This document shows, piece after piece, positions 1-64,000 of a stretch of 64,000 nt of DNA. Made by a program: the position numbers and the translations under genes. Each line of letters begins with the position of its first letter. Within the stretch, counting starts at the first letter, position 1. The notes under the pieces were generated by a model that was not told the origin of the DNA, searched no databases, and worked only from the letters and a program-made list of their open reading frames with translations. The stretch spans positions 291,958,001 through 292,022,000 of the forward strand of contig OZ024743.1 in NCBI GenBank assembly GCA_964016885.1, given 5' to 3'. Origin of the DNA: Eledone cirrhosa. Lineage: Eukaryota.

Positions 1-174
1 CACAAATATTATTGTTTGATGATGTTTGTTTTTGAAATGCGCATAATAAAATATATTGAACTCCTTTAACCATCTTTTGATCTTATATTATGCATACTCC
101 AGTCCCACAAACTGTAGAGTGCTTCTTATCCGATATCTGCATTGCTTTATTGTACTACAATAAAACTCACCTCC

Positions 175-177
<3 letters not shown>

Positions 178-253
<76 letters not shown>
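178..253. repeat. (TA)n microsatellite, representative of dozens of (TA)n/(CA)n/(GA)n/(CATA)n tracts in the window
   Basis: Direct dinucleotide run. Most short ORFs in the ORF track (YIYI, HTHT, CVCV) are translations of such tracts. Confidence 0.99.
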
Positions 254-255
<2 letters not shown>

Positions 256-919
256 TCTTTAAAGCGATGAAATACCAATGATGATTGGAAGATCACTGAT
301 GAAGGACTAACTATATATATTTTTTTTTTTTTTTTATTGACTGGTTTTGGTCTATTCTACTGACTGCCGAATAGCTTTGTTATATTTAACCACTCTGTCG
401 AGAGCTTCATTCGATTTATGATATTTTGCATTTACGCAATATTATACACAGATGAATTCATTCGCCTAATTTAGGTGTTGCCTCCCTTGCTGAACCCCAC
501 GTGGGGTCAGTTACAGACACATCTATGTGGTCTTTAGAACTGAATCCCGTTGATAACACGCACTCCTAGTTCAGTCAGGATACGAGAAACTTAACATCCT
601 TTATGTAAGTGGACAGTAAATGACTTATGGAGACGCAGAAACCCCAACACTGGACTTTACCATCATTCCAGGGGTCCGGTGATTAAAAAACATTTATGCT
701 TTCATATATTTTTATATCTGTATATATGTTTGACCCGAAATAGGAGATCCAATCTTCGCTGTGTGGATAATTATTTTAACCACCATCTCAGTGTGTTTGG
801 CCTTTAACGTAAGTTGTGAGCTCCAATTCTTTTGAATTATTGAGTGCTTGCCTCACAATTCGAAAGTGTTTTTTCGTTATTTGATAGGCTGAAATTCGAT
901 TCTCGATAATTTCTACTGG

Positions 920-1319
<400 letters not shown>

Positions 1320-1671
1320 TGGTGTACCGGCAAGGTCATATGGTAAAATAATAAAATACTAAACATATAATTACTTCATTATCCGATTTGCTATGTTTAC
1401 AAAAAAGGCGAAACATCGTTTATCAGCGGTTTGCTAAAATCACAGTGTAAAGTCAATGAAGAGTTACTAAATCATTAGCTGTTATCTGTTCAGCCATTAC
1501 TACAGTTAATTCACCAGACAATGATCTCTTTGAATGCGTGTAGTGAGTTAGCAAGAAATGTTAGAAAGCCAGACGAAAAACTTATATTATTTAAAATTGG
1601 CCATCTACGCACTGAATCCATGATGTTTACACACACTAACAAAGACAACGAAATATAAATATATATGTATA

Positions 1672-1713
<42 letters not shown>

Positions 1714-1860
1714 GACGTGTGTGTGTGAAGTGATACTAACTTGGCAAAAAGTTCAATCTGATATCGTGTGTATTACATTGTGGAAGGGACGTGATACTAA
1801 TCTAATTCAATCGAACTGTTACATTCGCCTGTGCTTTATTTCGTGATACTATTTTATATT

Positions 1861-2468
1861 ATACTAGCAGTGGTACTCAGCGTTACACGGGATAAGGTAT
1901 TTGGAACGCGGGCCGCCAACAGACCTAATCCAGGAAAAACTGCATCCTTGGGCAATATGTAACGAAAATAAACCGAATACTCTGATGGCTGGATAATCTA
2001 AGATTTTCCTCGATGAAGCAGGAAAAAGGCAGGTTTTCACCTAATGCGGGCCCTAGGGGATCAAGAAAATGTTTTTTTATGTGCGTAATATGCCTTCAAA
2101 TTTCGGGTTAATCGACTAACCGTAACGCCTCAAAAAAGCCCTAAATAGCTGAAAATAATGAAGTGTTTCACCTAATGCGAGCCCTAGGCCATAAAAAAGT
2201 TGGATTTTCTTTGCTCACGGTATGAAGAAGAAACTGACTAATACATAGTTACAATTTCAAGGAAATCGGTCTGACGTAACGCCTAACCCCCCCCCCCCTA
2301 AAAACCTGGAAAACACGCAGTTTTTCACCTAATGCGGGCCCTAGGGGATCAAAAAGTTGAATTTTATGTGCATAACACTCCCTGAAATATAAGTAATACA
2401 CATGTAAAGTTTGAAAAAGATCGGTTGGGTACATCTCGGGTTTCACACACACACACAAACACACACAC

Positions 2469-2562
<94 letters not shown>

Positions 2563-2665
2563 ACACATACACACATACATACATACATACATACATACAT
2601 ACATACATACATACATACATACATACATACATCCTTCCTCAGTTTTATATATATACATATATAGA
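1861..2665 (+). mobile_element. Non-autonomous Helitron/Helentron-like (Lep1/HINE-like) element with internal subrepeats and a 3' (CA)n/(CATA)n tract
   Basis: Starts ATACTAGCAGTGGTACTCAGCGTTACACGGG. TTTCACCTAATGCGGGCCCTAGG recurs at ~2035, ~2167 and ~2323. A microsatellite at 2444-2630 is followed by a short tail ending TTTTATATATATA. This resembles the layout of microsatellite-carrying non-autonomous rolling-circle elements. Confidence 0.55.
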
Positions 2666-3088
2666 TTAAAATAACAGATTAAAGTTCATGCAAAGAAACG
2701 TTGCTTTCACCCTTAACGGGATCTTCTGAAACTAAAAACATCAATCTGTGAAAGCAGAAGTAAATATTTCAAAAAACGTTGCAATCGAAGGAAAACAGGA
2801 AGACGATACTTTGGGTCGTGAAGGCGTTCCCTGGCAATAAACGGAAAATAGCGAACATAATACGTCATAATGTTCGTCAGAATGTCGTAATGCAGACAGC
2901 CAGGCATACAGATAAATTTTATAAGAGCGCTACGGATATGGATAACCGGCGCCTAACACCCCTTTATCAACAGAAAATTGAAAAATAAAAGCTGCAGTTA
3001 ATATATTTAGACCGCAAGGAATATATAAATGCAAGATTGAAGTCAATCGGAGTAGAACTGTGGATTTGTATAGACTTTGCAAAAATGA

Positions 3089-3173
<85 letters not shown>

Positions 3174-3249
3174 GACCCACACACACACACACGCGCAAAC
3201 ACACACACACATCTAAACACACACACAGACAACATCAGTTTTATATATA

Positions 3250-4712
3250 TAGATAATTGATTAAAATGTTTCATCGAAATTATATAAAATACCGTATTGT
3301 TATATTTGGGGAGGGTCATATTTGCGTAATATTGCCAGAATTAATAACAGAACACACTCACTGTTTGGTTGGTTTTCGCTTCTCGCTGTCTTTCATATAT
3401 ATATATCTGCGATCTTACTCGGTCCTCAATGTTGCCATTGACTGACCGGCGGTCAAAAATAATACAGATACAATATAGACAAACACATATATATATAGTT
3501 TACATAATTTACATAAATCTTTCGTTGCACATCTGCAACATCGTCAGTGGTGTTATATTCATTGTTCCTCCTGTTGTGTTGTATGTCTACGCCATTTTTT
3601 TGTTCAGTCTGTCTATATATTTATTTATTTATTTGCTTGTTTGTTTATCTTATTTTATTTTGTCTTCTTTGCGCATGCGTTTGCGTGTGTGTATAGTGTT
3701 ATGTGTGATGTGTGACTAGTGTGTATAGTGTTGTGTCTGCTGGGTGACTAGTGTGTGTTTATGTGCTTGTGTATGTATTTATTTATCTTATTTTATTTTA
3801 TTTAATTTACTTATTTATTTATACTTCTCTTAGGTCAGTGTTGTTTGTTTGGGTGTTGTTGTTGTTCCACTCATTCTTTCTGTTTAGCTTTGGTCTTCTA
3901 ATTTCTATTTCACTGGCCTCTCTGATTTGCCTATCTGCTGGGTCATTCCTATGTTTAGATATTATTCTAATTTCTATGTTGTCTATGTTACCGTCATGTT
4001 GTTGTCTAGCATGTTCGTATAGTACTGACCCGTTTTTTCGTCCTTTTAGTTCCCCCCAGTGTTGGTCTATCCTTTCACCTATGCTACGAGCTGTCTCACC
4101 TATGTATGTTGTTGTCGTGTTTCTGCAAGTACCCTCTGTACATCTTATGCTATAGACTACGTTTCTAGTTTTACAGTTTATCCGGGGGTTCACCTTACAT
4201 ATGATACATTTCCTATTGGTACAGTGGGTTTTCTTAAAAGGGTAGGTTTTGCTGATCAGGGATTTTATGGTGGTTCCTGGCTTTTCTACCACCTTTATTT
4301 TTAAGTGGGTCTTTCTCAGGGCCTTTCTACACTGGTTAGCTAATTTCCCTCCAGGGGTGGCGTCCACAAACATGACACTCTGATATCTCTGGTTGTCGTA
4401 CCATGATGTGGCCTTCCCTATCTTATGTCTAGCCCTATCTAAGCTATTCCATGATTTGCTCCTGTATAGTGGGCAAATTCCTTTCATGTCCAGTTCTATG
4501 AGGGTCTTATACTTTTCCATGGCTCCTTCGTATACTCTGACTCTGTCTCTTTGGTTGTAGCCAGAGAACTGCATGCGGTTGATGAAGTGTTGGATGTGTC
4601 CTTCCATTTCTGTTGGGTCGCACATGCTGGACACATTCTTCATCACTCGTACCAAATCTGCGATCAGAATATTAAACTTAGCACTACTGGACATTGCTGA
4701 GTTTTTGGTATA
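3250..4712 (-). mobile_element. 5'-truncated Penelope-like element (Neptune-like), copy 1, with 3' pseudo-LTR
   Basis: Contains the GIY-YIG ORF. Aligns by eye with 52396-53805, and homology stops at ~4712. The 3' end abuts (TA)n/(CA)n. Confidence 0.9.
3512..3550 (-). ncRNA. Minimal HHR motif in the PLE pseudo-LTR (probably decayed)
   Basis: Minus strand reads CCA-CTGACGA-T-GTTGCA-GATG-TGCAAC-GAAA-GATT-TA-TG. Stem II is a perfect 6 bp; stems I and III are weak. Confidence 0.7.
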
Positions 4713-4721
4713 AAATACCAA
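3819..4721 (-). CDS. C-terminal part of the PLE polyprotein: RT thumb, Cys-rich linker and GIY-YIG endonuclease (5'-truncated, so the start is not genuine)
   Basis: NVVYSIRC...TYIGETARSIGERIDQH (GIY-YIG), SVLYEHARQQH, RQIREASEI...PKLNRKNEW. The linker CTNRKCIIC...NC is typical of the Neptune group. Confidence 0.88.
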   Translation of the reverse strand: MVFYTKNSAMSSSAKFNILIADLVRVMKNVSSMCDPTEMEGHIQHFINRMQFSGYNQRDRVRVYEGAMEKYKTLIELDMKGICPLYRSKSWNSLDRARHKIGKATSWYDNQRYQSVMFVDATPGGKLANQCRKALRKTHLKIKVVEKPGTTIKSLISKTYPFKKTHCTNRKCIICKVNPRINCKTRNVVYSIRCTEGTCRNTTTTYIGETARSIGERIDQHWGELKGRKNGSVLYEHARQQHDGNIDNIEIRIISKHRNDPADRQIREASEIEIRRPKLNRKNEWNNNNTQTNNTDLREV

Positions 4722-6006
4722 TAGCCAACAAAGAGCATATAAAGTGGAACTGTATTAATGAATAATGTGTTTGCACTCTGTGCTTTAAATGGATATCAGG
4801 CACAAGCATAGATGTCCCTTTATCATCTATCGCCTTTGGGGGTCACGGTTATTTCGGTTCTGAACATCATTTTCGTTATTTTCTCCTGTAGTGCCAGGAG
4901 CTGTAAAACAATTGCTGCCAGGGAAAACTATGTATTGAATGCATGACAAGAATAATACAAGATCACAAGATATGACAAACAATATATGAATGTATGAAAG
5001 GATATCAACAAACAATGTCTGTATTCGGTAATCATGTATCTTACGTCATTTTGACTGAATAGTGAAGGAAGGTGCACGAAAGTAATAGTGAAGAATAAAT
5101 AAGTGTATCTTTTTTTAAAACGCTAGTCCAGAACGACACAATTAAAGCCCTGCGAAGCCAGACAAGTGACAAATAGCCTATCTGAGAAATAACGGACTGA
5201 ACAGCAGAAGTGATGAGAAATACATGTACATATATTCATGCACATGTGCAATTCTGTGAGTGTGGGATATGAATATTGAATGTTTGAACAAATGAAAAGA
5301 AGAATGGTCTTATGGAAAAAAGAACACAATGCAAGCGGTAAATTGTGAAACGTTGTTTCCAGTGAAAGATTATATGTTATGCTTCTTCATAGACGCTGAA
5401 AATAGAAAGTATGTAGGACATATCTTGAAAAATATGTATGTTGTTAATTTATGAGTTAGGTGGTGTGTCATATACGAAATAATACAACGAAAAACTAAGG
5501 CTGAATAAATAAATGGTACTAAAAATGTGCTTGTGTTAATATGGTGTTATATGGAAATCAAGAAATGAAAGTATAACACAGACTAAACACGAATAAGATT
5601 TGTTACAAACAGAATTTCATATATGAAACCATTAAAAAATAAAAGTTTGGAATTTGGAGGAGCATTTTGTTAATTTAATATATAGGGGAAAACTGACCAT
5701 GGTGTAATATTATTGAAAATGATATATATATATATGTACAAAGATAGAATATCTTAGTTTGTATAAGTTTTCTAGTAAAAGAAAGAGTTGTCAGAGAGAC
5801 GGATATCTATTATCGTTTTATGTGTAGTTAGTGCACTTGTGAAAAATCATAGAGCTGAAGTAACAGCCATTCAGTGTAGTTAGTTCTTAATTTGATTTAC
5901 TTTTTCAATATATTATTTTATATATCAGTACACACCGATTCTTAACTTTTGCTTTCCTCCGCCCCAATAAGCATGCAAATTTCTCCACACAATGTTTTTC
6001 CGTGCG

Positions 6007-6038
<32 letters not shown>

Positions 6039-6138
6039 CGTGCGTGTGTGTGTAAAAGGTAAACAAAAATAAAACCAGAATCGGTACAGTATATGGAAGG
6101 AATATATTAGGTTAACGCTTGAAATAGCAGCAAGAGGG

Positions 6139-6174
6139 TCTTAACGTTTCGGGCGCTAGTCCTTCATCAGAAGA
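6139..6174 (-). ncRNA. Minimal type I HHR
   Basis: Minus strand reads TCTT-CTGATGA-A-GGACTAGCGCCC-GAAA-CG-TT-AAGA. Stem I TCTT/AAGA, palindromic stem III AACGTT, GUU triplet, imperfect stem II. Confidence 0.8.
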
Positions 6175-6497
6175 AGGTTAGAGGAATAAGATAGATTGAA
6201 GGGACGGGTGGGTTAGAATTGGAAAAACTGTCTTTAGATAAAAATAACAATTCCATTCATGTTGACATCTCTTAACAAAATTGTTAGTGATTGCGTTTCG
6301 AGTATAATTATTTTTTTTAGAAAAGTGGATGATGGAGCACGTCTACCTGAAATGGAAAAAAAGGTTTTGTAAAAAGAACTGTACTTGTGTGCGTGCGTAT
6401 GTGTGTGTGTCTTATTATTCGTCCGTACGAAACTATGAGCAAAGGGAGGTTCATGCTGCCAATAAAATTCAAAAACGATATATATGTGTGCGTATAT

Positions 6498-6618
<121 letters not shown>

Positions 6619-6821
6619 CAGAAATATATGGAGGAGAAGACATGGCTTAAAAAAATATTTTTATTCCTTACACAGTGTTTCTTCCATGGGTACCGTCTAT
6701 AATCCCATGGAAGGAATAAGCGAGATTTATATGCTTAAGTGGTATTATAACCATCAGATTCTTCAGATGAATTCAAGTTCTTTCTAATGCTGTCACAAAA
6801 GAGATAAACATAGGCCGTACG

Positions 6822-7026
6822 ACATGTAAAATAACAGGCTACGCATTCAGGAACAAATCAGTCTTTAAGAAAATATTTTCGGGGAAGCCAGAAAAATATC
6901 AACGGCCATTTTTCAGAAAAGAGACATTCAAAAATGGCCGTTGATGTTTTTCTAGCTTCTCCGAAATCGTTTTATTTTTTTAAAGATTATATTCTTCCTG
7001 AATGCGTAGCCTTTTATTCTGCACAT
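6822..7026. repeat. Imperfect inverted repeat (MITE-like)
   Basis: AGGCTACGCATTCAGGAA...CAACGGCCATTTTT is mirrored by AAAAATGGCCGTTG...TTCCTGAATGCGTAGCCT. Confidence 0.75.
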
Positions 7027-9009
7027 AGTTATACCCTTCGGATTTTAGATTTTCTGATAGAGATGGGTTTAATGGCGCAAATTGTTTCTCTTCTTCATTA
7101 ATTTTAATTAAATAAAATATACTTATAGAATTAGAAATGAAATTCAGGTTTTACATTGACATATTGAACCACTTTCATGATATATAAGATATAATTTCAG
7201 GGTTTTTATTGTATTTTCAATCTACTATTTTATTCTGACACAGAATACATTTAGAGAGTCTCGCTTAGAATTATCTATGGAAGTAAAGTGAGGGAATAGT
7301 ATCAGTATGATTCATAGAAGTGTCGCAGGCAGTGCTGGTGTCATGTTTTGTGTGTCACCAGGTTGTGTTGACATCATGATATGTGAGGATGTAGGCTGTG
7401 GTGACAGATTTAAAAAAGGAAATGTTGTATTAAAATGTCTAGTGTGACCAAATAGTATATTAAAACGCTTACCCAGTTTTCCAAATCGATTACATACTCA
7501 TTGAATTAAATACTTCTTCATTCATTCGCATAATGATGTAGTTATTGTGGTTGTAGGGTTAGTGTTTTGAAAATCGATACAGCATAACACATTTGATAGT
7601 ATATGAATTATCTTACCTTCACCTTTGTTGTCCGGAATCTTATCAATGTCGCCTAATGTTAGTGATTCAGTCAGCCACCCAGTGAAATTACATTGTATCT
7701 GTCTTCAGCTAATGTTAATTCAAGTCGCAGTTCTGTGCTTCACATAATAATAATTACATCCGCTATAATTAACTTATGAGGAATATTAGCTGATAAAATT
7801 TTATTGGGCGAATTAACAAACTATTAGATTAAACTAATCAGTAATTGTCTAATTTAATTTCCATAAAGGAAATTAAATTAGATGTCCAATGACCCGTTTG
7901 ATGTTTCTTCTTGCTTTTGTTTTCGACACATATTATACAAAACAGATAGTAAGCTATCTATTTCTTTTACACAACAGGCAAAAAATAATGTCGAAGCTAC
8001 CATTTTTTTTTTGTATTTATATGTTTGGTTATGATTGCTGGGCGGTATCCATTAACATGTGATAAGTCAGTTTTTATTGAACTTGAGTAAATATAAAAGA
8101 AGTGCAATAAATTCTACTTCCATAGAGATATGTGTGAGAAAAGGGAAATTATTTCGATGCGTTAATCAATGGATATGTGACAGTATAAATAATATATTTT
8201 TAGCGCTTCGCTTTTCTGGGAAGATCTCATATGGCAGAAATATGCCACAAAAATTATACTGATAATGGTTACTTACTAATAGTGTATTTTTCTGACCACA
8301 AAGTTATTTATAATTTGCTGGGTAATACTCCCTGCATTGCATATGCTTCCATTTTATTAAAATATGTTTTTCTTTATTGTCTATCTGGCTGGTTGTATTT
8401 GTATGAACATGCCGTGTAGATCTTTCTTTTTTCATCTGTGTATATATGTGCAGCGTCTTAACTATACACGCTTCCCTAAGTACAGTGTGTGAGTGTAGAT
8501 ATGTGTTTAATTATAAAAAATACCTTCGAAATAACCTTTTTAAAACGTTCTATGTACAGAGTTTTTTTCCTTTTTGAAATATGTATGTTTTAAGGTATTC
8601 TGAGGCTGTGTTCTTGAAACGTTATGCTAAATATTTTTCTAATTTGTTTTAAAAATTCCTTCCAAGCATTGTTTACGGTGATTGTCGCATACGATACAGT
8701 TACGGGTGTGTACGTGATCGGTGTGGACGAGGGCGCCCAAAGACTGAGAAGACGGCGAAGGGCCGACATCAGTTGAAGCTTACAACCCCTTACCTACTAC
8801 AGTAATAATTCCGATCTAAGAAACCACTTTGATTGACAGGTGGAGAATGAAAAGAACCAAATAGTGGACAACCATGAGTGGCTAGAAATATCTCATGACG
8901 TGTACAATTCTTGACCACTCATAGAATGACAACAACAGGATCTAAGCTGACAGGCGAAGGATATCGATGTAAAAGGACATTAGGAAAATCTGCTTTGTAG
9001 AATCAAGAC

Positions 9010-9223
9010 GTATCTAAGGACCTTGCGATTTTCAGAGTCAGGTTTGATCATCACATCGATCGTACCTCGAGCTGGTCGCGAGAGAAACGATTGTAATATG
9101 TACAATAAATTCAAATCGTCGCAATACTGATTCTCTTTTTTGTGTGATATCATACTCTGCTCTATGAGAGCATCGACTGTTCAAACAGCCTACCGCATAC
9201 GGACGCTTTAAACATCCAACACC

Positions 9224-9276
<53 letters not shown>

Positions 9277-9527
9277 ATATATATATATATTTAGAGAAAG
9301 TGAGGATTTGCTCCGAAACCACTAGAGGTGTCTGAGGAACCTCCGAATCCAGAGTCAGGTTAGATCCACACTCAGATCGAACATCGAGCGGTTCACCGGG
9401 GAAACAATTGTAACACGTAATAAATAAAGTTCCGATGCATCACTGATTCTTCGTTTTTCATTTTATCATACTCATAGAATGATCAACCGGCATACCGCCT
9501 ATGGACGCATCTTAGCAACCATAAGAC

Positions 9528-9530
<3 letters not shown>
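9010..9530 (+). repeat. Two diverged tandem copies of an HHR-bearing pLTR-like repeat separated by (TA)n; same family as 19998-20335
   Basis: CAGAGTCAGGTT..GATC..TCGAGC..GAAAC(A/G)ATTGTAA..AATAAA..ATCATACTC..ATGGACGC is shared by 9010-9225 and 9328-9530. Confidence 0.7.
9328..9416 (+). ncRNA. Type I HHR motif with extended stem II (CUGAGGA variant)
   Basis: GTGT-CTGAGGA-(~62 nt, CC...CCGG)-GAAA-CAATTG-TA-ACAC. Stem I GTGT/ACAC, palindromic stem III, GUA triplet. Confidence 0.7.
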
Positions 9531-9597
<67 letters not shown>

Positions 9598-9599
<2 letters not shown>

Positions 9600-9690
9600 C
9601 TTTGCCTTTAATCCTTACGGGGTCGATAAAATAAAGTACCAGTAATGTACTGGGTAATTTCTGGCCTTGTGCCAAAAGTAGAAACAATTA
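9598..9690 (+). mobile_element. 5'-truncated tRNA-derived SINE (same family as 59188-59374)
   Basis: ATCCTTACGGGGTCGATAAAATAAAGTACCAG...TTGTGCCAAAAGTAGAAACAATTA is the reverse complement of the copies at 50531, 59188 and 62023. Confidence 0.85.
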
Positions 9691-10362
9691 TATTATATAA
9701 TATTATATATTAGATATTAGTTTAACAATGGTATCAATGACACAGGCAAGTTATTTTATATATATATTTCATTGTTTTAAGATCCTTTCGGAGGGTTGAT
9801 CATGCTGATGTATTGACTGATCTCACTGTATATATGTGTATGCATGCGTGTGTGTATGTGTGTGCTTGCGAATTGTGCTGTTGGTTCTGTCCATCTGGGT
9901 TCTAAGATCAAATTGTGTGATTTACTTTTGACATTCCCTGGTTGCTAAATAAATTATAATTCTATTGGGGTGTATTGTTACAATACTTAGACCGTTTGGA
10001 GAGAATTACAGTATTGTTTTCCACCTACACAAATTGTATGTTCAAATGCTTAGTGGAAAATGTGTGATATGAAAGCTGGTGCTCCTTCTAAAACAACTCC
10101 AAAGGAAACTATGTGGTGCAATCTCATAGAAAGATGTCTAAACCTACAAATTGAATGATGTAACATCAGACGGATAAGAAGACTAGAAGAAGGTGGCGTG
10201 CTACTGGTTACATAATTAGTTAGGCAATTATTAAGCTTAGAACTCGATACAATATTTAAAGTTAAGTGCAGATATTATACCATTCAACGGTCGAAAAAGT
10301 GTAAGCTCGATTGACCTGTTTATAAGTACACAGACACAGACACAGAACTATATGTATATAGT

Positions 10363-10470
<108 letters not shown>

Positions 10471-10484
10471 TGTATAATGGTTAT

Positions 10485-10790
10485 ACAACTGAAGTATACG
10501 TCTCTGTACACTGAGGATATTACTGACGACATCCTGTAAATACAGCGTAAAGTCAATATGGCGCACTCGGCCGTAAATGAACGTTCAAGAATGAAGCAGC
10601 TGAATGCAGAATAGGCTAACAAACCACACGTCATTTACACAAATATTACTGCTGACTACAATGTGAAATGGTCCAACATTTTATGGAAGCGGATATTGAG
10701 AGTTAACTGTTTTAATCGTTAACACCGTACTGTCCGTGTCAGTATATAGGAAACAACATATGATTGGCTACTTGCCCAACACATCAACAG
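10485..10790 (+). pseudogene. Decayed RTE-like LINE RT fragment
   Basis: Translates through stops as QLKYTSLYTEDITDDIL*IQRKVNMAHSA...LWKRILRVNCFNR. This resembles the post-YLG region 'EI..RI..A..AF' and 'LRRIL.I.W.DR' of RTE elements. Confidence 0.5.
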
Positions 10791-11013
10791 ATCTGCTCTC
10801 CTGTTTATCAAGTAAACATTGCTTGCATAGTTCTATTTTGTTTCAATTTCTCTTACCTAAATTTCTCTCTTACCACTACCACCCTTTACCCTTCTCGTTA
10901 TCTTTCTCTTTCACTCATTAAACCAAATCTTAGAGAATAATGGAGTGAGTGTAAATAAATATATAAATACATATATGTGTGTGTGTGTGTGTGTGTGTAT
11001 GTGTGTGTGTGTA

Positions 11014-11087
<74 letters not shown>

Positions 11088-11604
11088 CGTGTGTATGTGT
11101 ATGTATGTGTTTCAATGCAGTGCACACATTTGAACAGAATTATGAATACATCTGTCACACATACATATACATACATACATATATATATAAATATGTGTGT
11201 GTGTGTGTGTGTGTGTGAGTGAGTGTGTGTGTGTGTGTGTATGTGTGTGTAATTCAGCAGAGTCACCGGTCCTCCAAATAGTACTTTTTTTTATCACCTG
11301 GGAGTGAAAAGCCCTCAGTTGTTGTCACAAACACCTTTCTAGGAGAGGGAAACTCTGAAAAACACGTGCATCTTCGGAAGCATCCGATGATGTTGACCAG
11401 TTATCATTTTTGGGTGGTGTTTTCGATGCCCAGTGAGTGGGATTGGTTGAGTGCAAGGCCTTTCCCGACTTAAAAACATGCAAAGCACAGGCATTGATTT
11501 TCGTGATATGTTATAGGCCGTGTGACAGGCCGTAGCCTAAAGGTACACTAAACTCTATAATCCTGCAAGCAATTGCAGCAATCTTAGCAGAGTTTTCAGC
11601 CATC

Positions 11605-11631
<27 letters not shown>

Positions 11632-11638
<7 letters not shown>

Positions 11639-12031
11639 GTTTGAATATGTGTAAAAAAGCCAAAACAATGCAGATATGGACATAGAAAAAAGAATGCAAT
11701 TGTAAAAGATGTTGATAATTCGTCCTTTACCTTGAATTTATTAAAATGTCCTTAATTTTCGAGATAATATCTCTTCTTCGGAGGGAAATAAAGGTCTCAA
11801 ACCAGCGCTTTAAATATCTAGCCAAGCCATGCATGGCTTGGTTAGATATTTAAAGCGCTGGTTTGAGACCTTTATTTCCCTCCGAAGAAGAGATATTATC
11901 TCGAAAATTAAGGACATTTTAATAAATTCAAGGTAAAGGACGAATTATCAACATCTTTTACAATTGCATTCTTTTTTCTATGTCCATATCTGCATTGTTT
12001 TGGCTTTATTACACATATTCAAACGTTTATA
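11632..12031. repeat. Near-perfect spacerless palindrome with 200-bp arms, each carrying an HHR-like motif
   Basis: Centre CCAAGCCATG|CATGGCTTGG at 11831/11832. Two arm mismatches seen. Flanked by (TA)n. Confidence 0.95.
11879..11913 (+). ncRNA. Minimal HHR-like motif (CCGAAGA core variant); mirror copy at 11750-11784 on -
   Basis: CCT-CCGAAGA-A-GAGA-TATTA-TCTC-GAAA-AT-TA-AGG. The core deviates from consensus at U4. Confidence 0.55.
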
Positions 12032-12091
12032 CCTCATTACACAATGCTTCAAGTGAACTATAACCTCCTCCATATATATATATATATATAA

Positions 12092-12285
12092 GAAGAGATT
12101 CAAGGGCCCGACGGCTGAGATTTGGCCGCTGGCCGTTTTGACAGCTAGATCCCAACTAAAATATTTTGTTCGGATCTAGCTGTCGAAACGCCAGAGCTGA
12201 GCACTCGGGATCCTAATATTTGCATATTACCCATCTACTACCCCAAGTATTGAGTACTCTGGTGGGTTATGGTCTAGCTGGTTCT
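12092..12285. repeat. Dispersed short hairpin repeat family (also 19288-19465, 61843-62010 inverted, partial 18775-18840)
   Basis: AAGAGTCAGGACCC..GGCTGAG...CTCAG..GGGGTCGTGACTCTT hairpin followed by a shared tail CCAAGTATCGAGTACTCTGGTG..TTATGGTC. Confidence 0.7.
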
Positions 12286-12656
12286 CATCAAGACGTTCCC
12301 TCCCACTCTTGCGACTGCTGGACTTGAAAACAGGCGAGAATATATGGTTTCCTCGTCAATGTAAATAAGGTGATTCATCTCATTTGCATATGAAGCTGCA
12401 TACGTTGGCTCAATTTATAATAGAATTAGGGTTTAGCTTCATGCATAGCTATATACAGATCGACATTCCAATACATATCTGTACACAGCTATGCATGAAC
12501 CTAAATCATAATTCTATTCTATTATAAGTTGAGCCAGCTTTTTATGCAAATGAGATTAATCACCTCATTTAGACGGACGAGAAAACTATGTTTTATCGCC
12601 TGTTTTCAAGTCCAGCAGTCGCAAGAGTGGGAGGGATCGTCCTGATGAGAACCAGT
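12278..12656. repeat. Imperfect inverted repeat (MITE-like, ~165-bp arms)
   Basis: CTGGTTCTCATCA..CCCTCCCACTCTTGCGACTGCTGGACTTGAAAACAGGCGA is mirrored at 12596-12656. An inner segment is partly repeated at 12794-12842. Confidence 0.85.
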
Positions 12657-13987
12657 TAATTTCAAAATGCATCGATGATGTCCCCTTGCTTCTGCTGGAC
12701 ACCACCTGAGGGCGTAAGCCCCGGTGTTTTCCACAGCTGCAGCTTTCTAAATGTTTACCTATAAACAGACCATATTTCTTTAGAGATACGAACTTCCAAT
12801 ACATATCTGTGTACAGCTATGCATAAATCAAAACCATAATTCTCTCTCTCGTTCACTCTCTATCTCTATCGGTCTCTCTCTCTCTATATATATATATATG
12901 TGTATGTGTGTGCGTGTGTGTGTGTGGTCACGTAGCATGAATGTAATATATATATATATTACAGTCAGGCTACTTGATCACCAGACGTTCAAGTATGCAT
13001 ATATATATATATATATAGACCCAGTGTGTGAGTTTTTTTCTGAGTTTGTGTATGCATAAGACTAAACATTTTCGAAATTTGTTGAATTTTATTTCTGGAA
13101 GTGTTTGTTATTTATGCGTTTAACGCTTTTGTATAAATTCTCAAATTCCTTTCCGACAAAAAACAATTCAAAATAAAATTATAGACCAAGTGAGTATTTA
13201 TTCATCGTAGCAAAACATAATATATTACTCATGATTCAAACAGTAAAATCAATATTACAATATAAGAGGCTACCTGGTAATGTATTTCGAGATCATGTTT
13301 CAAATCTTATGTGCTATTCATACTAGTATGACTCGATGTTCTGTGTTTAAACAGAGCCAGTATATATATATAGTGTCTATGGAATTGATAAAGGAAAAGA
13401 TGTTTCATGTTAAATACAGAACTAAAGTATTTTACAATTAATTACTCTGCGCAGTAGTATACTGCTAACATCTAGTCCAGCATTGATTGTAGTGACGTTA
13501 TATCTGTAAATAAATAACAGAACGTAAAAACAAATACCTATAATCAAATTAGTAACGAACCTAAATATATTGAGAGATATCTAAAGATAGATAAATGAAC
13601 AGACGTCCTTGCTAAAAGTTAAGCCTATATCACCTTGAAAACTTTTAATCAGAACTTTAATTACTGACGTATGTGTAGATTAACTCCCCGATTACAAGCG
13701 AAATAGGATTAGCGAGTAATAAGATATTAGAATATATATATATCCGTTTAAAGAATAAAACTGACATATAGAAGAACACTTCTTCAGTTATAGGTTGGTT
13801 CAATATCGTTCATGAGGGAAAATAGGCTCGGTGTATACAATTCAATAGAAAGTAAAATTGTATCTGAAAGGGTATTTGTGTCGCTATGGCCTGTGCTAGA
13901 GTAGTATTTCGAACCTTGTTCAGAAATTATTTTTATCATTATTAATAATAATAATAATAATGATTTCTTTATCTTAATAATAACAAT

Positions 13988-14032
<45 letters not shown>

Positions 14033-14051
14033 GGAAGAAATATATATATAT

Positions 14052-14300
14052 ATAGAAGTGGTAGCACAACAGTTAGTTCACAATACCGCGAGCAATTGTT
14101 TCACCTTAGCGGATCTTCAGCTCGTACTGCGTAGGGGTAGAGCACTCAGTCCATGAGACGAGTTTGAAGATCCGCTAAGGTGAAACAATATTTCTCGGTA
14201 TGGTGAACTAACTGTTGTGTTATCACTTCTATTAAACTCGTTCCATAGACTGATTGCTCTACCACTACGGATATTACCTTCCAGTGTTCTACCCCTATAT
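14052..14300. repeat. Small inverted pLTR-like element with two decayed HHR-like motifs; related sequence at 50220-50320 and 50470-50500
   Basis: 14089-14124 (-) reads CGAG-CTGAAGA-TCCGCTAAGGT-GAAA-CAATTG-CTCG, mirrored on + at 14159-14197. (TA)n on both sides. Confidence 0.65.
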
Positions 14301-14687
14301 ATATATATGTAGATATAATGCCAATCATTGTAAGTTTGAATCTGACATGCAAAACCATATATATGAATAAAGTAAGCCCAAATCATAGTACCTTAAAATA
14401 TCTCCGAGAGAAATAGGGGGGAGATGAGGTGCAACAGAAATGAAACATGGAATACAGGTTAAAATATCGTCTAGATAGATGTGAAACAAAATGAGCATGT
14501 AGTTTATGAAATATCCAAATGATTTCGAAGTCGACCTTTAGTAAGAGAAATAACATTGAGAAAGACATGAACGACACCACACTTTGTTTTGAAAATGTTG
14601 AAAGGAGGTTTATAATTATGAATTTTCATATGAATTAATTTAATTTCATAATTTTAGCAAGCTAATAATATATATACATATATATAT

Positions 14688-15602
14688 AAAAAGGAAAAGA
14701 AAAAGCTGACAAATTTTTCCCAGTGAAAAATAGTTTAATTAGGAATAAGTATAAATTAGTAATAAGTATTAATTAGTGTTCAGTTTTAGTTTTAAGTTTT
14801 TACCGCTTGCGCACTTCTTAGGCTTTTCAAAAATAATTTTGAGATAGATCGCCCGTGATTTTTGCTCTTATCTATCAGTTTGGGAAATTCTTCCTGTTTT
14901 ATGTGTAAAAAGTGGCTTGGGAGGCATTAAGATTTGGTTGGTTGTTGAATGTCACGTGAATAAGCACGATAAATTTCGTGCCAATTCGTGTTGCAAAAAT
15001 TCTTGAGTCAAAACAATTTTGATTGGTCGGTAGAAGTCACGTGAATGTTTGAATTGATTTTAGCGCGAGCTGGTTTCGCGCCAAATGTAGATTTGTCGAA
15101 GAGTGTCCTTTTCCGCTTGATTGAGTTGCAGTCATGTTGAAAGATCAAAGGTCGAGGTGTCTATTAAGACAAATGTGTGTGTGTGTGTGTACATTTGTCG
15201 CGAAACCAGCTCGCGCTAAAATCAATTTAAACATTCACGTGACTTCTACCGACCAATCAAAATTATTTTGACTCAAGAATTTTTGCAACACGAATTGGCG
15301 CGAAATTTATAGTGCTTATTCACGTGACATTCAACAACAAACCAAATCTTAATGCCTCCCAAGCCACTTTTTACACATAAAACAGGAAGAATTTCCAAAA
15401 CTGATCAGATTAGAGCAAAATTCACGAGCACTCTATGTCAAAATTATTTTGAAAAGCATAAGATATGCGCAACCGGTAAAAACTTAAAACTAAAACTGAA
15501 TACTAATTAAAAACTAATTACTACTTATTACTAATTTATACTTATTCTTAATTAAACTATTTTTCAGTGGGAAAAATTTGTCAGCACTTTCTTTTCCTTT
15601 TT
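14688..15602. repeat. Large inverted repeat (~400-bp arms, ~100-bp spacer) between (TA)n/(TC)n tracts
   Basis: Arms 14688-15089 and 15190-15602 are reverse complements with scattered mismatches. The terminal sequence recurs at ~19553-19587. Confidence 0.9.
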
Positions 15603-15629
15603 ACTAATATATTAGAACTTGTGCGTCAC

Positions 15630-15710
<81 letters not shown>

Positions 15711-15839
15711 GCCAATCATTATAAGTTTGAATCTGACATGCAAAAACATATATATATATGAATAAAGTATCACAGGGAGAAAGAGAGAGAGGGGTGTAAC
15801 AGTAATGAAACACGGAATACAGCTTAAAATATAGTCTAG

Positions 15840-15891
<52 letters not shown>

Positions 15892-16149
15892 ATATATATG
15901 CTTACATATAGATATAGATATATGCTTACATCTCACACATTAACGCACAAACCTATTTACTGAGTATGTGCCTATATGTGTGCGGCCTTAATATACACAA
16001 TTTTTTTTTTATTTTCTCTGGTTTCGACTGGATCTACTATTAAACGAAGTGAAAACATGTTTATTATAACTAAGTATTTGTTTATAACAGTAAAGACGTT
16101 CCCTCTCGCTAAAATGAGGATGTGGTTTATGGAACAGCCAAATGATTTA

Positions 16150-16590
16150 GAAGTCGACTTTAAGTGGGAGCAATAACATTAAGAAAGACATGAACGTCAT
16201 CACAACACACTGTTTTGAAAATTTTGAAAGTAGGTTTATAATTATGAATTTTCATAAGAATTTCGTAGTTGTCTCTGTGGCCTAGCAGTAGGTACTAGAG
16301 ATGGTTGTCATCCTGACTTTGTGTTCAATTCTGGTCAAGAGGTACATGTAATCTTTTTCTGTTTTTATTTTGCAACCAATAGAAAAAACGGAAAAGGTTT
16401 AGGGAGATTCCTACTCCCGACCAGGGTCGAGCTTCAAACCAGGATCACCACCGACTATGATTCCTTCAACTGGGCCACTGAGACAGCTACAAAAGTATAA
16501 TAAAAATTGATAATTATAAACATACTTTCAAAATCAAAGTTAAAAAGATAACGTGTCGTTCATAGCTTTTATAGCAAACACGATTTCTGC
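16150..16590. repeat. Diverged inverted repeat whose inner arms are tRNA-like (Pol III A/B box) heads
   Basis: 16265-16340 (+) GTAGTTGTCTCTGTGGCCTAG...GTTCAATTCTGGTC is mirrored at 16411-16490 (-) GTAGCTGTCTCAGTGGCCCAG...GCTCGACCCTGGTCGGGAG. Confidence 0.6.
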
Positions 16591-17440
16591 ATGATTATTA
16601 CGGACGTTAAGAAGGCATTCGACTCAATCACACTACGTTGCCTTCATGGACCTCAAGGCGGCTTTCGACATAGTTGACCACGCTTTAACATAGTAAATTC
16701 TCAAACTCAACGGTATGCCTCCCAAGATAACTACTCTGTGCCCTCAACAGTGCTGAGAAATGTGTATGGGTGAAGGAGTGGCTCCAACTGGGTCCTTATC
16801 AAAATATTGGTCAACCAGGGCTGCAGGGCTTCCCCGACCTCTCCAACTGTGATATCGAATGTCTGATAACCAAGTGCTATGGACGAATCTCTAGCGTTCC
16901 CATCGGGAACAACAACGTACCGACCTGGAGAACTGTTCAGCAACTAGATCAATCAGCTCCTTCATTTACTCCACAGTCACCAACAACGGAAGGTTCCCTC
17001 GAAAGCTCAATCGCAGATGTGGTCTGGCCACCGAGGTCTTATAGTCCATATGGAAATGCATTTGTCACCACATTTCTGCCATCTGGGAGACAATTCTCTG
17101 TATTCACAACGTGTAGGTCCTCTCCGTTCTCTATGACAAAAAGGATCGACGGCTTTGATGGCAAAGTTGCGGTGACCATCGATAAGATCAGATGGCACCT
17201 CCAACAGAGATTTGCTTGCTCGCATGCATCAGCATGCAGTCTCATGTCACATAGCTATTTACCGAATGCATTAGAATGGATATTTCCTCCGCCTCCTACC
17301 AGATCATCCTACCAGAATATTATTCTTGTTCGACACAGCAGATGCAGAATGGAAGGCGTCATGCGGCAGGCCACGCAGCAGATTGGTGGAGGTGATTAAG
17401 AACGCCTCTGGGATTGCTGAGCTAATTTGTTCGCAGTCCC
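16590..17440 (+). pseudogene. Decayed non-LTR (APE-type LINE) reverse transcriptase fragment
   Basis: FMDLKAAFDIVDH at ~16643 and TDVKKAFDSIT at ~16600 (RT domain 3 motif), followed by frameshifted, GC-richer sequence. Confidence 0.65.
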
Positions 17441-17943
17441 ATAGAGCAAGAGCAAATTAGAAGGTATATATACGTATATATATATGTGTGTGAGTGTGTG
17501 TTGGTGGGGAGAGGGTGCATATGTGTCTATGCCTATGTGGCTCAGTGTATTTGTTTGTGTATGTGTGTGTGTCTAGCTAATTCAGTCTATATTCCCCTCG
17601 CTTGCATGTGACAGAAACTAGAAATAAGCAGATCCTAGTAAACATATCGATACATAGAAATGAAAAGATATATTGAATGCAGATATAGCTTCCTCCTTTA
17701 AAGGTATCAATCGATGTAATGAACTCTTCCGTGTTCTAAAAGCATAAACTTGCAATATTGCAGCAGTATTGCAAAATGTAACCTGTGATTCTATATTAAA
17801 ATAAGCCATGCGCATGTAGGTATACATATATATATATACGTATATAAATACTCATACAAATATATACAGAGAGATAGTTAGATAGAGAGATAAATAGAAA
17901 GAAAATATAAACCCACACACTTATATATATATATATATATATT

Positions 17944-18018
<75 letters not shown>

Positions 18019-18911
18019 CATATATATATAGTTATATGCTTACATCTCACACATTGACGCAAAAACCTATTTACTGAGTATGTGCCTATATGTGTGCACG
18101 CCTTAATATTTGCATAAACACAAATATTTATTTTTCATTGTCTCTGGTTTCGACTGGATCTATTATTAAACGAAGTGAAAGCATTTTTATTATATCTAAG
18201 TATTTGTTTATAACAGTAAAGGCGTTCCCTCTGGCCATCGTTAAATATACCAATATAAATACATACGCATATACGTTCATACACAGATATATAGAGTCAT
18301 TGATACAAACATACACACAACTGAATCATCCTCACCAATGCAACAAATGTAGCCAATTTTCCAATCATATTACAAGATTCCATCCTTTGTACGGAAATTG
18401 CATTGCAACCTATCAGTTTCTATGACCATCTATATTTGTTCCTGCAAATAAATGCCAAAGGATTTTTACATACGGTGCAACTATATAAATTACGAATTTT
18501 TGTAGTAAAGGTAGATAACTATAAAAGCTAAATTAAAAGAGAATGTATACACATATATAATAAAATATATACAAATAATATGCTTACAATTTTCGTCTAA
18601 AACAATAGAATGAAGTAGTGATAATAATAAAATCAATAGAGGATCATAAGATTAATACGCTATACAAAATATTCAAGAAAACCAAGTACACCAATCCTGT
18701 ATTTGAATCTAATACACTGCTTATACTAAATTCGGGGAGGCATAGTTAATCCTTGAATTTAAGCATATATATACTCCACTACGCCAAGTATCGAGTATTC
18801 TGTTGATGAGTAAAGGTCTAATTGGTTTAAAACTGGTTCTCTCTCGATTTATATATATAGGCAAAGAACAAAACAAAATCAAGGAGTGCAGTTACGAAGA
18901 GTGTTGGTATT

Positions 18912-18959
<48 letters not shown>

Positions 18960-19484
18960 ATAATAAGGCTGAAAGCAGCGATTATTTGCTTAAAGGGTAA
19001 TCTGTTGTTTTAATAAATATATATATATATGTATATATAAAGTTGAAAAAGTGGAGAATAACATGGTCAACAGTAAAACAAGGGGATTTATTCACAGTCT
19101 AACAATTGTTTCACTGATAAAGTTGTCTAAAAATTGCTGAACACTAGAAACAGTGCCACTCAATTTTAAATACGACGTTAGCTCGATAAGATCTTAGGAT
19201 TATTCACTACGGCGTATACACAAGCTCTAACTGGATTACCTATAACGATATTTTGTTATCCCTTATATATATATATATACATACAGTAAAAGAGTCAGGA
19301 CCCGATGGCTGAGCACTCCGGCCGGTTCTACAGCTAAATGCGAACGTTCGGTCCTAGCAGTCGTAATGGCCGGAGCTCAGTCGTCGGGGTCGTGACTCTT
19401 TTCCTATTGCCCACTCTACTGCCCTAAGTATCGAGTACTCTGGTGCGTTATGGTCCACCTGCCATCTTACCACACTTTCTTTGT

Positions 19485-19555
<71 letters not shown>

Positions 19556-19586
19556 AAAGGAAAAGAGAATGCTGACAAATTTTTCC

Positions 19587-19620
<34 letters not shown>

Positions 19621-19997
19621 AATGAAAATATTGAAATTAATGTGAGAAAGGAGCCAACAGTATTTTATAATATATAGGTGACTATGACGTACAAATGGAA
19701 AAAGAATTAACGTAAGATTTGGGAAAACAATTCAAACCCAATTAAAAAAAAATCAAGACAGAGATTTTACCCACAGATTTTTTGAAATCCAGGGAAAGAA
19801 CCAATAGAGTCTTAATTCAGAATAAAATAATGTTTAAATACTCATCCTTCAATTCGAAAAACTACAAATGCTCTATATTGTCTTAGAAAGACTATTTCAC
19901 GAAACCTTTCAGTGGAGATGGTCACGGTTGGAGTCGTTCCTCAGTAGAGCTCAAACACGATATATATATATATAAATATATAATATAAACGAAAACT

Positions 19998-20335
19998 CAG
20001 TGATGCATCTGAACTCAATTTATTGTGTGTTACAATTGTTTCGCCGGTGTAGATCTGTCTAATTCTGGATCTGCAGGTTCGACGATCACGTCTATTGATT
20101 TCGGAGCAAAGGAAATCATTAGACGTGTCCATCGAACCTGCAGATCCAGAATCAGACAGATCCACACAAAGATCGTGTCTCGAGCTGTCCACCGGCGAAA
20201 CAATTGTAACACACAATAAATTGAGTTCAGATGCATTATTGATATTTCGTTTAATATTATATCATACTCTGCTCTGTAAGAAAATAGAGTGCTCAACCGG
20301 CATACTGCCTATGGAAGCATCTTAGCTACCATCTG
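19998..20335. repeat. Inverted pair of the 9328 HHR/pLTR family with a decayed 5' core
   Basis: CACCGGCGAAACAATTGTAACACACAATAAATTGAGTTCAGATGCAT on + (~20190-20237) and its reverse complement at ~20003-20050. Confidence 0.8.
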
Positions 20336-20392
20336 TCACACACGCACACACACACAGACACACACATATATATATGGAAATTTATATATATA

Positions 20393-20545
20393 TAAATAAA
20401 TGGAAAATATATTTATAAAACCATATTTATTCTATTATATATATTTCAAGGCTACCAACATTTTGGTACGCTATCATGAGATAAAATACAAAATGTTTTA
20501 TAAATATTTGACATAACCAAGCATAATATACCTTAACGGTTCAAG
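20393..20545 (-). repeat. Diverged copy of the 49801-50154 HHR element (core mutated to CTCATGA)
   Basis: AATAAATGGAAA.TATATTTATAAAACCATA.TTATT.TATTATATATATTTCAAGG...TCATGAGATAAAATACA matches 49809-49909. Confidence 0.8.
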
Positions 20546-20559
20546 TTATCACTGGATTG

Positions 20560-20770
20560 TATATATATAATATATATTATATATAATATATATAATATAT
20601 ATAATATATAATATATATAATATATATAATATATATAATATATATAATATATTATATATTATATATATAATATACAATATATTATATATATATAATATAA
20701 AATACATACATATATATATATATGTATTTTATATTATATATATAATATATTGTATATTATATATATATAC

Positions 20771-20862
<92 letters not shown>
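20560..20862. repeat. AT-only minisatellite (TATATAATA)n with an internal inversion, then (TA)n
   Basis: Direct sequence. Confidence 0.9.
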
Positions 20863-20865
<3 letters not shown>

Positions 20866-21600
20866 TAATTTAATATATCAACTAACATAAGCGCACAGAT
20901 GCACGCCCATGCCAGCAAATACACAGGTTATGTCATAGTACCCAGGTGGTTCAATGCAGGAGAATGCAGAACAATAATATAAAGGACGTAAAATAAGAAA
21001 ATATTTTTTTTTTTAAATTTTTAAAAAAATTTTTTACTTACTTAAATTTTCACTCCAACTAATTAGTTTCTGCAATGGGATAAAGACAGTTACGTAATCC
21101 AACTGTCGAGAATTCATTGCGTCATCAGGGAGTCTATTCTCAGTTAAGTCTCCAGGCAATGCGCGGACACTGGCGGCTCATATAAAAATAATAATAATTC
21201 GGTAGATCGAACAGCTTGCGAGGACTGGATTCTATGTACCGAAATTCTCACTGCTTCAAGTCAAATGGCCGATTCTAAAGAATCAATCACGTGACACAGA
21301 GGCTAGTTAGAAGGAATGGGATGGGAAGATGACTGACGCCTACTAACACCCCAAAAAAAATTTTTTTAGAAGTGGTTTTGACAAGTTTGCTCGACAAATC
21401 AGTGATTTGGAGATAAATATAGATAATTTAATATATCAACTAACATAAGCGCACAGATGCACGCCCATGCCAGCAAATACACAGGTTATGTCATAGTACC
21501 CAGGTGGTTCAATGCAGGAGAATGCAGAACAATAATATAAAGGACGTAAAATAAGAAAATATTTTTTTTTAAAAATTTTTAAAAAAATTTTTTACTTACT
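20861..21600 (-). repeat. Inverted arm (~1.3 units) of the 558-bp HHR satellite
   Basis: Reverse complement of the unit. Contains one HHR at 21052-21133 (-). Confidence 0.97.
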
Positions 21601-21640
21601 TTAAAAATTTTTTACTTACTTTAAACATTTTTGCTTACTT

Positions 21641-24600
21641 TAAAAATTTTTTTAAAAAAATATTTTCTTATTTTACGTCCTTTATATTATTGTTCTGCAT
21701 TCTCCTGCATTGAACCACCTGGGTACTATGACATAACCTGTGTATTTGCTGGCATGGGCGTGCATCTGTGCGCTTATGTTAGTTGATATATTAAATTATC
21801 TATATTTATCTCCAAATCACTGATTTGTCGAGCAAACTTGTCAAAACCACTTCTAAAAAAATTTTTTTTGGGGTGTTAGTAGGCGTCAGTCATCTTCCCA
21901 TCCCATTCCTTCTAACTAGCCTCTGTGTCACGTGATTGATTCTTTAGAATCGGCCATTTGACTTGAAGCAGTGAGAATTTCGGTACATAGAATCCAGTCC
22001 TCGCAAGCTGTTCGATCTACCGAATTATTATTATTTTTATATGAGCCGCCAGTGTCCGCGCATTGCCTGGAGACTTAACTGAGAATAGACTCCCTGATGA
22101 CGCAATGAATTCTCGACAGTTGGATTACGTAACTGTCTTTATCCCATTGCAGAAACTAATTAGTTGGAGTGAAAATTTAAGTAAGTAAAACATTTTTTTT
22201 TTAATTTTTTTTAAAAAATATTTTCTTATTTTACGTCCTTTATATTATTGTTCTGCATTCTCCTGCATTGAACCACCTGGGTACTATGACATAACCTGTG
22301 TATTTGCTGGCATGGGCGTGCATCTATGCGCTTATGTTAGTTGATATATTAAATTATCTATATTTATCTCCAAATCACTGATTTGTCGAGCAAACTTGTC
22401 AAAACCACTTCTAAAAAAATTTTTTTTGGGGTGTTAGTAGGCGTCAGTCATCTTACCATCCCATTCCTTCTAACTAGCCTCTGTGTCACGTGATTGATTC
22501 TTTAGAATCGGCCATTTGACTTGAAGCAGTGAGAATTTCGGTACATAGAATCCAGTCCTCGCAAGCTGTTCGATCTACCGAATTATTATTAATTTTATAT
22601 GAGCCGCCAGTGTCCGCGCATTGCCTGGAGACTTAACTGAGAATAGACTCCCTGATGACGCAATGAATTCTCGACAGTTGGATTACGTAACTGTCTTTAT
22701 CCCATTGCAGAAACTAATTAGTTGGAGTGAAAATTTAAGTAAGTAAAACATTTTTTTTTTAATTTTTTTAAAAAAATATTTTCTTATTTTACGTCCTTTA
22801 TATTATTGTTCTGCATTCTCCTGCATTGAACCACCTGGGTACTATGACATAACCTGTGTATTTGCTGGCATGGGCGTGCATCTATGCGCTTATGTTAGTT
22901 GATATATTAAATTATCTATATTTATCTCCAAATCACTGATTTGTCGAGCAAACTTGTCAAAACCACTTCTAAAAAAATTTTTTTTGGGGTGTTAGTAGGC
23001 GTCAGTCATCTTACCATCCCATTCCTTCTAACTAGCCTCTGTGTCACGTGATTGATTCTTTAGAATCGGCCATTTGACTTAAAGCAGTGAGAATTTCGGT
23101 ACATAGAATCCAGTCCTCGCAAGCTGTTCGATCTGCCGAATTATTATTATTTTTATATGAGCCGCCAGTGTCCGCGCATTGCCTGGAGACTTAACTGAGA
23201 ATAGACTCCCTGATGACGCAATGAATTCTCGACAGTTGGATTACGTAACTGTCTTTATCCCATTGCAGAAACTAATTAGTTGGAGTGAAAATTTAAGTAA
23301 GTAAAAAATTTTTTAAAAAATTTTTTTAAAAAAATATTTTCTTATTTTACGTCCTTTATATTATTGTTCTGCATTCTCCTGCATTGAACCACCTGGGTAC
23401 TATGACATAACCTGTGTATTTGCTGGCATGGGCGTGCATCTGTGCGCTTATGTTAGTTGATATATTAAATTATCTATATTTATCTCCAAATCACTGATTT
23501 GTCGAGCAAACTTGTCAAAACCACTTCTAAAAAAATTTTTTTTGGGGTGTTAGTAGGCGTCAGTCATCTTCCCATCCCATTCCTTCTAACTAGCCTCTGT
23601 GTCACGTGATTGATTCTTTAGAATCGGCCATTTGACTTGAAGCAGTGAGAATTTCGGTACATAGAATCCAGTCCTCGCAAGCTGTTCGATCTACCGAATT
23701 ATTATTATTTTTATATGAGCCGCCAGTGTCCGCGCATTGCCTGGAGACTTAACTGAGAATAGACTCCCTGATGACGCAATGAATTCTCGACAGTTGGATT
23801 ACGTAACTGTCTTTATCCCATTGCAGAAACTAATTAGTTGGAGTGAAAATTTAAGTAAAAAATTTTTTTAAAGATTTTTTTAAAAAAATATTTTCTTATT
23901 TTACGTCCTTTATATTATTGTTCTGCATTCTCCTGCATTGAACCACCTGGGTACTATGACATAACCTGTGTATTTGCTGGCATGGGCGTGCATCTGTGCG
24001 CTTATGTTAGTTGATATATTAAATTATCTATATTTATCTCCAAATCACTGATTTGTCGAGCAAACTTGTCAAAACCACTTCTAAAAAAATTTTTTTGGGG
24101 GTGTTAGTAGGCGTCAGTCATCTTACCATCCCATTCCTTCTAACTAGCCTCTGTGTCACGTGATTGATTCTTTAGAATCGGCCATTTGACTTGAAGCAGT
24201 GAGAATTTCGGAACATAGAATCCAGTCCTCGCAAGCTGTTCGATCTACCGAATTATTATTATTTTTATATGAGCCGCCAGTGTCCGCGCATTGCCTGGAG
24301 ACTTAACTGAGAATAGACTCCCTGATGACGCAATGAATTCTCGACAGTTGGATTACGTAACTGTCTTTATCCCATTGCAGAAACTAATTAGTTGGAGTGA
24401 AAATTTAAGTAAGTAAAACATTTTTTTAAAAATTTTTTTTAAAAAATATTTTCTTATTTTACGTCCTTTATATTATTGTTCTGCATTCTCCTGCATTGAA
24501 CCACCTGGGTACTATGACATAACCTGTGTATTTGCTGGCATGGGCGTGCATCTATGCGCTTATGTTAGTTGATATATTAAATTATCTATATTTATCTCCA

Positions 24601-27600
24601 AATCACTGATTTGTCGAGCAAACTTGTCAAAACCACTTCTAAAAAAATTTTTTTTGGGTTGTTAGTAGGCGTCAGTCATCTTACCATCCCATTCCTTCTA
24701 ACTACCCTCTGTGTCACGTGATTGATTCTTTAGAATCGGCCATTTGACTTGAAGCAGTGAGAATTTCGGTACATAGAATCCAGTCCTCGCAAGCTGTTCG
24801 ATCTACCGAATTATTATTATTTTTATATGAGCCGCCAGTGTCCGCGCATTGCCTGGAGACTTAACTGAGAATAGACTCCCTGATGACGCAATGAATTCTC
24901 GACAGTTGGATTACGTAACTGTCTTTATCCCATTGCAGAAACTAATTAGTTGGAGTGAAAATTTAAGTAAGTAAAACATTTTTTTTTAAATTTTTTTAAA
25001 AAAATATTTTCTTATTTTACGTCCTTTATATTATTGTTCTGCATTCTCCTGCATTGAACCACCTGGGTACTATGACATAACCTGTGTATTTGCTGGCATG
25101 GGCGTGCATCTGTGCGCTTATGTTAGTTGATATATTAAATTATCTATATTTATCTCCAAATCACTGATTTGTCGAGCAAACTTGTCAAAACCACTTCTAA
25201 AAAAATTTTTTTGGGGGTGTTAGTAGGCGTCAGTCATCTTACCATCCCATTCCTTCTAACTAACCTCTGTGTCACGTGATTGATTCTTTAGAATCGGCCA
25301 TTTGACTTGAAGCAGTGAGAATTTCGGTACATAGAATCCAGTCCTCGCAAGCTGTTCGATCTACCGAATTATTATTATTTTTATATGAGCCGCCAGTGTC
25401 CGCGCATTGCCTGGAGACTTAACTGAGAATAGACTCCCTGATGACGCAATGAATTCTCGACAGTTGGATTACGTAACTGTCTTTATCCCATTGCAGAAAC
25501 TAATTAGTTGGAGTGAAAATTTAAGTAAGTAAAACATTTTTTTAAACATTTTTTTTAAAAAATATTTTCTTATTTTACGTCCTTTATATTATTGTTCTGC
25601 ATTCTCCTGCATTGAACCACCTGGGTACTATGACATAACCTGTGTATTTGCTGGCATGGGCGTGCATCTATGCGCTTATGTTAGTTGATATATTAAATTA
25701 TCTATATTTATCTCCAAATCACTGATTTGTCGAGCAAACTTGTCAAAACCACTTCTAAAAAAATTTTTTTGGGGGTGTTAGTAGGCGTCAGTCATCTTAC
25801 CATCCCATTCCTTCTAACTAGCCTCTGTGTCACGTGATTGATTCTTTAGAATCGGCCATTTGACTTGAAGCAGTGAGAATTTCGGTACATAGAATCCAGT
25901 CCTCGCAAGCTGTTCGATCTACCGAATTATTATTATTTTTATATGAGCCGCCAGTGTCCGCGCATTGCCTGGAGACTTAACTGAGAATAGACTCCCTGAT
26001 GACGCAATGAATTCTCGACAGTTGGATTACGTAACTGTCTTTATCCCATTGCAGAAACTAATTAGTTGGAGTGAAAATTTAAGTAAGTAAAACATTTTTT
26101 TTTAAATTTTTTTTAAAAAATATTTTCTTATTTTACGTCCTTTATATTATTGTTCTGCATTCTCCTGCATTGAACCACCTGTGTACTATGACATAACCTG
26201 TGTATTTGCTGGCATGGGCGTGCATCTATGCGCTTATGTTAGTTGATATATTAAATTATCTATATTTATCTCCAAATCACTGATTTGTCGAGCAAACTTG
26301 TCAAAACCACTTCTAAAAAAATTTCTTTTGGGGTGTTAGTAGGCGTCAGTCATCTTACCATCCCATTCCTTCTAACTAGCCTCTGTGTCACGTGATTGAT
26401 TCTTTAGAATCGGCCATTTGACTTAAAGCAGTGAGAATTTCGGTACATAGAATCCAGTCCTCGCAAGCTGTTCGATCTACCGAATTATTATTATTTTTAT
26501 ATGAGCCGCCAGTGTCCGCGCATTGCCTGGAGACTTAACTGAGAATAGACTCCCTGATGACGCAATGAATTCTCGACAGTTGGATTACGTAACTGTCTTT
26601 ATCCCATTGCAGAAACTAATTAGTTGGAGTGAAAATTTAAGTAAGTAAAAAATTTTTTTTAAAATTTTTTTAAAAAAATATTTTCTTATTTTACGTCCTT
26701 TATATTATTGTTCTGCATTCTCCTGCATTGAACCACCTGGGTACTATGACATAACCTGTGTATTTGCTGGCATGGGCGTGCATCTGTGCGCTTATGTTAG
26801 TTGATATATTAAATTATCTATATTTATCTCCAAATCACTGATTTGTCGAGCAAACTTGTCAAAACCACTTCTAAAAAAATTTTTTTTGGGGTGTTAGTAG
26901 GCGTCAGTCATCTTCCCATCCCATTCCTTCTAACTAGCCTCTGTGTCACGTGATTGATTCTTTAGAATCGGCCATTTGACTTGAAGCAGTGAGAATTTCG
27001 GTACATAGAATCCAGTCCTCGCAAGCTGTTCGATCTACCGAATTATTATTATTTTTATATGAGCCGCCAGTGTCCGCGCATTGCCTGGAGACTTAACTGA
27101 GAATAGACTCCCTGATGACGCAATGAATTCTCGACAGTTGGATTACGTAACTGTCTTTATCCCATTGCAGAAACTAATTAGTTGGAGTGAAAATTTAAGT
27201 AAAAAATTTTTTTAAAGATTTTTTTAAAAAAATATTTTCTTATTTTACGTCCTTTATATTATTGTTCTGCATTCTCCTGCATTGAACCACCTGGGTACTA
27301 TGACATAACCTGTGTATTTGCTGGCATGGGCGTGCATCTGTGCGCTTATGTTAGTTGATATATTAAATTATCTATATTTATCTCCAAATCACTGATTTGT
27401 CGAGCAAACTTGTCAAAACCACCTCTAAAAAAATTTTTTTTGGGGTGTTAGTAGGCGTCAGTCATCTTACCATCCCATTCCTTCTAACTAGCCTCTGTGT
27501 CAGGTGATCGATTCTTTAGAATCGGCCATTTGACTTGAAGCAGTGAGAATTTCGGAACATAGAATCCAGTCCTCGCAAGCTGTTCGATCTACCGAATTAT

Positions 27601-30600
27601 TATTATTTTTATATGAGCCGCCAGTGTCCGCGCATTGCCTGGAGACTTAACTGAGAATAGACTCCCTGATGACGCAATGAATTCTCGACAGTTGGATTAC
27701 GTAACTGTCTTTATCCCATTGCAGAAACTAATTAGTTGGAGTGAAAATTTAAGTAAGTAAAACATTTTTTTAAAAATTTTTTTTAAAAAATATTTTCTTA
27801 TTTTACGTCCTTTATATTATTGTTCTGCATTCTCCTGCATTGAACCACCTGGGTACTATGACATAACCTGTGTATTTGCTGGCATGGGCGTGCATCTATG
27901 CGCTTATGTTAGTTGATATATTAAATTATCTATATTTATCTCCAAATCACTGATTTGTCGAGCAAACTTGTCAAAACCACTTCTAAAAAAATTTTTTTTG
28001 GGTTGTTAGTAGGCGTCAGTCATCTTACCATCCCATTCCTTCTAACTAGCCTCTGTGTCACGTGATTGATTCTTTAGAATCGGCCATTTGACTTGAAGCA
28101 GTGAGAATTTCGGTACATAGAATCCAGTCCTCGCAAGCTGTTCGATCTACCGAATTATTATTATTTTTATATGAGCCGCCAGTGTCCGCGCATTGCCTGG
28201 AGACTTAACTGAGAATAGACTCCCTGATGACGCAATGAATTCTCGACAGTTGGATTACGTAACTGTCTTTATCCCATTGCAGAAACTAATTAGTTGGAGT
28301 GAAAATTTAAGTAAGTAAAACATTTTTTTTTAAATTTTTTTAAAAAAATATTTTCTTATTTTACGTCCTTTATATTATTGTTCTGCATTCTCCTGCATTG
28401 AACCACCTGGGTACTATGACATAACCTGTGTATTTGCTGGCATGGGCGTGCATCTGTGCGCTTATGTTAGTTGATATATTAAATTATCTATATTTATCTC
28501 CAAATCACTGATTTGTCGAGCAAACTTGTCAAAACCACTTCTAAAAAAATTTTTTTGGGGGTGTTAGTAGGCGTCAGTCATCTTACCATCCCATTCCTTC
28601 TAACTAACCTCTGTGTCACGTGATTGATTCTTTAGAATCGGCCATTTGACTTGAAGCAGTGAGAATTTCGGTACATAGAATCCAGTCCTCGCAAGCTGTT
28701 CGATCTACCGAATTATTATTATTTTTATATGAGCCGCCAGTGTCCGCGCATTGCCTGGAGACTTAACTGAGAATAGACTCCCTGATGACGCAATGAATTC
28801 TCGACAGTTGGATTACGTAACTGTCTTTATCCCATTGCAGAAACTAATTAGTTGGAGTGAAAATTTAAGTAAGTAAAACATTTTTTTAAACATTTTTTTT
28901 AAAAAATATTTTCTTATTTTACGTCCTTTATATTATTGTTCTGCATTCTCCTGCATTGAACCACCTGGGTACTATGACATAACCTGTGTATTTGCTGGCA
29001 TGGGCGTGCATCTATGCGCTTATGTTAGTTGATATATTAAATTATCTATATTTATCTCCAAATCACTGATTTGTCGAGCAAACTTGTCAAAACCACTTCT
29101 AAAAAAATTTTTTTGGGGGTGTTAGTAGGCGTCAGTCATCTTACCATCCCATTCCTTCTAACTAGCCTCTGTGTCACGTGATTGATTCTTTAGAATCGGC
29201 CATTTGACTTGAAGCAGTGAGAATTTCGGTACATAGAATCCAGTCCTCGCAAGCTGTTCGATCTACCGAATTATTATTATTTTTATATGAGCCGCCAGTG
29301 TCCGCGCATTGCCTGGAGACTTAACTGAGAATAGACTCCCTGATGACGCAATGAATTCTCGACAGTTGGATTACGTAACTGTCTTTATCCCATTGCAGAA
29401 ACTAATTAGTTGGAGTGAAAATTTAAGTAAGTAAAACATTTTTTTTTAAATTTTTTTTAAAAAATATTTTCTTATTTTACGTCCTTTATATTATTGTTCT
29501 GCATTCTCCTGCATTGAACCACCTGTGTACTATGACATAACCTGTGTATTTGCTGGCATGGGCGTGCATCTATGCGCTTATGTTAGTTGATATATTAAAT
29601 TATCTATATTTATCTCCAAATCACTGATTTGTCGAGCAAACTTGTCAAAACCACTTCTAAAAAAATTTCTTTTGGGGTGTTAGTAGGCGTCAGTCATCTT
29701 ACCATCCCATTCCTTCTAACTAGCCTCTGTGTCACGTGATTGATTCTTTAGAATCGGCCATTTGACTTAAAGCAGTGAGAATTTCGGTACATAGAATCCA
29801 GTCCTCGCAAGCTGTTCGATCTACCGAATTATTATTATTTTTATATGAGCCGCCAGTGTCCGCGCATTGCCTGGAGACTTAACTGAGAATAGACTCCCTG
29901 ATGACGCAATGAATTCTCGACAGTTGGATTACGTAACTGTCTTTATCCCATTGCAGAAACTAATTAGTTGGAGTGAAAATTTAAGTAAGTAAAAAATTTT
30001 TTTTAAAATTTTTTTAAAAAAATATTTTCTTATTTTACGTCCTTTATATTATTGTTCTGCATTCTCCTGCATTGAACCACCTGGGTACTATGACATAACC
30101 TGTGTATTTGCTGGCATGGGCGTGCATCTGTGCGCTTATGTTAGTTGATATATTAAATTATCTATATTTATCTCCAAATCACTGATTTGTCGAGCAAACT
30201 TGTCAAAACCACTTCTAAAAAAATTTTTTTTGGGGTGTTAGTAGGCGTCAGTCATCTTCCCATCCCATTCCTTCTAACTAGCCTCTGTGTCACGTGATTG
30301 ATTCTTTAGAATCGGCCATTTGACTTGAAGCAGTGAGAATTTCGGTACATAGAATCCAGTCCTCGCAAGCTGTTCGATCTACCGAATTATTATTATTTTT
30401 ATATGAGCCGCCAGTGTCCGCGCATTGCCTGGAGACTTAACTGAGAATAGACTCCCTGATGACGCAATGAATTCTCGACAGTTGGATTACGTAACTGTCT
30501 TTATCCCATTGCAGAAACTAATTAGTTGGAGTGAAAATTTAAGTAAAAAATTTTTTTAAAGATTTTTTTAAAAAAATATTTTCTTATTTTACGTCCTTTA

Positions 30601-33600
30601 TATTATTGTTCTGCATTCTCCTGCATTGAACCACCTGGGTACTATGACATAACCTGTGTATTTGCTGGCATGGGCGTGCATCTGTGCGCTTATGTTAGTT
30701 GATATATTAAATTATCTATATTTATCTCCAAATCACTGATTTGTCGAGCAAACTTGTCAAAACCACCTCTAAAAAAATTTTTTTTGGGGTGTTAGTAGGC
30801 GTCAGTCATCTTACCATCCCATTCCTTCTAACTAGCCTCTGTGTCAGGTGATCGATTCTTTAGAATCGGCCATTTGACTTGAAGCAGTGAGAATTTCGGA
30901 ACATAGAATCCAGTCCTCGCAAGCTGTTCGATCTACCGAATTATTATTATTTTTATATGAGCCGCCAGTGTCCGCGCATTGCCTGGAGACTTAACTGAGA
31001 ATAGACTCCCTGATGACGCAATGAATTCTCGACAGTTGGATTACGTAACTGTCTTTATCCCATTGCAGAAACTAATTAGTTGGAGTGAAAATTTAAGTAA
31101 GTAAAACATTTTTTTAAAAATTTTTTTTAAAAAATATTTTCTTATTTTACGTCCTTTATATTATTGTTCTGCATTCTCCTGCATTGAACCACCTGGGTAC
31201 TATGACATAACCTGTGTATTTGCTGGCATGGGCGTGCATCTATGCGCTTATGTTAGTTGATATATTAAATTATCTATATTTATCTCCAAATCACTGATTT
31301 GTCGAGCAAACTTGTCAAAACCACTTCTAAAAAAAATTTTTTTGGGGTGTTAGTAGGCGTCAGTCATCTTACCATCCCATTCCTTCTAACTAGCCTCTGT
31401 GTCACGTGATTGATTCTTTAGAATCGGCCATTTGACTTGAAGCAGTGAGAATTTCGGTACATAGAATCCAGTCCTCGCAAGCTGTTCGATCTACCGAATT
31501 ATTATTATTTTTATATGAGCCGCCAGTGTCCGCGCATTGCCTGGAGACTTAACTGAGAATAGACTCCCTGATGACGCAATGAATTCTCGACAGTTGGATT
31601 ACGTAACTGTCATTATCCCATTGCAGAAACTAATTAGTTGGAGTGAAAATTTAAGTAAGTAAAAAATTTTTTTAAAAATTTTTTTAAAAAAATATTTTCT
31701 TATTTTACGTCCTTTATATTATTGTTCTGCATTCTCCTGCATTGAACCACCTGGGTACTATGACATAACCTGTGTATTTGCTGGCATGGGCGTGCATCTA
31801 TGCGCTTATGTTAGTTGATATATTAAATTATCTATATTTATCTCCAAATCACTGATTTGTCGAGCAAACTTGTCAAAACCACTTCTAAAAAAATTTTTTT
31901 TGGGGTGTTAGTAGGCGTCAGTCATCTTACCATCCCATTCCTTCTAACTAGCCTCTGTGTCACGTGATTGATTCTTTAGAATCGGCCATTTGACTTAAAG
32001 CAGTGAGAATTTCGGTACATAGAATCCAGTCCTCGCAAGCTGTTCGATCTACCGAATTATTATTATTTTTATATGAGCCGCCAGTGTCCGCGCATTGCCT
32101 GGAGACTTAACTGAGAATAGACTCCCTGATGACGCAATGAATTCTCGACAGTTGGATTACGTAACTGTCTTTATCCCATTGCAGAAACTAATTAGTTGGA
32201 GTGAAAATTTAAGTAAAAAATTTTTTTAAAGATTTTTTTAAAAAAATATTTTCTTATTTTACGTCCTTTATATTATTGTTCTGCATTCTCCTGCATTGAA
32301 CCACCTGGGTACTATGACATAACCTGTGTATTTGCTGGCATGGGCGTGCATCTGTGCGCTTATGTTAGTTGATATATTAAATTATCTATATTTATCTCCA
32401 AATCACTGATTTGTCGAGCAAACTTGTCAAAACCACTTCTAAAAAAATTTTTTTGGGGTTGTTAGTAGGCGTCAGTCATCTTACCATCCCATTCCTTCTA
32501 ACTAGCCTCTGTGTCACGTGATTGATTCTTTAGAATCGGCCATTTGACTTGAAGCAGTGAGAATTTCGGTACATAGAATCCAGTCCTCGCAAGCTGTTCG
32601 ATCTACCGAATTATTATTATTTTTATATGAGCCGCCAGTGTCCGCGCATTGCCTGGAGACTTAACTGAGAATAGACTCCCTGATGACGCAATGAATTCTC
32701 GACAGTTGGATTACGTAACTGTCTTTATCCCATTGCAGAAACTAATTAGTTGGAGTGAAAATTTAAGTAAGTAAAACATTTTTTTTTTAATTTTTTTAAA
32801 AAAATATTTTCTTATTTTACGTCCTTTATATTATTGTTCTGCATTCTCCTGCATTGAACCACCTGGGTACTATGACATAACCTGTGTATTTGCTGGCATG
32901 GGCGTGCATCTGTGCGCTTATGTTAGTTGATATATTAAATTATCTATATTTATCTCCAAATCACTGATTTGTCGAGCAAACTTGTCAAAACCACTTCTAA
33001 AAAAATTTTTTTGGGGGTGTTAGTAGGCGTCAGTCATCTTACCATCCCATTCCTTCTAACTAGCCTCTGTGTCACGTGATTGATTCTTTAGAATCGGCCA
33101 TTTGACTTGAAGCAGTGAGAATTTCGGTACATAGAATCCAGTCCTCGCAAGCTGTTCGATCTACCGAATTATTATTATTTTTATATGAGCCGCCAGTGTC
33201 CGCGCATTGCCTGGAGACTTAACTGAGAATAGACTCCCTGATGACGCAATGAATTCTCGACAGTTGGATTACGTAACTGTCTTTATCCCATTGCAGAAAC
33301 TAATTAGTTGGAGTGAAAATTTAAGTAAGTAAAACATTTTTTTAAACATTTTTTTTAAAAAATATTTTCTTATTTTACGTCCTTTATATTATTGTTCTGC
33401 ATTCTCCTGCATTGAACCACCTGGGTACTATGACATAACCTGTGTATTTGCTGGCATGGGCGTGCATCTGTGCGCTTATGTTAGTTGATATATTAAATTA
33501 TCTATATTTATCTCCAAATCACTGATTTGTCGAGCAAACTTGTCAAAACCACTTCTAAAAAAATTTTTTTTGGGGTGTTAGTAGGCGTCAGTCATCTTCC

Positions 33601-36600
33601 CATCCCATTCCTTCTAACTAGCCTCTGTGTCACGTGATTGATTCTTTAGAATCGGCCATTTGACTTGAAGCAGTGAGAATTTCGGTACATAGAATCCAGT
33701 CCTCGCAAGCTGTTCGATCTACCGAATTATTATTATTTTTATATGAGCCGCCAGTGTCCGCGCATTGCCTGGAGACTTAACTGAGAATAGACTCCCTGAT
33801 GACGCAATGAATTCTCGACAGTTGGATTACGTAACTGTCTTTATCCCATTGCAGAAACTAATTAGTTGGAGTGAAAATTTAAGTAAGTAAAACATTTTTT
33901 TAAACATTTTTTTAAAAAAATATTTTCTTATTTTACGTCCTTTATATTATTGTTCTGCATTCTCCTGCATTGAACCACCTGGGTACTATGACATAACCTG
34001 TGTATTTGCTGGCATGGGCGTGCATCTATGCGCTTATGTTAGTTGATATATTAAATTATCTATATTTATCTCCAAATCACTGATTTGTCGAGCAAACTTG
34101 TCAAAACCACTTCTAAAAAAATTTTTTTTGGGGTGTTAGTAGGCGTCAGTCATCTTACCATCCCATTCCTTCTAACTAGCCTCTGTGTCACGTGATTGAT
34201 TCTTTAGAATCGGCCATTTGACTTGAAGCAGTGAGAATTTCGGTACATAGAATCCAGTCCTCGCAAGCTGTTCGATCTACCGAATTATTATTATTTTTAT
34301 ATGAGCCGCCAGTGTCCGCGCATTGCCTGGAGACTTAACTGAGAATAGACTCCCTGATGACGCAATGAATTCTCGACAGTTGGATTACGTAACTGTCTTT
34401 ATCCCATTGCAGAAACTAATTAGTTGGAGTGAAAATTTAAGTAAGTAAAACATTTTTTTTTAAATTTTTTTAAAAAAATATTTTCTTATTTTACGTCCTT
34501 TATATTATTGTTCTGCATTCTCCTGCATTGAACCACCTGGGTACTATGACATAACCTGTGTATTTGCTGGCATGGGCGTGCATCTATGCGCTTATGTTAG
34601 TTGATATATTAAATTATCTATATTTATCTCCAAATCACTGATTTGTCGAGCAAACTTGTCAAAACCACTTCTAAAAAAATTTTTTTTGGGGTGTTAGTAG
34701 GCGTCAGTCATCTTACCATCCCATTCCTTCTAACTAGCCTCTGTGTCACGTGATTGATTCTTTAGAATCGGCCATTTGACTTAAAGCAGTGAGAATTTCG
34801 GTACATAGAATCCAGTCCTCGCAAGCTGTTCGATCTACCGAATTATTATTATTTTTATATGAGCCGCCAGTGTCCGCGCATTGCCTGGAGACTTAACTGA
34901 GAATAGACTCCCTGATGACGCAATGAATTCTCGACAGTTGGATTACGTAACTGTCTTTATCCCATTGCAGAAACTAATTAGTTGGAGTGAAAATTTAAGT
35001 AAAAAATTTTTTTAAAGATTTTTTTAAAAAAATATTTTCTTATTTTACGTCCTTTATATTATTGTTCTGCATTCTCCTGCATTGAACCACCTGGGTACTA
35101 TGACATAACCTGTGTATTTGCTGGCATGGGCGTGCATCTATGCGCTTATGTTAGTTGATATATTAAATTATCTATATTTATCTCCAAATCACTGATTTGT
35201 CGAGCAAACTTGTCAAAACCACTTCTAAAAAAAATTTTTTTGGGGTGTTAGTAGGCGTCAGTCATCTTACCATCCCATTCCTTCTAACTAGCCTCTGTGT
35301 CACGTGATTGATTCTTTAGAATCGGCCATTTGACTTGAAGCAGTGAGAATTTCGGTACATAGAATCCAGTCCTCGCAAGCTGTTCGATCTACCGAATTAT
35401 TATTATTTTTATATGAGCCGCCAGTGTCCGCGCATTGCCTGGAGACTTAACTGAGAATAGACTCCCTGATGACGCAATGAATTCTCGACAGTTGGATTAC
35501 GTAACTGTCTTTATCCCATTGCAGAAACTAATTAGTTGGAGTGAAAATTTAAGTAAGTAAAAAATTTTTTTAAAAATTTTTTTAAAAAAATATTTTCTTA
35601 TTTTACGTCCTTTATATTATTGTTCTGCATTCTCCTGCATTGAACCACCTGGGTACTATGACATAACCTGTGTATTTGCTGGCATGGGCGTGCATCTGTG
35701 CGCTTATGTTAGTTGATATATTAAATTATCTATATTTATCTCCAAATCACTGATTTGTCGAGCAAACTTGTCAAAACCACTTCTAAAAAAAATTTTTTTG
35801 GGGTGTTAGTAGGCGTCAGTCATCTTCCCATCCCATTCCTTCTAACTAGCCTCTGTGTCACGTGATTGATTCTTTAGAATCGGCCATTTGACTTGAAGCA
35901 GTGAGAATTTCGGTACATAGAATCCAGTCCTCGCAAGCTGTTCGATCTACCGAATTATTATTATTTTTATATGAGCCGCCAGTGTCCGCGCATTGCCTGG
36001 AGACTTAACTGAGAATAGACTCCCTGATGACGCAATGAATTCTCGACAGTTGGATTACGTAACTGTCTTTATCCCATTGCAGAAACTAATTAGTTGGAGT
36101 GAAAATTTAAGTAAAAAATTTTTTTAAAGATTTATTTAAAAAAATATTTTCTTATTTTACGTCCTTTATATTATTGTTCTGCATTCTCCTGCATTGAACC
36201 ACCTGGGTACTATGACATAACCTGTGTATTTGCTGGCATGGGCGTGCATCTGTGCGCTTATGTTAGTTGATATATTAAATTATCTATATTTATCTCCAAA
36301 TCACTGATTTGTCGAGCAAACTTGTCAAAACCACTTCTAAAAAAATTTTTTTTGGGGTGTTAGTAGGCGTCAGTCATCTTACCATCCCATTCCTTCTAAC
36401 TAGCCTCTGTGTCACGTGATTGATTCTTTACAATCGGCCATTTGACTTGAAGCAGTGAGAATTTCGGAACATAGAATCCAGTCCTCGCAAGCTGTTCGAT
36501 CTACCGAATTATTATTATTTTTATATGAGCCGCCAGTGTCCGCGCATTGCCTGGAGACTTAACTGAGAATAGACTCCCTGATGACGCAATGAATTCTCGA

Positions 36601-39600
36601 CAGTTGGATTACGTAACTGTCTTTATCCCATTGCAGAAACTAATTAGTTGGAGTGAAAATTTAAGTAAGTAAAACATTTTTTTAAAAATTTTTTTAAAAA
36701 AATATTTTCTTATTTTACGTCCTTTATATTATTGTTCTGCATTCTCCTGCATTGAACCACCTGGGTACTATGACATAACCTGTGTATTTGCTGGCATGGG
36801 CGTGCATCTATGCGCTTATGTTAGTTGATATATTAAATTATCTATATTTATCTCCAAATCACTGATTTGTCGAGCAAACTTGTCAAAACCACTTCTAAAA
36901 AAATTTTTTTTGGGGTGTTAGTAGGCGTCAGTCATCTTACCATCCCATTCCTTCTAACTAGCCTCTGTGTCACGTGATTGATTCTTTAGAATCGGCCATT
37001 TGACTTGAAGCAGTGAGAATTTCGGTACATAGAATCCTGTCCTCGCAAGCTGTTCGATCTACCGAATTATTATTATTTTTATATGAGCCGCCAGTGTCCG
37101 CGCATTGCCTGGAGACTTAACTGAGAATAGACTCCCTGATGACGCAATGAATTCTCGACAGTTGGATTACGTAACTGTCTTTATCCCATTGCAGAAACTA
37201 ATTAGTTGGAGTGAAAATTTAAGTAAGTAAAACATTTTTTTTTAAATTTTTTTAAAAAAATATTTTCTTATTTTACGTCCTTTATATTATTGTTCTGCAT
37301 TCTCCTGCATTGAACCACCTGGGTACTATGACATAACCTGTGTATTTGCTGGCATGGGCGTGCATCTATGCGCTTATGTTAGTTGATATATTAAATTATC
37401 TATATTTATCTCCAAATCACTGATTTGTCGAGCAAACTTGTCAAAACCACTTCTAAAAAAATTTTTTTTGGGGTGTTAGTAGGCGTCAGTCATCTTACCA
37501 TCCCATTCCTTCTAACTAGCCTCTGTGTCACGTGATTGATTCTTTAGAATCGGCCATTTGACTTAAAGCAGTGAGAATTTCGGTACATAGAATCCAGTCC
37601 TCGCAAGCTGTTCGATCTACCGAATTATTATTATTTTTATATGAGCCGCCAGTGTCCGCGCATTGCCTGGAGACTTAACTGAGAATAGACTCCCTGATGA
37701 CGCAATGAATTCTCGACAGTTGGATTACGTAACTGTCTTTATCCCATTGCAGAAACTAATTAGTTGGAGTGAAAATTTAAGTAAGTAAAAAATTTTTTAA
37801 AAAATTTTTTTAAAAAAATATTTTCTTATTTTACGTCCTTTATATTATTGTTCTGCATTTTCCTGCATTGAACCACCTGGGTACTATGACATAACCTGTG
37901 TATTTGCTGGCATGGGCGTGCATCTGTGCGCTTATGTTAGTTGATATATTAAATTATCTATATTTATCTCCAAATCACTGATTTGTCGAGCAAACTTGTC
38001 AAAACCACTTCTAAAAAAATTTTTGTTGGGGTGTTAGTAGGCGTCAGTCATCTTACCATCCCATTCCTTCTAACTAGCCTCTGTGTCACGTGATTGATTC
38101 TTTAGAATCGGCCATTTGACTTGAAGCAGTGAGAATTTCGGTACATAGAATCCAGTCCTCGCAAGCTGTTCGATCTACCGAATTATTATTATTTTTATAT
38201 GAGCCGCCAGTGTCCGCGCATTGCCTGGAGACTTAACTGAGAATAGACTCCCTGATGACGCAATGAATTCTCGACAGTTGGATTACGTAACTGTCTTTAT
38301 CCCATTGCAGAAACTAATTAGTTGGAGTGAAAATTTAAGTAAGTAAAACATTTTTTAAAAAATTTTTTTTAAAAAATATTTTCTTATTTTACGTCCTTTA
38401 TATTATTGTTCTGCATTCTCCTGCATTGAACCACCTGGGTACTATGACATAACCTGTGTATTTGCTGGCATGGGCGTGCATCTATGCGCTTATGTTAGTT
38501 GATATATTAAATTATCTATATTTATCTCCAAATCACTGATTTGTCGAGCAAACTTGTCAAAACCACTTCTAAAAAAATTTGTTTTGGGGTGTTAGTAGGC
38601 GTCAGTCATCTTACCATCCCATTCCTTCTAACTAGCCTCTGTGTCACGTGATTGATTCTTTAGAATCGGCCATTTGACTTGAAGCAGTGAGAATTTCGGT
38701 ACATAGAATCCTGTCCTCGCAAGCTGTTCGATCTACCGAATTATTATTATTTTTATATGAGCCGCCAGTGTCCGCGCATTGCCTGGAGACTTAACTGAGA
38801 ATAGACTCCCTGATGACGCAATGAATTCTCGACAGTTGGATTACGTAACTGTCTTTATCCCATTGCAGAAACTAATTAGTTGGAGTGAAAATTTAAGTAA
38901 GTAAAACATTTTTTTTTAAATTTTTTTAAAAAAATATTTTCTTATTTTACGTCCTTTATATTATTGTTCTGCATTCTCCTGCATTGAACCACCTGGGTAC
39001 TATGACATAACCTGTGTATTTGCTGGCATGGGCGTGCATCTATGCGCTTATGTTAGTTGATATATTAAATTATCTATATTTATCTCCAAATCACTGATTT
39101 GTCGAGCAAACTTGTCAAAACCACTTCTAAAAAAATTTTTTTTGGGGTGTTAGTAGGCGTCAGTCATCTTACCATCCCATTCCTTCTAACTAGCCTCTGT
39201 GTCACGTGATTGATTCTTTAGAATCGGCCATTTGACTTGAAGCAGTGAGAATTTCGGTACATAGAATCCAGTCCTCGCAAGCTGTTCGATCTACCGAATT
39301 ATTATTATTTTTATATGAGCCGCCAGTGTCCGCGCATTGCCTGGAGACTTAACTGAGAATAGACTCCCTGATGACGCAATGAATTCTCGACAGTTGGATT
39401 ACGTAACTGTCTTTATCCCATTGCAGAAACTAATTAGTTGGAGTGAAAATTTAAGTAAGTAAAAAATTTTTTTAAAAATTTTTTTAAAAAAATATTTTCT
39501 TATTTTACGTCCTTTATATTATTGTTCTGCATTCTCCTGCATTGAACCACCTGGGTACTATGACATAACCTGTGTATTTGCTGGCATGGGCGTGCATCTG

Positions 39601-42600
39601 TGCGCTTATGTTAGTTGATATATTAAATTATCTATATTTATCTCCAAATCACTGATTTGTCGAGCAAACTTGTCAAAACCACTTCTAAAAAAATTTTTTT
39701 GGGGGTGTTAGTAGGCGTCAGTCATCTTACCATCCCATTCCTTCTAACTAGCCTCTGTGTCACGTGATTGATTCTTTAGAATCGGCCATTTGACTTGAAG
39801 CAGTGAGAATTTCGGTACATAGAATCCAGTCCTCGCAAGCTGTTCGATCTACCGAATTATTATTATTTTTATATGAGCCGCCAGTGTCCGCGCATTGCCT
39901 GGAGACTTAACTGAGAATAGACTCCCTGATGACGCAATGAATTCTCGACAGTTGGATTACGTAACTGTCTTTATCCCATTGCAGAAACTAATTAGTTGGA
40001 GTGAAAATTTAAGTAAGTAAAACATTTTTTTAAACATTTTTTTTAAAAAATATTTTCTTATTTTACGTCCTTTATATTATTGTTCTGCATTCTCCTGCAT
40101 TGAACCACCTGGGTACTATGACATAACCTGTGTATTTGCTGGCATGGGCGTGCATCTATGCGCTTATGTTAGTTGATATATTAAATTATCTATATTTATC
40201 TCCAAATCACTGATTTGTCGAGCAAACTTGTCAAAACCACTTCTAAAAAAATTTTTTTGGGGTGTTAGTAGGCGTCAGTCATCTTACCATCCCATTCCTT
40301 CTAACTAGCCTCTGTGTCACGTGATTGATTCTTTAGAATCGGCCATTTGACTTGAAGCAGTGAGAATTTCGGTACATAGAATCCAGTCCTCGCAAGCTGT
40401 TCGATCTACCGAATTATTATTATTTTTATATGAGCCGCCAGTGTCCGCGCATTGCCTGGAGACTTAACTGAGAATAGACTCCCTGATGACGCAATGAATT
40501 CTCGACAGTTGGATTACGTAACTGTCTTTATCCCATTGCAGAAACTAATTAGTTGGAGTGAAAATTTAAGTAAGTAAAACATTTTTTTTTAAATTTTTTA
40601 AAAAAAATATTTTCTTATTTTACGTCCTTTATATTATTGTTCTGCATTCTCCTGCATTGAACCACCTGGGTACTATGACATAACCTGTGTATTTGCTGGC
40701 ATGGGCGTGCATCTATGCGCTTATGTTAGTTGATATATTAAATTATCTATATTTATCTCCAAATCACTGATTTGTCGAGCAAACTTGTCAAAACCACTTC
40801 TAAAAAAATTTTTTTTGGGGTGTTAGTAGGCGTCAGTCATCTTACCATCCCATTCCTTCTAACTAGCCTCTGTGTCACGTGATTGATTCTTTAGAATCGG
40901 CCATTTGACTTAAAGCAGTGAGAATTTCGGTACATAGAATCCAGTCCTCGCAAGCTGTTCGATCTACCGAATTATTATTATTTTTATATGAGCCGCCAGT
41001 GTCCGCGCATTGCCTGGAGACTTAACTGAGAATAGACTCCCTGATGACGCAATGAATTCTCGACAGTTGGATTACGTAACTGTCTTTATCCCATTGCAGA
41101 AACTAATTAGTTGGAGTGAAAATTTAAGTAAAAAATTTTTTTAAAGATTTTTTTAAAAAAATATTTTCTTATTTTACGTCCTTTATATTATTGTTCTGCA
41201 TTCTCCTGCATTGAACCACCTGGGTACTATGACATAACCTGTGTATTTGCTGGCATGGGCGTGCATCTATGCGCTTATGTTAGTTGATATATTAAATTAT
41301 CTATATTTATCTCCAAATCACTGATTTGTCGAGCAAACTTGTCAAAACCACTTCTAAAAAAAATTTTTTTGGGGTGTTAGTAGGCGTCAGTCATCTTACC
41401 ATCCCATTCCTTCTAACTAGCCTCTGTGTCACGTGATTGATTCTTTAGAATCGGCCATTTGACTTGAAGCAGTGAGAATTTCGGTACATAGAATCCAGTC
41501 CTCGCAAGCTGTTCGATCTACCGAATTATTATTATTTTTATATGAGCCGCCAGTGTCCGCGCATTGCCTGGAGACTTAACTGAGAATAGACTCCCTGATG
41601 ACGCAATGAATTCTCGACAGTTGGATTACGTAACTGTCTTTATCCCATTGCAGAAACTAATTAGTTGGAGTGAAAATTTAAGTAAGTAAAAAATTTTTTT
41701 AAAAATTTTTTTAAAAAAATATTTTCTTATTTTACGTCCTTTATATTATTGTTCTGCATTCTCCTGCATTGAACCACCTGGGTACTATGACATAACCTGT
41801 GTATTTGCTGGCATGGGCGTGCATCTGTGCGCTTATGTTAGTTGATATATTAAATTATCTATATTTATCTCCAAATCACTGATTTGTCGAGCAAACTTGT
41901 CAAAACCACTTCTAAAAAAATTTTTTTTGGGGTGTTAGTAGGCGTCAGTCATCTTCCCATCCCATTCCTTCTAACTAGCCTCTGTGTCACGTGATTGATT
42001 CTTTAGAATCGGCCATTTGACTTGAAGCAGTGAGAATTTCGGTACATAGAATCCAGTCCTCGCAAGCTGTTCGATCTACCGAATTATTATTATTTTTATA
42101 TGAGCCGCCAGTGTCCGCGCATTGCCTGGAGACTTAACTGAGAATAGACTCCCTGATGACGCAATGAATTCTCGACAGTTGGATTACGTAACTGTCTTTA
42201 TCCCATTGCAGAAACTAATTAGTTGGAGTGAAAATTTAAGTAAAAAATTTTTTTAAAGATTTATTTAAAAAAATATTTTCTTATTTTACGTCCTTTATAT
42301 TATTGTTCTGCATTCTCCTGCATTGAACCACCTGGGTACTATGACATAACCTGTGTATTTGCTGGCATGGGCGTGCATCTGTGCGCTTATGTTAGTTGAT
42401 ATATTAAATTATCTATATTTATCTCCAAATCACTGATTTGTCGAGCAAACTTGTCAAAACCACTTCTAAAAAAATTTTTTTTGGGGTGTTAGTAGGCGTC
42501 AGTCATCTTACCATCCCATTCCTTCTAACTAGCCTCTGTGTCACGTGATTGATTCTTTACAATCGGCCATTTGACTTGAAGCAGTGAGAATTTCGGAACA

Positions 42601-45600
42601 TAGAATCCAGTCCTCGCAAGCTGTTCGATCTACCGAATTATTATTATTTTTATATGAGCCGCCAGTGTCCGCGCATTGCCTGGAGACTTAACTGAGAATA
42701 GACTCCCTGATGACGCAATGAATTCTCGACAGTTGGATTACGTAACTGTCTTTATCCCATTGCAGAAACTAATTAGTTGGAGTGAAAATTTAAGTAAGTA
42801 AAACATTTTTTTAAAAATTTTTTTTAAAAAATATTTTCTTATTTTACGTCCTTTATATTATTGTTCTGCATTCTCCTGCATTGAACCACCTGGGTACTAT
42901 GACATAACCTGTGTATTTGCTGGCATGGGCGTGCATCTATGCGCTTATGTTAGTTGATATATTAAATTATCTATATTTATCTCCAAATCACTGATTTGTC
43001 GAGCAAACTTGTCAAAACCACTTCTAAAAAAATTTTTTTTGGGGTGTTAGTAGGCGTCAGTCATCTTACCATCCCATTCCTTCTAACTAGCCTCTGTGTC
43101 ACGTGATTGATTCTTTAGAATCGGCCATTTGACTTGAAGCAGTGAGAATTTCGGTACATAGAATCCTGTCCTCGCAAGCTGTTCGATCTACCGAATTATT
43201 ATTATTTTTATATGAGCCGCCAGTGTCCGCGCATTGCCTGGAGACTTAACTGAGAATAGACTCCCTGATGACGCAATGAATTCTCGACAGTTGGATTACG
43301 TAACTGTCTTTATCCCATTGCAGAAACTAATTAGTTGGAGTGAAAATTTAAGTAAGTAAAACATTTTTTTTTAAATTTTTTTAAAAAAATATTTTCTTAT
43401 TTTACGTCCTTTATATTATTGTTCTGCATTCTCCTGCATTGAACCACCTGGGTACTATGACATAACCTGTGTATTTGCTGGCATGGGCGTGCATCTATGC
43501 GCTTATGTTAGTTGATATATTAAATTATCTATATTTATCTCCAAATCACTGATTTGTCGAGCAAACTTGTCAAAACCACTTCTAAAAAAATTTTTTTTGG
43601 GGTGTTAGTAGGCGTCAGTCATCTTACCATCCCATTCCTTCTAACTAGCCTCTGTGTCACGTGATTGATTCTTTAGAATCGGCCATTTGACTTAAAGCAG
43701 TGAGAATTTCGGTACATAGAATCCAGTCCTCGCAAGCTGTTCGATCTACCGAATTATTATTATTTTTATATGAGCCGCCAGTGTCCGCGCATTGCCTGGA
43801 GACTTAACTGAGAATAGACTCCCTGATGACGCAATGAATTCTCGACAGTTGGATTACGTAACTGTCTTTATCCCATTGCAGAAACTAATTAGTTGGAGTG
43901 AAAATTTAAGTAAGTAAAAAATTTTTTAAAAAATTTTTTTAAAAAAATATTTTCTTATTTTACGTCCTTTATATTATTGTTCTGCATTTTCCTGCATTGA
44001 ACCACCTGGGTACTATGACATAACCTGTGTATTTGCTGGCATGGGCGTGCATCTGTGCGCTTATGTTAGTTGATATATTAAATTATCTATATTTATCTCC
44101 AAATCACTGATTTGTCGAGCAAACTTGTCAAAACCACTTCTAAAAAAATTTTTTTTGGGGTGTTAGTAGGCGTCAGTCATCTTACCATCCCATTCCTTCT
44201 AACTAGCCTCTGTGTCACGTGATTGATTCTTTAGAATCGGCCATTTGACTTGAAGCAGTGAGAATTTCGGTACATAGAATCCAGTCCTCGCAAGCTGTTC
44301 GATCTACCGAATTATTATTATTTTTATATGAGCCGCCAGTGTCCGCGCATTGCCTGGAGACTTAACTGAGAATAGACTCCCTGAAGACGCAATGAATTCT
44401 CGACAGTTGGATTACGTAACTGTCTTTATCCCATTGCAGAAACTAATTAGTTGGAGTGAAAATTTAAGTAAGTAAAACATTTTTTTAAAAATTTTTTTTA
44501 AAAAATATTTTCTTATTTTACGTCCTTTATATTATTGTTCTGCATTCTCCTGCATTGAACCACCTGGGTACTATGACATAACCTGTGTATTTGCTGGCAT
44601 GGGCGTGCATCTATGCGCTTATGTTAGTTGATATATTAAATTATCTATATTTATCTCCAAATCACTGATTTGTCGAGCAAACTTGTCAAAACCACTTCTA
44701 AAAAAATTTTTTTTGGGGTGTTAGTAGGCGTCAGTCATCTTACCATCCCATTCCTTCTAACTAGCCTCTGTGTCACGTGATTGATTCTTTAGAATCGGCC
44801 ATTTGACTTAAAGCAGTGAGAATTTCGGTACATAGAATCCAGTCCTCGCAAGCTGTTCGATCTACCGAATTATTATTATTTTTATATGAGCCGCCAGTGT
44901 CCGCGCATTGCCTGGAGACTTAACTGAGAATAGACTCCCTGATGACGCAATGAATTCTCGACAGTTGGATTACGTAACTGTCTTTATCCCATTGCAGAAA
45001 CTAATTAGTTGGAGTGAAAATTTAAGTAAGTAAAAAATTTTTTAAAAAATTTTTTTAAAAAAATATTTTCTTATTTTACGTCCTTTATATTATTGTTCTG
45101 CATTTTCCTGCATTGAACCACCTGGGTACTATGACATAACCTGTGTATTTGCTGGCATGGGCGTGCATCTGTGCGCTTATGTTAGTTGATATATTAAATT
45201 ATCTATATTTATCTCCAAATCACTGATTTGTCGAGCAAACTTGTCAAAACCACTTCTAAAAAAATTTTTTTTGGGGTGTTAGTAGGCGTCAGTCATCTTA
45301 CCATCCCATTCCTTCTAACTAGCCTCTGTGTCACGTGATTGATTCTTTAGAATCGGCCATTTGACTTGAAGCAGTGAGAATTTCGGTACATAGAATCCAG
45401 TCCTCGCAAGCTGTTCGATCTACCGAATTATTATTATTTTTATATGAGCCGCCAGTGTCCGCGCATTGCCTGGAGACTTAACTGAGAATAGACTCCCTGA
45501 AGACGCAATGAATTCTCGACAGTTGGATTACGTAACTGTCTTTATCCCATTGCAGAAACTAATTAGTTGGAGTGAAAATTTAAGTAAGTAAAACATTTTT

Positions 45601-48600
45601 TTAAAAATTTTTTTTAAAAAATATTTTCTTATTTTACGTCCTTTATATTATTGTTCTGCATTCTCCTGCATTGAACCACCTGGGTACTATGACATAACCT
45701 GTGTATTTGCTGGCATGGGCGTGCATCTATGCGCTTATGTTAGTTGATATATTAAATTATCTATATTTATCTCCAAATCACTGATTTGTCGAGCAAACTT
45801 GTCAAAACCACTTCTAAAAAAATTTTTTTTGGGGTGTTAGTAGGCGTCAGTCATCTTACCATCCCATTCCTTCTAACTAGCCTCTGTGTCACGTGATTGA
45901 TTCTTTAGAATCGGCCATTTGACTTGAAGCAGTGAGAATTTCGGTACATAGAATCCTGTCCTCGCAAGCTGTTCGATCTACCGAATTATTATTATTTTTA
46001 TATGAGCCGCCAGTGTCCGCGCATTGCCTGGAGACTTAACTGAGAATAGACTCCCTGATGACGCAATGAATTCTCGACAGTTGGATTACGTAACTGTCTT
46101 TATCCCATTGCAGAAACTAATTAGTTGGAGTGAAAATTTAAGTAAGTAAAACATTTTTTTTTAAATTTTTTTAAAAAAATATTTTCTTATTTTACGTCCT
46201 TTATATTATTGTTCTGCATTCTCCTGCATTGAACCACCTGGGTACTATGACATAACCTGTGTATTTGCTGGCATGGGCGTGCATCTATGCGCTTATGTTA
46301 GTTGATATATTAAATTATCTATATTTATCTCCAAATCACTGATTTGTCGAGCAAACTTGTCAAAACCACTTCTAAAAAAATTTTTTTTGGGGTGTTAGTA
46401 GGCGTCAGTCATCTTACCATCCCATTCCTTCTAACTAGCCTCTGTGTCACGTGATTGATTCTTTAGAATCGGCCATTTGACTTAAAGCAGTGAGAATTTC
46501 GGTACATAGAATCCAGTCCTCGCAAGCTGTTCGATCTACCGAATTATTATTATTTTTATATGAGCCGCCAGTGTCCGCGCATTGCCTGGAGACTTAACTG
46601 AGAATAGACTCCCTGATGACGCAATGAATTCTCGACAGTTGGATTACGTAACTGTCTTTATCCCATTGCAGAAACTAATTAGTTGGAGTGAAAATTTAAT
46701 TAAGTAAAAGATTTTTTAAAAAATTTTTTTAAAAAAATATTTTCTTATTTTACGTCCTTTATATTATTGTTCTGCATTTTCCTGCATTGAACCACCTGGG
46801 TACTATGACATAACCTGTGTATTTGCTGGCATGGGCGTGCATCTGTGCGCTTATGTTAGTTGATATATTAAATTATCTATATTTATCTCCAAATCACTGA
46901 TTTGTCGAGCAAACTTGTCAAAACCACTTCTAAAAAAATTTTTTTTGGGGTGTTAGTAGGCGTCAGTCATCTTACCATCCCATTCCTTCTAACTAGCCTC
47001 TGTGTCACGTGATTGATTCTTTAGAATCGGCCATTTGACTTGAAGCAGTGAGAATTTCGGTACATAGAATCCAGTCCTCGCAAGCTGTTCGATCTACCGA
47101 ATTATTATTATTTTTATATGAGCCGCCAGTGTCCGCGCATTGCCTGGAGACTTAACTGAGAATAGACTCCCTGATGACGCAATGAATTCTCGACAGTTGG
47201 ATTACGTAACTGTCTTTATCCCATTGCAGAAACTAATTAGTTGGAGTGAAAATTTAAGTAAGTAAACAATTTTTTTAAAAATTTTTTTAAAAAAATATTT
47301 TCTTATTTTACGTCCTTTATATTATTGTTCTGCATTCTCCTGCATTGAACCACCTGGGTACTATGACATAACCTGTGTATTTGCTGGCATGGGCGTGCAT
47401 CTGTGCGCTTATGTTAGTTGATATATTAAATTATCTATATTTATCTCCAAATCACTGATTTGTCGAGCAAACTTGTCAAAACCACTTCTAAAAAAATTTT
47501 TTTTTGGGTGTTAGTAGGCGTCAGTCATCTTACCATCCCATTCCTTCTAACTAGCCTCTGTGTCATGTGATTGATTCTTTAGAATCGGCCATTTGACTTG
47601 AAGCAGTGAGAATTTCGGTACATAGAATCCAGTCCTCGCAAGCTGTTCGATCTACCGAATTATTATTATTTTTATATGAGCCGCCAGTGTCCGCGCATTG
47701 CCTGGAGACTTAACTGAGAATAGACTCCCTGATGACGCAATGAATTCTCGACAGTTGGATTACGTAACTGTCTTTATCCCATTGCAGAAACTAATTAGTT
47801 GGAGTGAAAATTTAAGTAAGTAAAACATTTTTTTTTAAATTTTTTAAAAAAAATATTTTCTTATTTTACGTCCTTTATATTATTGTTCTGCATTCTCCTG
47901 CATTGAACCACCTGGGTACTATGACATAACCTGTGTATTTGCTGGCATGGGCGTGCATCTATGCGCTTATGTTAGTTGATATATTAAATTATCTATATTT
48001 ATCTCCAAATCACTGATTTGTCGAGCAAACTTGTCAAAACCACTTCTAAAAAAATTTTTTTTGGGGTGTTAGTAGGCGTCAGTCATCTTACCATCCCATT
48101 CCTTCTAACTAGCCTCTGTGTCACGTGATTGATTCTTTAGAATCGGCCATTTGACTTAAAGCAGTGAGAATTTCGGTACATAGAATCCAGTCCTCGCTAG
48201 CTGTTCGATCTACCGAATTATTATTATTTTTATATGAGCCGCCAGTGTCCGCGCATTGCCTGGAGACTTAACTGAGAATAGACTCCCTGATGACGCAATG
48301 AATTCTCGACAGTTGGATTACGTAACTGTCTTTATCCCATTGCAGAAACTAATTAGTTGGAGTGAAAATTTAAGTAAGTAAAACATTTTTTAAAAAATTT
48401 TTTTAAAAAAATATTTTCTTATTTTACGTCCTTTATATTATTGTTCTGCATTCTCCTGCATTGAACCACCTGGGTACTATGACATAACCTGTGTATTTGC
48501 TGGCATGGGCGTGCATCTGTGCGCTTATGTTAGTTGATATATTAAATTATCTATATTTATCTCCAAATCACTGATTTGTCGAGCAAACTTGTCAAAACCA

Positions 48601-49553
48601 CTTCTAAAAAAATTTTTTTGGGGGTGTTAGTAGGCGTCAGTCATCTTACCATCCCATTCCTTCTAACTAGCCTCTGTGTCACGTGATTGATTCTTTAGAA
48701 TCGGCCATTTGACTTGAAGCAGTGAGAATTTCGGTACATAGAATCCAGTCCTCGCAAGCTGTTCGATCTACCGAATTATTATTATTTTTATATGAGCCGC
48801 CAGTGTCCGCGCATTGCCTGGAGACTTAACTGAGAATAGACTCCCTGATGACGCAATGAATTCTCGACAGTTGGATTACGTAACTGTCTTTATCCCATTG
48901 CAGAAACTAATTAGTTGGAGTGAAAATTTAAGTAAGTAAAAAATTTTTTTAAAAATTTTTTTAAAAAAATATTTTCTTATTTTACGTCCTTTATATTATT
49001 GTTCTGCATTCTCCTGCATTGAACCACCTGGGTACTATGACATAACCTGTGTATTTGCTGGCATGGGCGTGCATCTGTGCGCTTATGTTAGTTGATATAT
49101 TAAATTATCTATATTTATCTCCAAATCACTGATTTGTCGAGCAAACTTGTCAAAACCACTTCTAAAAAAATTTTTTTTGGGGTGTTAGTAGGCGTCAGTC
49201 ATCTTACCATCCCATTCCTTCTAACTAGCCTCTGTGTCACGTGATTGATTCTTTAGAATCGGCCATTTGACTTGAAGCAGTGAGAATTTCGGTACATAGA
49301 ATCCAGTCCTCGCAAGCTGTTCGATCTACCGAATTATTATTATTTTTATATGAGCCGCCAGTGTCCGCGCATTGCCTGGAGACTTAACTGAGAATAGACT
49401 CCCTGATGACGCAATGAATTCTCGACAGTTGGATTACGTAACTGTCTTTATCCCATTGCAGAAACTAATTAGTTGGAGTGAAAATTTAAGTAAGTAAAAC
49501 ATTTTTTAAAAAATTTTTTTAAAAAAATATTTTCTTATTTTACGTCCTTTATA
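21641..49553 (+). repeat. Tandem array of 50 near-identical ~558-bp units (eight 554-bp, one 557-bp), each with an HHR: retrozyme/pLTR-like satellite
   Basis: The landmark TATTTTCTTA falls at 21661, 22219, 22777, 23335, 23889 ... 49528. First CTGATGA at 22094, last at 49403 (49 intervals). Confidence 0.98.
22089..22170 (+). ncRNA. Type I HHR of the satellite unit (first of 50 + strand copies; last at 49398-49479)
   Basis: ACTCC-CTGATGA-C-GCAATG-aattctc-GACAGTT-ggattacgt-AACTGTC-tttatcc-CATTGC-A-GAAA-CTAA-TTAG-TT-GGAGT. Stem I 5 bp, bipartite stem II (6+7 bp), palindromic stem III, GUU triplet, predicted cut at 22165/22166. Confidence 0.88.
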
Positions 49554-49800
49554 TATAAATATATATATATATAATAAAGTTTTCTGAATTAGGCACATTA
49601 GGATTTATTTTATCGACATTAGGCTTTATTTTATCGACACCGTAAAGATGAACGGCAAAGATTTGAACACAGACCGTAAAGGGCCATAACTCTATGCATA
49701 TATATATGCAGAGGTTATATTTAATTTGTTGGGATTCAACAAACTTAAAATGTGTTAATAACTGATATAAAGCACTCAACAGTTAGTGGAGTAAATATAC

Positions 49801-50154
49801 AATATATTAATAAATGGAAACTATATTTATAAAACCATAATTATTTTATTATATATATTTCAAGGGCAACCAAGGACAATTATGGTGCGCTTTCATCAGA
49901 TAAAATACAGATTTGTTTTATAAATTAATATTGACATACCCGGAAAAAAGACAACCTCAACAGTTGAAATTCGCTGGACAGCGAATTTCAACCGTTGAGG
50001 TTGTCTTTTTTCCGGGTATGTCAATATTAATTTATAAAACAAATCTGTATTTTATCTGATGAAAGCGCACCATAATTGTCCTTGGTTGCCCTTGAAATAT
50101 ATATAATAAAATAATTATGGTTTTATAAATATAGTTTCCATTTATTAATATATT
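49801..50154. repeat. Near-perfect palindrome (176-bp arms, 2-nt spacer) with an HHR in each arm
   Basis: Centre TTGAAATTCGCTG-GA-CAGCGAATTTCAA at 49977-49978. One mismatch seen. Confidence 0.95.
50048..50113 (+). ncRNA. Type I HHR (mirror copy at 49842-49907 on -)
   Basis: TATTTTAT-CTGATGA-AAGCGCACCA..TGGTTGCCCTT-GAAA-TATATA-TA-ATAAAATA. 8-bp stem I, palindromic stem III, AUA triplet. Confidence 0.82.
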
Positions 50155-50530
50155 TTATATATATAAATTCTATCCTGTGCGGGCTCTCTATATCCTTTAT
50201 TTGTCATCAGCGTCGAAATCGTGAACTGACTGTGGTGTTACCAATTCTACCCAACTTGTCCCATTGACTGAGTGCTCTACCACTACGAATATTACCTTCC
50301 TGTGTTCTACCTCTATATACGTCTCCAGCATTGGTCAGCAGATTCTTTTCACTACGTGGAAATTTGGCTTTTAGCAGATTCTTCATCACGTGCGAGTTTG
50401 GCTTTCTACCGTGGGAGCGCTCTCTATATCCTCGTGTACTACACAACTTTGTGTCTCATCAACGTCAGCATGGTGAACTAACTGTTATGTTACAACTTCT
50501 ATATATATATATATATATATATCATGTATA

Positions 50531-50668
50531 ACTGGTACTTTATTTTATCGACCCCGTAAGGATGAAAGGCAAATTTAACCTCGGCGGGATTTGAACTCAG
50601 TCCTTAAAGCGACGTAACTGTCCTGCAAAGCATGGCGTTCGACCTTCTACCGATAGTGCCAATCCAAT
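50531..50668 (-). mobile_element. tRNA-derived SINE fragment
   Basis: B box GAGTTCAAATCCC on -. Core shared with 59188-59374. Confidence 0.85.
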
Positions 50669-50780
50669 AATAACATTCGATTCGTTTGCAATTATGCAAA
50701 AAAGCCTCATTTTTATAGCCATGTCAGTAGAATGAACGCTTCATTCTTGCTATGTGTTGGCATGTAAACAGAACTGCAGA

Positions 50781-50816
50781 CACTAATGTTTCTGGGTATC
50801 ACCCTTCATCAGTACA
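50781..50816 (-). ncRNA. Decayed minimal HHR-like motif
   Basis: Minus strand reads CTGATGA-A-GGGT-GAT-ACCC-A-GAAA-CA-TT-AGTG. Stem II is intact; stems I and III are broken. Confidence 0.55.
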
Positions 50817-50893
50817 GCTCACTGTTCACCTGCCCACTGTCGGAGCTAGTGAAAATATATGCTATTTTCTAAAATATACAGTGACTCATCGGC

Positions 50894-51015
50894 CTGATTT
50901 GCATATTAGGAGACTAACTGATCAGTCAGATCTGCATATTAGCAGATCCACTGATCAGTCAGATTTGCATATTAGCAGATCCACTGATCTGCTAGATTTG
51001 CATATCAGCAGACTG
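50894..51015 (+). repeat. ~4 x 33-bp minisatellite containing the octamer ATTTGCAT
   Basis: Unit CTGATCAGTCAGATTTGCATATTAGCAGATCCA. Confidence 0.9.
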
Positions 51016-51084
51016 GGCAGTCAGTTTCCTGTATGCGAGCGAAAAATGGCCAGATATCATTATTAAAAAAAAAAATATATTAGA

Positions 51085-51421
51085 TTGGACATGTAGCCTT
51101 ATAGATATTTTCGTAGCAGCTGACAAGAGTACATCTATAAACACAGTGGTAGAACTGGAAATAGGGATCAACTGTATGTGGGGGATGACAACAAACACTA
51201 TCCCTGTGGTAATAGGAGCATTAGGATCAAAACCCAAATCCTCAGACCTGCACCTTAGCGTCTTTCCCTGCAAGATCAGCAAATATCAGCCACATAAGAT
51301 CGAGATTCTAGGAACAGCACACATTCTCAGACGAGTTTTCTCTCTACAATGAAAATATCAATTGCCCCAGGTTCAAGGCTTGAACACGGGAATAGAGAAA
51401 CAGGTCTGAACTAAAAGAAAT

Positions 51422-51425
<4 letters not shown>
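51085..51425 (+). pseudogene. 3' end of an RLE-type non-LTR retrotransposon (R4/Dong-like)
   Basis: CSLIDIS...ELEIGINCMWGMTTNTIPVVIGALG...KIEILGTAHILRRVF*, then a short 3' UTR running into (TA)n. Confidence 0.75.
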
Positions 51426-51483
<58 letters not shown>

Positions 51484-51619
51484 GTATAGGATTATCCAAG
51501 ATGTAGTAATGGTTAATTACTACACTGGATATGGTTGACGTACGGTAGGAGGTTACTCTACGAGTTATGGAAGAGTTGTTGAAGAAACTTAGTTCCTGAT
51601 CCTTCAGTATTCCGGAGTG

Positions 51620-51974
51620 TATATAAAGAATGAATAATAACAGGTAGACATCATAAAAAGGTAGTGTATTCCGTGTGCTTACAAGTGTTTCCACGGTGGT
51701 ACTGCAGCCTAGTTATGCTACGTGCAAATTCACAAGGACTTGCAGAACTCAAATATCCAATGCTGTGACCACTGTTTCCTCAGAGCAGAATGGTAAAATG
51801 TGACATTTTACCATTCTGCTCTGAGGAAACAGTGGTCACAGCATTGGATATTTGAGTTCTGCAAGTACTTGTGAATTGCACGTAGCATAACTAGGCTGCA
51901 GTACCACCGTGGAAACACTTGTAAGCACACGGAATAAATTACCTTTTGATGATGTCTACCTGTTATTATTCATT

Positions 51975-51983
<9 letters not shown>
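51620..51983. repeat. Fold-back palindrome (~180-bp arms, 1-nt spacer at 51802) with an HHR in each arm
   Basis: CAGAGCAGAATGGTAAAATGT-G-ACATTTTACCATTCTGCTCTG. A few mismatches and one indel. Bounded by (TA)n at 51481 and 51978. Confidence 0.95.
51817..51927 (+). ncRNA. Type I HHR with long stem II (mirror copy at 51676-51787 on -)
   Basis: TGCT-CTGAGGA-A-ACAGTGGT...ACCACCGT-G-GAAA-CACTTG-TA-AGCA, GUA triplet, followed by AATAAA. Confidence 0.78.
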
Positions 51984-52040
<57 letters not shown>

Positions 52041-52042
52041 GT

Positions 52043-52092
<50 letters not shown>

Positions 52093-52093
52093 C

Positions 52094-52233
<140 letters not shown>

Positions 52234-52639
52234 TATGTTTTGAAACAGCGAGTGAGGTTGAAATTAGAGATAGAAACTTTCATCGTATCTTTTGACCAAA
52301 GAATATTCAGCCCGACATTGTGTTTTAGAATCCTCTAAAAAATGGAAAAAGTTAAGTATTGACGAATATATTTATATAAATATATATATATATATATTTA
52401 TTTTGCGAGGTTTTTCATATGAAATCGTGTGTCGAAACAAATATTGTTATACTTGGAGAGGACCATATTGTTGTAATATTGCCAGAAATAATAACAGAAC
52501 ACACTCACTGTTTGGTTGATTTTTGCTTCTATATCTTTTATATCTCCACAGTTAATTCATTCGGTCCTCACTGTTTAGCATAGACTGACCAACGGTCAAT
52601 AATATAGATATAATATAGATATAAACACATATAATCTAA

Positions 52640-52678
52640 CAAAGTTTTTTCGTTGCACATCTGCAACATCATCAGTGG
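52640..52678 (-). ncRNA. HHR motif in the 3' pLTR of PLE copy 2
   Basis: CCA-CTGATGA-T-GTTGCA-GATG-TGCAAC-GAAA-AAAC-TT-TG. Stem III is degenerate. Confidence 0.65.
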
Positions 52679-52924
52679 TACTATTATGTTCCTCCTGTTG
52701 TATCGTATATCAACGCCATTTTTATTTTATCTGTTTATTTATTTATAAATTTTTTACTTCTCTGTGCATGCGTTTGCGTGTATGTATAGTGTTTTGTTTG
52801 TGTTCGCGTTTGGGTAACTGCGTTTCGGTTATTGTATTCTATCTTAGTTTACTAGTGTGTGTTTATATGTGTTTGTTGTTATTGTGCTTGAGTATATATT
52901 TATTTATTTATTTATATTTCTCTT

Positions 52925-55385
52925 AAATCAGTATTGTTTGTTTGGGTGTTGTTGTTATTACATTCATTTTTTTTCTGTTTAGCTTTGGCCTTCTAAGCTC
53001 TATTTCGCTTGCCTCTCTGATTTGCCTATCTGCTGGGTCATTTCTATGTTTAGATATTATTTTAATTTCTATGTTGTCTATGTTACCGTCATGTTGTTGT
53101 CTGGCGTGTTTTGTATAGTACCGAACCGTTTTTTCGTCCTTTTATTCCCCCCAGTGTTGGTCTATCCTTTCACCTATGCTACGATCTGTCTCGCTTATGT
53201 ATGTTGTTGTTATGTTTCTGCAAGTACCCTATGTACATTGTATGCTATAGACTACGTTTCTAGTTTTTATAGTTTATCTGTGGGTTTACTTTACATATAA
53301 CACATTTCCTATTGGTACAGTGGGTTTTCTTTAAAGGGTATGTTTTGCTGATCAGAGATTTTATGTAAGTTACTGGTTTTTCTACCACTTTAATCTTTAA
53401 GTGGGTCTTTCTCAGGGCCTTTCTACACTGGTTAGCTAATTTCCCTCCAGGGGTAGCATCCACAAACATGACACTCTGGTATCTCTGGTTGTCGTACCAT
53501 GAGGTGGCTTTCCTATCATATGTCTAGTCCTATCTAAGCTATTCCATGATTTGCTCCTGTATAATATGCAAATTCCTTTCATGTCCTGTTCTATGAGGGT
53601 TTTATACTTCTCCGTGGCTCCTTTGTATACTCTGATTCTGTCTCTTTGGTTGTAACCAGAGAACTGCATGCGGTTGATGAAGTGTTGGATGTGTCTTTTT
53701 TTTCTGTTGGGTCGCACATGCGTGACACATTCTACATCACTCGTACCAAGTCTGCGATCAGAATATTAAACTTAGCACTACTGGACTTTGCTGAGATTTT
53801 GAGTATCAGGTATTTGAAGGGCATTGCTTTAGCGTAGTCTGAGTGGAGAATTTCGGCCCTCTCGTCCATAGTGTTAATCCAGAAGAGTTCCGTGTCTACT
53901 GTTAGGGTGTTTGGAAGGATAGCCGATATTTACAGTTATACTCTATTGTATGGAGTTAGCTATCTGCTGGATGCTTTCCAGTGTGATACATTCTAAATCA
54001 TATTTGTTAGTACTCTCTTGTTGGGATGTCCTTATTACTATATTAATTTCGTCTACGTAACGAGAGTATAAGATGAGGTCTATGGAGCCCTCATCAAGGA
54101 GATCTTTGAGTCTCCTTTCTCACCATACCATAAAAACTTTGGCAACGTCACCAGCTATGCTGACGCCAATGGCTGATCCCTCATTTTGGGTGTAGAACTT
54201 TACGTTGAATTTGAACATGCGGCCCTTTAGGGTAGTTTTAATATTAGCCACTATTGCATGCACGACGATTTTTCTTACCTGATCATTGTTTTGGGGAGTT
54301 CGAATGGCTTTGGTCCACCCAATACATCTTCCCATTGGAATCTTTGTTGCCATTGAGGTTATGGTGGGGGGGATCTACCTCTTATGGTCTACTGGGGCAG
54401 AAACGCCTAAGGTCATGGCTGTCTAGGTAGTCGGTGTCATAGGGAAGTCTAAGTAGGAGGCCTAGTTCATCGGTGTCAACGTCGCAGAACTCCACCTCAC
54501 TCTCACTGATCATCTCCACACATTTTTCTTCAGCAAAATCAATGTTAATGGATGGGTATATGCCTATTATTCAGTTGGATAGGTTCCTGTTTTTGTTGCA
54601 TTCATTGATTCTGCTGAGGAGGTCCTCTGTACTGTCACATACATCTGGGGACATCTTGATTATGGGGTGTATAACCATTGAGAGAAAGTAGGAGATCCTG
54701 TAATTGCTAGCGATATTGGCTCCGCATACAGGTCTTGTTGGTGGTCTTGTTGTCGGGTCGTCGACTGTCTTATTGTCTTTGCCGAGCCCATACAAGGGTG
54801 GTATGTTATTGTTGGACGCCTGGAAGTTGTTGGCAGTTCGTCTGCTTGGCTTTAGGATGTCGGTTCTCATCATCATGTGAGCGTTGAGGATCTTCTCTCT
54901 CTCCTCATGCGTTTGTTCTGTAATTTCGCTCGTGTTGATGATGTAGGGTTGCATAGCCTTGATGTAGTTCGGCATGCCGTCTATTAACATCCTACCAGAC
55001 TTATATGTAGGTAGACACACTACATCACCAGCCCTTGTGCGCTGCTTGAGGCTAACTAAGCCTTCTACATGTTTCCTTCCAAGTTGTTGGGCCTCTGGTC
55101 TGCCCTGTCTATTAGTATATCGGTCTAAAATTTGTTTAATCTTATTTCTAGCTATGGTGAACTGTGCCTCTGTCTCGTCATCTATTTGTTGTGGTATACA
55201 AACCCTTTTATTAAAGGGTAACCTCGTAGGATAAATATTACTCATCTTATATGTGTTCTCAGCTGGGTTGAAGAATAGTTTCTCTAAGGAGTTGACATTA
55301 TGTCTATAGTCATAGTTGAGTTTGTTGCTATTATTCTTATGGTTGCTGTTGTTCCTACCATTAACATTATTATTATTATGATTGT
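52925..55385 (-). pseudogene. Disrupted PLE RT-GIY-YIG ORF
   Basis: ORF-track fragments 54571-55500, 54120-54353, 53436-53717 and 53260-53469 are consecutive pieces in different frames. Confidence 0.9.
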
Positions 55386-55496
55386 TACACACACCAAACA
55401 CTATACACACACGCAAATGCATGCGCAGAGAAGAAGACAAACATAAATAAATAAATAAGCAGACAAAATAAATACAACAGGAGGAACATAATAGTA

Positions 55497-55535
55497 CCAC
55501 TGATGATGTTGCAGATGTGCAACGAAAAAACTTTG
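55497..55535 (+). ncRNA. HHR motif in the inverted pLTR of PLE copy 2
   Basis: Same motif as 52640-52678, in opposite orientation. Confidence 0.65.
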
Positions 55536-55754
55536 TTAGATTATATATGTGTTTATATCTATATTATATCTGTATTTTTTTACCGTTGGTCAGTCAATGC
55601 TAAACATTGAGGACCGAATGAATTAACTGTGAAGATATAAAATATACAAAAGCGAAAACCCACCAAACAGTGAGTGTGTTCTATTATTATTTCTGAAAAT
55701 ATTATTACAACAGTATGACCCTCCCCAAGTATTTGTATATTTATATTAATACAT

Positions 55755-55809
<55 letters not shown>

Positions 55810-57039
55810 ATGTGTGCGCGCGCGCGCGTGTGTTTGTGTGTGTAACTACACTTTGAGGTAGTTCACTGGTTAAAGCTCTCAATGTTGTTACTAATGTCTG
55901 TAAACGTGTGAGGTGTATATGTATGTGTATTCTTGGTTTAATTGGGCTGTAAAGTGCAGAGTCTAAATATAAGTAAGCATGAACGAAGTCAATGCTACCC
56001 CGTTAATGAACTTTAGTTGCATATGGCAATTGTTTCGATATCAATCAGCTCAGGGTGCTATCATAAAGAAAAGTGCTCGACTCTGCAGATAAACGAGTTC
56101 CCCGGCGCAGAATACATTTAAACTGTTGAAAGAGGTCAAGAGGATATGTTGGTATGTGGGGTAGGTTCGCGAAAGGTAAATTTGGCTTCTACGACTACTG
56201 TTGAAATTGTAGTTGTGGTCTAGTTGATATTGTAATTTATTGCTTTTACTCTTGTTTCTGTTATCGGTGGTATTGTTGTTGTGGATATCGCAGCCGCCGC
56301 TACTACTTTAGTGCGCCACGGACCGTGCCATTGTTGAACGTAGGTATTGATATATGAGACACAGGATTACTTGCTCTATAAATTAGGGTTCATAGCTCAA
56401 CAACACCACTCAGTAAACTCTCTGGGCACTACAGCCGTCTTCAAATGACCTTGACCAACGCCATACTATTATCGTCCTATTTGTCGTCGTTGTTATTGTT
56501 TTGGTTGTTGTTGTAGTTATTAGCACGATCATTGCTATATCTTATTTTACTTTTTGTCTATTTTAGATTCATATACTTCATTTTAATTCTTTATTTTATT
56601 TTTATTGTAATTTTATTGTGATTTTTATTATTAGTTTTCACCCATTTGTCTATTTACTACGTGTTTGTATTTGTTATGCAAGACAGGTAATGTGAAAGCG
56701 TGTGTTTGATCAGATATTGTTATACTTTAGGAGCGCCATGCTTCCAATAAAAACAGATTCACCAGTTGAGTTTCACTTCAACTTATGGAAACATAAAATT
56801 ATGTTTGAAATGATAGAGACAAGATATCAAATGAGGTCAAATCAATAAATCTGGCTGTATGGGAAAGTGGAGCAAAAGATTATAAAAGCCGTAAACGGAA
56901 GTAAAACTAAGAGAAAATCGTGGATTCTAGGCCCACGGATGAAAAAGGAAAGGGAAGGAGAGAGGGTGATAGGCTCTGAGCCAAGGGCGTGGCGGTTTGG
57001 GAGCTGCGCCCTGCGGATAGGAGTGCGAAAGTATTTCCG

Positions 57040-57990
57040 AAACACCCGATGTAACAGGCACCCACCTCATGAGGCTCCTTCCTCAGAGGGTCTACTGACG
57101 TTCCGAACTTGCGGAGGAGCTCGGCGTTACTGGGTCCGAAGACGCCTGAGTTCTCGACGGTGACCGGTGCGAAGAATAAGCGACCGGACAATTCCCGTTA
57201 TTGCAGAATGTTGTTGCCAAAGTGACTAAGGTGGAGGCGGAGAACGTGTCACAATATATGGCGTCCGGGTTAATGGATCTACATCCTTCGAATGAGAAGA
57301 GGGTGAAGCCGTAGGGGCGCTTGCCGTCTCCGTGGTCGAGGCCTGCTAGCTCCAGTTGTGATGAGAAGACAGCTGCACCCATGTTCCTTCTCAATATAAC
57401 ATTCAATATGGCATGTCAGTAAAGCCAGCCTGCGCTTTGGTGGCACTATAGTGAGTGCAGGCCAAGCTTGTCAACGATAGCCTCAGAACAGCATTTTAGT
57501 GGCTCACACAGCGGTGGACGAGGCGTTGGGAAACTCCAATGCGAGTGCACTGGTCATGTAAATAAGGAAGGAACTAAACTGAGCCACGCACCGGTGTTGG
57601 ATGTGAAGCCGATCGGAGGCAGATGAGGAGGTGTTGGTCAAAGCCAGACTCGATCCGCCAGAAACACGACCTGCATTTGATATCGCCCCTGTTACGTTGG
57701 ACATTTGTATACAGGGTGACAGAGAGGCCTTCACATGCCCAGTCAGTCAGAGCCTGGCCAAGTTCTCAACTGCCATGAGTAAACTAGGTCTTCCGAATGA
57801 GAGATGAATGAGAGGGTTAATGGAGAAGACTCGTCTCAAAACGTGAGCCCTAACGCTATTGAATATAGTTCTCATGCCCAGCTTCGCAAGGATGTGAGGT
57901 GACAAAGAGGGGCACCTTCTCTATGAAATGTCTGGCCGCATGAGCTGCAACCTCACTTGATTCCCACTCTGAGTTGGACAAGGCTGCCTT
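57040..57990 (-). pseudogene. Decayed RLE-type non-LTR retrotransposon fragment (CRE-like)
   Basis: Minus strand translates VDKLGLHSL*CHQSAGWLY*HAILNVILRR (zinc-knuckle region) and LDHGDGKRPYGFTLFSF...DAIYCDTF (RPD..D nuclease motif region). Confidence 0.7.
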
Positions 57991-57998
57991 TAGTCGTT

Positions 57999-58041
57999 GT
58001 CAAAGCTCTTTCGGCACACAACCTGTGACGTCTTCAGTGAC
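57999..58041 (-). ncRNA. Minimal type I HHR motif (CUGAAGA)
   Basis: GTCA-CTGAAGA-CGT-CACA-GGT-TGTG-TGCC-GAAA-GAGC-TT-TGAC. Stem I GTCA/TGAC, CUU triplet, imperfect base of stem II. Confidence 0.65.
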
Positions 58042-59187
58042 CATTTTTGTTACATTATGTCTCCTGTTTGTTCACTTTTACACCATCTTGTCTCTGTGAG
58101 ATCTGTGCTTTGCGTTACATCCTTGTGTGTGTAATTTTATGTATTTATTTATATGTTATTCCCTCTTCTCTCTTTCCCGCTTGTCATTAATTAATTGCTA
58201 TTTTCATTTTTGTATTCTATATATGCGTGTGTTTTTTTGTGGTGGAGAATCAGTGTATATATCTTATTTGTTCTATTCTTGTTTGTATTTATATTATCTT
58301 TAGTTACTACGTTGTGAGGTTGTTAGTATTCCATTCATACTTTCTATTTTATTTTGGCTGAAGTTCATTGAAGTTCAATCGACACTTAGTTGTATTCTGA
58401 AATGGACGTAAAGTTTCCATATGATTCCCGGTCATTTTCGTAGTTAATTAAGTTATGTGTATATTGCGAAATGCGTTAACCAACCGACGTGTATCTGTAT
58501 ATATACTGAGTGCGTTACCCAGATTGCATCAATATTTACAATTATATTTAACAAAACAAAATAGATATATGAAAAAAATACTTGTGAATGCATATTATCA
58601 ACATGCTTTGATGGAATAAGTTGATTTTAAGAGTTATAATCTAATATACTTTGAATATCTGTCAAAGTACAAACAATTTAAATATCTAGGCTTTTAAAGA
58701 AGCCAAAAAATACGGATCTCCCTGTTAAGGGAAAAACTTCAAAAATTGTTTCTATTGTTTAAATTTACAGAGAATGTGTGTAGAAGATAATATGATAAAA
58801 ATCGTGAAGGTGCGAAAGATTTTATAGTAGTTATGTTCGTGTATAGAGAGAAAGTGTATGGTAAAATAGTGTGTGTATAGAAGCTTATTAGACAGAGTTC
58901 GTTTGATTGGAGTCCCTTATTTTACTTCGCATCTCTAGTAGCCTGATATATATATATATATGTGTGTGCTCGTGATTGCGTGTATGAGTGTTTGTGTGCG
59001 TGTATGTGTGTATGTCTGTGTGAGCAAGTATATGTGAAGAAGAAGGTATTAACGATTAGTGTAGTGTAGGTAAAAATAATGTGAACAGCTCTCTCTAGGA
59101 AGATGAAAGGATATCCATGAGATCATTTAATGAATGGAGTTGTAATTTCGAGAAAGGTAATAAAATATTGCTTTAGATACTAATAAT

Positions 59188-59374
59188 TGTTTCTACTTTA
59201 GGCACAAGACCAGCAATTACCCAGTGCATTACTGGTACTTTATTTTATCGACCCCGTAAGGATGAAAGGCAAAGTGAACCTCGGTGTGATTTGAACTCAG
59301 ATCGTAAAGGGACGTAACTATGCTGGAAAGAATTGCGTCCGACCCTCTACCGATACTGCCAATCCACCGCCCTC
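59188..59374 (-). mobile_element. Full-length tRNA-derived SINE with a 14-bp target-site duplication
   Basis: A box TGGCAGTATCGG and B box GAGTTCAAATC on -. TSD TAGATACTAATAAT at 59174-59187 and 59375-59388. Confidence 0.92.
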
Positions 59375-61761
59375 TAGATACTAATAATGTTTATTTTTAA
59401 TATATGATCAAATAAATAAGTGGAAACAGATAGATAAATGTATAGATTATATAAACGGATATATAATTAAATGTTTCAAAATGCGTATTATTATCTACTA
59501 AAATTTAGACCAGGAAGGCCTCAATTATTTAAAATTAAAATTAATGTATGTATAGATTAATACATAAATCAATAAATTATTATACTTGAACATTTTCGTT
59601 GTCTTGTAACTTATACCAATTCTGGGCGCTGGTTCCAAATATACATGTTTAGATCTATTGTTTATAGTTTTGGAGATTCCTAATGATCCTTCATATGATG
59701 ATGTATTTACCTCGAATCTGAAATCAGGAAGATTAGTTGCACCTTATTTTGGAGAGCATTATAATATAGGCCTATTTGGAAATATATTTCAACCATTAAT
59801 TCAAAAACTAGCATTATTTTTTCTCTGGTCCTCTCTAATTAATTGCTGATCAGGCTATTTTCATACAAATTTAAAAACAAAGCTATTAATGCTTATAACA
59901 ATCTGCTATACAACTACGTATGAAACGAATCTCAGGCATGAATCAACAGAAACTGCGTGTGGCCAGTGATATTGTACACTTATATCAAAAGTATGTCCGT
60001 GAACTTATGGATTAAGGATGATATAATGCAAGTTGAATAATGTGTTAAATAATACTCTGGAGAAAAATCTGAAAAGTGAATTTAATATTTGAAGGTTTAA
60101 ATATGGTTTGGCTTTGCCGTTTAACTAGAAACAATTATAATCCAAATTGATATTTTGGATTCTTTTAAAAATGTATTACCTAATTTAAGCGGTCATTTAA
60201 ACACGATGAGGAGTTATATTAGAAATAATGATTGGAATACGAAAAACAGTAATGCTAACAATAAGTATAATATATGATTTTCTATTACTATTAAATCATT
60301 GAGAAAAGGAAGCTTTTAAAGACTATTTCCAAGGAGATCGGGTCTGAATGTTTGAAATAGAATGGAATCTGCTGAAGCCACTGAAAGCCAGATGCTGGCA
60401 TTACACTGGATGATATTAAATCTAAAATCAGAAGAAGCAAGAGTTTAATTTGATATCATGATACATATATCCAATGTTTGAGTAATTCTGTTAGTCCGCT
60501 ATGTGGAAGTGTTATCAATGTTATCGATTACAATAGTATGAGATGCAAAGTTGTCTTCGATAGAATTTGGTCTGAGATTACAGAGCGAAGGAAGTTGAAT
60601 TTATAACGTTTCTACAGATACAACGTCTCGCATTGGTTAAAACATAAATCAAATATAATGCTCCCAAAGTTAATTAGAAATATTCGACAAATATATCAGG
60701 AAATGCATTGTTACCTAAATAGAGGAAACATATTTGGAGGAAATTCGAAAACATATTCTATTAAGCGATTAATTATTTTAAACGGGAACAATATAAATAG
60801 CTCGTATCCAAAGGAGAACTCTGGTCTGGATTTACAAATTTTAATAGCATATCACCTTTAAACCAAGCAATATTGTAGAGTGTTAAATAATGCCTTAAGT
60901 CGAGGTGCCATAATCTAATATAGGTTAATAATGATAAGAAGGACAAAGCCAGAATATATGAGAAAATATTGATGTTGGTGTAGATAGTAATAACACAGTC
61001 TATATCTATAAACTAGAAGATGCGATGTAGAATAAGACATATATAGGTAAATGGAATGAGTGAGTTATGAATTGAGAAATCGACAATATTAGAAACTAAC
61101 TGATAAAGACGAGAGAGAGCCAGAACGAATGTAATTGGAAACGGTAGATAATGGATAAGGATGTGGGTAGGATACTTATGTTTGCAACAGCTGCTACCGA
61201 CCGGGGCCGTTAATGGGTGTCAAAACACGATTAAAATCTCCGAATAAATTGGATAGATAAATAGACAGGGAGACTGGCCAGCAGACAAACAGGCAGAGTG
61301 ACATAGAGACATAAATATATATATATATACAGATGGGCAGCGGTATGTGGAGAATGGCATGTCAAAGGGCCGCTACGAATAGCAGTCCGATTCGGCCAAA
61401 TTCCTCATATGTATGTCTATACTTGTTTATATATGTATATATCTTCAGTATATTTGTTTATTACTCCCTAACGGCCGAGTAGGTAATTTGGCCATTCAAA
61501 ATTATCACTGGTAGTGGATAACAGAGCCGAATCCTTTCTTGTTTGAAAATGTTCCCTGACAAGTTGAGGTTTCCACAGCACACAACGGTGAGTTTTACTC
61601 AATGAAATGGCAGTATGGATGAACTAAATAAATAGGTAAATATGTATTTATTTTGTAATGCGTGTTCCTGATATAATTGTTATCATACTCTGAATAATTG
61701 ATTCTTATCAATTCATTCACTGAGCAAAATTGGTGTCGGTTGGACTCTTTCACCCCCCCCC

Positions 61762-61822
<61 letters not shown>

Positions 61823-62022
61823 ACAAAAAAAGTGTGATAAGAAACCAGGTGGACCATAATGCACAAGAGTAGTCGATATTTAAAGTAATGGACTGGGTAA
61901 TAGGAAAAGAGTCAGGACCCCGACGGCTGAGCTCCGGATATTTCAAACTGAGTTCTCATCTATCTGTCGAAACGGCCGGGGCAGAGCTTTCGGAGTGCTG
62001 ACTCTTTTCTTATATATATATA

Positions 62023-62195
62023 TAATTGTTTCTACTTTTGGCACAAGGCCAGCAACTACCCAGTACATTACTGGTACTTTATTTTATCGACCTCGTAAGG
62101 ATGAAAGGCAAAGTTAACCCTGGCGGGATTTGAACTCAGATCGTAAAGGGACGTGTCTATGCTGATACTGCCGATACTGCCAATTCACCGCCCTT
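62023..62195 (-). mobile_element. tRNA-derived SINE inserted in (TA)n
   Basis: Near-identical to 59188-59374. Confidence 0.9.
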
Positions 62196-62711
62196 TATAT
62201 ATATATATAATAAGGAGTTGACGGACACAGCATATTTAACAATGCCAGGACTGGTTGTATTTCAGCGTACTCAATAGATAATGTAGAACACATTCCAGAG
62301 TATCACATAGTTATTAGCTTCAATACAACACACGTAAACGGTGCCTATATTAGTTCCCGGACTCGTTTCGGCCACACTTAATGCAGCAATAGGGTGCATT
62401 GCAACAATGCATAATCGGCGGGTATCGCCTAATCAATAGCCATTCGATCGACAAAATTCAACTCCAGTCGATGCCCGCTATGACTGTATGTGACGGCCAA
62501 CGCAATAAAGTGATTAGCAACTGGAATATGATACAACTCCGTCCCCCGATCGGCCACCCATTTACAAATTTACGCGGTGGCAGGAGATTAGGAAACACAT
62601 ATTTTCGTTCCCACCAAAAGCTCTCAGCCAACGTGTCTCAAACACACATTGATAAGATAGTGAAAATTTGGTTATTAGAAAAAGCAGTTCCACATCTTTG
62701 CGCAGTAGAAT

Positions 62712-62731
62712 AGAGAGAGAGAGAGAGGGAG

Positions 62732-62825
<94 letters not shown>

Positions 62826-62830
62826 AGAGA
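62712..62830. repeat. (GA)n microsatellite
   Basis: Direct sequence. Confidence 0.98.
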
Positions 62831-64000
62831 AAGATCCAATTATGTATCTTTACTCCATCGTAAATTTATTTTTGTTTTCGTTAGAAATTGAAGATTATCG
62901 TTGTATATATGTTTGTACTGATTGAGCCCATCTATGATAAAAAAGAAAAAACATTTTAACCGGCTTATATTCACTCATAGATTACACTGCCTATTTTATC
63001 ACGTCTTGCTTTTTTATAACAAAAGTGTGGTCTGAAGGTGATTTAACAGCCAACTCTACGAGCCGGAGTGATCATAACTTTTCAAGCCAACTACAACATA
63101 ATCTCGTGCTTTGCAAACACATATTTCGTATTCTTAGCTATCACTAAATAGAAGAAAATAAATCCATTAGAGAATTTTATATCATGCAAACAACCATTAT
63201 ATATGAGGTGTGATTTCGAATACAAACGAGCTTAATAATTTATTAACCAATACTTTAAGACTCAAATTTATTAGGAAGAAAATAAAGCTGGGAATATTTT
63301 GCCTCTAATTGTGTAAATATAGGATTATATTTATTAGTGTTGTTAAGAATTGAGCTTCGCAATCACATCTTTCTGGCATTAATTAATGCATAAAGCATTA
63401 AAAATTAAAATGGTAACTAGAAAAATATATGTGGCGAGAAAAAAATGACATTAGTTAATAATTGGCATCATTTTTCTTTTCTTCCGGCAATCCCCAAAGT
63501 TATTCCAGTAGTCTATTTCCTCCTGACTTTCTAAATCAGATGATGTATATAGAATTCAACTTAATGTTTCATATTTAAGAAGGTGTCCAATGATTTAAAG
63601 GTTACTCGTCTGGCTTTTCAAATACATCAACTATGTATCTGATTTCTCCTAAGTAAGGAAACGGTGAAACACTTAGTAAGCCGTTCGTAACCTTACAATA
63701 TAGATCAACATATTCTATATTTAATATATATAACCTCGCAGATAGGTCGATTGGAAACATGCGGCTAGAGAAAATGTTTCATAACAGGAAAGACCACAAA
63801 AACAAAATGAACGAAATGTGAAGCAGCTATTGCAAGTAGTGAAGGAAACAATAAAACAAAAATATATCTCTCGCGAAACGGATCATATTCTTTGCTCTTA
63901 TTTGAGATCGTGTGATTATTCCCTCAGCTAACTGCAGAGTCAGGCTTAGCTTTGACGCCACTATGTGCGAACGTTCACTTGCTAACGAAATTGCATTAAC

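Follow-up and report, generated by a model that had tools for sequence, protein, structure and literature searches.

Paired, fixed-end insertions of a non-LTR retrozyme family in Eledone cirrhosa and their ends relative to the predicted hammerhead cut

In the 3.0 Gb genome of Eledone cirrhosa, a tandem array is built of two arms that meet head to head a short distance 3' of a predicted hammerhead cut, which raises the question of whether its founder was copied from RNA that the ribozyme had already cleaved. The earlier note on this locus had read the junction in that way. We examined the window, the whole 64,000-nucleotide stretch analysed here (positions 291958001-292022000 of OZ024743.1), together with the ends of related insertions across the genome. 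We find that the junction in the window is an ordinary example of a family-wide pattern, and that its main interest lies in the mechanism of the family.

The array in the window and its unit

Units are 558 nt long and were numbered from the first base 3' of the predicted cut (GTT|GGAGT; u1). Mapping of the arms in the assembly bore out the head-to-head arrangement. The minus arm (20859..21601, minus strand; 743 nt, or 1.33 units) runs from its 5' end, u14 at 21601, through u558 and then from u1 to its 3' end, u198 at 20859 (site B, TATAT), where it abuts the left (TA)n target tract (20560..20858, no strand, delimited by TRF and the arm end). The plus arm (21639..49554, plus strand) starts in the A/T tract of the unit, crosses 50 cut sites and ends at u80 at 49554 (site A, TATAT), followed by a short right (TA)n target tract (49555..49574, no strand). 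The earlier note had placed the minus arm about 14 nt past the cut at 21600, and we measure 13 nt, with 21600 being u15; the plus arm, put about 25-30 nt past the cut at about 21641, begins at about 21639, about 31 nt from the cut. Because the A/T tract is self-complementary, the latter start is ambiguous, being u32 by one reference unit and u28 by another. The motif of about 20 nt that was described as reiterated about three times between the arms is also present, with TRF reporting period 20, 3.5 copies and 90% matches at 21583-21652. One of the copies is the minus arm's own start, and two extra copies of its first ~20 nt (~u14-u33; 21602..21638, minus strand), which are likely slippage products, each end at u14, the outer one carrying two substitutions. 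To the right of the array, small tandem repeats are found at 49595-49639 (21 nt, two copies) and 50896-51013 (33 nt, 3.6 copies).

A quasi-palindrome, u13-u66, encloses both arm ends; it forms a hairpin when folded as RNA and also as DNA (-10.6 kcal/mol for the latter), and the A/T tract alone could thus account for the ends here. At the 5' end of the minus arm, this hairpin region (~u14-u66) occupies 21549..21601 on the minus strand, as defined by an inverted self-match of u13-62 and by RNA and DNA folds. We also observe an intact hammerhead motif within the minus arm (21036..21149, minus strand; predicted cut 21057|21056, assigned from the cut position and the helices), which was absent from the earlier account. 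Contigs, as opposed to reads, of four sequencing runs over 20860-22300 gave no cover at 21595-21643, positions that were skipped as repeats.

Of the 49 full units in the array, eight are 554 nt long and one is 557 nt, the others being 558 nt, and their coding capacity is nil, with the longest ATG-started frame reaching 27 aa in the doubled unit on both strands. The first type I hammerhead of the plus arm spans 22073..22186 (plus strand), with the 5' strand of helix I at 22089-22093, the core from 22094 and the predicted cut at 22165|22166. Its layout comprises helix I, the core heptamer (exact in 48 of the 50 plus-arm copies), one bulged base, a long branched helix II, the GAAA core and a palindromic helix III. 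Across 16 variants of the same genome, 91% of the cells in helices I-III are paired, against 22-45% in slid controls, and helix II covaries, with double changes in 4/4 pairs; as the aligned sequences are related, and two of the 16 rows come from a more distant family, these figures are not a probability. The predicted cut falls after GUU, and this triplet, with the extra A before G12, presumably means that ribozyme activity may be low or slow. Compared with the PLE-type type I hammerhead as described in the available text of PMC4209133, the motif has the extra base between 9 and 10.1, the G10.1-C11.1 pair and the palindromic helix III, and deviates by an extra A before G12 and a U at position 17. 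The Rfam search gave no match at the gathering score in the window, and on one hammerhead two chance matches and no hammerhead match.

The 50 units of the array differ at 3.2 sites on average, blocks of six units are repeated, and the plus arm carries higher-order repeats and private alleles, A161 and C290 being the majority allele at 0/149 and 0/122 other loci, respectively. From these unit differences, repeated blocks and private alleles it follows that duplication at the DNA level built up the 28 kb. C290 is found in both arms at the junction, yet in only 8 of the 51 units scored, and this distribution suggests that the arms likely exchanged sequence. The junction, too, could have been reshaped by such exchange, and later slippage of DNA could be the source of the extra copies of about 20 nt. 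Further arrays of at least ten units occur at L112, L133 and L175, with a three-unit higher-order pattern at L112, indicating that local expansion is not unique to the window.

Dispersal, 3' ends and arm pairing in the family

Genome-wide, we found 3363 intact cut-spanning copies of the young subfamily, and 9313 with a shorter shared word. Exact 3' junctions with a TA run numbered 272 at u80 and 579 at u198, compared with 7 at an equally good control, TATAT at u180-184. In total, 160 regions were taken, 106 on contig C1 (all listed end matches), and 48 on C2 and 6 on C3 (u80 pattern only). We excluded the window itself together with a region of the old subfamily, a cut-off region and 33 pieces that were noise, merged fragments, one duplicate or old-subfamily sequence. 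Arms were placed by BLAST and reviewed by eye, whereby 30 arms were reset and 2 were added. The final sample, selected on u80 and u198 3' ends, comprises 259 arms in 158 loci besides the window, with a median arm length of 612 nt.

We observed that 100/159 insertions are head-to-head. In 95 of these pairs an arm ending at u80 (A) is joined to one ending at u198 (B), one pair is A+A, none is B+B, and four have one untyped or cut-off arm. A+B is therefore the arrangement in 95/96 typed pairs, and in 60/60 on C1, where both end types were sampled. The window array likewise joins a u80-ended arm to a u198-ended arm, and its insertion has the family's standard architecture. That the satellite was seeded by retrotransposition, as had been claimed, is upheld by the fixed 3' ends in (TA)n genome-wide, the variable 5' truncation and the paired arms, and we consider this origin well supported and hardly in doubt. 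The insertions display the features of PLE insertions, namely fixed internal 3' ends, 5' truncation, an inverted partner and a microsatellite target, as well as those of non-LTR retrozymes, namely non-coding tandem units each with a type I hammerhead motif and dispersed mono- to multimeric copies. The unit is a new non-LTR retrozyme family dispersed in (TA)n, a target in which a target-site duplication is not readable. The upstream flanks of solo arms yielded just the family and other repeats among the matches listed.

Unrelated sequence of 231 and 416 nt separates the arms at L050:2850-3080 and L093:1179-1594, respectively, as captured filler or later insertions, and at L160 a single head-to-head insertion is tandemly duplicated together with its flanks, with a period of about 2 kb. 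Older subfamilies of 70-80% identity (L080, L101, L102, L111, L117, L172, L208, L279) share the core with the young one, keep helix II compensated and apparently use the same pair of positions as 3' ends.

In LINE-1 twin priming, two target strands prime on one RNA, leaving an inverted 5' part and a join of short microhomology; the position of the second priming site varies, and each arm copies a different part of a linear RNA. In this family, unlike in L1, the two sites are fixed and each arm passes through repeated units. The near-strict u80/u198 pairing would fit two reverse transcription (RT) sites on one molecule that are unable to share a start. The insertions share with those of PLEs, in the portion of Craig et al. 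2021 (PMC8557442) available, the inverted 5'-truncated 5' copy, the extension present at one end only and the (TA)n targeting; they differ in the length of the extension (118 nt, u81-198, against 30-40 bp), in having no ORF and in an almost strict pairing of end types. With PAc (Poseidon, Anolis), as presented in the accessible sections of Frangieh et al. 2024 (PMC11167929), we list as shared the nicking and extension of both target strands, a pair of internal sites, downstream of the hammerhead, where RT starts, and a predicted protein dimer. The PAc start sites are described there as not homologous to the target and without a strand difference, whereas here both carry the target-matching TATAT and the two arms nearly always use different start sites. 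The metazoan non-LTR retrozymes of Cervera and de la Pena 2020 (PMC7229834) and Li et al. 2026 (bioRxiv 10.64898/2026.07.22.740005) have in common with the present family, as far as the available parts of these sources describe them, tandem repeats that lack coding capacity and contain a single type I hammerhead in each unit, short arrays that are dispersed, and PLEs in the same genome. Their units measure 170-400 nt and 51-972 bp, respectively, against 558 nt here, and those parts contain no insertion-end maps, head-to-head pairs or fixed priming sites. Our literature search, with most subscription journals outside it, returned no paper mapping retrozyme breakpoints relative to the cut or describing paired fixed priming sites.

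Upon examining the genome for an enzyme, we found ORFs of 938 and 1096 aa that combine a reverse transcriptase with a C-terminal GIY-YIG domain and have a CxxxCxxC linker. These long PLE ORFs (L271:4809-7622, minus strand; L273:1775-5062, plus strand) are Neptune-like by the description in the available text of PMC8557442. Further long Neptune-like ORFs are present at L272 and L274-L277; L276 and L286 are themselves head-to-head pairs, and several loci have other hammerhead-like motifs nearby. The unit was not found as the terminal repeat of an autonomous PLE in 50 GIY-YIG loci (30 short, 20 long), with 150/10596 candidates scored, and two of the 50 have an older unit copy as a separate neighbour. 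A copy 1.9 kb behind the L279 ORF was rejected as the repeat of such a partner, being a separate insertion between simple repeats. A trans-acting Penelope-like RT/GIY-YIG protein is the likely enzyme.

5' ends relative to the predicted cut

Next, we investigated where the 5' ends of the arms fall relative to the cut. Across u58-554 the background is 0.95 ends per kb traversed (177 ends), compared with 3.3 in u555-u3 (10 ends), 3.1 in u4-21 (25 ends) and 2.7 in u22-57 (47 ends). The near-cut zone, u555-u57, holds 82/259 family ends in about 13% of the exposure, which exceeds chance, and in the 57 nt that follow the cut the enrichment is approximately 3-fold; 47 of these 82 ends sit in the A/T tract, whose end positions are imprecise and were partly assigned by eye. 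There is a step at the cut, with 33 ends in u1-21 against 6 in u538-558 (P=1.5e-5), and among arms that had already passed at least one cut, 51/211 end in u1-57 (P=4e-9). A uniform distribution of breakpoints along the unit is thereby ruled out; for the window itself, the A/T tract may be explanation enough. The remaining 177/259 ends fall outside the near-cut zone, and 425/432 passes read through the cut. Both ends are near the cut in 17 of the 100 other head-to-head pairs, against 10.9 expected if the ends were independent, and neither is in 51/100, which indicates that inversion does not need the cut.

Ends exactly at u1 were observed in 7/259 sample arms, an enrichment of approximately 10-fold (P=3e-4, allowing a 3-nt window). 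Genome-wide, with cut-end patterns that demanded two non-matching upstream bases, 15 such ends were found at 13 loci, 3-4 of them with 2-4 nt of microhomology, against 3363 intact copies and an expectation of about 1.4-1.7 ends per position; taken together, several u1 calls have 1-4 nt of microhomology. One base upstream (u558/u1), 18 of 19 matches are real ends, the T often coming from the target or the partner, and at u556 three of four are. At two loci, L230/L231 (C13) and L234/L235 (C25), u1-80 and u1-198 form zero-spacer u1|u1 palindromes, and L221, L233 and L247 are u1-80 plus u1-198 insertions, 80+198 nt long, with 1-2 nt between the arms or a start at u2. Since the unit offers no microhomology at the u1|u1 joins, we infer that blunt joining of two run-off cDNAs is their simplest reading. 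Arms that start at the cut and hold no intact site inside are present at L221, L230, L233, L234 and L247, and these insertions are the best candidates for copies of self-cleaved RNA; the window arms have neither property. Roughly half of the arms that end exactly at u1 had already passed through a cut, and no excess of first-pass stops at u1 was seen among them. Symmetric junctions elsewhere in the unit were considered as nicked circles and dropped, as several sit on small palindromes.

A second sharp 5' stop lies at u488 (22095 in the window), at the edge of helix I where the hammerhead core begins and at a distance of 70 nt from the cut. It accounts for 5/259 arms, and genome-wide 14/14 matches are real arm ends (L291-L304), so that sharp ends can arise away from the cut; perhaps the reverse transcriptase pauses there at a helix I formed with a second molecule. 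Additionally, several junctions contain fillers made of reiterated u1-u57 pieces, up to about 490 nt long (L127:6284-6774, L244:1504-1609, L124), and the filler of L244 restarts at u1 twice.

The claim that the hammerhead is active thus gains support at the family level, from the exact u1 ends and the u1|u1 junctions, whereas the window junction by itself does not demonstrate cutting. Judged from the genomic ends, ribozyme cleavage in vivo somewhere in the cycle of the family is likely. A minority of genomic ends fall on the cut here, while the PAc study, in its available text (PMC11167929), describes no RNA reads ending at the cut.

Template and insertion mechanism

Outside the A/T tracts, divergence is 0.34% within an arm, 0.31% between paired arms and 2.02% between loci. 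Locus-specific variants run through all units of both arms (L171, L150), and only 2 minority alleles are common to both arms against 247 confined to one arm, a count that includes end artefacts. Furthermore, crossings of the cut are of exact length in 407/407 anchored cases. The shared haplotype and the exact crossings point to one monomer sequence from which both primers read over and over; a circle is the simplest such template, and the template was probably a circular monomer RNA. A transcript of a young homogeneous array is a possible template as well, and a linear transcript would also give one haplotype. Tandem cDNA has been proposed to be copied from circRNA (PMC7229834; bioRxiv 10.64898/2026.07.22.740005, in the parts available), and the circle model, as given in the accessible text of PMC7229834, requires two cleavages and a ligation.

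The best explanation, in which we place moderate confidence, is twin target-primed reverse transcription that used a single, likely circular, monomer and was followed by local expansion at the DNA level. Reverse transcription would be primed by both strands of a cut (TA)n tract and would proceed in opposite directions along a single monomer RNA, probably a circle, from u80 for one strand and from u198 for the other; each reverse transcriptase would keep rolling past the sealed cut site up to the point where it stops. Stops would occur all along the unit, approximately 3-fold more commonly in u1-57 and 10-fold exactly at u1, a position at which part of the templates had likely been cleaved, and joining of the two cDNA ends would follow, by microhomology or bluntly. 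In the window, both cDNAs would have come to an end within the A/T hairpin immediately 3' of the cut; from u14, the cDNA begun at u198 likely underwent two backward slips of about 20 nt and then may have annealed to the other cDNA through the self-complementary tract, with the plus arm growing later to 50 units by DNA-level duplication. This explanation builds on the observed architecture, fixed ends, shared haplotype, end distribution and higher-order repeats, to which it would add the circularity, the enzyme, cleavage in vivo and slippage at the cDNA stage. More tentatively, at slightly less than even chances, a PLE protein dimer could load one ribozyme-derived circular RNA at two fixed, non-interchangeable sites, with simultaneous rolling-circle copying from both ends of the cut target.

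The reading of the earlier note, in which the window founder was copied from RNA with a self-cleaved 5' end and the cDNAs reached that end, underwent trimming or jumps and became joined, agrees with the sharp step in end density, with the exact u1 ends and u1|u1 junctions at other loci, with reiterations reaching u1 at L239, L244 and L237, and with the excess of pairs having both ends near the cut. In the window, however, the arms end at u14 and about u32 rather than u1, both extra copies end at u14, and the minus arm crossed an intact site, as nearly all passes in the family did; this reading thus requires a partly cleaved multimer, cut at its 5'-most site and intact inside. Retrotransposition therefore stands as the origin of the founder, and that it ran off a cleaved end is possible but doubtful. 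Rather unlikely, in our judgement, is twin priming on an uncut linear multimer from a young homogeneous array, with the ribozyme as a passenger and the end clusters at u1, u7-17, the tract and u488 all being RT pauses at RNA or cDNA structure. The u488 hot spot and the u13-u66 hairpin are in keeping with it, as are eight of nine Xenopus retrozyme dimers without cleavage in vitro. For the Poseidon PLE, the available part of Frangieh et al. 2024 (PMC11167929) reports that cleavage was not required for insertion in vitro, with unprocessed RNA as the dominant substrate. Inherited unit-specific variants are nevertheless nearly absent, though loci differ by 2%, so that an uncut multimer would need a one-monomer bottleneck at almost every insertion; the zero-spacer u1|u1 joins lack microhomology in the unit, and a second, shorter A/T palindrome (u244-266) collects only 1.2 ends per kb, against the background of 0.95.

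It is improbable that the junction and its extra copies arose at the DNA level within an existing satellite, by fold-back, replication slippage in the quasi-palindrome or arm conversion, or through an assembly error. The DNA-level turnover of the array, the C290 allele common to both arms and private to this locus, and 7/83 other pairs that are near-symmetric, several at small palindromes, fit such an origin, and the junction is known here from the assembly alone. The outer ends, on the other hand, fall exactly on sites A and B in (TA)n, like those of 95/96 typed pairs, most pairs have unequal 5' ends, and similar reiterations occur at short, unexpanded insertions (L109, L127). A DNA-level origin may explain the extra copies but leaves the architecture unexplained.

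The mechanism of inverted and tandem PLE insertion and the action of hammerheads in vivo are described as open in the available text of PMC8557442 and PMC11167929. The present young family, with its hundreds of insertions, leaves countable footprints, namely the near-strict u80/u198 pairing, one haplotype per insertion and an end peak at the cut. These footprints bear on inverted and tandem PLE insertion, on hammerhead action in vivo and on the copying of circles into tandem cDNA, for which the shared haplotype per insertion provides genomic evidence bearing on the proposed step; they name exact sites for in vitro testing, and in the window a 28-kb satellite is seen growing from one retrozyme insertion. 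If the reading of a protein dimer on a circular RNA is true, one mechanism would underlie the inverted pLTRs of PLEs, their one-sided tail and the tandem arrays of retrozymes, and the palindromic insertions joined cut to cut would be fossils, left in the genome, of germline hammerhead cleavage.
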